From positions 35,786 to 99,785 of the forward strand of contig CAVUGY010000017.1 in NCBI GenBank assembly GCA_963741125.1: a DNA stretch of 64,000 nt. The letters run 5' to 3'. Shown in pieces: positions 1-64,000 of the stretch. Made by a program: the position numbers and the translations under genes. The notes below the pieces were generated by a model. That model saw only the letters and a list, made by a program, of their open reading frames with translations. It made no database searches and was not told the origin of the DNA. Numbering within the stretch: the stretch's first letter is position 1; each line of letters opens with the position of its first letter. This DNA comes from an uncultured beta proteobacterium (GTDB lineage: Bacteria > Pseudomonadota > Gammaproteobacteria > Burkholderiales > Burkholderiaceae_C).

Positions 1-122
1 GCCTTCATCGGTTGGTGAAAGCCCGCCGCGAATTCGCCCTTGCCCAGCATCGGCCACGCCTTCGCAACGGCCGTCACGAGCGGTGCTGACGCGGGGCGGT
101 TAACTAGCCGGACACCCGCAAC

Positions 123-2370
123 ATGGGCGGATCGAAGCGAATTCGTGCGGCGGCTGCGGCCTGCTCTCGGCGCTGCTGCCGGCTGCGACAACAGCCCGAA
201 CCCCAAGGGCGCGAGGCGACGAACACGATGTTTATCGCGTTTCAGGAGCGCTCGCCGCGGCACCTCGACCCGACCGCCTCGTACTCGCTCAACGAAGTCC
301 CGTACATGTACGCGGTCTACGAGCCGCCCTACGCCTACCACTACCTGAAGCGCCCGTACGAGCTGGTGCCCAAGTCGGCCGAGGAGCTCGCGACGCCGCA
401 CTATCTCGACAAGGACGGCAAGCGCCTGCCCGATGACGCTCCCGGCGAACTGGTGGCCGAAAGCGAGTACGACGTCCATATCAGGCCGGGCATGCTCTAC
501 GCGCCGCACCCGGCATTCGCGAAGGATGCGCAAGGGCGACTACCTGTACCACGCGTTGACCGAGGCGCAAACGCGCGACAAGCATTCGCCGCTCGACTTC
601 GAGGACACCGGCACGCGCGAGCTGGTCGCCGACGACTTCGTCTACGCGCTCAAGCGCCACGCCACGCCGCGCATCGAGGCGCCGATCTACGGCATCTTCT
701 CCGAGTACGTGATCGGCCTGAAGGATTACGGCAAGCTGATCCGCGACGAAGACCTGAAGCTGCGCAAGGGCCTGGACCCGGCCGCGCTGGACAAACCCTT
801 CCTCGACTTTCGAAAGTATCCGCTGGCCGGCGCCGTGGCGCTCGACAAGCACACGTTCCGTATCCGCATCAAGGGCAAGTACCCGCAGTGGAAGTACTGG
901 ATGACGATGACCTTCACTGCGCCGGTGCCGTGGGAGGCCGACAAGTTCTATGCCCAGCCGGGCATGGCCAAGAACAGCCTGACGCTCGATGTGTGGCCGG
1001 TCGGTACCGGGCCGTTCATGGCTGGTCGAGTACGACCCGGATCGCCGCCACGTGCTGGTGCGCAACCCGAACTACCAGCGGCGCCACCTACCCGTGCGAG
1101 GGCATGCCCGGCGACAAGGAGGCGGGACTGCTCGCCGACTGCGGCAAGAAGACGCCGTTCATCGACAAGCTGGTGTTCAACATCGAGAAGGACAAGACGC
1201 CGCTGCGCGCCAAGTTCACGCAGGGCTTTCTCGACGTGCCCGAGATCGAGCGCACCGACTGGGGGCCTGACTTCCTGGCCGATGCGAACGACTCCGACGA
1301 GGTGCGCAAGCGATTCGACGAGCGGGGCATGCGCTTCCCGCAAAGCATCGAGCCGCAGAACTGGTACCTCGGCTTCAACTGGCTCGACCCGGTGGTCGGC
1401 AAGGGCGACACGCCGGCGCAGCAGGCGAAGAACCGCAAGCTGCGCCAGGCGCTGTCGATCGCGATCGACTGGGAGGAAGGCTACGGGCGCGTGTTCACGC
1501 AGAAGGCCGGCGAGGCGGCGCATGGGCCGCTGCCGGGTGGGCATGTTCGGCTCGCGCCACGGCACGCTCGAGGGCATGAACCCGGTGACGCACAAGCTGG
1601 TGGACGGGCGAGTCGTGCGCCGCTCGATCGACGAGGCCAAGGCGCTTGCTGGCCGAGGCCGGCTACCCCGACGGTCGCGATGCCAAGACCGGCAAGCCGC
1701 TGGTGCTGAACTACGACTACCAGCGCGTGCCAACGCCGGAATTCCGGGCCGAGCTCGACTGGATGGTCAAGCAGTTCGCGAAGCTCAACGTGCAGCTCGA
1801 GATCCGCGCCACCGACTACAACCAGTTCCAGGACAAGATGCTCAAGGGCAAGCAGCAGATCTTCTGGTGGGGCTGGTTCGCCGACTACCCGGACGCCGAG
1901 AACTTTCTGTTCCTGTTCTACGGCCCGAACTCGAAGGCGAAGTTCGAGGGCGAGAACACCGCGAACTACGACAACCCCGAGTACGACCGACGCTACAAGC
2001 AACTCGCGCTGCTCGACGACGGCCCGGCCAAGCAGAAGGCTGATCGACGAGATGGTCGACATCCTGCGCAAGGATGCGCCGTGGGCATTCGGCTACTTCC
2101 CGTATTCGGCGCGGCGCCTACCAGCAATGGGTGGGCAACGCGAAGTACGGCCTGTTCACCAACGACCGCGCGCTGTACTACAAGATCGACGCGTCGTTGC
2201 GCACGCGCCAGCAGGCCGAGTGGAACCCGCCGCACTACTGGCCGCTGGGGCTGTTGGCGCTGGCGAGTCTTGCGTTCGTCTGGCGTCGCACGGCGCGGCT
2301 TCGTGGCGCGCGAGCGCAAGACGGCTCTGCACGCAGACCGCGACGGCGACCGCAGGCGGCAAGCACCTGA
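123..2370 (+). CDS. ABC transporter periplasmic substrate-binding protein, family 5 (peptide/microcin; YejA-like lipoprotein); reading frame broken by at least 6 frameshifts
   Basis: Translation pieces across three frames (123.., 433.., 989.., 1646.., 2052.., 2074..) concatenate into one YejA/OppA-like protein: FIAFQERSPRHLDP..YSLNEVPYMYAVYEPPYAYHYLKRPYELVP, DYLYHALTEAQTRDKHSPLDFEDTG, FWWGWFADYPDAENFLFLFYGPNS. A possible lipobox ...GAAAGC is upstream in another frame. Confidence 0.6.
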
Positions 2371-2373
2371 GCC

Positions 2374-3362
2374 ATGCTCAACTACATCATTCGCCGCTGC
2401 CTGTACGGCGTGCTGGTCTTGCTCGGGCGTGAACCTGCTCACCTTCATGCTGTTCTTCACCGTCAACACGCCAGACGACATGGCGCGCCTGAACATCGGC
2501 GGCAAGCGCGTGACGCAGGAGCAGATTCTGAAGTGGAAGGTCGAGCGCGGCTACGACAAGCCGCTGTACTGGAACACGGCCGCGACAGGCGCGCACAGGC
2601 GACCGACACCATCTTCTGGGATCGCTCGGTCTCGCTGTTCGCGCTCGACTTCGGCCGCTCGGATTCGAAGAGCGCAACCGACATCGGCCACGAGATCCAG
2701 ACCCGCATGGTGGTGAGCCTGCAGCTGGCGGTGCCGCTTGTTCGTGCTTGCAGGTGATCGTGAGCGTCGGCATTCGCGCTGCTGCTCGTGTTCTTCAAGA
2801 ATTCGTCGATCGATTTCTGGGGCGTGGTGACCTGCGTGTTGATGCTGTCGATCAGCGCGCTGTTCTACATCATCGTCGGCCAGTTCATGTTTTCGCGCAT
2901 GTTCCACCTGGTGCCGATTTCGGGCTTCGAATCCGGGCTGGGACGCGGTGCGCTTCCTGGTGTTGCCGGTGCTGCTGTCGCTGCTGTCGAGATTGGGCAC
3001 CGAAGGGCGGCTGTACCGCGCGATGTTCCTCGAGGAGCTCGGCCGCGACTATGTGCGCACCGCACGCGCCAAGGGCCTCAGCGAGGCGCAAGGTGCTGTT
3101 CGATCATGTGCTGCGCAATGCGCTGATCCCGATCCTGACCAGCGCCGGCAGCTACTTGCCGTTCGTGTTTCTGGGCAGCCTGGTGTTCGAGAGCTTCTTC
3201 GGCATCCCGGGCCTGGGCGCGTACGTCATCGATGCGATCACGGGGCAGGACTTCGCGATCGTCCGCTCGATGGTCTTCGTCGGCTCGGTGATCTACGTCC
3301 TGAGCTACATCGTTATCGACGTGGCCTACACCTGGGTCGACCCGCGCGTGCGCCTCGCCTGA
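2374..3362 (+). CDS. ABC transporter permease (YejB/OppB-like), frameshifted
   Basis: N-term MLNYIIRRCLYGVLVLLG; internal LLTFMLFFTVNTPDDMARLNIGGKRVTQEQILKWKVERGYDKPLYW; C-term ..RTARAKGLSE..VLFDHVLRNALIPILTSAGSYLPFVFLGSLVFESFFGIPGLG..IVRSMVFVGSVIYVLSYIVIDVAYTWVDPRVRLA (typical ABC TM signature), spread over three frames. Confidence 0.6.
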
Positions 3363-3377
3363 GCAGCGCCAGCCACC

Positions 3378-4833
3378 ATGCTGCCCAAGACTCGTCGTAC
3401 TCTGGTCCGATGTCGTCGTCATCGCGACGCTACTGCTGCTGATCGCCTATGCCTGGCGCATCCACGGCAGCGCGAACCTGCGCGCGACCTGGATGAAAGT
3501 GCTGCGTGATCGCGCGGCCATCTGTTCGGCGGTCGTGCTGGTGTTGTTCTTCGCGGTCGCGGTGTTGGACAGCCTGCACTTCCGGCGCGCACTGGCGCAC
3601 GCGCCGAGAGCGGCGACGCGAACCAGTTGCAGGCATGGGGCACACGCACCGAATCGCTGCTCGATGTGCTTTCTCGAGCGGCAGATTGCAGGGCGCGAGA
3701 CGTCGTACTCCGCGCCGCTCTCGATTCGCGGCTTCACCAAGGATTCGGTCGAGGTCAACGGGCAGATCGAGCGCACGTTTCCGCGTCTCAAATACGGTGG
3801 CGAAGCGCTGGCCGACGACACGCAGTGGGTGGCTGATTTGCTGCACCGCGTCGGCATTGGCTTGTTTGCAGGGATCATCGTGACGCTTGTTTGCCGCAGT
3901 GCGGGATCGCGCGTGGCCGTAGCGCGCGCAAACCAAGTTCGATTCGTCGAGGCGTCTCGCATGCTCCTGCAGGGGCGCACCGATTTGCCGTTGCGCGCCG
4001 TCGTCGTCACGATGCTGGCACTCTGCGTCACTGTTCGGCCCGCTGTTGGCGCTGGCTCAGCACTACCATGTCTTCGGCACCGATCGCACCGGCAACGACG
4101 TGTTTTACCAGGCGCTAAAGAGCATTCGCACCGCGTTCGTGATCGGCACGCTGTCCACCATTGCGACCCTGCCGCTCGCAGTCGGGTTGGGGATCGTGTC
4201 GGGCTATCTGCGCGGCTGGGTCGACGAACTGGTGCAGTACCTCTACACCGTGCTGTCGTCGATTCCGAACGTGCTTGTTGATCGCTGCCTGCGTGCTGAT
4301 GATGCAGGTGTTCATCGACACCCACCCCGACATGTTCGAGACCGGCGCCGAGCGTTCCGACGTGCGCCTGTTTCTGCTGTGCGTGATCCTTGGGATGACC
4401 GGCTGGGCCACGCTGTGTCGGCTGCTGCGCGCCGAGACCATGAAGCTCAGTCAGCTCGAATACGTGCAGGCCGCCACCGCGTTCGGTGTGCGGTCGCTGC
4501 GCATCATGGCGCGCCACATCTTCCCGAATGTGGTGCACCTGATCATCATCACGACGGTGCTCGACTTCTCGGCGCTGATCCTGTACGAGGCGGTGCTGTC
4601 CTATGTCGGTGTCGGCGTCGATCCTTCGATGAACAGCTATCGGCGGCATGATCAACCTGGCACGCACCGAGATGAGTCGCGATCCGCTGGTCTGGTGGTC
4701 GTTCGCGGCTGCATTCGGCTTCATGGTCACGCTGGTGCTCGCGGCCAACCTCTTCGCCGACGGCGTGCGTGACGCCTTCGACCCTCGCGCGCGCAGCTTC
4801 CGCCCGCGCCGGCGCAGCCGAGCAGCGGCCTGA
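3378..4833 (+). CDS. ABC transporter permease (YejE/OppC-like), frameshifted
   Basis: Pieces in frames 3493.., 4046.., 4161.., 4648..: FGTDRTGNDVFYQALKSIRTAFVIGTLSTIATLPLAVGLGIVSGYLRGWVDELVQYLYTVLSSIPNVL, TGWATLCRLLRAETMKLSQLEYVQAATAFGVRSLRIMARHIFPNVVHLIIITTVLDFSALILYEAVLSYVGVGVDP. The start codon is uncertain. Confidence 0.55.
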
Positions 4834-4837
4834 CGCG

Positions 4838-6675
4838 ATGCTCGATATCGAAGAGCTCGAGGTCGCGCTCGATACCGACACCGGCCTGCTCAAGGCGATA
4901 GACGGCCTGTCACTCGCGATCCGGCGCGGCGAGACCTTTGCGCTGGTCGGCGAATCGGGTTGCGGCAAGAGCATGACCGCACTCGCGCTTTTGCGCCTGT
5001 TGCCCGACAACGGCAACGTCACGCACGGGCGGGTCAAGCTCGATGGGCAGCGACGTTCTGGCGCTGCCTGAGTCCGCGATGCGGGCGGTGCGCGGCGGGC
5101 GCATCGGCATGATTTTTCAGGAGCCGGCGACGAGTCTGAACCCGGTGATGCGCATCGGCGATCAGATTGTCGAAGCCATACGAGCCCACACGCCGCTGCG
5201 CGGTGCGGCTGCGCGCGCGAAAGCGATTGAATGGCTGCGCCGGGTCGGCATCCCTGAGCCGGAGCGCCGCATCGACGACTACCCGTTTCGAATGTCCGGC
5301 GGGCAGAAGCAACGCGTGATGATCGCGTTGACCTTGGCCGCCGCGCCTGACTTCCTGGTCGCCGACGAGCCGACCACGGCGCTAGACGTGACGATCCAGA
5401 AGCAGATCCTCGACTTGCTGCGCGATCTGCAGCGCGAGCAGGGCATGGGCATGCTGCTCATCACGCACGACCTGGCCGTTGTGTCGGACGTGGCTCAACA
5501 CGTGGCGCTGATGTACGCCGGGCAAATTATCGAAGTCGCGACCGCGGACGAGTTCTTCAAATCGCCCAAACATCCCTATGCACAGGCCTTGCTGCGCGCG
5601 TTGCCCGATGCCGCCCGGCGTGGTGAACCGCTGGCAGCCATTGCCGGCACGGTGCCGCCACTGACTCAAGCCTTCACCGGCTGCCGCTTTGCACCGCGCT
5701 GCGCCAGCGTCATGCCGCAGTGCGAGAGTTCATTGCCCGAGTTGATAGCGCAGAGTCCGACGCGAAGCGTGCGCTGTCTGCTCTATGGCCAAGCCGGGTC
5801 GCACACTGTGACTCGCGCGGCCGCTGTGGAATCAGTGACCCGCGCGGTACGTGATGCACCCACTGCGGTACCGCTGTTGTCGGTGCAGGACTTGTGCGTG
5901 CGCTTCCCGATCCGCAAAGGCTTGCTGCAGCGCGTGCGGGGCCACTTCGACGCCGTGGCCGGCGTTTCGCTCGATATTCTGCCGGGGCAGACGCTGGCAC
6001 TGGTGGGCGAATCTGGCTGCGGCAAGACAACGGTGGGCAAGGCCATCGTTCAATTGCTGCGCGGTCAAGCGGAGGTCAAGGGCCGGGCGCTGCTGGCAGG
6101 CGCCAACCTGTTCGAGCTGCAGGCAGAGGCGTTGCAGGCGGTGCGGCGTGACATCCAGATCATCTTCCAGGATCCGTTCTCGTCGCTCAACCCACGCATG
6201 CGTGTGTTCGACATTCTCGAGGAGGGCCTCATTGCGCTCCACCCCGACCTCACGGCAGGCGCGCGACGCGCGCGCTTGGAGAGGTTGATCGACCAAGTCG
6301 GCCTGCGCCGCGAAGCGCTGGCGCGCTTTCCGCACGAATTCAGTGGTGGCCAGCGCCAGCGAATCGCCATCGCCCGTGCGCTGGCCGTGCAGCCCAAGCT
6401 GATCGTCTGCGATGAGCCGACCTCGGCGCTTGACGTGTAGCGTGCAGGCGCAAATCTTGAACCTGCTCGACCAGTTGCAGCGCGAACTCGGCGTCGCCTA
6501 CCTGTTCATCACCCACAACATCGGTGTGGTGGAGTACATCGCCGACCAAGTGGCGGTGATGCAGGCCGGGCGAATCGTCGAGCAGGGTACAAGCGATGCG
6601 GTCCTGCTGCAGTCGCGCCAAGACTACACACGCACGTTGCTTGCTGCAGTGCCGCGACTGCCTGTCACTGCGTAA
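4838..6675 (+). CDS. ABC transporter ATP-binding protein with two fused ATPase domains (YejF-like), frameshifted near 5040 and 6438
   Basis: First domain Walker A GESGCGKS at 4960 and [27 protein letters not shown]; second domain [37 protein letters not shown]; C-term [29 protein letters not shown]. An in-frame stop/shift occurs at about 6438. Confidence 0.65.
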
Positions 6676-6883
6676 CGGCGCACACCCCAGGTGTTGCATC
6701 AAGCCAACGGCTCCGTCACGGGCTGCTTGGGGCTATTCCCTAGTGAAGGGGCCTCGCCCGGCGTCGACCCGCGTCGCGCACTGTCGAGAACCTTGACGCG
6801 AATCTAATGAATACGCCGCGTTGCGAGTCGCGGCGCCTCGTTGCGCATCGTCCACGGTGGAACGCGCTCAAGCCCGTTCTGCT

Positions 6884-7037
6884 GCGGCCACTACGGAGTT
6901 TCCCGAGAGAGAGCCCGTCCATTGCACTGTGACAATTGGTTTACATGCTCCACAAACAAGCTCCGGCGCATCCACGAAATTCGCCCGGTGTTTGCTTTGG
7001 GGCAAGGGTCTAGCGATCAATCCTCTTAGGAGACTCC
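6884..7037 (+). promoter_or_regulatory. Conserved 5' leader (copy 1) upstream of the TonB-dependent receptor gene; candidate cis-regulatory RNA
   Basis: About 150 nt immediately 5' of the start codon is roughly 65% identical to the leader of the downstream paralog (10140..10289). It starts with GCCACTACGGAGTT, contains GTGACAATT, and ends GGCAAGGG.T.TAGCGATCAA.C.T..TCTT.GGAGA...CATG. Confidence 0.35.
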
Positions 7038-9951
7038 ATGTTTAAGCGAACAAGAATCAGCAACAGCGTGCTGCTGGCGCTGGGCGGTGCCCTGCTGTCA
7101 CCGGCGACATTTGTCTTTGCACAGGCCGATGCCCAACGCATCGAGATCACAGGCTCCAACATCCGCCGTGTCGACGCAGAATCGGCGTCGCCGGTTCAGG
7201 TCATTACGAAGCAGGAAATCGACCAGGCCGGCAAGGGCACGGTCGCTGAATACCTGCAGACGCTCACGGCAGACGGCCAGGGGTCCGTGCCATTTACTTA
7301 CGGCCGCGGATTTTCAGGCGCCACGTCGTCGGGCATCTCGCTGCGTGGCCTGGGTGTCAATGCGACCCTAGTACTGATCAACGGCCGTCGGGTTACTTCT
7401 GCGGTGCTGGCCGACGACGCGCAGCGCAGCTATACCGACCTGAACCAGATTCCGTTGGAAGCCGTCGAACGTATCGAAGTGCTGAAAGATGGCGCGTCGT
7501 CGATCTATGGCTCTGACGCCGTCGCCGGCGTGGTGAACATCATCCTGAGGAGAAATTTCACCGGCACGGTGGGGAAGGTTACCTATGGTGTGTCGCAGGA
7601 AGGCGATGGCAAAGAGCCGCGCCTCGCCCTCACTCATGGATTCGGCGACATGGCCAAGGACGGCTACAACGTTCTGCTGAACGTCGAAGCCGGCAAGAAA
7701 GACCCGATCTACTATCGTGACCGCGCGGGACGCGGGTCAGTCGGCGTATCGGCGATTGGCCAGCCGCAATGGGGCTTCGACCCCAATGGCGGGCCGGGCA
7801 ACAACATCGGCCGCTATGGCGGCCAAGGATGGATTCAAGGGGACGGCGCAGGTAACCGGAGCAATAACACCTCCAACCCTTCATTTATCGGCAACGTTCG
7901 CAACCCTGTGACGCTGGACTATTACAGCCGCTCCGATCCCGCCGGCGTCGGTTTCACCCAGACCTTCCCGGGCGCGGGTACCTATTGCCTGGCCCACGCC
8001 AACCTGCCGCAGAACGATCCGGCGGGCGGCTGCATCACCGACCAGCGTCAAGCGCTCAATCAGATCCAGCCGAAGCACGAGACGGCTAGCTTCTTCGGCA
8101 GATTCTCCAAGCAGATCAACGCCGACATGGAGGGCTTTGTCGAGGTTGGCTACTATTCGACCGAGTCACGTGTCGAGGGGCTGGCAATCCCTCCGTCGAC
8201 AGCCTACTTCCCGACAAACGGGCTCGCGGTATCACAGACTGCAGCTACTCAACTGGGCGCCACCCACCCCGACAATCCATACTTCGGGACGGCGGCGAGG
8301 CTTTCCTACAACCCGCAATTTGACATCGGAAACACCGGCACGGATTCCAATGCGCACACCAGCCGCTTTCTTGCCGGCGTGAAGGGCACCTGGGCCAGTT
8401 GGGACTTCGACACCGCGTTGTCATTCTCGGAAGCGAAGCAGACGGATACGGCAACGAAGGTAATGAACTGGCGCGTGAAGAACGCACTGTTGAACCCGAC
8501 CGTTGCCAACGTTGCCGCCGCGACCGCGTTCAGCCCGGAATACGCTGCATTGCCGGCCGGTACCTTCTGGCGCATCGGCGAGAACGCAGGGTTGAACTCG
8601 GCGGCAATGTACGACGCTTTGCTGGACGACAAAGATCGCCAGGGCTCCTCGCGCCAATATGGGGTGGATATCAAGGTCTCGCGCGAGTTCGGCAAACTCG
8701 ACGGCGGCGCGATTGGCGTCGCCTTCGGTGCAGAAGTTCGGCATGAGGAAAGTAATTTGGGGTTTTGGGACGGACAGGGAAATTTCCAGGGCCTGTCCCT
8801 CACGGCCTATGGTGGCAATCGTGGCCTTGCGGCGGCTTACACCGAAGTCCTGCTGCCCGTTACAAAGCAACTGGAGTTGAATGCCGCCCTGCGCTTCGAC
8901 CACTACTCGGATGCGGGCAATTCCTGGACACCTAAGTTCGGCGCGAAGTGGAAGCCGAGCAATAGCCTGGCCGTCCGCGGGACCTACGCCCAGGGCTTCC
9001 GCGCGCCGTCGATACCAGAAATGACCGCCATCGCCGCATTCGGGGGCATTGTGGTCGACGACAACGCTCGCTGCGCCGCGCTTCTCGCCGCCGGCATTAC
9101 ACAGCCCACTGTCGATAACACGTGTAAGGGCATTGCACCGACCTTTGTGATTGCGGGTAACCCCAACCTCGATCCTGAGAAGTCGAAAAGCATGACGCTG
9201 GGTATCGTTTGGGACGTCACCCCAAAGACCAGCTTGACGGCGGACTTGTGGCAAATCAAGCGCTCAGGACTGATTGTCAATGAGGACGGGCAGACCGCAA
9301 TCGACGCAGGGCACTTGACGCGCGATCCGTCGCAGGCACTGGCGCCTGGAGACCCTGGAGCCATTTTGTCGGCTGCGGTGCTCTATGTGAACGCGAACGA
9401 AAGCTTGACGCGAGGCGTCGACGTGGAGTTCAAGCATCGCTGGGATCTGGACGGTGGCCTTGGCAGGTTGACCGCGGGCGCGACCTGGACGCATCTCATC
9501 ACGCAACGAGTGACTTTCGCAGATGGCTCTGTCCATGACTATGCGGGCACCCATGGCAACTGCGATATCACCAACTGCATCGGCTCGCCCAAGGATCGGA
9601 TCAGCATTGCCGCTACTGGGATTTGGGCCAATGGCGCCTGGGCGCGAACCTCAACTACCGCGGCACCATGGCCAATAAGTTCGAACAGGCCGACACGGGC
9701 TGCGCGGATAGCCTGTTGAACGGTGCAGATTTCCCGTCGGGCTGCACGGTCAAGTCGTTCACTACGGTCGGACGTCTCAGGTGCGTGGAGGATTGGCAAG
9801 AACTCCGAACTCTTCGGCTCGATCGCAAACATCTTTGATCGGGTTCCACCGCCTGATTTCCAGACCTACGGCGCCATCGGCTACAACCCACTGGATTACT
9901 CCGGTGCCATTGGCCGCATACTTCCGCATCGGTTTGAAATACCAGTTCTGA
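7038..9951 (+). CDS. TonB-dependent outer-membrane receptor (paralog 1); 3' end frameshifted (around 9620, 9720, 9900)
   Basis: Signal peptide MFKRTRISNSVLLALGGALLSPATFVFAQA; plug motifs DAESASPVQVITKQEIDQAG, TLVLINGRR, LEAVERIEVLKDGASSIYGSDAVAGVVNIILR; barrel region. The canonical C-terminal ..GRYFRIGLKYQF-stop is readable only after a +1 shift at about 9915. Confidence 0.7.
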
Positions 9952-10002
9952 GATCAACAGCGCTGCGGGCAACGCCTGCAGCAGCAATTGATCAAAGTCA
10001 GC

Positions 10003-10035
10003 CCACCGGGGCACTCCCGGTGGGCTTTTCTTTTC
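10003..10035 (+). terminator. Rho-independent terminator after TBDR paralog 1
   Basis: CCCACCGGGGCACTCCCGGTGGG hairpin followed by CTTTTCTTTT. Confidence 0.5.
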
Positions 10036-10139
10036 CAGGAGTAGCGACACACGGCGATGGCGCACGCGCATGTCTGCGCCAGTGAACCGAACAGTCCGCA
10101 CACCGATTCGGCACGCTTGCACGTCAAGTCGAACCGTTG

Positions 10140-10289
10140 TACAGGAGCCACTACGGAGTTCCCCGGGGATATGGCGACTCCGCGCCAACGTGACAATTCG
10201 CTTACACGCCCCTCAGACGAGCGCCATCCCGTTCACAAGATCGGCTCGCGGATTTGCTCTGAGGCAAGGGGTTATCGATCAACCTTTTC
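10140..10289 (+). promoter_or_regulatory. Conserved 5' leader (copy 2) upstream of TBDR paralog 2; candidate cis-regulatory RNA
   Basis: Aligns with 6884..7037: GCCACTACGGAGTTCCCCGG...GTGACAATTCGCTTACACGCCCC...GGCAAGGGGTTATCGATCAACCTTTTCTTGGGAGAATTCATG. Confidence 0.35.
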
Positions 10290-13076
10290 TTGGGAGAATT
10301 CATGTTCAAACGGACAACGATTAGCCGCTGCGCGCTGCTCGCCTTGGGTGGCATTCTGCTGGTACCGGCCGCAGCTGTGTTTGCACAAGACCAGCGCATC
10401 GAAGTTACGGGTTCGCGCATCAAGCGCATCGACGCCGAGACGGCGTCTCCGGTCCAGGTCCTGACCCGTGAGGACATCGAACGCACCGGCAAGCAGTCGA
10501 TTCAAGAAGTGCTTCGCGGGCTGACTGCCGACGGCGTGGGCTCGATCCCCTCGTCGTTCACCAACGGTTTCGCCTCCGGCTCGGCCGCCGTTTCGCTGCG
10601 CGGCCTGGGTGTCAACTCGACGCTGGTGCTGGTGAACGGTCGCCGCATGACGACCTACGGCCTGGCCGACGACGGCACCCGCAACTTCGTCGACCTCAAC
10701 TCGATTCCGATGGAGGCCATCGACCGTATCGAAGTGCTGAAGGACGGTGCATCGGCCATCTACGGTGCGGACGCGGTCGGCGGCGTGGTCAATGTCATCC
10801 TGCGCAAGAACTACACCGGTGGGTCGATCGGCGCCACCTACGGCCAGACGGGCAAGAGCGACGGCCAGACGACGCGGGCGTTCGGTACGTTCGGCTTCGG
10901 CAACCTCGACACCGACAAGTACAACGTCTTCGTCTCCGTCGAGGCGTCGCAGCAAAAGAACATCTTGTCGATCGACCGCGGCTTCATCGGCGCAGAGCGA
11001 CCTCACCTCCCTCGGCTATTTCGACACCACGAATGGCGCGAATCGTCCGTATTTCGGTGCCGGGCCGACGTCCAACTCGCCGTACGGTGTGATTCGAGAC
11101 CCTGTGACAAACGCGCGTGTGAACGTGATTCCCTGCGCGGCCACCTTGATCGACCCAAGCACCGGCTTGTGCCGCTCCAACTTGACGGCCGATACCGAGG
11201 TGCAACCCGCCATCGACCGGTTGAACTTCTTCGGTCGCGGCACAGTGCAGTTCTCGCCCGCGCTGACGGGCTATGCGGAGTTGGGATACTTCAATACCAA
11301 GTCGAAGTCCAACGGCACGCTGGGCGCAAACAACGACACGGGCGTCTACTTGCCGGGCGATCCCTTCAATCCGCTTGTCACGCACGACCCCATGGTTCTG
11401 CCGGCTGCGCATCCCGACAATCCGTTTGGCGTTGATCGGACCTTGTTCATTCGTCCGATGGAACTCGGCGGGCGCGACCAGAAGACCGACAACGAAGTCA
11501 CGCGGCTTGTTGCGGGTCTGCAGGGCACGGGCTACGGTTGGGACTTCGACACCGGTGTGTCGTATATCAAGAGCAAGTTGAAGAACCAGAACTTCGGCTT
11601 CATCATCTACGACCAGATGCAGGCCGCTCTGAATAACGGAACCTATCGCACTGACCAACCCCAACCTGACGGCCCCCAGTGTGTTGGCGGCAATTTCGCC
11701 GACGCTGGAGAACGAGCCGACCAGCTCGGTCAAGTCGATCGACTTCAGGGCCTCGCGCGACCTGATGAAATTGGAGGGTGGGCCGCTCGGCTTGGCGCTG
11801 GGCGCGGAAGCGCGTTGGGAAGACGCGAACACGCCGGCTGTGCCCGGCACCGATACGGCCTCGATCGTCGGCCTCGGCTACTCGGCGTTCAATTCCAGCC
11901 GCAAGGTGCAGGCGATATTCGGTGAATTGAACGCGCCGGTGACCAAGTGGCTCGAGCTCAATGGTGCGCTGCGGTATCGACAAGTACTCGGATTTCGGCA
12001 ATTCGACGACGCCGAAAATCGGGTTCAAGGCGCAGGCAACGGACAAATTCGCCATGCGCGGCACTTATTCCGAGGCGTTCCGCGCGCCCGGCCCGGCCGA
12101 AACCGGCGGCTCCAGCTTCGGTTTCACGACCTACGGCATCCTGTCGCAGGGCAATCCGAATATCCAGCCCGAGACGGCCAAGAGCTACACCTTGGGGCTG
12201 ATCCTCGAGCCGCTGGCCAGCACGAGCATGACCTTGGACTACTGGAAGGTCGATCGCAAGAACGAGATCGTGCAGGCTGATCCGAACTCGATCATCCCAG
12301 CCGGCCAGTGCGTCAATGCCTGCGATGGCACATTGGGCATGCCGGATTTGAGAAGCGCGCAAGTTGCGGGTGCGCAGCCCAATACATTCATGTATTACGA
12401 CGTGGATGGCACCCTCGGTACCGTCACTGGCTTCTACCGGAACGCGGCGAAGACGAAGACCGATGGCATCGACTTCGAGTTGCGATACAAGCTTGGCCTC
12501 GGCGACGCCGGCAAGTTATCGGGTCAGTTGAACTGGACCCACGTCAACAAGTTCCAGCGTACCGACGCAGACGGCAATACCCTGGAATACGCGGGCACGC
12601 ATGGCCCGCTCGTGCAGAGCGCAGGTGGTGGTGCACCGAAGGACAGAATTGCCTTGGCCTTGACATGGGATCGTGGCCCATGGTCGATGACCGGGGCGAT
12701 CAACTACGTGGGTCCGATCAAGGTCATCGACCATGTCGGCGAAACGACACCCTCGGACGGTAGCGGCACGATCACCAATGGCAACACGGGTGTCACCTAT
12801 CCGGACAACGGGCAATACAACTGCGGCGTGTTCGATACGAACGGCAATATCACCGGTGGGTGCAAGCTGCCGGCGTTCACGACCTTCGACCTGTTCTCGA
12901 GGTGGTCGCCGATGAAGAATCTGGACATCAACTTCTCGATCCAGAACCTGTTCGACAAGAAGGCACCGTTCGATCCGTACCTCACGCTTACCTACGGCAT
13001 CAACTACAACCAGACCTGGCACCAGGCCGGCGCCGTCGGACGGTTCTTTACGGTTGGGGCGAAGTACAGCTTCTGA
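10290..13076 (+). CDS. TonB-dependent outer-membrane receptor (paralog 2); frameshifted at about 10990, 11690, 11990
   Basis: MFKRTTISRCALLALGGILLVPAAAVFAQDQRIEVTGSRIKRIDAETASPVQVLTREDIERTGK.., TLVLVNGRRM, IEVLKDGASAIYGADAVGGVVNVILR; C-terminal ..GRFFTVGAKYSF stop at 13076. Pieces lie in frames 10290, 10747, 11681 and 11961. Confidence 0.7.
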
Positions 13077-13104
13077 TATTCAGACCGTACCTACCACCCT
13101 CCAA

Positions 13105-13140
13105 GCCCGCCCGGTGCAAGCCGTGGCGGGCTTTTCTTCT
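13105..13140 (+). terminator. Rho-independent terminator after TBDR paralog 2
   Basis: GCCCGCCCGGTGCAAGCCGTGGCGGGC hairpin followed by TTTTCTTCT. Confidence 0.5.
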
Positions 13141-13161
13141 GGCCGGCGACAGGATGTGGGA

Positions 13162-13920
13162 CTACTTCGGCGCCAACCGTATCGCCCCATCCAACCGTAT
13201 CACCTCGCCGTTGAGCATCTCGTTGGTGACGATGGCTTGCACCAGCTTGGCGTAGTCGGCCGGCGTGCCCAGGCGGCTCGGGAAGGGCACGCCTGCGGCC
13301 AGCGCGTCCTGCACCTCCTGCGGCATGCCGAACAGCATGGGCGTGCCGAAGATGCCCGGCGCGATGGTCATGCAACGTATGCCGTTGCGCGCCAGATCGC
13401 GGGCGATCGGCAGCGTCATGCCGACGATGCCGCCCTTGCTGGCCGAGTACGCCGCCTGGCCGATCTGGCCATCGTAGGCGGCCACGCTGGCCGTGCTGAT
13501 CAGCACGCCGCGCTCGCCGGTAGCCTCGGGGGCGTTCTTGCACATCGCCTCCGCGGCCAGCCGCATCATGTTGAAGCTGCCGATCAAGTTGATGTTGATG
13601 ACCCTGGCGAACTGCGCCAACGGGTGCGCGCCGTCCTTGCCCACGGTCTTGACGGCGATGGCGATGCCGGCGCAGTTGATCAGGCCCATCAGCTTGCCCA
13701 GCGATACGGCTTTGGCCACGGCCGCCTGGCCGTCGGCCTCCTGGGTCACATCGCAGCGCACGAAAGCACCGCCCAGTTCACGCGCCAGGGCCTCGCCCTT
13801 GTCGGCCTGCACGTCGGCAACCACGACCTTGCCGCCTTCGCGTGCCAGCAACCGTGCGGTGCCTTCGCCCAGCCCTGACGCGCCACCGGTGACGATGAAT
13901 ACCTTGCCTGCGATGTCCAT
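13162..13920 (-). CDS. SDR-family oxidoreductase (3-hydroxyacyl-CoA dehydrogenase type-2-like)
   Basis: Intact 252 aa; Rossmann motif TGGASGLG at the N-term and catalytic YSASKGG (YxxxK). Confidence 0.8.
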
Positions 13921-13935
13921 TGGCGGGCTCCCCGT

Positions 13936-14658
<723 letters not shown>

Positions 14659-15414
14659 TCAGGCCCCGAGCAGCCGTCGCACGCGTTCCAGGTCGTCTCC
14701 GGTATCGACACCGGTGCCGGGCGCCCGCTCGGTCACGTGCACGGCAATGCGCTCGCCGTGCCAGAGCACACGCAGTTGCTCCAGGGCCTCGATGCGTTCC
14801 AGCGGTGCCATCGCCAGCGTCGGAAAGCGGCGCAGGAAGGCGGCGCGGTAGGCATACAAGCCGATATGGCGCAACGGCGGTGGGTCGGGCAGGGCGCTGA
14901 CCCCGGCGGCGTGCCCGTCGCGCCACCAGGGCAGCGGGGCACGGCTGAACAGCAGCGCGCGGCCCGCACCATCCAGCACCACCTTGACGACATTCGGGTT
15001 CAGGTAGTCGCCCAGGTTGTCGATGGCATGGGCGGCCGTGCCGACGGCGCAATCGGGGTGGGCGGCGAGCAGGGTCGCGCAGGCGTCGATCAGCGCAGGT
15101 TCGATCAGCGGCTCGTCGCCCTGCACGTTGACGACGATCGCGTCACCGTCCAGCCCGAGCTGTGCACAGGCCTCGGCCAGCCGGTCGCTGCCACTGGCAT
15201 GGTCGGTGCGTGTGAGCAGGGCGCGCACCCCATGCTGCTCACAGGCCGCCACGATGGCCGCATCGTCGGCCGCCACCACCACCTGGCGGGCCTGCGACCG
15301 CGCTGCGCGTTGCGCCACCCGTACCACCATCGGCAGCCCGCCGATGTCGGCCAGCGGCTTGTTCGGCAGCCGCGTCGACGCCAGGCGCGCCGGGATGAGG
15401 ACCGAAAAGCTCAC
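14659..15414 (-). CDS. kdsB: 3-deoxy-manno-octulosonate cytidylyltransferase (CMP-KDO synthetase)
   Basis: [45 protein letters not shown]; intact 251 aa. Confidence 0.9.
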
Positions 15415-15620
15415 TTCGGCTCAGCGTCGGAGCCCGGATCGTAGGGCTGCGCTTCGCCTTCGAGCATCACGGGAATGCCGTCCCGGATCGGGAACGCCAG
15501 GCGATCGGCCGCGCAGGCCAGCGCTTGCGGCCGGCTGTCGGCGTCGCGCCGCATCTGCAGCGGGCCTTTGCACAGCGGGCATACCAGGAGGTCGATCAGG
15601 CGATGGTCCAGGGCAGTCAT
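15411..15620 (-). CDS. Trm112/YcaR-family small protein (UPF0434)
   Basis: [22 protein letters not shown]...[17 protein letters not shown]; overlaps the kdsB start by 4 nt (coupling). Conserved lpxK-ycaR-kdsB arrangement. Confidence 0.7.
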
Positions 15621-15625
15621 GGCGG

Positions 15626-16708
15626 TCAGTGCTTGGGTGGGTGCGGAAAGTGGCGCTTGAGCGCGGCGGCAAAGGCCACTTCGGGTTCCAAGTCTAGCGG
15701 TACGACCCAGATGCGTGATTCGCAGCCTGCTGCAAGCAGATGCTCGGGCGTCAGTTTCACGGCATCTTTTTCGGTGATCACCACGTCGGGCGTATCCCGC
15801 CGCCAGGGCAGGCATTCGTAGGGCTCATGGTCGGGCAGCGCGCGGGTGGCACCCAGGGTGAGGCCCTTGTCGCGCAGCATGTCGAAGAAGCGCTCGGGGG
15901 CGGCCACGCCGGCAACCGCCAGCAGCGGCCGCCCCTGCAGGGCCTGCCAGCTATCGGGCGTTGGCGCGTGGCCCAGCCACCAGTCGGCCAGTGACAACAC
16001 GCCAGGATGGCGCCGCACGGCCATCCAGCCCGGCAGCGGTGTGCTCGGCCGCAGCGCGTTGTAGAGCACCACCGTGTTGGCCGGTCGTTCACGCGGCAAG
16101 CGCTGACGCAAGGGGCCGGCAGGCAGCAGCAGGCCGTTGCCGACGCCGCGTTCGTCGAAGACGATGATCTGCAGATCGCGCGCCAGGTGGTGGTGCTGCA
16201 GCCCATCGTCGGTGACCAGGATGTCGATCTCCGGGTGGGCCGCACACAGCGCGCGCGCGGCAGCCACGCGGTCACGGCCGACCATCACCGGCACGCCGGT
16301 GCGCCGACGGATCAGCAGCGGTTCGTCGCCGCAGTCGCGCACTGCACTGTCGAGTTGCACTTCGTACAGGCCGTTGCCCCTGCGACCGTGGCCGCGCGAG
16401 ACGACGCCGGGTTGCCAGCCCATGGCCTGCAGCAAGCGCACCACGGCGATCGTCGTCGGTGTCTTGCCGGCGCCGCCGGCAACCAGATTGCCGACCACCA
16501 CCACGGGCGTGTTCACGTGGTACGGCCGGATCAATCGGCGCCGCAGGCCCGCGAGGCTGCCGAACAGCAGCGCCAGCGGGCGCATGGCCTGGGCGGCAGG
16601 GGTCGGTGGTGTGGGCCACCATTGCCGCTGCAGGGCCTGGCTGAATCGCGCGTACAGGCGCTTGCGCATGCCGGCCTTGCGCGCGGCGACAGGCCCTTGC
16701 ACAGCCAA
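15626..16708 (-). CDS. lpxK: Tetraacyldisaccharide 4'-kinase
   Basis: PVVVVGNLVAGGAGKTP P-loop; ~360 aa; position between exbD and ycaR/kdsB. Confidence 0.85.
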   Translation of the reverse strand: MAVQGPVAARKAGMRKRLYARFSQALQRQWWPTPPTPAAQAMRPLALLFGSLAGLRRRLIRPYHVNTPVVVVGNLVAGGAGKTPTTIAVVRLLQAMGWQPGVVSRGHGRRGNGLYEVQLDSAVRDCGDEPLLIRRRTGVPVMVGRDRVAAARALCAAHPEIDILVTDDGLQHHHLARDLQIIVFDERGVGNGLLLPAGPLRQRLPRERPANTVVLYNALRPSTPLPGWMAVRRHPGVLSLADWWLGHAPTPDSWQALQGRPLLAVAGVAAPERFFDMLRDKGLTLGATRALPDHEPYECLPWRRDTPDVVITEKDAVKLTPEHLLAAGCESRIWVVPLDLEPEVAFAAALKRHFPHPPKH

Positions 16709-16716
16709 GGGTGGCG

Positions 16717-17151
16717 TCAGCGCGCGGCCGCGCCGTCGGCGCCGGTTTGCGCTGCGAAAGTGAGCCTGGCCAGGCCGGCGCGGCGCGCCGCATCGAGCAC
16801 GTTGATGACCGCCTGGTGCGCGGCCAGGGCATCGGCCGAGACGATCACCACCGGGTCTTTCAGCGACTGTGCCGCAGCGCTCAGCTCCGCTGTCAGGACC
16901 TCGACGCTGCGCCCGGCCAGCGCCTTGCGGTTGATCGCGTAGCGCCCATCGCCGGCCACCGCGACGATGATTTCGGCGGGGTGGTCGCGCGACTTGTCGG
17001 CCTCTGCGGTGGGCAGGGTGATCTGCAGTTCGGTGAACTTGGAGTAAGTTGTCGACAGCATGAGGAAGATCAGGACCACCAACAAGACGTCGATGAACGG
17101 GATCAGGTTGATCTCCGGATCCTCGTTGCGGTGCTTGCGAAAATTCATCAA
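16717..17151 (-). CDS. exbD: Biopolymer transport protein ExbD/TolR
   Basis: INLIPFIDVLLVVLIFLMLS TM segment followed by a periplasmic domain; 144 aa; overlaps the exbB stop. Confidence 0.8.
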   Translation of the reverse strand: MMNFRKHRNEDPEINLIPFIDVLLVVLIFLMLSTTYSKFTELQITLPTAEADKSRDHPAEIIVAVAGDGRYAINRKALAGRSVEVLTAELSAAAQSLKDPVVIVSADALAAHQAVINVLDAARRAGLARLTFAAQTGADGAAAR

Positions 17152-17777
17152 CTGGCCTTGACGGCGAAGCGCATCAAATGCGGCACCAGCCGCTCGGCGG
17201 CTTGCTCCATGTCAACGGTGAACTCGTCGATGCGGCCGCGAAAGTAGCGGTAAAAGAGCAACGAGGGAATGGCAATCATCAGGCCGAAGGCCGTGTTGTA
17301 CAGCGCCACCGAGATGCCATGCGCCAACAACGCCGGGTTGCTGCCGCCGCCCGGGGCCTGCGAGCCGAAGATCTCGATCATGCCGACCACGGTGCCGAAC
17401 AGCCCGAGCAACGGCGCCGCCGTGGCGATCGATCCCAAGGTGTTCATGTAGCGTTCGAGGTGGTGCAGGGTGACGCGCCCCGCGTTCTCGAACACCAGTC
17501 GCAGCGCACCCTCCGTGATGCGCGGCTCGGCGACGACGCTGCGCACGCCTGCCGCCAGCACCTGACCCAGCGCCGAGTTGCCGGCCAGTTTGTTGACCAC
17601 GTCCGACGACGGCAGGCTGGTGCGGGTGATCGAGATCACTTCGTCGAGCAACCGCTCCGGGGCCACACGGGCGCTGCGCAGGCTGATCACGCGTTCGATC
17701 ACCAATGCCAGGGCCACGATGGAGCAAATGATCAATGGCCAGATCGGCCAACCTGCGGCTTGTATGATCGAAAACAA
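17148..17777 (-). CDS. exbB: MotA/TolQ/ExbB proton-channel protein
   Basis: ..FSIIQAAGWPIWPLIICSIVALALVIER.. and LGSIATAAPLLGLFGTVVGMIEIF. The start is uncertain: a TTG at 17777 is proposed, but the ORF is open to 17948. Confidence 0.7.
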   Translation of the reverse strand: MFSIIQAAGWPIWPLIICSIVALALVIERVISLRSARVAPERLLDEVISITRTSLPSSDVVNKLAGNSALGQVLAAGVRSVVAEPRITEGALRLVFENAGRVTLHHLERYMNTLGSIATAAPLLGLFGTVVGMIEIFGSQAPGGGSNPALLAHGISVALYNTAFGLMIAIPSLLFYRYFRGRIDEFTVDMEQAAERLVPHLMRFAVKAS

Positions 17778-18130
17778 GATGTCCCCGAGAGTGGAAAAAG
17801 GGCCGCGAATCCGACCTGGTTCATGGACCGAGTCGACCGGCGGGGCCGCGCGATTATGGGCCCGCCGAGCGGCCGATTCGAAAGCGTTGGTCACGCCTGG
17901 GCAGGTGATGTGTGATCGAGGCGACGGCCCGGCTGCGGCAGCTGTCATGGCAATCCACTGCTGCTGTGGACAACTTTGTGCGTAACCTTGGATGCGTCGC
18001 GGCCAAGGCGCATGCCAACTGGGTGGGATACAGTTTGCTTAAACTTTCAGCAAGAAAAAGTCGTTGAAAATCAATCACTTGCATCACAATGACAAGGCTG
18101 TGACAGGCACAACACTGCGCCAGGCCAGGA

Positions 18131-19474
18131 TTGGCGCGGCTGTGGAGCACTGGGCCCTCGCCATTGCTGGGTTGGCCGGTGGTTGACGCCAACGCCCATG
18201 CCGCCGGAATGCGCGTTTGGGGTGTCGGCGCACTGGTGCTCGCGCTGGCCGATGCGCTCACTGCGCGCTTCGGTTCGTGCGCGGTGCGTGGCGAGTTGTC
18301 GGGCCTGACACGCGCTGCGAGCGGGCACTGCTACTTCACGCTCAAGGACGCTGACGGTGCGCAGGCCATGCTGCGCTGCGCGATGTTTCGCCGTGCCGCC
18401 ACGCTGCTCGACTTTGTGCCGCGCGACGGCCAGCAGGTCGAATTGCGCGGTCGCATCACGGTGTATGAACCCCGTGGTGAGCTGCAGTTTGTGGTCGAGG
18501 CCATGCGCAGCCTCGGTGCGGGTTCGCTGTACGAGCAATTCCTCGCGCTGAAGGCCAAGCTCGCCGGCGAAGGCCTGTTCGACGTGGCACGCAAGCGCGT
18601 GTTGCCGCGTTATCCGCAACACATCGGTGTCATCAGCTCGCTCGGCGCCGCGGCGCTGCACGATGTGCTGATCGCCCTCGCACGTCGAGCGCCGCATGTC
18701 CGTGTCGTCGTCTACCCGAGCCTGGTCCAGGGCAGCGAAGCGCCGGCTGCGCTGGTCGCAGCGCTGGCGCTGGCCGGCCGGCGGCGCGAGGTCGACACCT
18801 TGATCCTGGCGCGCGGCGGCGGTTCGCTCGAAGACCTGTGGGCCTTCAACGACGAACGGGTCGTGCGTGCGGTGGCGTCGTCGTCGATTCCACTGGTCTG
18901 CGGCGTCGGCCATGAAACCGACGTCAGCCTGGCCGACTTTGCGGCCGACCTGCGTGCGCCGACGCCGACGGCCGCCGCCGAACTGGCCGCGCCCGCGACG
19001 GCCGAGTTGCTGGAGGGCTTGCATTCCCTGGCCAGCAGGCTGTCGCGCGGCGTCGAGCGCATGCTCGGCGCCAAGGCCCAGCGGCTCGACCGCCTGGCAC
19101 CGCGCCTGGCGCCACCGGCGGCGCGCGTCGCCGCACAGGCGCGTCGTATCGACCAACTGGCCGGGCGCCTTGCCGCTGCTGCGGTGCAGGTCCGGCATAG
19201 GCGCGGCAACGAATTACGTGCCCTGGCCATGCGCCTGCGGCAGGGCTGCCACGCCAGTCAGACGGAGCAGCAGCATCGGCTGGCCACATTGGGTGCAAGG
19301 CTGCGCGCCCTCGATCCGCAGCGGGTCGTCGAGCGTGGCTTCAGTGTCGTGCAGACGCCGGCCGGCGAATTGCTGACCGATCCGCAACAACTGGCCGTTG
19401 GGCAGGCGCTGCAATTGACCATGGCCCGCGGCAGCGCCGAAGTGGCGCTGGCCTCGGTTCGCATCGAGCCATGA
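18131..19474 (+). CDS. xseA: Exodeoxyribonuclease VII large subunit
   Basis: OB-fold N-term ..VRGELSGLTRAASGHCYFTLKD.., catalytic core ..ILARGGGSLEDLWAFNDE..VGHETDVSLADFAAD.., long coiled C-terminal tail; intact. Confidence 0.85.
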   Translation: MARLWSTGPSPLLGWPVVDANAHAAGMRVWGVGALVLALADALTARFGSCAVRGELSGLTRAASGHCYFTLKDADGAQAMLRCAMFRRAATLLDFVPRDGQQVELRGRITVYEPRGELQFVVEAMRSLGAGSLYEQFLALKAKLAGEGLFDVARKRVLPRYPQHIGVISSLGAAALHDVLIALARRAPHVRVVVYPSLVQGSEAPAALVAALALAGRRREVDTLILARGGGSLEDLWAFNDERVVRAVASSSIPLVCGVGHETDVSLADFAADLRAPTPTAAAELAAPATAELLEGLHSLASRLSRGVERMLGAKAQRLDRLAPRLAPPAARVAAQARRIDQLAGRLAAAAVQVRHRRGNELRALAMRLRQGCHASQTEQQHRLATLGARLRALDPQRVVERGFSVVQTPAGELLTDPQQLAVGQALQLTMARGSAEVALASVRIEP

Positions 19475-19476
19475 AA

Positions 19477-19503
19477 GAAGCCGGGCCTGCAGGCCCGGCT
19501 TCA
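19477..19503. terminator. Bidirectional hairpin between convergent xseA and the membrane-protein gene
   Basis: GAAGCCGGGCCTGCAGGCCCGGCTTC perfect palindrome directly after the xseA stop. Confidence 0.5.
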
Positions 19504-19520
19504 TTGCAGTGCGCAGCTGG

Positions 19521-20099
19521 TCAGAGCCCGCCGTTTTGCTGGGCCACCATGCAGTACAGCATCGGCAGCGACAACAGGGTGTTGGTGCGCGAGATCAGCA
19601 TCGCCAGGCGCGCCGCCTTGGCCTTTTCCTCCGGTGTCACCGTCACGATGCCCAGCGCCTTCTTCTGGTTCGGCCAGATGATGAACCAGACGTTGAAGGC
19701 CATGATCACGCCCAGCCACATGCCTATGCCGATGGCCAGAAACGGCCGTTGCAGGGCCAGTGCCGAGCCGATGTAGCCGTTCATCCATGCCAGGGTTGCA
19801 CCCGTTATCAGCGTTGCCAGGGCCGCCCAACGAAACCAGAACAAGGCCTCCGGTGCAATCACCTTGCCGATGGCGGGTTTTTGCTCATCGGGGATCTTGG
19901 GCATCGACGGCATCTGCACGAAGTTGAAGTACCACAGCAGGCCGATCCACATCACGCCTGACACCACGTGCATCCAGCGCACGATGAACGCCCCCCAGGC
20001 GTGGCTCATCGGCACGTTGCCGACGACCAATGCAAGCAGGATCACCAGCACCACGCTGGCGGCGACGGTACGACCCAAGGATTGAAGAATGGCAGCCAT
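19521..20099 (-). CDS. Integral membrane protein of unknown function (4-5 TM; CopD/HemJ-like topology)
   Basis: 192 aa, hydrophobic segments VVLVILLALVVGN, VSGVMWIGLLWYFNFV, LATLITGATLAWMNGYIGSALAL, FLAIGIGMWLGVIMAFNVWFIIWP; no cofactor motif recognised. Confidence 0.45.
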   Translation of the reverse strand: MAAILQSLGRTVAASVVLVILLALVVGNVPMSHAWGAFIVRWMHVVSGVMWIGLLWYFNFVQMPSMPKIPDEQKPAIGKVIAPEALFWFRWAALATLITGATLAWMNGYIGSALALQRPFLAIGIGMWLGVIMAFNVWFIIWPNQKKALGIVTVTPEEKAKAARLAMLISRTNTLLSLPMLYCMVAQQNGGL

Positions 20100-20199
20100 G
20101 TCGGTGTATCTCCTCGTTGTTTGTGGACGCGGCGACTATAGCGAAATCGACGCCCATTCTTGACTTGAGGTCAAGCCGAGCGGGCGCTGCGCGATGTCT

Positions 20200-20670
20200 T
20201 CAACGAGGCGCAGCCTTGGCGGCAAACGGCGCGCCGCCGATCTTCGAGCCGGCCTTGATGCCGCGCTTGGTGAACCAGCCCTGGTTCATTTCCAGCACGA
20301 AACGCACCGGCCGGGTCGAGCAATGGCTGTCCAGCGTCTGCGGCTTCATCTCGTCGATGTTGACGACGCTGCCGTCGTCGGCCAGGAAGGCGATCGACAG
20401 CGGCAGCAGGGTGTTCTTCATCCAGAAGCATTGCGGCGAGGGCTCCTCGAAGACAAACAGCATGCCCTCGTGCTGCGCCATCTCGCGCCGGAACATCAGG
20501 CCGGTTTGACGCTGGTCGGGGGTGATGGCCACCGCGGCAAGAATGTTGTGCATGCCGGCATGCAGGGTGATGGCGGGAAGTTGCTGCGGCTCGCCCTGTG
20601 CAAGCGCGGCATGCATGGCGGCAGTCAGGGCCAGGGCGCCGAGGCGCAAAAGGATCGAGGGCATCGTCAT
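20200..20670 (-). CDS. DUF192-family (COG1430) secreted protein
   Basis: Signal peptide MTMPSILLRLGALALTAAMHAALAQ; core ..TGLMFRREMAQHEGMLFVFEEPSPQCFWMKNTLLPLSIAFLADDGSVVNIDEM... Confidence 0.6.
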   Translation of the reverse strand: MTMPSILLRLGALALTAAMHAALAQGEPQQLPAITLHAGMHNILAAVAITPDQRQTGLMFRREMAQHEGMLFVFEEPSPQCFWMKNTLLPLSIAFLADDGSVVNIDEMKPQTLDSHCSTRPVRFVLEMNQGWFTKRGIKAGSKIGGAPFAAKAAPR

Positions 20671-20753
20671 GGGTGCAAAGCGCAGGATTGTGCAGGTTAC
20701 AGGCTGCCCGCCGCCAGCCTTGTCCACAGCCGGCGCCTAGAATACGGCCGCAT

Positions 20754-20830
20754 CGGGGCGTAGCGCAGCTTGGTAGCGCGGCTGCTTTGGGAGCAGTAGG
20801 TCGCACGTTCGAATCGTGTCGCCCCGACCA
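20754..20830 (+). tRNA. tRNA-Pro (anticodon TGG)
   Basis: Cloverleaf: acceptor CGGGGCG/CGCCCCG, D arm GCGC-AGCTTGGT-AGCGC, anticodon loop TTTGGGA, T loop TTCGAAT, CCA encoded. Confidence 0.9.
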
Positions 20831-20852
20831 CCAAGCCCCTTACCGGGACCGG

Positions 20853-20929
20853 CTGCCCGTAGCTCAACTGGATAGAGCAGTTGCCTTCTAAGCAACAGGT
20901 CGGGGGTTCGAGTCCCTCCGGGCAGACCA
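20853..20929 (+). tRNA. tRNA-Arg (anticodon TCT)
   Basis: Acceptor CTGCCCG/CGGGCAG, D loop AACTGGATA, anticodon loop CTTCTAA, T loop TTCGAGT, CCA encoded; resembles argU-type tRNA. Confidence 0.9.
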
Positions 20930-21003
20930 TCCATCTTGCGGCAGGAAACCGGTATGCACCGCGGCCTAAACTGCTTGCCTCCTTGCTTCGCCTCGCGCTG
21001 CAA

Positions 21004-23847
21004 ATGCCGTTCATTCGCATAGCCTCGCTGTTGCTTGCGACTTGCATTGCCGCAGCCACCGCCGCTGCTGGCACGCCGGCGGCCATCGACGTCGCTGCGG
21101 TGCCGCCACGCCAGGCAGCGCCCAACGACGCGTCGGCCTACCGCCGATTCGTGCTGCCCAACGGCATGAAGGTCTTGCTGCTGTCCGATCCAAAGCTCAA
21201 CGTCGCCTCGGCGGCGGTGGCCGTGGCGGTGGGCAGCCTGAGCGATCCGCCCGAACGCCAGGGCCTGGCGCATTACCTCGAGCACATGCTCTTCCTGGGC
21301 ACTGAAAAGTACCCGTCGGTGGAGGAGTTCGGCGAATTCCTGCAGCGCAATGGCGGCTACAACAATGCCTACACGGCGCCCGATCGTACGAATTTCCATC
21401 TCGAGATCCGGCCCGCCGCGTTCGAGGGCGCGCTCGATCGTTTTGCCCAGTTTTTCATTGCCCCGAAATTCACGCCCGAGTTCAACGAGCGCGAAGTCAA
21501 CGCGGTGAATTCCGAGTTCCAGAAGAACCTCGAAAACGACTATTGGCGCGAGTCGGCGCTGCGCAACTGGGCCTATCGGCCGGGTCACCCGGCGCGCAAC
21601 TTCAGCATCGGCAGCCGCGAGACGCTCACCGGTACGACGCGCGAGGAGTTGTTGTCCTTCCACAGGCGCTACTACAGCGCGAACCGCATGAGCTTGGCAC
21701 TCACCGGGCCGGCGGGGCTGGACCAGCTGGAGGCTCTGGCGCGCGCCACCTTCGGGGCGGTGCCCGACCAGCATCGCCCCGAGTTGCGCTACGCACCCGA
21801 CTTTCTGCCACCCAAGGCGGCCCTGCGCATCCTGCGCATGGAGCCTGTCAAAGACTTGCGGCGCATGACGCTCAGCTTTGCGCTGCCCGACCTGCGCCCG
21901 TACGCGGGCAGCAAGCCGGCCGAGTTGATCGCCTTCGTGCTCGGTCACGAAGGTGCAGGCAGCCTGCTGTCGGCACTCAAGGCCGAAGACCTGGCCACCG
22001 GACTGAGCGCCGGCGCGGGTGCCGACACGCCCGACTACGGCAGCTTCGACATCACGGTCAGCCTGACGCCACAAGGCCTGGCGCGCTACGAGCGCGTGAT
22101 GGCGATGTCGTTCGCCGCCATCGAGGCATTGCGACGCAGCGGCGTGCCGGCCTACCTGTTCGACGAGCGGCGCAAGATGGCCACGCTCGACGAGCGCTTT
22201 CGCGACAAGGGCGAGGGTGCCAACCTGGCCGTGGCCCTGGCCAATGGCTTGATGGACTATCCGATCGAGATTGCCGAGCGCATGCCTTATCTGTGGCTGC
22301 GCCACGACCCGGCGGCGGTGCAGACGGTGCTCGCTCAATTGCGGCCCGACAACCTGCTCGTGACCCTGGTCGCCAAAGGATTGCCGACGGATCAGGTCGA
22401 GCGCCATTTCGGTGCCCGCTTCAGCTACAGCGAGGAGACGGGGCCTTCGTGGTCGGCACTGGCCAAGCTGCCCGAAGTGGCCGCGTTGGCCCTGCCGCCG
22501 CCCAATCCCTACGTCCCGGCGCACACCTCGGTACGGCCGATCGAGCCGGCGCGACTGATCGACGAGCCCACGCTGCGCCTGTACTACGCGCAAGACACCG
22601 AGTTCCAGCGCCCGTTGCTGGCCCATGTGCTGCGCGTGCGGCTGCCGCGCGCCATCGCCTCGCTGCGTAATGCGACGCTGCTGCGCTTTTACGAAGCCTG
22701 CGTCAAGGAGTCGCTGAACGAGACGACATACGCAGCGGCCGAAGCCGGCCTGCACTTCGAATTCGGCGCCTCGCTCGAGGGCGTCCAGCTCGGTATCGAC
22801 GGCTACGACGCCTCTGCCGGCCGCCTGCTCGATCAAATCCTGGCCGGCCTGCGCGACTGTCCGTTGTCCGCGCAGCGCTTCGCCGCACTGAAAGACCGCC
22901 TGCTGCGCGAGCTGTCGGGCTTCGAGCGCGCCGACGCCTACCAGACGCTGCTGGAATCACGCCGTCGCACAGTGCGCGAGTTTTACTACCGGCCCGACGA
23001 GATGCTGCCGCTGGCGCGCCAACTGACGCTGGCGCAGGTGCAGGTCTTTGCGCGCGGGCTGTATGCACACGGCAAGATCGAGGCCTTGAGCTACGGCAAC
23101 CTCGGTGCGGCGGATGCCGTGGCGACCCTGCGCCACGCTGCTGCCGTGCTGCAACCCGCTCCGTTGGCAGAGTCGAAATTGATGCAGCGTCGCCTGCTGG
23201 CGATGCCCCCGGGCCAGGCCGTGCGCGCGAGCGAGACCCTGCAGGTCAACAACTCGGCCTTCCGGCGCGAGATCGTCTTGGGCCCGGACACGCCCGAGCT
23301 GCGGGCGGCCACACTGGCGCTATCAGCCTTCGTCGGCCCCCCGGTCTACGAGGAACTGCGCACGCGCCAGCAACTCGGCTACATCGTCTTCGGCGGCGCG
23401 GGCAACGAGGGCCACACCGAGTTCGCCTACTTCATCGTCCAGTCGGGCGACTACCCGGCCGATGTGCTGGAAGCGCGTGTCGATGCGGTCGTCGGCCAGC
23501 TGCCAGGCCGGCTCGCCGAGCTGCCCGACGCCGACTGGGCGGTGATCCTGGCCGGCGTGCGCGCCAAGCTGCTCGAGAAAGACCGGTCGGTCGCCGAGCG
23601 CGCCGGCCGCCTGTTCGGTCTGGCCTATGAACGCGATGCGGACTGGGGGCGCGACGAGGCGACACTCGCCGCGCTGGACGTCCTCACCAAGCAGCGTGCC
23701 GTGGCCATTTTCGAAGCGTCGCTGGCGCCAAAGACGGCAAGGACGCGAAGCTTTCTGGGATTTGCACGCGACCACAAGCCGCAATCAACGCCGGCCGTGA
23801 GCTTTACCGACGCCCGGCGTTGGAAGCTGCAGCAGCACTACGAGTAA
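21004..23847 (+). CDS. M16-family zinc metallopeptidase (pitrilysin/insulinase-like, two tandem M16 units), secreted
   Basis: Signal peptide MPFIRIASLLLATCIAAATAAAG; inverted zinc motif HYLEHMLFLGT..E; ~947 aa, intact. The upstream in-frame extension (from 20881) overlaps the tRNAs and was rejected. Confidence 0.8.
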   Translation: MPFIRIASLLLATCIAAATAAAGTPAAIDVAAVPPRQAAPNDASAYRRFVLPNGMKVLLLSDPKLNVASAAVAVAVGSLSDPPERQGLAHYLEHMLFLGTEKYPSVEEFGEFLQRNGGYNNAYTAPDRTNFHLEIRPAAFEGALDRFAQFFIAPKFTPEFNEREVNAVNSEFQKNLENDYWRESALRNWAYRPGHPARNFSIGSRETLTGTTREELLSFHRRYYSANRMSLALTGPAGLDQLEALARATFGAVPDQHRPELRYAPDFLPPKAALRILRMEPVKDLRRMTLSFALPDLRPYAGSKPAELIAFVLGHEGAGSLLSALKAEDLATGLSAGAGADTPDYGSFDITVSLTPQGLARYERVMAMSFAAIEALRRSGVPAYLFDERRKMATLDERFRDKGEGANLAVALANGLMDYPIEIAERMPYLWLRHDPAAVQTVLAQLRPDNLLVTLVAKGLPTDQVERHFGARFSYSEETGPSWSALAKLPEVAALALPPPNPYVPAHTSVRPIEPARLIDEPTLRLYYAQDTEFQRPLLAHVLRVRLPRAIASLRNATLLRFYEACVKESLNETTYAAAEAGLHFEFGASLEGVQLGIDGYDASAGRLLDQILAGLRDCPLSAQRFAALKDRLLRELSGFERADAYQTLLESRRRTVREFYYRPDEMLPLARQLTLAQVQVFARGLYAHGKIEALSYGNLGAADAVATLRHAAAVLQPAPLAESKLMQRRLLAMPPGQAVRASETLQVNNSAFRREIVLGPDTPELRAATLALSAFVGPPVYEELRTRQQLGYIVFGGAGNEGHTEFAYFIVQSGDYPADVLEARVDAVVGQLPGRLAELPDADWAVILAGVRAKLLEKDRSVAERAGRLFGLAYERDADWGRDEATLAALDVLTKQRAVAIFEASLAPKTARTRSFLGFARDHKPQSTPAVSFTDARRWKLQQHYE

Positions 23848-24064
23848 AGCATTCACCGGCGGGCCGCTCGCCGACGCGGCGGGCGTCGCCTCGAATGGGC
23901 ATCGCATTGCGCGTGGTCAACCAAGACAGTGGGCCGACAGGTCACATTGTCGGGCGTAGTCCTCGAACAAGGCACGAGCAAGGAACGCGCGCGACGCGGC
24001 CGCCGAATACACTTCGAGCATCGAGCGGCAATCCCGATACGGCAGCGATGCGACAGCAGTAGAG

Positions 24065-24802
24065 ATGGTCAACCCCTTAACGCGCATTTTCGGCGGCTCT
24101 CGCGATGAGCAGACCTGGGCCGCGGCGGCCAAATGGGCCAAGGCCAGCGGCCACCGCTTTGCGCACAGTCGCGACGGCAGCGGATTTGTCGTCGAACCCG
24201 CCAATTCCACGCTCGGCTGGCGGCTCGAATGGGGCGCGCCGATGCGGCACTACATCAGCAGCCCGGAGTTGCGCCTGCGCGCCGAGGTCGGCGACACCGA
24301 CGACCTGCAGATGCTGATCATGACGCGGCCGGTGATGAGCCTGCTCGAACAACAAGTGTTCGACGAGTTCACCGAGAGCACGCAGACGCGCATGGACGAC
24401 GATACGCCGGAAGAAATGCGCTGGCTGGTGCTGTACCCGAAAGTGCCGCGCTCGGAAATGGGCACGCTGCGCGAGCGCTTCGGCGCACTGGCCAGCCTGC
24501 CGCGCGCCGCGGCGCTGTGGCTCGAAGGGCCCTTGTCGGAACAGCTCGAAGCCTCCTCGTCTTGGCTGGCCGATGACTTGCCGCTGGTGCTGATCATGCA
24601 ACGCGGCCGCCTGACCATGCGCTGCGCGATGCCGCAGCCGCAAGTGCCGGGTCTGCAGTCCGCGCTCGGCCTGTTCGCCGTGGCCCTGACCGCCGCACGC
24701 CGGGTGGGTCAGGAAGTCACCCGCGGCACCATCGGGCGAGACCGCCCCAGCAGTTGGGGCCCCGCCAGCGCAATGCCGTTGCCGGAGAAGACGCCGCGCT
24801 GA
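24065..24802 (+). CDS. Hypothetical protein (245 aa, no recognisable domain)
   Basis: Intact ORF with typical codon usage between the M16 peptidase and the convergent ACAD gene; acidic central region (DDDTPEEMRW). Confidence 0.4.
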   Translation: MVNPLTRIFGGSRDEQTWAAAAKWAKASGHRFAHSRDGSGFVVEPANSTLGWRLEWGAPMRHYISSPELRLRAEVGDTDDLQMLIMTRPVMSLLEQQVFDEFTESTQTRMDDDTPEEMRWLVLYPKVPRSEMGTLRERFGALASLPRAAALWLEGPLSEQLEASSSWLADDLPLVLIMQRGRLTMRCAMPQPQVPGLQSALGLFAVALTAARRVGQEVTRGTIGRDRPSSWGPASAMPLPEKTPR

Positions 24803-24812
24803 GGGCGACGCC

Positions 24813-26030
<1,218 letters not shown>

Positions 26031-26043
26031 GGCAATAATCCTT

Positions 26044-27126
26044 TCAGGGGTGTTGAGCGAAGCGCCAACCGAGTTCGGCCAGCGGCCGTGCGCCACGGCC
26101 GGTCTGGCGCGCCTGTTCGCTGGCCGCGGTGCCGTCGTCGACCCGCTTGGCGATGCCTTGCAGGATCGCCGCGAGGCGAAACAGGTTGTAGGCCAGGTAG
26201 AAATTCCAATCGGCAGCGAGCGACTCTGGCGTGGCCAGGTGCGTGCGATCGCAGTAGCGCCTGATGTATTCGGGCTCGGGGGGTATGCCGAGCGCGGCGT
26301 GGTCGAGGCCGCCGATACCGCGGAACGCACCGGGTGGGATGTGCCAGGCCATGCAGTGGTAGCTGAAATCGGCCAAGGGGTGGCCGAGCGTCGACAACTC
26401 CCAATCCAGCACGGCCAGCACGCGCGGCTCGGTCGGATGGAAGACCAGGTTGTCCAGACGATAGTCACCATGCACCACAGCGACCTTGGCGGCGTCGAGC
26501 GCGCTGGCCGGGATGTGGCTCGGCAGCCAGGCCATCAAGTGGTCCATGGCTTCGATCGGCTGCGTGATCGACGCCAGGTATTGCTTGCTCCAACGGCCGA
26601 TCTGGCGTTCGAAGTAGTTACCCGGCCGGCCGTAGTCGGCCAGGCCGGCGGCGGCGATGTCGACGTTGTGCAGCGCGGCGATGACACGATTCATTTCGTC
26701 GTAGATCGCGCCGCGCTCGTCCCTGCTCATGCCCGGCAGCGACTGATCCCACAGCACACGGCCCTCGGCGAACGACATGACGTAGAACGCGCGCCCGATC
26801 ACCGCCTCGTCTTCGCACAGGGCCAGCATCTGCGGCACCGGCACGCCGCGCCCGGCCAGCGCGGCCATGACGCGGTATTCGCGTTCGACGGCATGCGCCG
26901 AAGGCAGCAGCTTGGCGGCAGGCGCAGGCTTGCTGCGCAGCACGTAAGCCGCATCAGGTGTGACCAGCTTGAAGGTCGGGTTGCTCTGACCACCCTTGAA
27001 TTGTTCGATGCGCAGCGGACCGGCAAAACCCGGCAGCCTGTCGTGCAGCCAGGCCTGCAACGCTGCGCTGTCGAAGGCATGCTGCTCGGCCACGGCACGG
27101 GTGCCGGAGAACTGTTCCATGGTCAT
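26044..27126 (-). CDS. Phosphotransferase-family protein (APH/choline-kinase fold), ACAD-associated kinase
   Basis: [55 protein letters not shown] (Brenner HGD and D-x-E motifs); immediately upstream of the ACAD gene, as in ACAD10/11 fusions. Confidence 0.75.
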
Positions 27127-27289
27127 GGGCAATGGCCGGGGCTTGTCGTTGTGGCAACCGATCTCACCGCGCAATATCGCGCGGCGATGTGCCGATTGTT
27201 GCACCGGGCCGCAGCGCTGCAGGCTCGGCGCATCCGCATGCCATGCTAGAGTCGGTTCACTCACGAGAAGAGACCATTGCACACGCGGC

Positions 27290-29296
27290 ATGCACATCGG
27301 TTGGCCCCAGATCCTGATCGCGACCGCGGCGCTTGTCGGCGGCAGTGAGGCCGCAGCGCTGGGCTTCGGGCAGATCCGATCCAGCGTCGTTCTCGGCCAA
27401 CCCTTGAATGTCGCCATCCCGGTCAATCTGGCCGCGGGCGAGACGCTCGCCGCAGAGTGCGTGGGCGCCGAGGTCAGTTATGGCGACAGCCCATTGCCGC
27501 CGATCTATGTTCGCGTCGGTTTGATCCAGGGCAGTGCGGGCGCCGACAGTCTCTTGCAGGTCAGCGCCTCGACGGTCATCGACGAGCCGGTTCTAACACT
27601 CACGCTGAGCGTGGGTTGTGCGTCAAAGCTCAGCCGTACGGTGGTCCTGCTGGCCGACCCCCCGTTGGTGAATATCGCCAGCGTGCCGCCCGAGATCCCC
27701 GCGGCGGCCGCAGCGGCGGTGCAGCCGAGTTCGCCCAAGGCGGCGTCCCAGCCGGCTGCCAGTGCGGCGCCGGCACGCGCCTCGCGCCCGGCGAAGCCCC
27801 GGCGTGCCATTCGTACCAGGCCTTCCGTGCCGGCGCGGGCTGCGGTCGCCGAGGCCGCGTCTGCCGCTTCGGCGCCGGGCCTGGCCGCGGCCGCCGCGTC
27901 GGCGCCGAGCGTGGCGCGTGCCGAGCCCAAGTCGCGCCTGAGACTCGACGCCGGCCAAGTCAGTTTCGAGCCGGCCGCCGTCCTCGCCGCCCAGGAGCAG
28001 GCCTCGGCGGCGCGGGCGACCGCGAGCGCGGCCGAGGCCGCGGCATCGGCCGCGAACGAGCGAATGCGGGCGATGGAGGGCGACGTGGCGCGCATGCGCG
28101 CCGACGCCAAGGCGCAGACCGACTCGCTGCTGCAGTTGCGCCAGCAATTGGCGCTCGATCGCGCCCGGCGCGACGAGCCGTCGCCGCTGACCTATGTCCT
28201 GCTGGCCGTGGCCGCGCTGTTCGCGCTGCTGGCGGCGTGGTTGGGCTGGCGCCTGCGCAGGCAGGTGCGGTCCGCGCCGGCCAGCATCGACTGGTGGGAA
28301 CAGAGTGCGTCGGCATCTTCGGCAGCAGCCATGGCCGAGCCACCAGTCGCCGCCGAAGTCGAGCCCGCGCCGCGCTCGACCCGGCCCAGCGCATTGCAGC
28401 GCATGGCGCCGGCGCCTGCACCCTGGTCCGATGAGGTGGAATCGCGCAGCGGAGACATCGACTTGCTGATCGCGCCGCCGACCGTGCCCGCACCGACCGC
28501 GGTGACCATTCCCACGCTGTTGCCGGCCACGCCGCTGGTGACGAGCGACGAGCAGGCCCGGGGCGCCATGAGCGTCGACGAGCAGATCGATCTTGAACAG
28601 CAGGCCGACTTCTTCATCGCGCTGGGCCACGACGAGGCGGCCATCGACCTGCTGATGGCGCACATGCGCAGTACCGGAGGTGGCAGTCCGCTGCCCTTCC
28701 TCAAGCTGCTCGAGATCCATCGCCGGCGCCACCAGCGCGACGACTACGAGCGCACGCGGGTGCGCTTCAATCAGCGCTTCAACAGCGTCGCGCCCGAGTG
28801 GCAGGCCGATCCCAAGCTCGGCCGCATGCTCGAGGACTACGCCTTGCCCCTGGGGCGCATCCAGCGTGCCTGGCCGTCACCGCTGGACGCCATGGCCGAG
28901 CTCGAAGCCCTGCTCTTCCGTCGTGGGCCGGGCGCCGAACTGTTCGACATGCCGGCCTACCAGGAGGTGTTGTTCCTGTACCAGACGGCGCGCGACCTGC
29001 ATGCCGCCGAGGGTCAAGGTGGTGTCGCCGACGTCGATGTCTTGTTGCCCATCGGCGGCCGATCCGGCCCGATCGCAGCGTCCGAAGGGACGATCGTTCT
29101 GCGCCCCGAATTCAACGCCGGAGAGCCGCTGTCGCTCGATCTCGACCTGACGACCGGGCATGGACAGGTACCGCCCGCACTGCCGCCCGAGCCGGCCCTC
29201 TCGCTGTCGGCCGTGAAGACCGAGGGCCAGCCGCCTGCGGACGACGATGACGAGGCTCCGGGCGACAACCCCGACACCCAACCGACGCCGCCCTAG
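27290..29296 (+). CDS. FimV-like motility/pilus-assembly hub protein (FimV N-terminal motif, Ala/Pro-rich repetitive spacer, TM segment, FimV C-terminal domain)
   Basis: N-term signal peptide + LGFGQIRSSVVLGQPLNVAIPVNL..LTLTLSVGC motif; 27700-28150 Ala-rich low complexity; TM YVLLAVAALFALLAAWLGW; C-term DEQIDLEQQADFFIALGHDEAAIDLLMAHM... Start chosen at MHIGWPQ (ORF open from 26996). Confidence 0.55.
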   Translation: MHIGWPQILIATAALVGGSEAAALGFGQIRSSVVLGQPLNVAIPVNLAAGETLAAECVGAEVSYGDSPLPPIYVRVGLIQGSAGADSLLQVSASTVIDEPVLTLTLSVGCASKLSRTVVLLADPPLVNIASVPPEIPAAAAAAVQPSSPKAASQPAASAAPARASRPAKPRRAIRTRPSVPARAAVAEAASAASAPGLAAAAASAPSVARAEPKSRLRLDAGQVSFEPAAVLAAQEQASAARATASAAEAAASAANERMRAMEGDVARMRADAKAQTDSLLQLRQQLALDRARRDEPSPLTYVLLAVAALFALLAAWLGWRLRRQVRSAPASIDWWEQSASASSAAAMAEPPVAAEVEPAPRSTRPSALQRMAPAPAPWSDEVESRSGDIDLLIAPPTVPAPTAVTIPTLLPATPLVTSDEQARGAMSVDEQIDLEQQADFFIALGHDEAAIDLLMAHMRSTGGGSPLPFLKLLEIHRRRHQRDDYERTRVRFNQRFNSVAPEWQADPKLGRMLEDYALPLGRIQRAWPSPLDAMAELEALLFRRGPGAELFDMPAYQEVLFLYQTARDLHAAEGQGGVADVDVLLPIGGRSGPIAASEGTIVLRPEFNAGEPLSLDLDLTTGHGQVPPALPPEPALSLSAVKTEGQPPADDDDEAPGDNPDTQPTPP

Positions 29297-30462
29297 ATCT
29301 TCGCCAGTCGCTCGAGCGCCTGCCGCAACGTGTCCTCACGCTTGGCAAAACACAGGCGCACGATGCGCTGTTCGAAGCCACCGTCGTAGAACACCGACAG
29401 CGGAATCGCCGCCACGCCGATCTCGGTCGTCAGCCAGCGGCAAAACGCGACCTCGTCGAGCGCGCTGACGGCCGAGTAGTCGACGCATTGGAAATAGCTG
29501 CCCTGGCTCGGCAGGGCCCGCAGGCGAGTTGCCGCCAAACCGGCGCGGAAAAGGTCGCGCTTGCGCTGGTAGAACGCGCCCAGTTCGAGGTAATGCGCCG
29601 GCTCGGCCAGGTAGGCCGCCAAGGCGAATTGCATCGGCGTGTTGACGGTGAAGACGTTGAATTGGTGCACCTTGCGGAACTCGGCCGTCAACGCCGCCGG
29701 CGCCGCCACCGTGCCGACCTTCCAGCCGGTGACATGGAAGGTCTTGCCGAAGCTCGAGACCACGAAGGCGCGCGCCGCCAGTTCCGGATGCGCCGACGCG
29801 CTGGCATGGCGCTGGTCGTCGTAGATCATGTGCTCGTAGACCTCGTCGCTGATCAGCAGCACATCGGTCGGCCGCAGCAGCGTGGCCAGGCGCTGCATGT
29901 CGTCGGCGCGCCAGACGGTGGCGCTCGGGTTGTGCGGGCTGTTGACGATGATCGCTCTCGTGCGCGGCGAGAGTGCCGCGGCGATGGCCTCGAAATCGGG
30001 GCGGAAGCTGCCCGGCGTCAGCGCCACGCGCACGATCTGCCCACCGGCCAATTCGATGTTCGGGCCGTAGCTGTCGTAACAGGGTTCGAGGACGATGACC
30101 TCGTCGCCCGGGTGCACGCAGGCCAGGATCGCGGTCAGGATCGCCTGCGTGGCCCCGGCGGTGATGGTGATCTCGCTCTGCGCGTCGTAGCGCGCGCCGT
30201 ACAGCGATTCGATCTTGGCGGCGACGGCCTCGCGCAGCGCAGGCACGCCGGCCATCGGCGGGTATTGGTTGTGGCCGGCACGCATCGCGGTGTCGACGGC
30301 GTCGAGCAGTGCCGGGTCGCATTCGAAATCGGGGAAGCCCTGGCCGAGATTGACGGCGCCATGCTCCTGCGCCAGCGCCGACATGACGGTAAAGATCGTG
30401 GTTCCGACGCGCGGCAGGCGGCTCGGGAAATGGGGGGTGCGAGGCAAGGGGGTCATGATCAC
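29293..30462 (-). CDS. PLP-dependent aminotransferase, class I/II (methionine aminotransferase YbdL-like)
   Basis: 389 aa intact; ..NLGQGFPDF..., SFGKTFHVTGWKVG (PLP lysine), ..NSPHNPS..; convergent 4-nt overlap with the FimV stop. Confidence 0.85.
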   Translation of the reverse strand: MIMTPLPRTPHFPSRLPRVGTTIFTVMSALAQEHGAVNLGQGFPDFECDPALLDAVDTAMRAGHNQYPPMAGVPALREAVAAKIESLYGARYDAQSEITITAGATQAILTAILACVHPGDEVIVLEPCYDSYGPNIELAGGQIVRVALTPGSFRPDFEAIAAALSPRTRAIIVNSPHNPSATVWRADDMQRLATLLRPTDVLLISDEVYEHMIYDDQRHASASAHPELAARAFVVSSFGKTFHVTGWKVGTVAAPAALTAEFRKVHQFNVFTVNTPMQFALAAYLAEPAHYLELGAFYQRKRDLFRAGLAATRLRALPSQGSYFQCVDYSAVSALDEVAFCRWLTTEIGVAAIPLSVFYDGGFEQRIVRLCFAKREDTLRQALERLAKI

Positions 30463-31418
30463 AGGGCCGGGTCGCTGGGTTCGCCGGCGGCGTTGCCGGC
30501 CATCGCGCGCAGGATCAGCGCACGCGTCAAGCGGTCGGACAACAACTCGGCAAAGGTGTAGACGAAATTGCGCAGGTAAGCGCCGCGCTTGAATGCCACC
30601 CGCGACACATTCTGACCGAACAGGTGGCCGAGCGTGCGCACCACCAGGTCGCTGCCCGCCGCGCCTTCGTCGCGCACCGCCATCTCAGCCACGATGCCCA
30701 CACCCAGACCGAGCCGGACGTAGGTCTTGATGACATCGGAGTCGATGGCCTCCAAGACGACGTTGGGCGTCAGCCTGGCGCGTGCGAAGGCCGCGTCGAT
30801 GCGGCCGCGGCCGGTGAACGACGGGTGATAGCTGACCAGCGGCTCGGCGGCCAGCTGCTCCAGCGTCGGCCGCTCGACGGCGGCCAGCGCGTGGTCGGCA
30901 GGCACCACCAGCATGTGCTGCCATGAGTAGCAGGGCAGCGTCACCAACTCGTCGAAATCGGCCAGCGACTCGGTGGCCAGGCCGATATCGGCGGATTCGT
31001 CCAACAGCATCTGCGCCACCTGCTCCGGCGTACCCTGGTGCAGGCTGACATTCACCTTCGGGTAGCGCCGCCGCAGCAGGGCCACGGGTTCGGGCAGCAC
31101 GTAGCGGGCCTGGGTATGGGTGGTGGCGATGGACAGGCGGCCGGCGTCCTGCTTGCTGAATTCGTCGCCGATGCGCCTGAGGTTGCCGACTTCGCGCAGG
31201 ATGATCTCGATCGCCTTCAGGACCTGTTCGCCCGGCTCGGTGATGCGGCGCAGACGCTTGCCATGGCGGGCGAAGATGTCGATGCCGAGTTCTTCCTCGA
31301 GCTCGAGAATGGCCTTGCTGACGCCCGGCTGCGAGGTGTGCAGGGCCTTCGCGGTCTCGGTCAGGTTCAGTCCCCGGCGCACGGCCTCCTGGACAAAGCG
31401 GAATTGGTGCAGGTTCAT
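30459..31418 (-). CDS. LysR-family transcriptional regulator (CysB-like)
   Basis: HTH MNLHQFRFVQEAVRRGLNLTETAKALHTSQPGVSKAILELEEELGIDIF; C-terminal LysR substrate-binding domain. Start taken at MNLHQ (ORF open upstream to 31742). Confidence 0.8.
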   Translation of the reverse strand: MNLHQFRFVQEAVRRGLNLTETAKALHTSQPGVSKAILELEEELGIDIFARHGKRLRRITEPGEQVLKAIEIILREVGNLRRIGDEFSKQDAGRLSIATTHTQARYVLPEPVALLRRRYPKVNVSLHQGTPEQVAQMLLDESADIGLATESLADFDELVTLPCYSWQHMLVVPADHALAAVERPTLEQLAAEPLVSYHPSFTGRGRIDAAFARARLTPNVVLEAIDSDVIKTYVRLGLGVGIVAEMAVRDEGAAGSDLVVRTLGHLFGQNVSRVAFKRGAYLRNFVYTFAELLSDRLTRALILRAMAGNAAGEPSDPAL

Positions 31419-31792
31419 CGATGCTTGGGCAATGCCAGTGCGATCTCGGCCATGGCCGAGATCAGGGTCGGGGCCTCGCCGACCGCCGGGTGCAGGCTGA
31501 AGGCGAGCCCCCGATGCTGGGTGCGCAAGCGGTCGAACAGGGGCGGCAAGTCCTTGCGCACATGGCCGCCGGCGCCGAGGAACAGCGGCAGCACGTCGAC
31601 ATGGGTGCAGCCGGCGCCGGCCAGCTGGGCCACGGCGGTGCCGATGTCGGGGGCCATGAACTCCAGGAACGCCAGGCGTATCGGCAACCGCGGCCGTGCG
31701 GCGCGCACCGCAGCGGCCACCTGTTCGAACGGCTGCGCCCATTGCGCGTCGCGCGCGCCATGGGCGATCAGCAGCAGGCCGTCACCGTGCAT
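31415..31792 (-). CDS. CbiX-type sirohydrochlorin chelatase (small form)
   Basis: MHGDGLLLIAHGARDAQW...HVDVLPLFLGAGGHVRKDLP; ~125 aa. Confidence 0.6.
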   Translation of the reverse strand: MHGDGLLLIAHGARDAQWAQPFEQVAAAVRAARPRLPIRLAFLEFMAPDIGTAVAQLAGAGCTHVDVLPLFLGAGGHVRKDLPPLFDRLRTQHRGLAFSLHPAVGEAPTLISAMAEIALALPKHR

Positions 31793-32904
31793 CAGCGGTA
31801 GCGCACCAGCCAGGCGAATGCGGCCAGCGACAGCAACAGGTACAGCGTGCTCGGCGCGGCGGCCACCAGCCATGGCGTCCAGTCACGCAGCACGCCGAGG
31901 TGGCCGGCCACGTTGTTCAGCAAGACGAAGCTGATGCCCAGCAGGATGCCGCCGAAGACCTTGTAGCTGATGCCGCCGGCACGCGCCTGCAGGTAGGCAA
32001 ACGGCAGGGCCAAGGCGACCATCACCAGGCAGGCCAGCGGGTACAGCGCTTTTTTCCAGAACTGGATGGCGTGGCGGCTGGTGGCCTGTTCCTGGCTGGA
32101 CAGGTGTTTGCTGTAGCGCCACAGCTCGACGGTCGACATGGTCGACACCGGCAGCACCGCGGCGGCCACCACTCCGGCGTCGAGCGAACTGGGCCAGTTC
32201 AGCCGTGCGTGCGACTCCTCGCGCACCGGCAGGGCGTCGCTCTGGGCGACGGCGGGCCAATGCGTGACTTCGGCATCTTCGAGCAGCCACTCGCCGCGGC
32301 CGATACGTGCGTGGCGCGCGGCCACGCGGGTGACCAGGCGGCTGTCGGCGTCGAACTCGAAGATGCGCACGCCTTCGAGCACCCCGTCGGGCGTGGTGCG
32401 CAAGACATTGACCGACGCGCTGCGCTCGCTGCCATCGGGCAGGGTGCGTCTATCCTTGAGCCACGCCCCGTGGCTGCCCAGCGTGCGTCCGCCCGAAAAG
32501 CGCGCCTTCAAATCGACGGCGGCATGCTCGCTGGCCGGCGCGACATAGTCGCCGACGAGAAAGGTCATGACGGCGAACAACACACCCAATGCACTGAGCA
32601 GGCCCAAGGCCCGACCCGGCCCCAGGCCGCCCGTGCGCAGGATGGTGAACTCCGAGGATTGCGCCATGCGCGAGAGCGCGAAGATGGTGCCGATCAAGAC
32701 GGCGATCGGGAACAGCTCGTAGAAGTGCCAAGGCACGTCGAGCAGGCCGGCCAACACCGCGTGGCCCAGCGTGTAGCCGTTCTTGCCGATGCCTTCGAGT
32801 TCGTCGACGAAGTCGATGAAGAAGAACAAGGACAGGAATGCCAGCGCGACGAAGATCACCGCCGAGGTGATGTCGTGGTACAGCAGGCGGCGCACGGTCT
32901 TCAT
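31792..32904 (-). CDS. lptG: LPS export ABC permease LptG (YjgQ family)
   Basis: MKTVRRLLYHDITSAVIFVALAFLSLFFFIDFVDEL...; 6 TM with a periplasmic beta-jellyroll; downstream of lptF. Confidence 0.8.
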   Translation of the reverse strand: MKTVRRLLYHDITSAVIFVALAFLSLFFFIDFVDELEGIGKNGYTLGHAVLAGLLDVPWHFYELFPIAVLIGTIFALSRMAQSSEFTILRTGGLGPGRALGLLSALGVLFAVMTFLVGDYVAPASEHAAVDLKARFSGGRTLGSHGAWLKDRRTLPDGSERSASVNVLRTTPDGVLEGVRIFEFDADSRLVTRVAARHARIGRGEWLLEDAEVTHWPAVAQSDALPVREESHARLNWPSSLDAGVVAAAVLPVSTMSTVELWRYSKHLSSQEQATSRHAIQFWKKALYPLACLVMVALALPFAYLQARAGGISYKVFGGILLGISFVLLNNVAGHLGVLRDWTPWLVAAAPSTLYLLLSLAAFAWLVRYR

Positions 32905-33995
32905 GTCGTGGCCCAGGCGCGGGGCCGCAATGCCAGCACGGCCGCGTGGTCGCGCCACCATATGAGGGCCAGGGCCAGCAGGAATGCGCCGCCGTGCAGG
33001 GCCACCAGGGTCGCGCCCATGCCGAAGCGCCCGCCCGCGATCCAGGCCTGGCTCAGGTTGATGAAGTTGTAATAGACGACGAAGGCCAGCAGCGCGAACA
33101 ACAGGTTCCAGTTGCTGGCCCGGCGCGGGTTGTTGGCGGCCAGGCCTATCGCCAGCAGCAACAGGTTGGCCGCGCCGCAGAGCAGGCCGACGCGCCAGGC
33201 CAGTTCGCCCTGATTGCGCAGGTTGGGCTGGCGCAGCAGGTCGATCGAACGCATCGCCTTGGGCGGGCGCTCCTCGGCCTGGCGCAGCGCGCGATCACTC
33301 GCCAGCACGCGGTAGCTGTCGAAGTTGGACAACATCTTGTCGCCGTTCGCGCTGTCGGCCTCGTTGCGCTGGCCGCGCTCGAGCACCAGCCAGCGATCGC
33401 CGTCGATGGTCTCGATATGCCCGCCGCGCGCCGAGGTGATGGCCTCACGCGTGCCGTTGTTGGAGAGGATGAACACGTTGCGCGCGTTGGTCGCATCCGG
33501 GCTGTCGCGTTCGATGAAGAACACCCGCTTGCCGTCGCGCGAGGTCTGGAATACGCCCGGTGCCACGCGCGACAGGTCCGAGCGTTGCTGGTAGCGGTCG
33601 CGCAGGTCGGTGCTCTGCTGATTGCCCCAGGGCCAGATGAACAGCACCAGCACGGCCACCACCAGCAGCACCGGCCAGCCCATGCGCAACACCGGGCGTA
33701 CGAAGCGTGTCAAGGGCAGGCCGCTGGCGAACCAGATCGCCATCTCGCTGTCGCGGTACATGCGCCCGAGCGCCATGACGACGGCGATGAACAAGGACAG
33801 CGCCAGCATGGTCGGCAGGTGACCAAGGGCCGTATAGGCCAGCATCAAGACCACGTCCTGGGGCGACACGACGCCGCTGGCGGCCAGGCCCAGCGTGCGG
33901 ATCAGCATCATCGACAGGACGATCGTCAGGATCACGATCAAGGTGCCGCCGAACATGCGGGCAAGCTCTCGGCGCAGCGTGGTATCGAATAACAT
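32901..33995 (-). CDS. lptF: LPS export ABC permease LptF (YjgP family)
   Basis: MLFDTTLRRELARMFGGTLIVILTIVLSMMLIRTLG...; divergent from pepA with a 28-bp spacer (conserved pepA/lptF arrangement). Confidence 0.8.
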   Translation of the reverse strand: MLFDTTLRRELARMFGGTLIVILTIVLSMMLIRTLGLAASGVVSPQDVVLMLAYTALGHLPTMLALSLFIAVVMALGRMYRDSEMAIWFASGLPLTRFVRPVLRMGWPVLLVVAVLVLFIWPWGNQQSTDLRDRYQQRSDLSRVAPGVFQTSRDGKRVFFIERDSPDATNARNVFILSNNGTREAITSARGGHIETIDGDRWLVLERGQRNEADSANGDKMLSNFDSYRVLASDRALRQAEERPPKAMRSIDLLRQPNLRNQGELAWRVGLLCGAANLLLLAIGLAANNPRRASNWNLLFALLAFVVYYNFINLSQAWIAGGRFGMGATLVALHGGAFLLALALIWWRDHAAVLALRPRAWATT

Positions 33996-34022
33996 CTATG
34001 GATCAAGAAACCTGCGCTCATT

Positions 34023-35493
<1,471 letters not shown>

Positions 35494-35511
35494 CAAGGTC
35501 CGTGACGCGCC

Positions 35512-35949
35512 GTGAGAGTCGAATTCCACACCGGTGTCGTCGACAAGCTGGGTGCGGCCTGCCGCTTTCTGCGCAATGCGCATGCGGCCGGTGCCTCGGT
35601 CGTCGTCTGCGGCGAGCGGGCCGCGCTCGACCGCCTGGACACCGCGCTGTGGACCTTCGAGCCGCTCTCCTTCGTGCCCCACCTGCGCCTGAGGGGCACG
35701 GCCTGCCCGCCGGCACTGGCGCGCACGCCGATCTGCCTGGTCGACGATCCGTCGGCCGTGGCGGCACGCCAGGTGCTGCTCAATGTCGGCCCGGCCATGG
35801 TCGAGGGGTGGAACACTTTCGAGCGCGTGGTCGAGCTGGTGTCGGGCGATGCCGACGACGCCGACGCCGGGCGGCAGCGCTGGCGCCAGTACGCCGCCTG
35901 GCCCGGTATCGATCTCGTGCATCCGACGCGGGCCGCCGCCGGCTCATGA
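35512..35949 (+). CDS. holC: DNA polymerase III chi subunit
   Basis: MRVEFHTGVVDKLGAACRFLRNAHAAGASVVVCGERAALDRLDTALWTFEPLSFVPH; ~145 aa; canonical pepA-holC linkage. Confidence 0.75.
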   Translation: MRVEFHTGVVDKLGAACRFLRNAHAAGASVVVCGERAALDRLDTALWTFEPLSFVPHLRLRGTACPPALARTPICLVDDPSAVAARQVLLNVGPAMVEGWNTFERVVELVSGDADDADAGRQRWRQYAAWPGIDLVHPTRAAAGS

Positions 35950-35965
35950 CTGCGCAGGTGGCCTG

Positions 35966-36319
35966 ATGGGCAAGAAGCCTGTGACCCTGCCGACCCTGAC
36001 CGAGGTGATCGAGGTTCAGGCCGATCGGCTGCAAGGTGATACCGCTGCGGCGACCCTGTCGCCCGACTCCGCAGCCATCGATTTGCCGCCGGCCAAGCCG
36101 GTCGACGCCGCCGAGGCGATGACCGCGCAGGTATTCGAGATGTTGCTTCCACGCATCGACGCACTGCTGCAAGCGCATGTGCACGCAGCGCTCTCGCCGC
36201 AAGTGTCGCGGCTTGCGTCCGAGACCGCGCAACGCGTTCGCGACGAGCTGGCCGGCGCGCTGCAGGCGCTGGTCGCGCAGGCGGTCGACGAGGCGCTCGG
36301 CCGACGGCATAAACCCTGA
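35966..36319 (+). CDS. Hypothetical protein (117 aa)
   Basis: Intact ORF after holC; no recognisable motif. Confidence 0.3.
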   Translation: MGKKPVTLPTLTEVIEVQADRLQGDTAAATLSPDSAAIDLPPAKPVDAAEAMTAQVFEMLLPRIDALLQAHVHAALSPQVSRLASETAQRVRDELAGALQALVAQAVDEALGRRHKP

Positions 36320-36481
36320 GACTGGGCTCGTGACCGCGCAACGCCGGGCGCCAGCGCAGCAGAGCCCGGCATTCTGCAGATGCCCGATGCGGGCGCAACG
36401 GGTTTTTTGGAGTATCGTCACGGCCGTTGAGAAATTCCCTCTCTCATCGCGTCTCAACATCCCCAACCGGAGGTTAATTTC

Positions 36482-37633
36482 ATGCGAATCAAGATGATCC
36501 CGATCGTCGCTGCCGTTGTCGCTCTTGCGGCCGGCGCGGCCTATGCACAAGACATGGTGGTGAAGATCGGCCACGTCGGACCCACCAGCGGCGGCATCGC
36601 GCATCTGGGCAAGGACAACGAGAATGGCGCCCGCATGGCCATCGATGAACTCAACGCCAAGGGCGTGACCATCGGCGGCAAGAAGGCCAAGTTCGAATTG
36701 CTGGCCGAAGACGATGCCGGCGATCCCAAGCAAGGCACTGCGGCCGCGCAAAAGCTGGTCGATGCCAAGGTCAACGGCGTCATCGGCCACCTCAACTCGG
36801 GCACCTCGATCCCGGCTTCGAAGATCTACAGCGACGCCGGCATCCCGCAGATCAGCCCCTCGGCAACCAACCCCAAGTTCACGCGCAACGGCTACAAGAC
36901 CACCTTCCGCGTGGTGGCCGATGACGTCCATCTGGGCGGCACGCTCGGCAAGTACGCCGTCACGCAGGTCCACGGCAAGAGCATTGCGGTCATCGACGAC
37001 CGCACGGCCTACGGCCAGGGCGTTGCCGACGAGTTCGAGAAGGGCGTCAAGGGCGCAGGCGGCAAGACCGTGGCGCGCGAGTTCACCAACGACAAGGCCA
37101 CCGACTTCACCGCCATCCTGACCTCCATCAAGGCCAAGAAGCCCGACGTGGTCTTCTTCGGCGGCATGGACGCGGTGGCGGGCCCGATGCTGCGCCAGAT
37201 GAAGCAACTCGGCATCAGCGCCAAGTTCATGGGCGGCGACGGCATCTGCTCGGGCGAGTTGCCCAAGCTGGCGGCCGGCACGATGGCCGATGACCAGGTG
37301 ATCTGCGCGGAAGCCGGTGGTATCGATCCCAAGGACGCCACGGCGACCAAGGCGATGGCCGACTTCAAGGCCAAGTTCAAGGCCAAGTTCAACGCCGACG
37401 TCCAGATCTACTCGCCGTATGTCTACGACGCGCTGAATGTGATGGTGGCTGCGATGGTCAAGGCCGGTTCGGCCGAGCCGGCCAAGTACCTGCCGGTGCT
37501 GGCCAAGACCGAGGGCTACAAGGGCGTCACGGGAACGATCTCCTTCGACAACAAGGGCGACATCAAGAACGGCGCCCTGACCCTGCACTCGTACAAGGGT
37601 GACAAGCAGACCGATATCGGCGTCGTGCGCTGA
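36482..37633 (+). CDS. Branched-chain amino-acid ABC transporter substrate-binding protein (LivJ/LivK family)
   Basis: Signal peptide MRIKMIPIVAAVVALAAGAAYAQD; ..KIGHVGPTSGGIAHLGKDNENGARMAIDELNAKG...; intact; no cognate permease adjacent (orphan binding protein). Confidence 0.8.
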   Translation: MRIKMIPIVAAVVALAAGAAYAQDMVVKIGHVGPTSGGIAHLGKDNENGARMAIDELNAKGVTIGGKKAKFELLAEDDAGDPKQGTAAAQKLVDAKVNGVIGHLNSGTSIPASKIYSDAGIPQISPSATNPKFTRNGYKTTFRVVADDVHLGGTLGKYAVTQVHGKSIAVIDDRTAYGQGVADEFEKGVKGAGGKTVAREFTNDKATDFTAILTSIKAKKPDVVFFGGMDAVAGPMLRQMKQLGISAKFMGGDGICSGELPKLAAGTMADDQVICAEAGGIDPKDATATKAMADFKAKFKAKFNADVQIYSPYVYDALNVMVAAMVKAGSAEPAKYLPVLAKTEGYKGVTGTISFDNKGDIKNGALTLHSYKGDKQTDIGVVR

Positions 37634-37656
37634 GCGACCCGCTTCTCGGCACTTCG

Positions 37657-37688
37657 AAAACGCCCGCGCCTGCGGGCGTTTTCTTTTG
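37657..37688 (+). terminator. Rho-independent terminator after the livJ-like gene
   Basis: AAACGCCCGCGCCTGCGGGCGTTT hairpin + TCTTTTG. Confidence 0.55.
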
Positions 37689-37780
37689 TAGGTGTTTTGC
37701 CCGAGGCGCCGCGGTGCTCGGGCCCAGGCGCGCTGCGCTATCCTGAGCGGCCGCGTTCAGGCGGTTGCCAGGAGACATTC

Positions 37781-39052
37781 ATGAGGATTACCGCCGCCCA
37801 CTGCTTGTTCGGCCTGTCGCTGTTGGCCATGGGTGGCGTCGGCAACGCTGCCGACCTGCGCGTGCAGTGTTATTCCGACGGCAACGAGTGCGAAGTCACC
37901 GGCGACATCGCCAAGCGCTTCGAGGCCGAGAACGCAGGCACCAAGGTCATCATCGACAAGGTGCCGTACAAGGCCGTGGTCGAGCAACTGCCGGTGCAAC
38001 TGGCGGCCGGCGAAGGCCCCGACATCGCGCGCATCACCGACCTCGGCGGCCTGAGCAAGTTCTACCTCGACCTCACACCGCACCTGAGCCCGGCGCGAGT
38101 CAAGGCCTGGCAGGACAACTTCGCGTCCAGCCTGGCCTGGTTTCGCGCCAACCCGGCCGACCGCGGCATTTACGGCCTGATGTCGCAGCTCACGGTCACC
38201 GGCTCGTACATCAACAAGACCCTGTTCGAGCAGGCCAAGGTGGCCATACCCGGCCCGACCGCGACCTGGGACGACTGGATGGAGGCCGCGCGCAAGGTCG
38301 CCGTCGCCACCAAGACGCCGTTCGCGATGGCCATGGACCGCAGTGGCCACCGGTTCGCGCCGCTGGCCGTGGCCTACGGCGCGAAGATCTTCGATGCCAA
38401 CGGCGTGCCGGTGATCGACGCCGGTTACCAGACCGCGGCGCGCAAGTTCGTCGATTGGCACAAGGCCGGCCTGATGCCCAAGGAGGTCTGGGGCGGCGTC
38501 GGCGGCTCGCAATACCGCGACGCCTTCGAGGAGTTCGCCAACGGCCGCGTCGTCGTCTACTACTCGGGTTCGTGGCAGATCAAGCGCATGGACACCCAGG
38601 TCACCAAGTCCTTCGACTGGGCCGTGGCTCCCGCGCCCTGCGGCCCGGCCGGCTGCACCGCGATGCCCGGCGGCGCCGCCTTCGTGGCCTTCAAGCACAC
38701 CAAGGTCCCGATGGAGGCGGCCAAGTTCCTCGACTTCCTGTCACGCGACGACAACTACAAGGACTTGATGGCGCGCACCGAGAACATCCCCGCCAGCCTG
38801 GCCGTGGCCAAGGCCGGTGTGACCTACAACGTGTCGCCCAACGCGAAGGCGGCATTGAATTCGTTCGTCGCCGACGTGCCCAAGATCGCCAAGGCCAACT
38901 ACGACCTGCAGGGCTACCGCTTCAACCGCGCGGTGTTTCTGCCCACGGCGCAGCGCCTGGGCCAGGCGGTGGCCGGCGAGATGACGGCCGACGACGCCTT
39001 GAAGCGCCTGGCCGCCGACGTCGACGAGCAGGTCAAGGCCGCGAGCAAGTAA
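37781..39052 (+). CDS. Sugar ABC transporter substrate-binding protein (solute-binding family 1)
   Basis: Signal peptide MRITAAHCLFGLSLLAMGGVGNAA; ~424 aa; followed by two permeases and an ATPase. Confidence 0.75.
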   Translation: MRITAAHCLFGLSLLAMGGVGNAADLRVQCYSDGNECEVTGDIAKRFEAENAGTKVIIDKVPYKAVVEQLPVQLAAGEGPDIARITDLGGLSKFYLDLTPHLSPARVKAWQDNFASSLAWFRANPADRGIYGLMSQLTVTGSYINKTLFEQAKVAIPGPTATWDDWMEAARKVAVATKTPFAMAMDRSGHRFAPLAVAYGAKIFDANGVPVIDAGYQTAARKFVDWHKAGLMPKEVWGGVGGSQYRDAFEEFANGRVVVYYSGSWQIKRMDTQVTKSFDWAVAPAPCGPAGCTAMPGGAAFVAFKHTKVPMEAAKFLDFLSRDDNYKDLMARTENIPASLAVAKAGVTYNVSPNAKAALNSFVADVPKIAKANYDLQGYRFNRAVFLPTAQRLGQAVAGEMTADDALKRLAADVDEQVKAASK

Positions 39053-39103
39053 GTCGCAAAGCCCGGCGCCGCGACGCGCCGCCGGGCTTGCCACCAGCAC
39101 GCC

Positions 39104-40017
<914 letters not shown>

Positions 40018-40021
<4 letters not shown>

Positions 40022-41067
40022 ACGCCGTCGGCTTTCTGACCCGCACCCGCGGCAAGCGCCAGATGGACTGGACCGACTGGTTGTCCTACGCCTACCTCAC
40101 GCTCGGCCTGTTCCTGATGTTCGGCCCGGTGCTGTGGCTGGTGATGTCGTCGTTCAAGACCGAAGCCGCCTTGACCGAGTTTCCGCCGAGTCTTCTGCCC
40201 TATGGCCAGAAGCAGGTAATGGTGCCCGGCGAAGAAAAGCCCAAGCCGGTGTACCGCGTCAAGCTGGCCGACGGCACGGTGCGCGAGCTGGCCGAGCTGC
40301 GCCGCATCGGCCTGGTGGCCACGCATGTCGATCCGGCGCAGCCCGAGGTGATGATCCGCGTCAACATCGCCGACCGCGAGCCGATGCGCGAGTTCGGCCT
40401 CGCCACGCAGAACTACAGCGAGCTCGGCGGCAAGTTCAACTTCGGTCTGTACCTGTGGAACACGGTGTTCATCACCGTGGTCGCCACGCTGCTGACCCTG
40501 CTCTTCAATTCGATGGCCGCCTTCGCACTGTCGAAGTACCGCTTCCGCGGCCGATCCGGGGTCTTCCTGATCATCCTGGCCACGCTGATGGTGCCGCCGA
40601 CCATCGTGCTGGTGCCCAACTTCCTGGTCGTCGCCGAACTCGGCCTGCTGAACAGCCTGTGGGGCGTGATCTGGCCGGCCGTGGCCACACCGACCGGCGT
40701 CTTCCTGCTGCGCCAGTACATGCTGACCATTCCCGACGAGCTGCTCGAAGCCGCGCGCATGGACCACGCCAGCGAATGGCGCATCTACTGGCGCATCGTG
40801 CTGCCGTTGTCGGCCCCGGCGCTGGCAGTGCTGGCGATCTTCTCGATCATGTGGCGCTGGAACGATTTCCTGTGGCCCTTGATCGTGCTCAGCAAGTCGG
40901 AGAAGTTCACGCTGCAGCTGGCGCTCAACGCCTTCCAGGGCGATCTCGTCACGCAGTGGAACTACCTGCTGGCGATGACGGTGATCACGCTGCTGCCGAT
41001 CACCCTCGTATTCGCCTTCCTGCAGAAGTACATCGCCCAGGGTATCGCCTCGGCCGGAGTCAAGTGA
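40018..41067 (+). CDS. Sugar ABC transporter permease (MalG/UgpE-like) with an extended periplasmic loop
   Basis: ..ELLEAARMDHASEWRIYWRIVLPLSAPALAV..; 4-nt overlap with the upstream gene. Confidence 0.8.
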
Positions 41068-41070
41068 ACC

Positions 41071-42089
<1,019 letters not shown>

Positions 42090-42093
<4 letters not shown>

Positions 42094-44496
42094 CGCCGTT
42101 TCGCCAGGCCACTCTCAAGAGCGCCGACGCGCACGGCGCGGTTCTGGCCCTCGACGGCGGCTGGCAGATGCGCGTGGCGCTGGTGGCGCCGGGTGTGGGC
42201 CGGACGCTGTTGCTGCCGCCTTCGGGTCTGCGCGAGCCGCGCAGCTGGAGCGTGATCGATGGCCGAGCCCGCGACGCGTGGCAAGGCGCCGACCGGTCGG
42301 CCTTGTTCGCCGATGCCCCCGCGGCCACGCTGACCCAGGCCGGCAATGACCTCACCCTGGCCGACGACTTGCTGCGCGTGCACGTGAGCTTGAACCCCTT
42401 GGGCCTCACCTGGGAGCAATGGAACGGCAATGCCTGGCAAACCTGCTGCATCGACCGGCCGACCTTCGGTTACGGCAGCGCGAAGCGCAGCGGCCTCACT
42501 GGCCATTGGCAGCAGCGTGACGAGCACGACCAGTACTTCGGCCTGGGTGACAAGACCGGCCCGTCGAACAAGGCCGGCCGCCGCTTTCGCACGCGGGCGC
42601 TCGACGCGCTGGGCCACAACGGCGAAACCTCCGACCCGCTGTACAAGCACTGGCCCTTCTTCATCGGCCGTCGCGCCGACAGCGGTGCCTGCTACGGCAT
42701 GTTCTACGACACGCTGTCCGAATGCACGTTCGACTTCGGCCAGGAATTCGACAACTACCACGGCTTTTACCGGGCCACCGAAATCGCCGATGGTGATCTC
42801 GACTGCTACGTCCTGGCCGGCCCCGACGTGGCCGCTGCGCTGGCGCGCTTCGTGGCCCTCATCGGCGGCACGGCGATGCCACCGCGCTGGAGCCTGGGTT
42901 ACGCCAACACCGCGATGGCCCTGGCCGACGTGCCCGATGCACAGGCCTGCATCGGCGAGTTCCTGGCCACGCGCCAAGCGCCTGCAGTTTCCGCTGTCCA
43001 GCTTTCATTTCGGCTCGGGCTATACCAGCCGCGGCAAACGGCGCTACGTCTTCACCTGGAACCGCGACAAGTTTCCCGACCCCGCAGGCCTGCTGCAGGC
43101 CTTTCGCGATGCCGGCGTGCGCACGGTGGCCAACATCAAGCCCTGCCTGCTCGACGATCACCCGGCCTTTCCGGCCATCGCCGCGGCCGGCGGCTTCGAT
43201 CCGGGAGGAGGGCGGCGCGATCTGCCTGGACCCAGTTCTGGGATGGCTGGGGCGCGCACCTCGACTTCACCCGCGACGGCGATCGCCATTGGTGGCAGGA
43301 CAACCTGCAGCAGCAGGTGCTCGACGTCGGCTTCGACGCCGGCTGGAACGACAACAACGAGTACGCGATCTGGAACGAGGCCGGCGTGACGCATGCCAAC
43401 GGCCAGCCGCTGCCCATCCACCGCTCGCGACCCTTGCAGCCGCTGCTGATGACCGAGGCCACGGCCGAACGACAGCGCGCGCTCAAGCCTGGCGAGCGCA
43501 GCTACACGATCACGCGCGCCGGCCCGCCCGGCATCCAGCGCACGGCGCAGACCTGGTCGGGCGACAACACCACCAGCTGGCACACCCTGCGCTGGAACCA
43601 GCGCATGGCGCTGACCATGAGCCTGTCGGGCCTGTTCAACATCGGCCACGACATCGGCGGCTTCTTCGGCCCGGTGCCCGACGCCGAATTGCTGATCCGC
43701 TGGACACAGGCCTGCTGCCTCGTGCCGCGCATGATCATGAACTCGTGGAAGGCCGACGGCAGCGTCAACTCGCCCTGGCTGCACCCCGAGGCGACCGACA
43801 CCATACGCAGCGCGGTGCGGCTGCGGCTGCGCCTGATGCCCACGCTGTACACGCTGATGTGGCAGGCCGCCGCGAGCGCATCGCCCCGTGCTGCGCCCGA
43901 GCTTCTTCCACTTCGGCGACGACGCCACCTGCTGGCAGGACAACGACGAGATGATGGTCGGCCCCGATCTGCTGGTCGCGCCCGTATTCGCGCCCGGCCA
44001 GCGCGAACGCAGCCTGTACCTGCCCAAGGGCGCGCATGGCAGCGGCTGGTACGACTTCTGGAGCGAGCAGTACTGGCCCGGTGGGCAAACCATCACCGTG
44101 CCCGCCGAGCTGACACGCCTGCCGCTGTTCGTGCGCGCCGGCGCATTGCTGGCGACCACCGATACCTGGCAAGACCAGGCCCTGACCGAAGAGCCTTCGC
44201 GCGCGCTGCACTACTACCCGCCACCCGCCGATGCATCAGCGTCGACATCGACCGCAGAACTGTTCGAGGACGATGGCCTGCAGGCCGGCCACGCGGCCAC
44301 GCGGCATCGCCTGCACCGCTTCGAGGCCAGCGCGAGCCGCAGCGCGCTGCGCATAGCCGCCAGCGACACGGGCAGCTGGCCGCTGCCCTACACCCAGATC
44401 CGCGTCGTGCTGCCCAAGGGCGAGCAGCGCCCCTTGACGCTGGCCGCCGGCAGCGTTGCGCTGACGCCTGCGAGCGCTGCGGCCGGGCAGGGCTAA
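42090..44496 (+). CDS. Glycoside hydrolase family 31 (alpha-glucosidase/alpha-xylosidase YicI-like); frameshifted at about 42960, 43200, 43880
   Basis: ..MPPRWSLGY.., ..PLSSFHFGSGYTS..KRRYVFTWNRDKFPDP.. (frame 42430), ..FWDGWGAHLDFT..WNDNNEY..SGDNTTSWHTLR..GHDIGGF (catalytic region), C-term frame 43888..44496. Confidence 0.75.
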
Positions 44497-44517
44497 GCGC
44501 GGGTAGGGCCGCCCACG

Positions 44518-45469
44518 ATGCCCAGCCCGCCATGGCCCTGGCTGGGCGACGAGCGAGCCACTGCCGCGCGCCGTGCCGATCTGCGGCGCCTGCTCGGCCC
44601 GCTGCCGACGCTCGCTGCCGCCCCGAGCGGCGAACGCTTGTCGACCGAGCTCCAGCCCTTCGCCCGCATCGAGCGCTGGCGCCTCGCCCTCAACCGCGAA
44701 GAGCCGGTGCCGGCGCTGCTGCTGCTGCCGCCCGAGGGCCAAGCCGCGCGGCCTGGTGCTCTACAACCACGCGCACGGCAACAACTTCGCGGTCGGCAAG
44801 GACGAGCTGCTGCAAGGCCGGCCGGCATTGCAGCCGCCGCCATACGGCGAAGTACTGCCCGCGCTCGGCTTGGCGGTGCTGGCGATCGACCATTGGTGCT
44901 TCGGCGAACGTGCGTCGCGCAGCGAACGGGCATGGGTCAAACAACTGCTGTGGCAGGGCCACACGCCGTGGGGCTACCGCGTGCACGACACGCTGGCCGC
45001 GCTCGACTGGCTGCGCGCGCAACCGGGCCTGGCCGGCTTGCCGACGGCGACGCTCGGCCTGTCGATGGGCAGCACGATGGCCGTCTGGGCCGCGGCCTTG
45101 CGGCCCGACATCGATGCCTGCATCGAGATGTGCGGCCTGGCCGAGTTCGATGCGCTGCTGGCCAGCGGTGGCCACGACCTGCATGGCGAATACTTCTTCG
45201 TGCCGGGCTTGAAGCGCGATTTCAGCGCTGCGGAAATCGCCGCACTGATCGCGCCGCGCCTGCACCTGTCATTGATCGGGCGCGACGATCCGCTGACGCC
45301 GCCGGCCGGCGTCGAAAGCATCGACCGCGCGATGCGCGAGGCCTATTCGCTGCTGGGCCAGCCCAGCGCCTGGCAGCAGCGCGTGTCTGCGGTGGGGCAC
45401 CGCGAAACGGCGGAGATGCGCGGGCTGGTGCTGGCCGAGCTGTCGCGGCTCGGGTCAAGCACGCTCTGA
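44518..45469 (+). CDS. Alpha/beta-fold hydrolase (dienelactone-hydrolase/esterase-like); frameshift near 44745
   Basis: ..LVLYNHAHGNNF.., nucleophile elbow GLSMGS, ..DDPLTP..; N-term in frame 44518, remainder in frame 44573..45469. Confidence 0.6.
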
Positions 45470-45652
45470 GGCTCGGGGCTCGATCAGCGCCTGACGGCGG
45501 AATGATATTTCCGCGTGCCGGCTGGTTCGGCCACACGTCGGGCCAGCGAGCACATGAGCGGTGCCGCCATGCCCGGTTTCTGCCAAGATATACGACATGC
45601 AAACCGGACAAACCGTGTCGTCGATAGCACGTTGACCCCCCGAAGGCCCATC

Positions 45653-46345
45653 ATGAGCGTCGACGAATTCACAAGGATGCTTGAAGCTCTCACCAAGCTT
45701 CTTGGCGTTCTTGTTTGGCCCGCGTTGCTTGCGTTTGTGCTCATTCGGTTTGGGCCCGCGCTCAGAGACTTCTTCTCAAGTCTGGGCGAGTTCACCTTCA
45801 AAGGTGGTGGGTTTGAAGCAACCGCAAAGCGCAAGCAGGCCGAGGCTGCGGCGGCGCTGGTCGCGGCTTCCGTAGCCCGACCTGATGCCAATACGACACC
45901 GGAGTCGGCCGCCCGCGACGCGAAGGAAGCTGCTGCCGTTGTAGCGGAGTCGGTCAACGCTCGCGTCATCCGTCGCGCCAGCGAGGCGACAGCTCTGTGG
46001 GTTGACGATCGGCCGAGCAACAATATCTTCGAGCGGCAGTCGCTCGAGGCACTTGGTGTTTCATTCGTCCTTGCCACCTCGACCGAGGAGGCGCTTGACC
46101 GCCTCGCCAAGAGAAAGTTCGATGTCGTCATCTCTGATATGGGGCGCCCTCCCGACCCGCGCGCCGGGTACACGCTCTTGGAACAGCTTCGTGCTTCTGG
46201 AAATCAAACGCCGTTCGTCATCTACGCGGGCTCCAACGCCCCGGAGCACAAGGCGGAAGCCCGAAGTCGAGGCGCTCTTGGCTGTACCAATCGCGCTTCG
46301 GAATTGTTCGGGTATGTTCTCGCAGCGCTCAACCGCTTGGGCTAG
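45653..46345 (+). CDS. Membrane-anchored protein with a C-terminal response-regulator receiver-like (CheY-fold) domain; no output domain
   Basis: N-term TM LLGVLVWPALLAFVLIRFG; Ala/Glu-rich linker; C-term ALWVDDRPSNN..VSFVLATSTEEALDRL..KFDVVISDMGRP..GYTLLEQLR..PFVIYAGS...HK matches REC beta1 DD, beta3 phospho-acceptor Asp, beta4 Ser/Thr and beta5 Lys positions. Confidence 0.45.
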   Translation: MSVDEFTRMLEALTKLLGVLVWPALLAFVLIRFGPALRDFFSSLGEFTFKGGGFEATAKRKQAEAAAALVAASVARPDANTTPESAARDAKEAAAVVAESVNARVIRRASEATALWVDDRPSNNIFERQSLEALGVSFVLATSTEEALDRLAKRKFDVVISDMGRPPDPRAGYTLLEQLRASGNQTPFVIYAGSNAPEHKAEARSRGALGCTNRASELFGYVLAALNRLG

Positions 46346-46421
46346 GCCTTCGCACAAGCAGTTCGCCATCGGCTTGGCCCGCTCAGCTCAGACACCCCCG
46401 ACGGGCGGCAGAATCGCGGCC

Positions 46422-47121
46422 ATGTGCAGCAACTACAAAGCCGTCACGCGCCAAGACCGGCTGCTGCAATTCTTCGGTGCGCACCACCCGGACGGCACGG
46501 GCTCGGGCGAGACCTTTCCGCTTGGGCTGGCTCCATTCATCCGCCTGGCCGAGGACGGTTCGGGCCACCGAATCTGCGATGACGGGTTCTTCGGGCTGTT
46601 GCCGCACTTCGCAGCCGAGTTGGCCTACGGCCGGCGCACCTACAACGCGCGCAGCGAAACCGTGGCCAAGCTGCCGAGTTTCCGCGACTCGTGGCGCAAG
46701 GGCCAGCGCTGCATCGTGCCCGCCGAGATCAGTCTATGAGCCCTGTTGGGAGACCGGCAAGGCCGTGCGCTGGGCGATCTACCAGCCGGGTGCCGCGCCG
46801 ATGGGCATCGCCGGCATCTGGTCGTCATGGAAAGATGCTCACGACAAGTGGCACTACTCGTTTGCCATGCTCACGATCAACGCCGACGGGCACCCAGTGT
46901 TCCAGCGCATGCATCGGCCCGGCGAAGAAAAGCGCATGGTCGTGATCCTGCATCCCGACGACTACGGGCGCTGGTTATCGTGCCCGGTGGAAGAGGCCGC
47001 AAGGTTCTTCAAGCGATGGCCCGGCCCGCTCGAGGCAGAGCCAGCGCCGTTGTCGCCGAGAGGCCGCGCGGCGAAGGCGCAGCAAGAGGGTCCGGGCGAC
47101 GAGCCAAACCTGTTCGGCTAG
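46422..47121 (+). CDS. SOS-response-associated peptidase (SRAP/YedK, abasic-site processing); frameshift near 46738
   Basis: N-term MCSNYKAVTRQDRLLQFFGA (catalytic Cys2), ..RTYNARSETVAKLPSFRDSWRKGQRCIVPA..; C-term half in frame 46477: ..WAIYQPGAAPMGIAGIWSSWKD..YSFAMLTINADGHPVFQRMH..RMVVILHPDDYGRWL. Confidence 0.7.
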
Positions 47122-47893
47122 GGGCTCCGGTGGCGACTGCATGTCCGATGCCGTATCGGACTAGCAGTCGCATCAGATCACTGGCGGAGGGAGCGGCGAG
47201 TGCGTCGAATCTGCCAGCGTGGGCAATGCCGATATCAGGGACTACCGTGCCACCGCGCTTTCCGAATGGAGCGTGAACGACTGGCGACGAATCGCTGGCG
47301 TGTCGAGAATTGCCGCAACGTCGCTTCAGCGGTGCAGGAACTCTTCCAGCTGACTCCAACTCAGCGGAGGTCCGCTGAAGCTGGGTTCGTTCGTCAGCGC
47401 TGATAACGATGCCAGATTTCAATCGAGCGACTCGTCCAGCTGGAAGCGCACGGCGTCATGCACCCTGCCAAGCTGACGACGAGTGATACATGATCGTCGA
47501 CCACGTTGTCAGTGCGAATCGAGTAGCCATAACGCCGACAGGTTCGTGAGACTTCGAATCGTCGTTCAGACAGTCTTCGCGCCGCGTCGCCGTCCAGCGT
47601 ACGCACGGCGCCGAGCAGTGCTCGCCTCAAGCCAGCGCAGTGGCACGCTGTTATCGACCCTGGCGCGAGCCATGAAGTTGCTAGGTGCGGCAACGGCGTA
47701 AATCCGCAGATCGGCACGGTGTAGCAAGTCGGTCTGCAGCCTGCCGAGTGCCGTCGTGCAAGACGTCCACGTAACCGACCCGCATCAACGTGCGAATAAG
47801 TGCATGAGCGGTCGAATTGCCGAAAGCAGTTAGACGGTGTCCTTCAAGCAGTTCGCCTAAGTCCCACTACCACAGCGCGCCAAGAACACGTGC

Positions 47894-47981
47894 TGGCGTC
47901 CGGCGGAGGGAGCGGGATTCGAACCCGCGGGGGGCTATTAACCCCCACACGCTTTCCAGGCGTGCGACTTAAACCGCTCAT
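47894..47981 (-). tRNA. tRNA-Ser (anticodon GGA), long variable arm
   Basis: Reverse complement: GGAGGGA-TG-GAT-GAGCGGTTTAA-GTC-G-CACGC-CTGGAAA-GCGTG-TGGGGGTTAATAGCCCCCC (variable stem-loop)-GCGGG-TTCGAAT-CCCGC-TCCCTCC-G. CCA is not encoded. Confidence 0.85.
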
Positions 47982-48041
47982 CCATCCCTCCGCAGGGACT
48001 GCGTGCTCGTCGATCCCTAGTGGGACCTGCACGCGCGAATC

Positions 48042-48421
48042 TTAGCTGACGGTGCTCAGCGAATGCGCCTTCAACACCTCGAGCGCGACGAAGGCCAGCG
48101 CGCGTTCGTGCGTGCATTCCAGCACCACCGGCGGGGCATGGCCTTCGGCCAGGGCTTCGCGCCAGCGCAGCGCGCACACGCACCAGCGGTCGCCGGGTTG
48201 CAGGCCACGAAAGCGCAGCTCGGGCCGCGGCGTGATCAGGTCGTTGCCGCGTTCCATCTGCTGGTTCAGGAAACCCACGGTCATCTTGGCGCAGATCAGG
48301 TGGCTGCCGGCGTCGTGTTCGTCGCTGCGGCAGCAGCCGTCGCGATGGAAGCCGGTCAACGGGTCGAAGGAGCAGGGCACCAGCGCGCCGCCCAGCACGT
48401 TGCGCGCGGGCGGGTTCATTT
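48042..48421 (-). CDS. DUF2237-family protein
   Basis: MNPPARNVLGGALVPCSFDPLTGFHRDGCCRSDEHDAGSHLICAKMTVGFLNQQMERGNDLITP; ~125 aa. Confidence 0.55.
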
Positions 48422-49345
48422 GGCGGCGGTCGGCTGGCCCTTGTTGATGATCGCCATCGCGGTGGCGATCAGCCCCGACACCTCGGTCATGTTGCCGGGC
48501 ACGATCATCGTGTTGTTCTTCTGCGCCAGCTGGGCGTAGGCGTCGACGGCCTTCTCGGCCACCTTCAGCTGCACCGCCTGTTCGCCGCCCGGCTCGCGGA
48601 TGGCCTGCGGCGACCTTGCGGATCGCATCGGCCGTGGCCTCGGCCACCGCGACGATGGCCGCGGCCTCGCCCTGGGCCTTGTTGATCTCGGCCTGCTTCT
48701 CGCCTTCGGAGCGGGCGATGAAGGCCTCGCGCTCGCCGGTGGCGATGTTGATCTGCTCCTGGCGCCGGCCTTCCGAGGCCGCGATCAGCGCGCGCTTTTC
48801 GCGCTCGGCGGTGATCTGCGCCTGCATCGAGTGCAGGATCGCGGCCGGCGGCGTCAGGTCCTTGATCTCGTAGCGCAGCACCTTCACGCCCCAGTTCAGC
48901 GCCGCTTCGTCGAGCGCCTGGACCACCGCGGCGTTGATGAGGTCGCGCTCCTCGAAGGTCTTGTCGAGTTCCATCTTGCCGATCACGCTGCGCAGCGAGG
49001 TCTGCGCCAGCTGGGTGATGGCCACGATGTAGTTGCGACGAGCCGTAGCTGGCGCGCATCGGGTCGGTGACCTGGAAGTACAGGATGCCGTCGACCTGCA
49101 GCTGGGTGTTGTCCTGCGTGATGCAGACCTGGCTCGGCACGTCGAGCGGGATTTCCTTCAGCGAATGCTTGTAGGCCACGCGGTCGATGAAGGGCACCAG
49201 CGAAGTTCAGGCCCGGCGTCAGCGTGCGGTCGTACTTGCCGAGGCGCTCGACCACCCAGGCGTGCTGCTGCGGCACGATCTTGAACGAGCGGGCAGATGA
49301 AGATCGCGGCGATGACCAGCGATGACGATGTAGACGACTTCCATT
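48416..49345 (-). CDS. SPFH/band-7 (stomatin/prohibitin-like, QmcA/YbbK-type) protein; multiply frameshifted
   Basis: N-term MEVVYIVIA..; core pieces MPFIDRVAYKHSLKEIPLDVPSQVCITQDNTQLQVDGILYFQVTDPMRASYG, ..AQTSLRSVIGKMELDKTFEERDLINAAVVQALDEAALNWGVKVLRYEIKDLTPP..ILHSMQAQITAEREKRA..; C-term KAVDAYAQLAQKNNTMIVPGNMTEVSGLIATAMAII in four frames. Confidence 0.6.
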
Positions 49346-49788
49346 GAGGACTCCTTGGCGAATCGGTACGAATCAGTGCTGGCAGGGCGCCGGGCTCGAC
49401 CAGCAGCCAGCTGCCTCGACGGCGCGGATGACATGGCTGCCCGGCTGCGGCGTGCCGCTGCCGGCATGAACGCGCCGCCCAGCTCGCGCCGCGGTAGCTG
49501 CACCCGGGCGTTGCCCTCGGCGCCCCAGGCGGTCACATGCACGCGTCTCGCCGATGTCGAGGTTGACGTCGCGGTTGGCTCGGCCGGCAGGGCCGCGGGC
49601 TGGCGGCTGCGCTTGCAGTGCCAGGCCGCCACCGCGCCGCCGCCCACGACCGCTGCGGCCAGCAACTGGCCGCCGAAGGCCAGGCCCAGATGGGCGGCGA
49701 GCGCGGCCGCCGCCGCGCCGAGCGCCAGCATCAGCAGGTAGAACGTGCCGGTCGCCAGCTCGGCGGCGACCAGCACGCCGGCCGCCAT
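49343..49788 (-). CDS. NfeD-family membrane protein (short YbbJ-type), probably frameshifted
   Basis: MAAGVLVAAELATGTFYLLMLALGAAAAALAAHLGLAFGGQLLAAAVVGGGAVAAW; upstream of and overlapping the SPFH gene as in nfeD-spfh operons. The C-terminal beta-barrel region is not in frame. Confidence 0.45.
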
Positions 49789-49939
49789 CCACCAGAGTGG
49801 TCGACGTCGGCCAATCCATGGCCGTCCTCCGTGGCATGCTCGCTTTGCGCGCAGTGTAGCCAGCGCATGTCGGCGTGCGAATCAGCCCTACACTTCGCGC
49901 TGCTTTCGCATTTCGCCACGCCGGCCGGAGGCTCGCACG

Positions 49940-52245
49940 ATGCAGCGCTTCCACTTCCCGATCGTCATCATCGACGAGGACTTCCGCTCCGAGAACACCT
50001 CGGGCCTGGGCATCCGCGCGCTGGCCGCAGGCGATCGAGAAGGAGGGCTTCGAGGTGCTGGGCGCCACCAGCTACGGCGACCTGATCGCAGTTCGCGCAG
50101 CAGCAAAGCCGCGCCAGCGCCTTCATCCTGTCGATCGACGACGAGGAGTTCACCCCCGGCCCCGAGCTCGACCCGGCGGTGCTGAACCTGCGCAAGTTCA
50201 TCGAGGAGATCCGCTTCAAGAACGCCGACATCCCGATCTACCTGTACGGCGAGACGCGCACCTCGCAGCACCTGCCGAACGACATCCTGCGCGAGCTGCA
50301 CGGCTTCATCCACATGTTCGAGGACACGCCGGAGTTCGTGGCCCGCCACATCATCCGCGAGGCCAAGAGCTACCTCGACGGCGTGGCGCCGCCGTTCTTC
50401 AAGGCGCTGATCGACTACGCGCAGGACGGCTCGTACTCCTGGCACTGCCCGGGCCACTCGCGGCGGCGTGGCCTTCCTGAAGAGCCCGGTCGGGCCAGAT
50501 GTTCCACCAGTTCTTCGGCGAGAACATGCTGCGCGCCGACGTCTGCAACTCGGTCGACGAGCTCGGCCAGCTGCTCGACCACACCGGCCCGGTGGCGGCG
50601 AGCGAGCGCAACGCGGCGCGCATCTTCAACGCCGACCACTGCTTCTTCGTCACCAACGGCACCAGCACCAGCAACAAGATGGTCTGGCACCACACGGTGG
50701 CGCCGGGCGACGTGGTGGTGGTCGACCGCAACTGCCACAAGTCGATCCTGCACGCGATCATCATGACCGGCGCGATGCCGGTGTTCCTGACGCCGACGCG
50801 CAACCACTTCGGCATCATCGGCCCGATCCCGCAGAGCGAGTTCGCGCCCGAGGCGATCCGGCCGAAGATCGCCGCCAACCCGCTGCTGGCCGGCGTCGAC
50901 GCGAGCAAGGTCAAGCCGCGCATCCTGACGCTGACGCAGAGCACCTACGACGGCGTGCTCTACAACACCGAGACCATCAAGGCACATGCTCGACGGCTAC
51001 ATCGACACGCTGCACTTCGACGAAGCCTGGCTGCCGCACGCCGCCTTCCACACGTTCTACGGCAGCTACCACGCGATGGGCAAGAACCGCGCGCGGCCCA
51101 AGGACGCCGCTGGTCTTCGCCACGCAGTCGCACGCACAAGCTGCTGGCCGGCTATCAGCCAGGCCTCGCAGGTGCTGGTGCAGGACTCGCAGAACGCGCA
51201 AGCTCGACCGCCACCTGTTCAACGAGGCCTACCTGATGCACACCTCGACCAGCCCGCAGTACGCGATCATCGCCAGCTGCGACGTGGCCGCGGCGATGAT
51301 GGAGGCGCCCGGCGGCACGGCGCTGGTCGAGGAGAGCATTCGCGAGGCGCTCGACTTCCGCCGCGCGATGCGCAAGGTCGACAAGGAGTACGGCAAGGAC
51401 TGGTGGTTCAAGGTCTGGGGCCCGGACAAGCTGGCCGACGAGGGCATCGGCAAGCGCCGACGACTGGATGCTCGAAGGCCAACGAGAAGTGGCACGGCTT
51501 CGGCGACCTGGCCGACGGCTTCAACATGCTCGACCCGATCAAGAGCACGATCATCACGCCGGGGCTGGACGTGACGCGGCAAGTTCGCCAAGACCGGCAT
51601 CCCGGCAGCCATCGTCACCAAGTTCCTGGCCGAGCACGGCGTGGTGGTCGAGAAGACCGGCCTGTACTCGTTCTTCATCATGTTCACGATCGGCATCACC
51701 AAGGGCCGCTGGAACACGCTGCTGACCGCGCTGCAGCAGTTCAAGGACGACTACGACAAGAACGAGCCGATGTGGCGCATCCTGCCCGAGTTCTGCGCCG
51801 CGCACCCGCAAGCTACGAGCGCATCGGCCTGCGCGACCTGTGCCAGAGCATCCACGAGATGTACGCCAAGGGCGACATCGCGCGGCTGACGACCGAGATG
51901 TACCTGTCGGACCTGCACCCGGCGATGAAGCCGAGCGACGCCTTCGCCCACATCGCGCACCGCAAGACCGAGCGGGTGGACGATCGACGAGCTCGAAGGC
52001 CGCATCACCACCTCGCTGCTGACGCCGTATCCGCCGGGCATTCCGCTGCTGATTCCGGGCGAGCGCTTCAACAAGAAGATCGTCGACTACCTGCGCTTCA
52101 CGCGCGAGTTCAACGCAGCGCTTTCCGGGCTTCGACACCGACGTGCACGGCCTGGTCGAAGACGAGGTGGTAGGCCCCGACGGCAGCCGGCGCTATTACG
52201 TCGATTGCGTTCGCGCCGAGGCCGGCGCCAAGCTTGTGGCCTAAT
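49940..52245 (+). CDS. Large PLP-dependent Orn/Lys/Arg decarboxylase (wing + PLP + C-terminal domains); about 10 frameshifts
   Basis: Wing domain MQRFHFPIVIIDEDFRSENTSGLGIRALA..IEKEGFEVLGATSYGDL; ..IPIYLYGETRTSQHLPNDILRELHGFIHMFEDTPEF..; PLP core ..NADHCFFVTNGTSTSNKMV..VVDRNCHKSILHAIIM.., ..TQSTHKLLAGY.. (PLP Lys context), ..YLMHTSTSPQYAIIAS..; C-term ..LTPYPPGIPLLIPGERFNKKIVDYLRF..YYVDCV. Confidence 0.7.
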
Positions 52246-52283
52246 TCGTGCCTCGATAACTGTTCAAAGCGACCGGAGTTCCC

Positions 52284-52451
52284 ATGGGCAACAAGATCAA
52301 GACCGAAGCCGACCGCAAGGCCACTCCGCGCCCGCCGGCGCCCGTCGGCGTGGTGTTCACCGCCGGCCGCGGGCAAAAGGTCAGCCTGGAGCGCGGCTCG
52401 CACACGCGCAGCAAGAAGAACCCGGGCAAGCGGCCCAAGCGCGGCGGCTGA
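52284..52451 (+). CDS. Small basic hypothetical protein (55 aa, Lys/Arg-rich)
   Basis: MGNKIKTEADRKATPRPPAPVGVVFTAGRGQKVSLERGSHTRSKKNPGKRPKRGG; GGAG RBS 7 nt upstream; missed by the >=60 aa ORF track. Confidence 0.3.
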   Translation: MGNKIKTEADRKATPRPPAPVGVVFTAGRGQKVSLERGSHTRSKKNPGKRPKRGG

Positions 52452-52473
52452 GGCCTCACGTCCCGCGCAGCGC

Positions 52474-54150
52474 ATGCTGCGTATGACCGAGCTGCGCCTG
52501 CCGCTCGGCCATGCCGAGGGCGCGCTGCGGGCGGCCATCGTGGCGCGTCTCGGCATCTCGGGCAGCGAGCTCGCGAAGTTCACCGTCTTCCGGCGCGCCT
52601 ACGACGCGCGCAAGAAAACGGCGATCCAGCTGATCTACACCGTCGACTGCGAACTGGCGGGCGAAGCGGCGCTGCTGGCGCGTCTGGCCGGCGATGCGCA
52701 TGTGCGGCCGGCGCCCGATACGAGCTACCGCTTCATCGGCCATGCGCCGGCCGACTTCTATGCTGGCGAGCGCCTGCGACCCGTTGGTCGTCGGCTTCGG
52801 CCCCTGCGGCCTGTTCGCGGCGCTGATCCTGGCGCAGATGGGCCTGGCGCCCATCGTGCTGGAGCGCGGCAAGGCGGTGCGCGAGCGCACCAACGACACC
52901 TGGGGCCTGTGGCGCCGCGGCGTGCTCGAGCCGGAGTCCAACGTGCAGTTCGGCGAGGGCGGCGCCGGCACGTTCTCGGACGGCAAGCTGTGGAGCCAGA
53001 TCAACGACCCGCGACACCTGACGCGCAAGGTGCTGGCCGAGTTCGTCAAGGCCGGTGCGCCCGAAGAGATTCTGTTCGTCAGCAAGCCGCACATCGGCAC
53101 CTTCCGCCTGGTCGGCATGGTCGAGAAGATGCGCGCCGAGATCGAAACGCTGGGCGGCGAGATCCGCTTCCAGCAACGCGTGGCCGACGTGTTGATCGCG
53201 GCCGGGCACATTCGCGGCGTGCGGCTGGCCTCGGGCGAAGAGTTGCGTGCCGATCATGTCGTGCTGGCGCTGGGCCACAGCGCGCGCGACACCTTCGAGA
53301 TGCTGCATCGCCGCGGTGTGTTCATGCAAGCCAAGCCGTTCTCGATCGGCTTCCGCATCGAGCATCCGCAGGGCCTGATCGACCGTGCGCGCTTCGGCGC
53401 CAGCGCGGGCCATCCGCATGCTCGGCGCGGCCGACTACAAGCTGGTGCACCACGCCGGCAACGGCCGCTCGGTGTACAGCTTTTGCATGTGCCCCGGCGG
53501 CACGGTGGTGGCGGCCACATCGGAAGCCGGCCGCGTGGTGACCAACGGCATGAGCCAGTATTCGCGCAACGAGCGCAACGCCAACGCCGGCATCGTCGTC
53601 GGCATCACGCCGCAGGACTATCGGCAGGACGGCCTGGCCGAGGGCACGGTCAGTCCGCTCGACGGCATCGCCTTCCAGCGCCACTGGGAGTCGCGCGCCT
53701 TCGAGCTCGGCGGCGGCGGCTATCGTGGCGCCCGGGCCAGCTGCTCGGCGACTTCGTCAAGGGCCAGCGCCAGCACAGCGCCTCGGCAACGTGCTGCCCT
53801 CGTACCAGCCGGGTGTGCGGCTGACCGACCTGGCCGAGCCCGGCCATGCCAGCCTGCCCGACTACGCCATCGCCGCGATCCGCGAGGCCCTGCCGGCGTT
53901 CGAGCGCCAGATCAAGGGCTTCGCGATGGCCGATGCGGTGCTGACCGGCGTCGAAACGCGCACCTCGTCGCCGCTGCGCATCACGCGCGGCAAGGATTTC
54001 CAGAGCCTGAACGTCAAGGGCCTGTACCCGGCCGGCGAAGGCGCGGGTTATGCCGGCGGCATCATGTCGGCCGGCGTCGACGGCATCGAGGTCGCCGAGG
54101 CCCTGGCCGCCGAGTTGCTCAGCCCGGTGCGGCCATCATCACCTGGCTGA
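52474..54150 (+). CDS. FAD-dependent oxidoreductase, COG2509 family (uncharacterised NAD(FAD)-utilising dehydrogenase); frameshifted at about 52780, 53420, 53740
   Basis: N-term ..[38 protein letters not shown]; FAD site ..[31 protein letters not shown]..; ..[11 protein letters not shown].., ..[38 protein letters not shown]..; C-term ..[26 protein letters not shown].. Confidence 0.6.
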
Positions 54151-54905
54151 AGCCGCCGTCGACGTAGGTGATCTCGGCGCTGATGCCGGCCGCCAGGTCG
54201 GACAGCAGGAAGGCGGCGACGTTGCCGACGTCGTCGATGGTCACGTTGCGGCGGATCGGCGCGTTGGCCGCGAACTCGGCCTGCATCTTGCCGAAGTCCT
54301 TGATGCCTGAGGCCGCCAGCGTCTTGATCGGCCCGGCCGAGATGCCGTTGACGCGCACGCCCTGCGCGCCCAGGCTCTGCGGCCAGGAAGCGCACGCTGG
54401 CCTCCAGCGAGGCCTTGGCCAGGCCCATGGTGTTGTAGTTGGGCACGCAGCGCACGGCGCCCAGGTAGGTCAGCGTCAGCAGCGCCGCGCCGGGGCGCAG
54501 CCGCGGCAGCGGCGGCCTTGGCCATGGCCGGGAAGCTGTAGGCCGAGATGTCGTGGGCGATGCGGAAGTTCTCGCGCGACAGGCCGTCGAGAAAGTCGCC
54601 GGCGATCGCCTCGCGCGGCGCAAAGCCGATCGCGTGCACGAAGCCGTCGAACTGCGTCCCAGGCCTCGCCGAGGCCGGCGAACAGGCGCTCGATCTGGGC
54701 GTCGTCGGCCACGTCGCAGTCGAACACCAGCTTGGAGCCGAATTCGGCGGCGAACTCGGTGATGCGCTCCTTGAAGCGCTCGCCCTGGTAGCTGAAGGCC
54801 AGTTCCGCGCCCTCGCGGTGGCAGGCGCGGGCGATGCCGTAGGCGATCGAGCGGTTGTACAGCACGCCGGTGATGAGCAGGCGCTTGCCGGTCAGGAATC
54901 CCATG
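54119..54905 (-). CDS. fabI: Enoyl-[acyl-carrier-protein] reductase (NADH), frameshifted at about 54360, 54480, 54640
   Basis: [57 protein letters not shown]..; ..[42 protein letters not shown]..; ..[60 protein letters not shown]. Confidence 0.7.
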
Positions 54906-54969
54906 AGATCGCTCCGAGCTGAGGACAAAACCAGGCGCCGATTCTGGCACGCCCAGACGCGCGCGACTG

Positions 54970-55055
54970 TTGCCGGTACGCCTCTTGCAGAGTACAATCC
55001 ACGTTTCGCTGAAAACCGCCTATGGGCGGATTCTTCCAGCCCATTTTTTTTGCTT
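54970..55055 (+). promoter_or_regulatory. Sigma70-type promoter and attenuator-like leader of the rimP-nusA-infB operon
   Basis: TTGCCG (54970) - 17 nt - TACAAT (54993); leader with overlapping hairpins CCGCCTATGGGCGG and GGGCGGATTCTTCCAGCCC followed by ATTTTTTTT. Confidence 0.4.
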
Positions 55056-55085
55056 GATCGCTTTCGTACCGCTCGATTACCGCGC

Positions 55086-55588
55086 ATGAATTGGCAGGAC
55101 GCCGCCCAACGCACCGTCGCCGGGCTCGGCTACGAGCTCGTGGACGTCGAACGCACGGCGGGCGGCCTGCTGCGCGTCTTCATCGACCGCGTGCCGGGCG
55201 CCTCGTATCCGACCGGCGAGGCCGAGTTCGTCACCGTCGACGACTGCGAAGCCGTGACCCGCCAGCTGCAGTATGTGCTCGAGGTCGAGCAATGCGATTA
55301 CGCGCGGCTCGAGGTCTCGTCGCCCGGCCTGGACCGGCCGCTGCAAGCACGAGGCCGACTACGCGCGCTTTGCCGGGCCACGTGGACCTGACGCTCAAGC
55401 TGCCGCTCCAGGGCCGCAAGAAGTTCGACGGCCTGCTGGCCGCGCGCGAGGGCGGCTGGCGCCTGCAGATGGCGGCCAAGGCCAAGGGCGAGCCAGCCCA
55501 GGCGCTGGACTTTGCTTTCGACGAGGTGCGCGAGGCGCGCCTCGTGCCGGTGGTGGATTTCAAGGGCAGCCAAGTCTGGCAAGGCTGA
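55086..55588 (+). CDS. rimP: Ribosome maturation factor RimP; compensating frameshift pair around 55335-55385
   Basis: [75 protein letters not shown] then out of frame for ~45 nt, resuming ..[33 protein letters not shown]...[12 protein letters not shown]. Confidence 0.75.
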
Positions 55589-55642
55589 CGCAGGCGCGCC
55601 GACGCAGGCGGTCGCTGCGCACGACGGAGAGTGAGAGAAGCA

Positions 55643-57130
55643 ATGAACCGCGAAATGTTGATGCTGGTGGACGCGATCTCGCGCGAGAAGAGCGTCGAGC
55701 GCGAAGTCGTGTTCGGCGCCGTCGAGGCGGCGCTGGCCTCGGCCACCAAGAAGCTGCACGGCGGCGAGGTCGACATCCGCGTCGCGGTCGACCGCGACAC
55801 CGGCGACTACGAGACCTTCCGCCGCTGGCATGTGGTGCCCAACGAGGCCGGCCTGCAGATGCCCGACGCCGAGATCCTGCTGTTCGAGGCCCAGGAGCAG
55901 ATCGCCGACATCGAGGTCGACGACTACATCGAAGAAGCCGGTCGAGTCGGTGTCGATCGGCCGCATCGGCGCGCAGGCGGCCAAGCAGGTGATCCTGCAG
56001 AAGATCCGCGACGCCGAGCGCGAGCAGCTGCTCAACGACTTCATGTCGCGCGGCGAGAAGATCTTCGTCGGCACCGTCAAGCGCCTGGACAAGGGCGACA
56101 TCATCGTCGAGATCGGGCCGCGTCGAAGGGCGCCTGAAGCGCAGCGAGATGATCCCGAAGGAAAACCTGCGCATCGGGCGACCGCGTGCGCGCCTTCATC
56201 ATCGGCAGTCGACCCGACCCTGCGCGGCGCCGCAGATCATGCTGTCGCGCTCGGCGCCGGGCTTCATGATCGAGCTGTTCGCGCCAGGAAGTGCCCGAGA
56301 TCGAGCAGGGCCTGCTCGAGATCAAGAGCTGCGCCCGCGACCCCGGTTCGCGCGCCAAGATCGCGGTGCGTCTCGCACGACAAGCGGGTCGACCCGATCG
56401 GCACCTGCGTCGGCGTGCGCGGCTCGCGCGTCAACGCGGTCACCAACGAGCTCGCCGGCGAGCGCGTCGACATCGTGCTGTGGTCGGAAGACCCGGCGCA
56501 GTTCGTGATCGGCGCGCTGGCGCCGGCCAACGTGCAGTCGATCGTCGTCGACGAGGAGACGCCACGCGATGGACGTGGTGGTCGACGAGGAAAACCTCGC
56601 CATCGCGATCGGCCGCGGCGGCCAGAACGTGCGCCTGGCCTCCGAGCTGACCGGCTGGCGCATCAACATCATGACCGCCGAGGAGTCCAGCGCCAAGCAG
56701 GCGCAGGAGTCCGACTCGGTGCGCAAGCTGTTCGTCGACAAGCTCGACGTCGACGCCGAGGTCGCCGACATCCTGATCGCCGAGGGCTTCACCAGCCTCG
56801 AAGAAGTGGCCTACGTGCCGATGCAGGAGATGCTCGAGATCGAGAGCTTCGACGAAGACACCGTCAACGAGCTGCGCACCCGTGCCAAGGATGCGCTGCT
56901 GACGATGGAGATCGCCACGCGAAGAAAGCGTCGAAGACGTGTCGCAGGATCTGCGCGACCTCGAAGGCCTGACGCCCGAGCTGATCGCCAAGCTCGCCGA
57001 GGGCGGCGTCCACACCCGCGACGACCTGGCCGACCTGGCCGTCGACGAACTGACCGAGATGACCGGCATCGACGACGAGCAGGCCAAGACGTTGATCATG
57101 AAGGCGCGCGAACACTGGTTCACCGCTTGA
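55643..57130 (+). CDS. nusA: Transcription termination/antitermination factor NusA; multiply frameshifted
   Basis: [37 protein letters not shown]..; S1 region ..[22 protein letters not shown]..; KH region ..[17 protein letters not shown].., ..[93 protein letters not shown]; C-term AR repeats ..[33 protein letters not shown]. Confidence 0.85.
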
Positions 57131-57179
57131 CCACTCTGAACATCACCAGCACGCCGCACGCCCACCGAGGACTCGCACA

Positions 57180-60031
57180 ATGGCTGTGACCACCGTCGCC
57201 CAGTTCGCCGCCGAGCTGAACCGCCCGGCCGCGACGCTGCTCGAGCAGCTGCAGTCGGCCGGCGTCGCCAAGAAGTCGACCGACGACGCGCTGACCGAGG
57301 CCGACAAGGAGCGCCTGCTCGACTTCCTGCGCAGCCAGCCACGGCACCGGCCAGCGGCGAGCGCAAGAAGATCACGCTGACGCGCAAGTCGCACCAGCGA
57401 GATCAAGCAGGCCGATGCCTCGCGGCAAGGCGCGCACGATCCAGGTCGAGGTGCGCAAGAAGCGCACCTTCGTCAAGCGCGACGAGGCGCCGGCGGCCGA
57501 CGAGCCGAGTCGACGCCGGCCGCGCCGGTGGTCGACGAAGCCGAACTCGCGCGCCGCGAGGAAGAGGCCCGCCGCAGGCCGAGCTGCTGCGCCGCCAGGA
57601 AGAAGAGCTGGCCGAGAAGCGCCGCCAGCGCGAAGAACAGGAGCAGCGCGACCGCGAGGCCGCCGAGGCGCGCGGGCGCCGAGGCCGCAGCGGCCAAGGC
57701 CGCCAGCGCGACGGCGGCCGCGGCACGCCCGTCGGCACAAGGCCGAAGGCCGCCGCCGCGCGGCTGCCAGCGCCGTCGCCGCACCGGCCGAGCCCGCCAA
57801 GCCCGCGCTGCGCGTGGTCAAGGCCGCCGACGTCGAGGCCGCCGAGAAGCAGCGCGCCGACCGATCTGGAACGCGCCGCAAGGCGGCCGAGACCGAAGCC
57901 GCCGCGATCCGCGCGATGATGACCGCGCCGAAGAAGGTGCTGCTCGCCAAGAAGCCCGAAGAGGCCGCAGCCGGCGGCCGATCCAAGGCCGGCATCAAGG
58001 GCACGATCCACAAGCCGGCCAGGCGCGCCGGGCGCGCCCGCGGCGCCGGGCGCCGCCAAGCCGGGCGACAAGAAGTCGGTCAAGTCCGAGAAGCTGTCGT
58101 CGAGCTGGGCCGACGACGCGGCCAAGAAGCGCGCGCTGAAGACCCGCGGCGACACCGGCGGCGGTCTCGCCCGGGCTGGCGCGCGCCCGCGCGGCCGCGG
58201 CCGCGGCGACCGCAGCGACGACCAATGGCTCGACCTTCGTCGCCGCCGGCCGAGGCGGTGAGCCAGGAAGTGCACGTGCCCGAGACCATCACGCGTGGCC
58301 GATCTGGCGCACAAGATGTCGGTCAAGGCCTCCGAGGTCATCAAGCAGCTGATGAAGCTCGGCCAGATGGTCACCATCAACCAGCAGCTCGACCAGGAGA
58401 CGGCGATGATCGTGGTCGAGGAGATGGGCCACAAGGCGCTGTCGCGGCCAAGCTCGACGATCCGGAGGCCTTCCCCGAGGAAGAAGAGGCCGCACCAGGA
58501 CGGCCGAGCAGCTGCCGCGCGCGCCGGTCGTCACCGTGATGGGCCACGTCGACCACGGCAAGACCTCGCTGCTCGACTACATCCGCAGCGCGCCGCGTGG
58601 CGGCGGGCGAGGCCGGCGGCATCACGCAGCACATCGGCGCCTACCACGTGCGAGACGCCGCGCGGCATGATCACCTTCCTCGACACCCCGGGCCACGCCG
58701 CGTTCACCGCGATGCGCGCGCGCGGCGCCAAGGCCACCGACATCGTGATCCTGGTGGTGGCCGCCGACGACGGCGTGATGCCGCAGACCAAGGAAGCCAT
58801 CCACCACGCCAAGGCGGCCGGCGTGCCGATCGTCGTGGCGATGAACAAGATCGACAAGCCCGAGGCCAACCTCGAGCGCGTGAAGAGCGAGCTGGTCGCC
58901 GAGCAGGTCGTGCCCGAAGACTTCGGCGGCGATTCGCCGTTCGTGCCGGTGTCGGCCAAGACCGGCCAGGGCATCGACACGCTGCTCGAGCAGGTGCTGC
59001 TGCAGGCCGAGGTGCTGGAGCTGAAGGCGCCGCGCGATGCCATGGCCAAGGGCCTGGTGATCGAAGCCCAGCTCGACAAGGGCCGCGGCCCGGTGGCGAC
59101 GGTGCTGGTGCAGTCGCGGCACGCTCGAAGCGCGGCGACGTCGTGCTGGCCGGCTCGAGCTACGGCCGCGTGCGCGCCATGCTCGACGAAGACGGCAAGC
59201 CGATCAACGAAGCCGGGCCCGTCGATCCCGGTCGAGATCCAGGGCCTGACCGAAGTGCCGCAGGCCGGCGACGAGTTCATGGTGCTTGGCCGACGAGCGC
59301 CGGGCGCGCGAGATCGCCACCTTCCGCCAGGGCAAGTACCGCGACGTCAAGCTGGCCAAGCGCCAGGCCGCCAAGCTCGAGAACATGTTCGACAACATGG
59401 GCGCAGGGCGCCGCGCAGACGCTGTCGCTGATCATCAAGGCCGACGTGCAGGGTTCGCAGGAAGCGCTGGCGCAGTCGCTGCTCAAGCTGTCGACCGACG
59501 AGGTCAAGGTGCAGATCGTGCACGCCGCGGTCGGCGGCATCAGCGAGAGCGACATCAACCTGGCGATCGCGTCCAAGGCGGTGATCATCGGCTTCAACGT
59601 GCGCGCCGATGCCGGCGCGCGCAAGCTGGCCGAGAACAACGGCGTCGACATCCGCTACTACAACATCATCTACGACGCGGTCGACGAGGTGAAGGCGGCG
59701 ATGACCGGCATGCTGGCGCCCGAGCAGCGCGAAGAAGTCATCGGCACGGCCGAGATCCGCACCGGTGTTCGTGGCCTCGCAAGATCGGCACGGTCGCCGG
59801 CTGCATGGTCACGGCCGGGCATGGTGCGCCGCAGCGCGCGCTTCCGCCTGCTGCGCGACAACGTGGTGGTCTACACCGGCGAGCTCGAGTCGCTGCAAGC
59901 GCCTGAAGGACGACGTGCGCGAGGTCAAGGAAGGCTTCGAGTGCGGCATCAAGCTCAAGAACTACAACGACATCAAGGAAGGCGACCAGCTCGAGTTCTT
60001 CGAGGTCAAGGAAGTCGCCCGAACGCTGTAG
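57180..60031 (+). CDS. infB: Translation initiation factor IF-2; multiply frameshifted (e.g. around 58590-58660)
   Basis: [29 protein letters not shown]..; G domain ..[22 protein letters not shown][out-of-frame ~70 nt][72 protein letters not shown]..; C-term ..[31 protein letters not shown]. Confidence 0.85.
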
Positions 60032-60057
60032 AGCGGAGTTCGGCTCTCACCCGAGCC

Positions 60058-60096
60058 AACCCCGCCCTCCGCAAAGACGGCGGGGTTTGTTCTTTG
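60058..60096 (+). terminator. Hairpin + U-run between infB and rbfA (attenuator/terminator-like)
   Basis: AACCCCGCCCTCCGCAAAGACGGCGGGGTT followed by TGTTCTTT. Confidence 0.4.
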
Positions 60097-60113
60097 GGCC
60101 GAGGCAGACCACC

Positions 60114-60486
60114 ATGCACGCCACAAACAATCCATCCCCAACCGCGGCTTTCGCGTCGCCGACCAGATCCAGCGCGATCGTGGCCGAGCTGATCCGCGAG
60201 CTGAAGGATCCGCGCATCGGCATGGTCACGATCACACGCGGTCGAGGTGACGCCCGACTACGCGCACGCGACAGGTGCTTCTTCTCGCTGCTGGTCGGCG
60301 ACCCGGCCGAGTGCGAGACGGCGCTGAACGAGGCCGCGGGCTTCCTGCGCAACGGCCTGTTCAAGCGCCTGCAGATCCACACCGTGCCGACGCTGCACTT
60401 CCAGTTCGACCGCACCACCGAGCGCGCGGCCGAGCATGACCGCGCTGATCGCGCAAGGCCAACGCGACGCGCGCCAAGGACGACTG
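60114..60486 (+). CDS. rbfA: Ribosome-binding factor A; compensating frameshift pair around 60225-60275 and +1 near the C-terminus
   Basis: ..[21 protein letters not shown][shift]..[53 protein letters not shown]..; the expected C-terminal [14 protein letters not shown]-stop is recovered by removing one G. Confidence 0.75.
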
Positions 60487-60491
60487 AATCG

Positions 60492-61440
60492 ATGAACGCG
60501 CCAGCGCACGCGCGCGTCGCCGCGGCGCGCCGTGCACGGCGTGCTGCTGCTCGACAAGCCGCTGGGCCTGTCGAGCAACGACGCGTTGCAGAAGGCCAAG
60601 CGGCTGTTGCGCGCCGAGAAGGCCGGCCACACCGGCACGCTCGATCCGCTCGCGACCGGCCTGCTGCCGCTGTGCTTCGGCGCGGCGACCAAGTTCTCGC
60701 AGATCAGCCTCGACGCCGACAAGCGCTACCGCGCGACGCTGCACGCTGGGCGTGACGACGACCACCGGCGACGCCGAAGGCGAGGTGCTGCGGACGCGCG
60801 CCGTTGCACGTCGACCGCGCGCGACATCGAGGCCGCCTGCGCGCGCTTCACCGGCGCCGATCGCAGCAGGTGCCGCCGATGCACTCGGCGCTCAAGCACG
60901 ACGGCAAGCGCGCTGTACGACTACGCGCGCGCCGGCATCGAGGTCGAGCGCGCGCCGCGCGCGCGTCGACGATCCACGCGCCTCGACGTCGTCGACTGGC
61001 AGGACACGACGCTGGCGCTCGACGTCGCGTGCAGCAAGGGCACCTACATCCGCACGCTGGCCGAAGACATCGGCGAGGCGCTCGGCTGCGGCGCGCACCT
61101 GGCGGCGCTGCGCCGCACCGGCAGCGGCGCGCTCGACGCTGCGACGACGCGCTGCACGCTCGACGCGCTCGGCCGCGCTGGACGAAGCGCGAGCGCGACG
61201 CCGCGCTGCTGCCGCGCCGACGCGCTGCTCGCCGACTGGCCGCGTCGTGCGCCTGGACGCCGACGACGCCGGCCGCTTCCTGACCGGCCTGCGCCGCCGC
61301 GTCGCCGCTGCCCGACGCGCCCGCGTGCGCGTCTACGGCCCCGAGCCCAGGCGCCTTCCTCGGCAGCGGCCCACATCACGCGCCGGCGAACTGATTCCCG
61401 ACCGCCTGCTGAGCCCGCCGAAGTTGCAGGCGCCTGCTCG
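60492..61440 (+). CDS. truB: tRNA pseudouridine(55) synthase; multiply frameshifted
   Basis: ..[70 protein letters not shown].. (catalytic Asp in GTLDP); ..[12 protein letters not shown].., ..[33 protein letters not shown]..; the 3' end is approximate. Confidence 0.75.
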
Positions 61441-61458
61441 ATTCCTGAAAGCCCGACC

Positions 61459-63289
<1,831 letters not shown>

Positions 63290-63290
<1 letters not shown>

Positions 63291-64000
63291 CGCACCGCAG
63301 GGCGGTGGCCCTGATGATCGTCTGCACGCTGATGTGGAGCATCGCCGGCGTCGTCACGCGCCAGCTCGACGCGGCGCGCAGCTTCGAGGTCACGTTCTGG
63401 CGCAGCGTGTTCAACGCCGCTGGCGCTGTGCGATCGCGCTGCTGGCCATGCGCGGCGCCGCGGCGCTGTGGCGAGACATGCGCCGCGGCGGCGTCGCGCT
63501 GTGGGTCTCGGGCCTGTGCTGGGCGGTGATGTTCACCGCCTTCATGGTCGCGCTGACGCTGACCACGGTGGCCAACGTGCTGGTCACGATGGCCATGGCG
63601 CCGCTGGTCACGGCGCTGTTCGCGCGCGTCTTCCTGCAGCCACCGGCTGCCGGCGCGCACCTGGGTCGCGATCGCGCTGGCCGGCGCTCGGCATCGCCTG
63701 GATGTTCGGGCGCCAGGCGCTGGACAGCGGCGGCTCGATGACCGGCACGCTGGTCGCGCTCGGCGTGCCGATGGCCGCCGCCGCCAACTGGACGCTGCTG
63801 CAGCACCTGCACCAACGCCATGCCGCCGACGCGCGCATCGAAGAGCCACAGATGCTGCCCGCCGTGCTGCTGGGTGCCGCGATGTCGGCCGCGGTCGCCT
63901 TGCCGCTGGCGTTGCCGCTCTCGGCCAGCGCGCACGATTTGTCCTGGCTGGCACTGCTCGGCGTGGTGCAACTGGCCGTGCCGTGCCTGATCGTCGTGCG
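63290..64000 (+). CDS. EamA/DMT-family transporter (partial at window end), frameshifted
   Basis: [44 protein letters not shown]..; ..LWVSGLCWAVMFTAFMVALTLTTVANVLVTMAMAPLVTALFARVFL.. (frame 63268). Confidence 0.5.

Follow-up and report, generated by a model that had tools for sequence, protein, structure and literature searches.

A covariation-supported leader hairpin shared by tandem TonB-dependent receptor genes and their Burkholderiales paralogs

Both tandem TonB-dependent receptor (TBDR) genes in the 64,000-nucleotide stretch of DNA analysed here, which we call the window, are preceded by a shared 5' leader. This leader carries a long hairpin, P1, that is supported by covariation, matches no Rfam family and looks like a docking or stability element. 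By sequence comparison P1 is an RNA structure of the mRNA strand, and it would act as RNA rather than as DNA because G-U pairs are frequent in it and the first copy folds better on the sense strand. The interpretation that we favour, tentatively and with a little less than even confidence, is that P1 lies near the 5' end of the mRNA as a hairpin that either stabilises the transcript or serves as the binding site of a trans-acting factor, that it works together with a DNA part, and that it is not a metabolite-binding riboswitch. TBDRs decide which scarce nutrients environmental Burkholderiales take up, and to our knowledge little is known of their regulation beyond iron/Fur control and riboswitches for B12 and TPP.

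The leaders and the genes that follow them are placed as listed here.

6884-7037, + strand: leader 1, ending before the ATG at 7038
7028-7032, + strand: AGGAG, the SD of TBDR1, with the ATG at 7038 (element 7028-7040)
7038-9951, + strand: TBDR1 coding sequence, its frame broken near the 3' end
10000-10036, + strand: TBDR1 intrinsic terminator, a 12-bp GC-rich stem with a T-run
10147-10301, + strand: leader 2
10292-10296, + strand: GGGAG, the SD of TBDR2, with the ATG at 10302 (element 10292-10304)
10302-13076, + strand: TBDR2 coding sequence, with three frameshifts (near 10991, near 11651-11685 and near 11979-11995)

An earlier sequence-only reading had described a shared leader upstream of both genes, and the likeness is real: the two copies are 62-67% identical in sliding windows and 69.5% identical across 151 nt by blastn, and leader 1 used as an nhmmer query against the window finds 10147-10299 with E = 2e-14. 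The second leader had been placed at 10140-10289 and is here moved to 10147-10301, the start codon of TBDR2 being the ATG at 10302. All the conserved blocks named at that stage are found in both copies: GCCACTACGGAGTT exactly at 6887-6900 and 10147-10160, every other site in the window having at least three mismatches; GTGACAATTnGnTTACA at 6929-6945 and 10190-10206, with 0.3 matches expected by chance; and GGCAAGGGnnTAnCGATCAA at 7001-7020 and 10263-10282, with 0.1 expected. The divergence of the coding regions was also confirmed. Between TBDR1 and TBDR2, identity is 46% at the four-fold degenerate sites of the 216 best-conserved codons, where chance would give 34%, and 35-50% in barrel-domain DNA, so the leader identity of 62-70% is far above neutral. 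Leader peptides are indeed not conserved, an ATG within TACATG being present in some members only and the reading frames differing; a leader peptide or N-terminal extension was rejected for want of conservation among family members.

To define the family we used iterated nhmmer and a covariance model (R1) on 1.42 Mb of related Burkholderiales DNA, counting both strands. This search found 44 leader copies, all 44 in the sense orientation and terminating at the ATG of a TBDR paralog, with none elsewhere in the 1.42 Mb, and two more matches were present in an independent contig outside the training set. The prospect that orthologous genes in related genomes would lack the leader was thus not borne out, as it also precedes about 40 related TBDR genes. 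Leader identity is 57-59% at downstream protein identities of 25% and 75% alike, and its being held near 57% where the proteins share only 25% argues that the conservation is functional.

The hairpins of the RNA part are placed as follows, the P2 hairpins having been assigned by eye.

6947-7003, + strand: P1 of leader 1, imperfect, about 22 bp
6970-6981, + strand: apical loop of P1 in leader 1, AUCCACGAAAUU, a diverged form of UUCACAA
10208-10265, + strand: P1 of leader 2
10231-10241, + strand: apical loop region of P1 in leader 2, GUUCACAAGAU, the canonical loop
7007-7018, + strand: P2 of leader 1, GGUC-UAGC-GAUC
10270-10280, + strand: P2 of leader 2, GGUU-AUC-GAUC

Across the family, P1 spans about 57 nt as an imperfect hairpin of 22-24 bp with a conserved apical loop, UUCACAA(R)A, whose YACAA motif is present in 28 of 39 distinct members. 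Nearly all members, folded singly, give this same long hairpin, and the mean z over the family is -2.35 for P1 versus -0.04 in a control region. For P1 of leader 1 the MFE is -24.5 kcal/mol, and z is -2.8 for the sense versus -0.4 for the antisense strand; P1 of leader 2 is thermodynamically unremarkable (-19.8 kcal/mol, z only -1.1).

The pairing of P1 was evaluated by deriving pairs through votes, by comparison with slid partners and by holding out subgroups. RNAalifold, which these tests replaced, found no consensus structure on either alignment, apparently owing to bulge registers that vary from one subgroup to another. Using a structure-blind MAFFT alignment, 74% of P1 cells pair versus 35-43% with slid partners, and the covariation score is 0.339, where slid partners score 0.08-0.13 and shuffles 0.243 +/- 0.013 (0/500), the shuffle control being one that ignores phylogeny and can overstate the significance of covariation. 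The model-based alignment gives 76.7% paired cells and a score of 0.395; the roughly 23% of cells left unpaired are explained by helix registers that differ between subgroups. When subgroups were held out against each other the pairs formed in 61% and 78% of cells (slid, 32-59%). Pairs derived without the window form at 79% in leader 1 versus 27-45% for slid controls, and family-derived pairs at 67% in leader 2 versus 26-50%. Both sides have changed in 21-22 of the 24 pairs, and such compensation can be seen between the two window copies, where the basal stem is CCUCAGA/UCUGAGG in leader 2 versus CUCCAC/UUGGGG in leader 1, and further up CGAGC/GCUCG stands in leader 2 in place of CAAGC/GUUUG. 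G-U pairs are abundant in either orientation: at 24-84, for instance, 20 sequences have UG, and at 45-61 GU is seen in 14. The suggestion that the leader includes a structured, covarying RNA of sense orientation therefore holds for P1, with 74-77% pairing versus about 40% for slid partners.

The RNA part continues from P1 through P2 and a pyrimidine-rich linker to the SD and AUG. By eye, a short P2-like hairpin lies directly 3' of P1 in nearly all members, its arms varying as GAUC/GAUC, GUUC/GAAU, GUCC/GGAU, AGGU/ACCU and CCAA/UUGG, and leader 2 has an alternative 8-bp pairing, AAGGGGUU/AACCUUUU. A scan of all columns for covariation and helices found no helix or pseudoknot beyond the P1 sub-helices and flagged a linker-SD helix as weak (4-5 bp). 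The 5' box (ACAAUUCC...) was also considered as an anti-SD that pairs with the SD or the spacer, and rejected, since RNAduplex gave -4.9 kcal/mol for matched and -5.2 kcal/mol for mismatched partners; this pairing had looked attractive in members L113, L105 and L104.

Upstream of P1 the leader has two further conserved elements.

6895-6904, + strand: upstream box of leader 1, GGAGTTTCCC, a candidate activator or promoter DNA element
10155-10164, + strand: upstream box of leader 2, GGAGTTCCCC
6929-6945, + strand: 5' box of leader 1, GTGACAATTGGTTTACA, with the -10-like GACAAT at 6931-6936 and TTTACA
10190-10206, + strand: 5' box of leader 2, GTGACAATTCGCTTACA, with GACAAT at 10192-10197

The family consensus of the upstream box is GGnWTWCCC, and it is followed by a rigid 26-bp spacer, the almost invariant GACAAT, 6 bp and an A. 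In an ungapped alignment the box is fixed at -36 to -27 from GACAAT in 29 of the 31 non-redundant leaders, in which ACAAT is invariant (2.0 bits) and TTTACA is more than 85% conserved. Because this spacing is rigid and ungapped, the sequence of the spacer is unconserved and the region has no excess folding (mean z = -0.23 versus -0.04 in the control), we read it as a putative promoter, and both TBDR genes would carry the same promoter-plus-leader module. An upstream RNA hairpin, 'P0' (GGG...CCC plus spacer), was rejected because it lacks excess stability and because a fixed length better suits a DNA motif. In the 150-nt leader first described, the upstream third (GCCACTACGGAGTT/GGAGTTTCCC, probably GTGACAAT) is promoter-DNA-like, and therefore the transcribed leader is probably about 95-125 nt. 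Judging from the -10-like box alone, transcription likely starts at A6943 and A10204. It could instead start upstream of GACAAT, and the AU-rich box would then lie within the RNA, with P1 internal and not 5'-terminal.

A sigma-70 consensus scan found no promoter in either leader. GACAAT shares four of its six positions with TATAAT, A2 and T6 among them, and a conserved -35 is absent, the upstream box lying 26 bp away instead of at the 16-18 bp of a sigma-70 spacer. GACAAT does not vary even where sigma-70 would accept other bases, which hints at another reader, either an operator protein or recognition at the RNA level. ECF, sigma-54 and sigma-32 promoters were rejected by eye, as the conserved positions did not fit. 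ACA-containing motifs spaced 11 and 42 bp could also be taken as sites on one face of the DNA helix.

In our favoured reading of a 5'-proximal hairpin with a DNA part, an activator-dependent or operator-bearing promoter, with GACAAT as its -10-like hexamer, would produce a 5' UTR of about 95 nt beginning some 4 nt before P1. P1 would then act post-transcriptionally by stabilising the message near its 5' end, and its conserved loop would be displayed to a trans-acting partner, either a small RNA or an RNA-binding protein. The TBDR paralogs with the leader would in this way be controlled together, along with the tonB-exbBD genes that follow some of them. A partner small RNA encoded within the window was looked for and not found, the sole match in the window to the loop complement YTTGTGAAC being the antisense strand of the leader itself.

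Known systems offer partial parallels for such an element. Stem-loops near the 5' end of the E. coli ompA 5' UTR protect against 5'-end-dependent decay, and here also an outer-membrane protein mRNA would have a stem-loop a few nucleotides from its inferred 5' end; the two have no sequence relationship, and the P1 loop is conserved whereas that of ompA need not be. In enterobacteria, OmrA/B target cirA, fepA and fecA. In Caulobacter, the sibling small RNAs SisA-D, with the CrfA sponge, regulate several TBDR mRNAs via their 5' UTRs (PMC12559287). As in the targets of SisA-D and OmrA/B, the TBDR paralogs described here share 5'-UTR sequence, which would allow co-regulation by one trans-acting RNA. 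The targeted segments in those mRNAs, however, are short, single-stranded and close to the start codon, whereas the window leaders have a conserved 57-nt hairpin with a proposed partner, and the lineage here is Sphaerotilaceae-like Burkholderiales, unlike Caulobacter and the enterobacteria.

If these interpretations are correct, the leader would mark a co-regulated uptake regulon of diverged TBDR paralogs and tonB-exbBD operons. The 7-nt conserved loop, the compensable stems and the rigid promoter geometry are handles toward its regulator and perhaps its substrate. Should it be merely a stabiliser hairpin plus promoter, it remains a useful annotation feature for the clade.

The leader had initially been proposed to be riboswitch-like, and P1-P2 could form the aptamer of an undescribed class of riboswitch, one that controls TBDR translation by sensing the substrate that is carried, or a metabolite related to it. 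We consider this unlikely. It would explain why a conserved structured leader always precedes one transporter family, the covariation in P1, the conservation of some stem and loop nucleotides beyond the needs of pairing, and the weak pairing of the pyrimidine linker with the SD. The gene context is also coherent, with Opp-type ABC transporter or LD-carboxypeptidase genes upstream and tonB-exbBD downstream of some. As in the btuB cobalamin riboswitch (RF00174) and TPP riboswitches, a structured leader lies in cis directly upstream of a TBDR gene. Unlike these, the window leaders have no multi-stem aptamer, B12 box, expression platform or Rfam match at E <= 10, and their structure is one long hairpin followed by a mini-hairpin, lacking both a multi-helix junction and a pseudoknot. 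Neither leader contains an intrinsic terminator, there being no U-run after P1 or P2, and no covarying SD-sequestering or alternative pairing was found. The riboswitch-like reading is therefore only partly supported: structured RNA and covariation stand, and the junction, terminator and SD-sequestering helix do not. The highest conservation, in the apical loop and in a box that is probably untranscribed or single-stranded, is more like macromolecular recognition. A transcription attenuator was likewise rejected, with no U-run 3' of P1 or P2 and no conserved leader peptide.

The Rfam scan proposed in the sequence-only reading was done with Rfam 15 (4227 models, cobalamin, TPP and other leaders included), and no described family fits either leader. 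At gathering thresholds the whole window gave 3 tRNAs only; at E <= 10 nothing fell over the conserved leader elements, noise-level matches lying at the start codon (E 5.8) and at the TBDR1 terminator. Five representative related loci gave nothing at E <= 1.

A broader proposal, to which we give only a small probability, is that P1-P2 is the sensor of a new post-transcriptional switch for the TBDR/TonB uptake regulon, be it a hairpin riboswitch or the site of a dedicated RNA-binding regulator. The leader would then have been kept or exchanged among TBDR paralogs otherwise just 25% identical. A riboswitch ligand would be the imported substrate, possibly peptide- or muropeptide-derived because Opp-type ABC transporter and LD-carboxypeptidase genes are adjacent.

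We also think it improbable that the leader is only DNA, that is, a duplicated promoter with operators, for example a Fur-family-like 7-2-7 site, TGACAAT-NN-ATTTACA, over the -10 and further sites downstream, with the hairpin an incidental dyad. TBDR promoters are commonly metalloregulated, the upstream elements are rigidly spaced, and the 5' box is AT-rich, part-palindromic and invariant at non-consensus -10 positions. In overlapping a -10-like hexamer this box resembles Fur-regulated TBDR promoters, and the half-sites are loosely Fur-like with a non-canonical spacer: the 7-2-7 reading leaves 3-7/14 mismatches (median 4/14 versus 8 in background). Unlike Fur-regulated promoters, the half-site spacing is 2 and not 1, and a C is invariant (GACAAT versus GATAAT). 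The canonical 19-bp Fur box, GATAATGATAATCATTATC (a 7-1-7 inverted repeat), has no match at three or fewer mismatches, its best alignments to family leaders leaving 7-11/19. Moreover, the P1 arms vary yet stay complementary, the frequent G-U pairs would not match if this were a palindrome of DNA, and copy 1 folds better in sense than in antisense.

Quite unlikely, too, is that P1 is simply a processing site with no specific partner, either an RNase III duplex or an RNase E entry at the AU-rich box. With about 22-24 bp, its imperfect duplex has sufficient length for RNase III, and if transcribed the AU-rich ACAAUUCAUUU would be single-stranded just 5' of the stem-loop, an arrangement that resembles RNase E/Hfq-type sites; conservation of the apical loop is, however, unneeded by RNase III. 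Hardly credible, and already contradicted by the comparative data, is a functionless remnant of tandem duplication or of a 5'-end gene-conversion tract: plug-domain DNA adjoining the leaders is also 60-80% identical between TBDR1 and TBDR2 and both genes look degraded, but adjacent synonymous sites are near saturation (46%), the leader precedes some 40 other TBDR genes with paralogs down to 25% protein identity, and a conversion tract predicts near-identity, not 65% with compensatory changes.

Concerning the genes themselves, TBDR1 and TBDR2 are both frameshifted and appear degraded, and the ABC transporter at the locus has frameshifts too, so that all of these may be pseudogenes. With respect to substrate, comparison with solved structures gave plug-domain similarity alone, to CirA, BtuB and FepA. 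No tonB-exbBD genes were found beside the TBDR genes of the window. The 10-kb neighbourhoods contain housekeeping genes (guaA, tadA, ldcA, adk, kdsB, lpxK) and tonB-exbBD, and a search of them for a regulator gene found no transcription factor. A strong terminator had been proposed before each leader; upstream of leader 1 the search gave no terminator-like site, and the claim stands for leader 2, where the terminator at 10000-10036 divides TBDR1 and TBDR2 into two transcription units. In tandem TBDR loci the terminator lies just 70-95 nt upstream of GACAAT.

Both TonB-dependent receptor genes of the tandem pair in the window, TBDR1 and TBDR2, are preceded by related sequence, as the sequence-only reading had proposed, and these two leaders are 62-70% identical across ~150 nt. 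With leader 1 as query against the whole window, nhmmer recovered leader 2 (E = 2e-14). Shared stretches are the exact 14-mer GCCACTACGGAGTT (6887-6900 and 10147-10160), GTGACAATTnGnTTACA (6929-6945 and 10190-10206) and GGCAAGGGnnTAnCGATCAA (7001-7020 and 10263-10282). By comparison, across the 216 codons best conserved between the receptors, 46% of four-fold degenerate sites are identical, where composition alone predicts 34%, and the barrel-domain DNA of the two copies is just 35-50% identical; neutral drift since the duplication would therefore not have left the leaders so alike. The leader pair proposed earlier is thus real, with the end of leader 2 corrected to 10301, and of the terminators said to precede each leader, the one before leader 2 is clear (10000-10036), whereas that before leader 1 was not borne out.

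The anatomy of the leader was read from an ungapped alignment anchored on an invariant ACAAT, and its features are as follows.

Features of the two leaders (window coordinates)
7038, + strand: start codon of TBDR1 (Plug and barrel domains)
10302, + strand: start codon of TBDR2 (Plug and barrel domains)
-36 to -27, fixed position in the ungapped alignment: upstream box GGnWTWCCC
6895-6904: upstream box of leader 1, GGAGTTTCCC
10155-10164: upstream box of leader 2, GGAGTTCCCC
Fixed position: 5' box GTGACAATTCnTTTACA, with ACAAT invariant in 31 non-redundant sequences
6947-7003 (leader 1) and 10208-10265 (leader 2): P1, a long imperfect hairpin
7007-7018 (leader 1) and 10270-10280 (leader 2): P2, a mini-hairpin

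The 26 bp separating the two boxes are constant in length and unconserved in sequence, and the 5' box is followed by P1, P2, a pyrimidine-rich linker, the SD and the AUG. The faint similarity noticed earlier further upstream corresponds to a weakly conserved block, (CA)TCAAGC, lying 5' of the upstream box in the window (6868-6873 and 10124-10129) and in a Rhizobacter-like subgroup, ~55-60 nt 5' of GACAAT (the -10-like hexamer of the 5' box) in related loci; it may be another protein-binding site. In one subgroup (L022, L106, L107, L113, L097, L109, L091, L090, L100, L105, L155 and L099) an extra 9 nt repeat the GAUC arm of P2 (GGUCUAUAGAUCUKUCGAUCRAA, matching window 7007-7020), and the SD is GGGGGA in place of AGGAG.

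TBDR1 belongs to a large Burkholderiales family, for which 80 genomic and 80 metagenomic loci were fetched. An HMM seeded with the two window leaders matched directly 5' of the receptor start in many of them, and iteration gave ~40 significant matches. Covariance model R1 then made 44 matches in 1.42 Mb (both strands counted), all on the sense strand and all ending at the ATG of a receptor with the N-terminus M[FL][KR][KR]T; none lay away from a receptor start. An independent contig fetched later added 2 matches, one ahead of each of its two receptors. Carriers are Piscinibacter, Rhizobacter, Ideonella, Rubrivivax and Burkholderiaceae metagenome-assembled genomes, with two copies in window-like tandem arrays in L081, L082, L085, L088, L125 and L132. 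The leader is absent from Ramlibacter and Caenimonas orthologues, from more distant relatives (Massilia, Lysobacter and others) and from the Piscinibacter orthologue of TBDR2 (L015). The leaders remain 57-59% identical both where the proteins they precede share 25-45% identity and where these share 60-75%. The element is thus under purifying selection and common to very old paralogs.

Folded singly, nearly all members form the same ~22-24-bp hairpin with the apical loop UUCACAA(R)A. Against dinucleotide shuffles the mean z of P1 is -2.35, versus -0.04 for a control segment further upstream; single relatives range from -2.2 to -6.8, and window copies 1 and 2 score -2.8 and -1.1. When pairs voted from single-sequence folds were scored on a structure-blind MAFFT alignment, 74.4% of cells were paired, versus 35-43% with 3' partners slid by 1-3 columns; both sides vary in 21 of the 24 pairs, and the covariation score was 0.339, whereas slid partners scored 0.08-0.13 and shuffled ones 0.243 +/- 0.013 (0 of 500 as high, in shuffles that ignore phylogeny). 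The model-fitted alignment gave 76.7% and 0.395. Because this structure was derived from the sequences on which it was scored, hold-out tests were added: pairs from one subgroup formed in 61% of the cells of all other sequences (slid controls 32-48%) and, with the roles exchanged, in 78% (34-59%); of the pairs derived from non-window sequences, copy 1 forms 79% and copy 2 forms 67% (26-50%). About a quarter of P1 cells are unpaired and RNAalifold returned no consensus structure for the leader alignment, apparently since bulge registers differ between subgroups. G-U and U-G pairs are common at many positions, and for copy 1 the sense strand folds better than its complement; P1 therefore belongs to the mRNA, and a DNA palindrome or an antisense transcript is ruled out. 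The candidate P2 recurs in almost all members, and some of its variants are compensatory. The comparison thus establishes a conserved hairpin in the sense-strand RNA, whose loop is conserved too and which invariably stands at a set distance 5' of the start codon in a single receptor family.

The riboswitch-like character proposed earlier holds as far as structured RNA is concerned, and a ligand-binding riboswitch is possible; however, the usual architecture and expression platform are missing. No intrinsic terminator was found 3' of the leader hairpins, nor were additional helices or pseudoknots in the leader, and pairing of the 5' box with the ribosome-binding site was rejected as unsupported. 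A leader acting purely at the DNA level conflicts with the compensatory changes and the G-U pairs. No conserved leader peptide was found, in agreement with the earlier reading, and the Rfam scan it had called for matched no family to the leaders; the gathering-level matches in the window are three tRNAs and no others.

Rfam gathering-level matches
20754-20929, + strand: tRNA-Pro(TGG) and tRNA-Arg(TCT), in tandem
47902-47991, - strand: tRNA-Ser(GGA)

Large bacterial structured-RNA surveys, as far as they are searchable, nowhere mention TonB-dependent genes. We rate the leader a lineage-restricted cis-regulatory motif with no Rfam counterpart.

The stretch that runs from the upstream box as far as GACAAT looks like DNA rather than RNA: it has no excess folding (mean z = -0.23) and an invariant length, as is typical of protein-DNA geometry. 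GACAAT agrees with the -10 consensus at the key positions A2 and T6; 3' of it come 6 AT-rich bp and, at start-site distance, a conserved T-A step. At tandem loci the terminator of the preceding gene ends just 70-95 nt before GACAAT, leaving little space for another promoter. The leader family has no conserved -35 and a consensus scan gave no sigma-70 promoter, from which we infer a promoter that would be activator-dependent or additionally operator-bearing; the leaders contain no canonical Fur box. The invariance of GACAAT extends to positions that sigma-70 tolerates, and a transcription start further upstream is possible.

On this arrangement P1 would be 5'-terminal, or nearly so, in a ~95-125-nt UTR and would act post-transcriptionally, by stabilising the message, for which the stabiliser hairpins of ompA mRNA are a precedent, and by exposing its loop for a small RNA or protein to bind in trans, which would allow a joint response of all the receptor paralogs. 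Precedent for such post-transcriptional control exists in Caulobacter, where several TonB-dependent receptor mRNAs are under sRNA control via their 5' UTRs (PMC12559287).

The Ramlibacter and Caenimonas orthologues (product start MKTGTQRF), which have no P1-type leader, share a conserved ~200-nt upstream region of their own, TTGGGCAACAAACAGG ... GTGAC ... GTGTAAAAAC. This region (L103:3801-4003) was found by nhmmer in 10 further loci (L017, L009, L023, L016, L004-L006, L118, L008 and L115; E 1e-54 to 3e-6), and perhaps constitutes another leader or promoter module, unrelated to the first, in the same receptor family. In the Roseateles-type orthologue (L018 / L120) the leader, in the ~200 nt 5' of the receptor start (4001), has a CACAAT box and, 3' of it, a terminator-like hairpin with a seven-T run, CCGGACACC...GGTGTTTTTTT, which may be a transcription attenuator replacing P1.

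Both window receptors are frame-broken (TBDR1 7038-9951, TBDR2 10302-13076). In TBDR2 the reading frame shifts near 10991, 11651-11685 and 11979-11995, in TBDR1 close to the 3' end, and the upstream Opp-type ABC transporter genes (123-6675) are apparently split across several frames. None of the break sites lies at a homopolymer, and the same truncated 893-aa product occurs in an independent Logan assembly of run ERR12035933; the uptake locus is either truly pseudogenised or locally misassembled.

Similarity of the receptor to solved structures is confined to the plug domain. The window has an Opp/Dpp-type ABC transporter as upstream neighbour, as do seven other loci. In most carriers the receptors are flanked by guaA-tadA-ldcA (LD-carboxypeptidase) and tonB-exbB-exbD-exbD, and no regulator gene was found in this housekeeping neighbourhood. 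The 10-kb neighbourhoods of related receptors in L161 and L163 conserve the order guaB/guaA-tadA-ldcA-TBDR(s)-tonB-exbB-exbD-exbD, followed on the opposite strand by SDR-adk-kdsB-trm112-lpxK-exbD-exbB; the receptor cluster there sits within housekeeping and LPS-biosynthesis genes and adjoins a second exbBD pair.

Follow-up and report, generated by a model that had tools for sequence, protein, structure and literature searches.

A variable slot at the 3' end of a tRNA-Ser gene in uncultured Burkholderiales, probably filled stepwise with unrelated pieces

The described systems closest to the locus studied here are the genomic islands and prophage remnants linked to tRNA genes, the CIMEs, and the integron cassettes found outside integrons. 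As in tRNA-linked islands, the DNA in question lies at the 3' end of a tRNA gene, is missing in relatives, has in part an atypical composition and is in part delimited by direct repeats of the tRNA 3' terminus; integrase-bearing phages in IMG/VR use this end as well. The differences are that the slot holds no integrase or any other mobility gene, that the repeat bounds only 719 non-coding bp, and that the cargo genes differ in origin. The term CIME was introduced for Firmicutes, where these elements derive from known ICEs and IMEs and experiments demonstrated that they can be mobilised. The 719-bp piece resembles them in having two att-like copies and no recombinase or transfer genes, and in lying in a slot open to accretion, but it is tiny and non-coding, no parent element was found for it, and any mobility is putative. 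Isolated cassettes outside integrons have been described as SALINs and attG insertions (bioRxiv 10.1101/2022.09.11.507474).

The window, that is the whole stretch of 64,000 nucleotides that was analysed, contains a variable slot of 2,432 bp (45470-47901), which reaches from the stop codon of an alpha/beta-hydrolase gene (45469) to the 3' end of tRNA-Ser(GGA) (47902). The hydrolase gene (44518-45469, + strand) is the conserved left anchor. Its matches to Pfam hydrolases are weak, homologues were found in 80 loci, and in the assembly its frame shifts at about 44703-44744, where tblastn gives two frames. The tRNA gene (47902-47991, - strand; ARAGORN, and Rfam tRNA at 53 bits) faces the slot with its 3' end, and the conserved right anchor is a DUF2237 gene (48042-48416, - strand; Pfam PF09996, E 1.6e-49) that is syntenic in L001, L003 and L005. 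The original prediction, made from the sequence of this stretch, gave the hydrolase stop correctly and was also right that the tRNA lies on the opposite strand with its 3' end abutting the segment; the end itself was put at 47894, 8 nt off the one found with ARAGORN. The tRNA is identical in L001, L003, L004, L005 and L093 except for single-base differences (L001 and L004) and the terminal base, and the window reads CCG, not CCA, at 47901-47903.

It had also been suggested that this tRNA locus should be looked for in related genomes with and without the insert. The site is empty in L004 and L005, where the hydrolase stop is 36 and 11 nt from the tRNA, and other DNA fills it in L001, L003 and L093. 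Because two relatives are nearly empty here and two (L001 and L003) carry an unrelated gene block of 4,697-4,833 nt, the slot is a genuine variable insertion site, with DNA that lies directly 3' of the tRNA and is absent at the same site in relatives. No sequence was common to these blocks and the filling of the window. A sister strain, L093, is 96-98% identical. Its SRAP gene matches at 96%, and its tRNA, together with about 20 adjoining nt, at 98%, yet the DNA on both sides of SRAP is unrelated; the approximately 800 bp between SRAP and the tRNA, and everything upstream of SRAP, differ from the window. Since so close a strain has unrelated DNA on both sides of the gene, the turnover is recent and piecemeal.

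The DNA in the slot consists of at least three separately acquired pieces, and the locus is an ordinary bacterial hot spot and not a new type of element. Our main reading, to which we give a probability of roughly 0.6, is that the slot is a strain-variable hot spot which was filled stepwise with unrelated pieces, and not the wreck of a single island. The first 160 bp after the hydrolase (45470-45629, 62.5% GC) are a spacer that is also present 5' of the receiver gene in the sister assembly L091, 98% identical, and local alignment found no homology between this spacer and the post-hydrolase sequence of L001 or L003. We also considered the left junction (45470-45530) as the leftover 3' end of the LEA_2-like gene of L001 and L003, and rejected it because the alignment was no better than with shuffled sequences, whereas that of L001 against L003 was clearly significant.

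The piece nearest the tRNA carries the trace of an insertion. The last 14 nt of tRNA-Ser, GGCGGAGGGAGCGG, recur without mismatch at 47183-47196, at a distance of 719 bp from the tRNA, and the tRNA-proximal copy is the 3'-terminal 14 nt of the gene itself (47902-47915). Together with the preceding T, the displaced copy (TGGCGGAGGGAGCGG, 47182-47196, + strand) comprises the acceptor 3' strand, the discriminator and CCA, matches the CCA-encoding tRNA end of the relatives at 15/15 positions, and looks like the tRNA-distal att scar. The original prediction saw no direct repeat of the tRNA 3' segment and overlooked this copy. The expected count of such a 14-nt repeat in the islet is 8e-5, or 0.006 with any offset permitted. 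A length of 14 nt was not attained in any of 1,500 Markov simulations, and at the eight other tRNA loci checked the repeats did not exceed 11 nt. The att-type repeat encloses only 47183-47901 (719 bp) and not the whole 2.4 kb, and no second tRNA remnant was found at the hydrolase end or within 45400-47181.

Between the two copies are 705 bp of orphan non-coding DNA (47197-47901) with a GC content of 0.600 (60%) and no codon periodicity. The piece and its repeat occur in this single indel-rich assembly alone, and 47131-47886 is covered by no independent contig, which weighs against our reading. In all six frames of 47122-47901 there was no recognisable domain in Pfam, PADLOC, PHROGs or 5.8 billion proteins, which agrees with what had been said of the last about 770 bp. 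A hidden PIN-toxin/antitoxin pair or a frameshift-masked integrase in this stretch was rejected on the same blank six-frame searches and the absent codon periodicity. Furthermore, the 705 bp belong to no Rfam family and have no blastn match in plasmids or phages; a parent element gave no blastn or tblastx match in 116 comparison loci, plasmids and phages, and the 22-mer of the attR junction is absent from IMG/VR. A 16-nt inverted match between 44571-44586 and 47704-47719 does not extend beyond 16 nt.

No integrase was found in the slot (Pfam in six frames; 5.8 billion proteins), and tblastn with tRNA-Ser-specific phage integrases had no match in the window. The original prediction was thus right in seeing no integrase, and the six-frame search for integrases that it proposed for 47122-47893 was blank. 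The IMG/VR contigs L110, L111 and L115 carry 44-nt partial copies of the 3' half of this tRNA. Tyrosine integrase genes adjoin the copies in L111 and L115, L110 has a truncated ORF at the contig edge, and in L109 the end of a prophage directly adjoins the complete tRNA. Judged by these sequences, the 3' end of tRNA-Ser(GGA) is clearly a target of phage integrases. The core of 14-15 nt in the window is short compared to the 44 nt in the phages found, which speaks against our reading.

Probably, an element that brought its own tyrosine integrase recombined with the terminal 14-15 nt of the tRNA gene. In this event the tRNA end would have been rebuilt from element DNA, and the original end, which still reads ...CCA, would have been displaced by 719 bp. 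A later deletion of integrase and cargo would then have left 705 bp of non-coding DNA between the two att copies, so that the 719-bp piece (47183-47901) would be a decayed, integrase-less and att-flanked remnant of the CIME type. The two copies, at 47183-47196 and 47902-47915, would correspond to attL and attR kept after the loss of integration and transfer genes. No intact parent element of the 705 bp was found, so it is the scar that points to the integrase step. Before the insertion, SRAP and tRNA-Ser would have been convergent and about 60 nt apart with one hairpin in common. A hairpin with 17-nt arms and a 5-nt loop is present at 47133-47171 (-28.6 kcal/mol for 47127-47181), and although it lacks a T-run it may have been the shared terminator. 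In a secondary and unlikely reading the att-flanked non-coding piece may instead be a miniature integrase-dependent mobile element and not a deletion remnant.

The strongest alternative does without site-specific integration: the 14-nt repeat would be due to chance or to a local duplication, and homologous recombination in the flanks (SRAP, and the tRNA plus about 20 nt) would swap fast-evolving intergenic alleles. The window and L093 have SRAP and the approximately 20 nt nearest the tRNA (about 47880-47901) in common, and not the 750-800 bp between; both fillings are non-coding and of similar length, and that of L093 has no repeat of the tRNA end. The missing repeat and the common 20 nt fit such an allelic replacement as well as they fit independent integrations. 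On the other hand, the repeat coincides exactly with the tRNA terminus and matches the ancestral CCA form at 15/15, which the expected counts make a poor candidate for chance. The tRNA end is also a demonstrated phage att site, and unrelated intergenic alleles of 700-800 bp would still require a foreign source. We consider this explanation unlikely.

The hot-spot reading also has to account for the genes. The receiver-gene module (45630-46353, + strand) extends from a GTTGACC core (45631-45637) to the eighth nucleotide after the stop codon, and its ORF of 230 aa (45653-46345, + strand; Pfam PF00072, E 7e-11) confirms the membrane-helix and receiver-like protein of the original prediction. The protein begins with a membrane helix, which is followed by three helices and a canonical receiver (REC) domain. 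Both the acidic pocket and the phospho-acceptor Asp are kept (VDD and SDM motifs aligned to CheY), with A in place of T87 and R in place of K109. The AF2 model has a pLDDT of 85, and Foldseek gave receiver matches at a target TM-score of 0.83-0.87 and an rmsd of about 2 A. Fold, pocket and Asp thus agree with a receiver, which may be phosphorylated.

The module has close relatives in very different places. The protein has 2,383 homologues, many at 70-98% identity. At the DNA level the homology to L085, L086 and L090 is limited to 45630-46353, and in all four sequences it begins exactly at GTT(A/G)(G/A)CC; the 5' boundary of the module thus has the form G|TTRRRY of a crossover core. The 3' limit is an R'' box overlapping the stop codon, and in L090 the gene has R''...R' after the stop codon. 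L086 and L090 are cassette arrays, each with four strong attC sites, and there the receiver gene stands between attC sites as a genuine cassette. L084 carries it in a P2-like prophage, contigs binned to Chlorobiales and Desulfobulbaceae carry it as well, and it recurs beside genes for Shedu-type nucleases. The gene is a single ORF unit that looks promoterless. These boundaries and arrays leave little doubt of a cassette origin as far as sequence comparison can tell, and by its codon usage the receiver gene is clearly foreign in the window.

It is likely a gene-sized cassette of integron type that landed between the hydrolase gene and SRAP, and without a usable attC it would be stuck there. Unlike an integron cassette or SALIN, the window copy has no attC and has kept only the first approximately 8 nt past the stop. 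No attC candidate was found in 45300-48000 or in the whole 64 kb, nor was there any integron integrase or attC array in the 64 kb, and the neighbours of the gene are the hydrolase and SRAP. This lack, which also speaks against our reading, places the module outside the definition of a cassette or SALIN and makes the route of its insertion conjectural. The idea that the segment is an integron array was rejected, as attC sites are missing from 45300-48000, from L093 and from the whole window. A 13-nt direct repeat, CAAGCAGTTCGCC, occurs at 46355-46367 (+ strand), where the attC of a cassette would be expected, and again at 47845-47857 (+ strand); a related sequence, AAGCAGTTAGAC, lies at 47824-47835. 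The hot-spot model does not account for this repeat.

SRAP/YedK/HMCES proteins (PF02586) become covalently linked through their N-terminal Cys2 to abasic sites in single-stranded DNA. The SRAP module (46398-47130, + strand) has its limits where homology to L093 ends, on the 5' side 24 nt before the start codon and on the 3' side 9 nt beyond the stop codon, and its ORF (46422-47121, + strand) confirms the SRAP gene expected among the cargo. The profile of PF02586 is split over two frames (positions 1-104 and 109-191), and the break, which is absent from the original prediction, is due to one extra G at 46732. With this G taken out the protein has 232 aa, is 96% identical to the intact 232-aa homologue P0121, and starts with MCSNY, including Cys2. 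The corrected gene thus is a full-length member of the family with the length usual among its homologues and a putative activity. The module is 96% identical in L093, where the gene is intact. Since the contig is rich in indels the frameshift is probably an assembly error, and a true pseudogene cannot be claimed when neighbouring conserved genes carry 1-3 frame changes each and the L093 gene is intact. The SRAP gene is probably functional.

The composition of the slot does not look like that of one unit. Its GC content is 0.627 (62.7%) as compared to a window mean of 0.669 (66.9%), which is 1.55 SD below windows of the same size; 10% of these are equally low, and the block at 6-13 kb of the window is lower still. 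The receiver module has a GC of 0.613 and its gene a GC3 of 0.67, while SRAP has a GC of 0.667 (66.7%) and a GC3 of 0.82-0.85, as compared to 0.87-0.94 in clean native genes. The original prediction described an abrupt low-GC islet with atypical codon usage up to the tRNA and proposed a sliding-window check of both. The dip is real, but it is modest, uneven between the modules and weaker than claimed, and the codon usage is foreign in the receiver gene and near-native in SRAP. It is doubtful that SRAP is island cargo, because its codon usage is near-native and its homologues have ordinary chromosomal genes as neighbours, in many cases tRNA genes too. The module is missing at the locus in relatives outside the species group, which suggests either an earlier acquisition or a donor whose composition was similar.

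The earlier idea of one island, with receiver gene, SRAP and an eroded integrase region, that entered at tRNA-Ser long ago and then decayed until integrase and both att repeats were gone, has to be seen against these data. The position at the tRNA 3' end, the absence from L004 and L005, the lower GC and the missing integrase all agree with it. The different module compositions (GC3 0.67 in the receiver gene versus 0.82-0.85 in SRAP) do not, and the homology boundaries are separate and gene-sized. L093 retains SRAP but has neither the receiver gene nor the 705 bp, the single att repeat lies inside the segment and the hydrolase end has no tRNA remnant, and no remnant of an integrase was seen in six frames against 5.8 billion proteins. 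We find a single island quite unlikely. What stands of the original prediction is an insertion slot at a tRNA with a foreign receiver gene and no integrase; the single unit without att does not, nor does its great age, as the modules have separate histories, the repeat is internal and the turnover seen in L093 is recent.

It is very improbable that the region is native to the lineage and that deletions or rearrangements in the other genomes produced the short spacing of L004 and L005 and the different block of L001 and L003. Such a view would fit the near-native codon usage of SRAP and the ordinary chromosomal setting of its homologues. It is contradicted by the receiver gene, with its foreign codon usage, its cassette boundary and its close copies (70-98% identity), which occur in integron arrays, in a prophage and on contigs that binning assigns to distant taxa, and by L093, which differs on both sides of SRAP. 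Moreover, the duplicated tRNA end indicates insertion, and the two empty sites are in different lineages and show no deletion scars. Hardly credible is an artefact of an error-rich metagenome assembly, with part of the segment a chimeric join or a collapsed strain mixture: frameshifts recur at intervals of a few hundred bp, starting at about 42,980 and continuing past 57,500, and two short-read assemblies, L091 and L092, are interrupted at 46436-46461, a sign of strain heterogeneity at this point, but these two independently reproduce the hydrolase-receiver-SRAP junctions at 98.4-98.7%, the proximity of SRAP to the tRNA is seen again in L093, the synteny on both sides of the tRNA is as in relatives, and an exact 14-nt repeat cannot be produced by indel errors.

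The annotation is thereby corrected from one decayed island to a small hot spot with active turnover that contains an att scar, a stranded cassette of integron type and an SRAP gene. The receiver cassette is the one lead of wider interest; copies turn up in integrons and a P2-like prophage and next to genes for Shedu-type nucleases. A tentative suggestion, which we regard as unlikely on balance, is that this conserved, membrane-tethered, stand-alone receiver without a partner kinase would provide, as one gene, an accessory function yet to be characterised, such as phage defence or signal interference. It would spread in integrons as a cassette, in prophages as cargo and into hot spots linked to tRNA genes, and its copies in different Burkholderiales genera are 70-98% identical. 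The locus also illustrates that elements with tyrosine integrases, integron cassettes and allelic exchange between strains can accumulate at one tRNA 3' end in uncultured Burkholderiales of soil and water.

The tRNA-Ser(GGA) gene (47902-47991, ARAGORN) is on the minus strand with its 3' end facing the segment, and 2,432 bp separate it from the hydrolase stop at 45469, the left edge. Pfam recognised a receiver-domain ORF of 230 aa (45653-46345) and a SRAP gene whose profile match is divided between two frames (positions 1-104 in 46422-46736, positions 109-191 in 46732-47118); there was no recognisable Pfam domain in 47122-47901. The hydrolase protein as query gave 80 loci, of which the closest come from uncultured Burkholderiales and Casimicrobium-like MAGs, and an identical tRNA-Ser(GGA) lies downstream of the hydrolase in four of them. 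The distance from hydrolase stop to tRNA end is 36 nt in L004 and 11 nt in L005, where the synteny extends to the far side too. In the two nearest species, L001 and L003, the slot is 4,697 nt (9568-14264) and 4,833 nt (10893-15725) and holds a block of five genes: a LEA_2-like lipoprotein, a small conserved protein, a Na+/H+ antiporter and two GNAT/CelD-like proteins. This block was not found in the window, nor was the window's segment found in any of the 80 loci, and in every genome compared the terminal CCA of the tRNA is the exact point where similarity ends. Because the slot is empty in L004 and L005 and has an unrelated filling in L001 and L003, it is a genuine variable insertion site, and the comparison with relatives bears out the site of insertion proposed in the original prediction. 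The L001/L003 block has a GC content of 64% as compared to 66-68% in its flanks, and no repeat of the tRNA end longer than 11 nt was found in it.

The composition is less simple than the abrupt and lasting change first described. The segment does have a lower GC content than the window, 62.7% as compared to 66.9%, but the dip is just 1.55 SD under windows of the same length, 10% of which are equally low, and a block at 6-13 kb is below it, at 59-62%. That block (6,000-13,000) has large ORFs at 7038-9719 and 10290-11435 with signal-peptide-like starts. Inside the segment, a 160-bp spacer (62.5% GC) is followed by the receiver module (61.3%, GC3 0.67), the SRAP module (66.7%, GC3 0.82-0.85) and a last piece of 705 bp (60.0%) where codon periodicity is absent; neighbouring and clean native genes have a GC3 of 0.87-0.94. 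Two foreign-looking pieces thus stand, but the change is not uniform, as the near-native SRAP sits between them.

In a repeat search, GGCGGAGGGAGCGG turned up at 47183-47196 and again at 47902-47915, where it forms the final 14 nt of the tRNA gene; the original prediction, in which no direct repeat of the tRNA 3' segment was seen, had missed it. With the T preceding the distal copy it becomes TGGCGGAGGGAGCGG, which agrees with the relatives' CCA-encoding end at 15 of 15 positions. An anchored 14-mer is expected 8e-5 times in the islet, or 0.006 times with any tRNA offset allowed; 1,500 first-order Markov simulations never attained 14 nt, and at eight other tRNA loci (2-20 kb) the tRNA 3' part was copied over 11 nt at most. 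A search of 45400-47181 for a further tRNA remnant found none. The layout has the geometry that site-specific recombination inside the tRNA 3' end would leave, in which the element provides a new tRNA end and the old one would come to lie beyond the insert.

The end of this tRNA appears to be a real integrase target, since phage contigs in IMG/VR carry copies of it. A scan with the 28-nt tRNA end gave nine loci. Three contigs, L110 (430-473), L111 (3227-3270) and L115 (6055-6098), lack the tRNA gene and have just a partial copy of 44 nt (positions 48-91 of the tRNA, 95-98% identity). The copies in L111 and L115, which also carry lysozyme-, tail-fibre- and helicase-like ORFs, are 60-530 nt from an integrase-like ORF of 407-416 aa, which we read as a tyrosine integrase from its sequence, and in the prophage end L109 (8386-10255) the same ORF lies 529 nt from a complete tRNA-Ser(GGA). 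These look like a phage group targeting tRNA-Ser(GGA) in GC-rich hosts. The window encodes no integrase of the L109/L111/L115 type, and the phage arms are unrelated to its 705 bp.

The search for an integrase remnant, suggested in the original prediction, was negative, because the 705 bp matched nothing: six frames against Pfam, ORFs against PHROG and PADLOC, Rfam, blastn against plasmids and phages, and each of six frames against 5.8 billion proteins. A strong hairpin (47133-47171, -28.6 kcal/mol) separates SRAP from the displaced tRNA end, and we infer that SRAP and tRNA-Ser once lay side by side in convergent orientation, about 60 nt apart, with this hairpin common to both. Several repeats were also seen. 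An exact 16-nt inverted match, CCGTGCCGATCTGCGG, connects the 5' part of the hydrolase ORF (44571-44586) with the 705-bp piece (47704-47719); it does not extend, and no shuffle reached its score. A direct repeat of 13 nt, CAAGCAGTTCGCC, has two exact copies, directly after the receiver stop (46355-46367) and 45 nt from the tRNA (47845-47857); it extends to CCTTC across a 4-nt gap and has a related third site at 47824-47835. AAGCAGTT has three plus-strand copies in the islet and five in the window, as compared to 0.81 expected. The CAAGCAGTTCGCC and AAGCAGTT repeats could be degenerate boxes that resemble attC cores (GTTCGCC, GTTAGAC).

The receiver proteins form a large, tightly conserved family, and the family is mobile cargo. 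There were 2,383 matches, all about 230 aa and many 70-98% identical; their sources are Variovorax, Ideonella and Ramlibacter, along with short contigs binned to Chlorobiales and Desulfobulbaceae. In Variovorax sp. YR216 (L084 8001-8693, FNRO01000002.1) the gene occupies the slot for accessory genes in a P2-like prophage, and elsewhere a homologue adjoins SduA_C-domain (Shedu-type) genes (L089 183-875). The YR216 copy lies between baseplate and tail-completion genes and adjoins a cyclase-hydrolase and a histidine kinase. In L086 (7515-8207) and L090 (136-828) the gene is part of long one-directional arrays of small ORFs with four strong attC sites each (RYYYAAC...GTTRRRY boxes, 60-90 nt, -30 to -50 kcal/mol). 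The DNA homology of the window with L085, another receiver-gene locus, and with L086 and L090 is limited to 45630-46353; it starts exactly at GTT(A/G)(G/A)CC, the cassette crossover core, and ends in an R'' box overlapping the stop codon. The rest of the attC is missing from the window's copy, and no attC or integron was found anywhere in the 64 kb. Because the core-to-R'' boundaries are present and the remaining attC and the integron are absent, the gene is a stranded integron-type cassette. Insertion at attG (bioRxiv 10.1101/2022.09.11.507474) is a candidate route, but no retained attC was found in the window. The protein is composed of a long N-terminal helix, three more helices and a canonical receiver domain, which keeps the acidic pocket and the phospho-acceptor Asp and has A in place of T87 and R in place of K109.

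SRAP is not obviously island cargo. Its homologues in 13 metagenome loci (58-73% identical) have native-like GC3 and ordinary chromosomal neighbours. Since it is absent from the slot in L001, L003, L004 and L005, SRAP was gained in the window's species group. Three homologues directly follow other tRNA genes (Ser-CGA, Thr-CGT and Val-CAC), starting 36-110 nt past the tRNA in the same orientation (L097 246-1058, L099 1601-2397, L100 9817-10684), so that the adjacency of SRAP and a tRNA gene is recurrent.

With an extra G removed, SRAP is rebuilt to 232 aa and has an intact, 96% identical homologue, P0121, in the sister strain (ENA contig L093). The two strains share only 46398-47130 (SRAP, 96%) and about 47880-48067 (the tRNA plus about 20 nt, 98%). 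The roughly 800 bp from SRAP to tRNA in L093 (2461-3262) is unrelated to the window, no tRNA-Ser repeat was found in it, and upstream of SRAP (1-1728) a DinB-family gene in 59%-GC DNA replaces the receiver gene. A T-arm/acceptor fragment may lie at 3008-3055 in L093, from a weak tRNA-like Rfam match (22 bits, E 0.29). The hydrolase-receiver-SRAP junctions recur at 98.4-98.7% in two independent sister assemblies, L091 and L092, both of which break at 46436-46461, as would be expected at a point of strain difference. The turnover on either side of SRAP is thus recent and piecemeal, because L093 shares only SRAP and the tRNA end while L091 and L092 match the window's junctions, and a single, old and eroded insertion does not fit this. 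The main rival explanation, allelic replacement through homologous recombination, would leave the 14-nt repeat to chance, and we consider it unlikely.

Comparison with short-read relatives showed three frame changes in the alpha-glucosidase, one in the hydrolase, three in the SPFH gene and one to three in each gene from there to about 57.5 kb, as compared to none in the sugar-transporter genes just upstream (36.4-42.1 kb). Such a pattern suggests a long-read consensus rich in indels and uneven in quality at 42,980-57,500, and pseudogene calls in the window are therefore unsafe. The window's tRNA-Ser gene ends in CCG (47901-47903) where five of five relatives encode CCA, which may be a consensus error or a recombination junction; the extra G in SRAP is single, outside a homopolymer and beside a GATC. 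With the consensus so uneven, both are most likely consensus errors, and pseudogenisation of SRAP cannot be claimed.

The original observation is thus confirmed in part, and its interpretation partly supported. We favour, with a probability of about 0.6, a mosaic hot spot in which a SRAP gene acquired earlier is accompanied by a CIME-like att-flanked remnant and a stranded integron cassette, a model that does not account for the 13-nt repeat pair or the 16-nt inverted match; CIMEs and their accretion have been defined before (PMC5704250). The phenomenon is already well known in kind, and it is the receiver cassette alone that offers a lead with wider potential.
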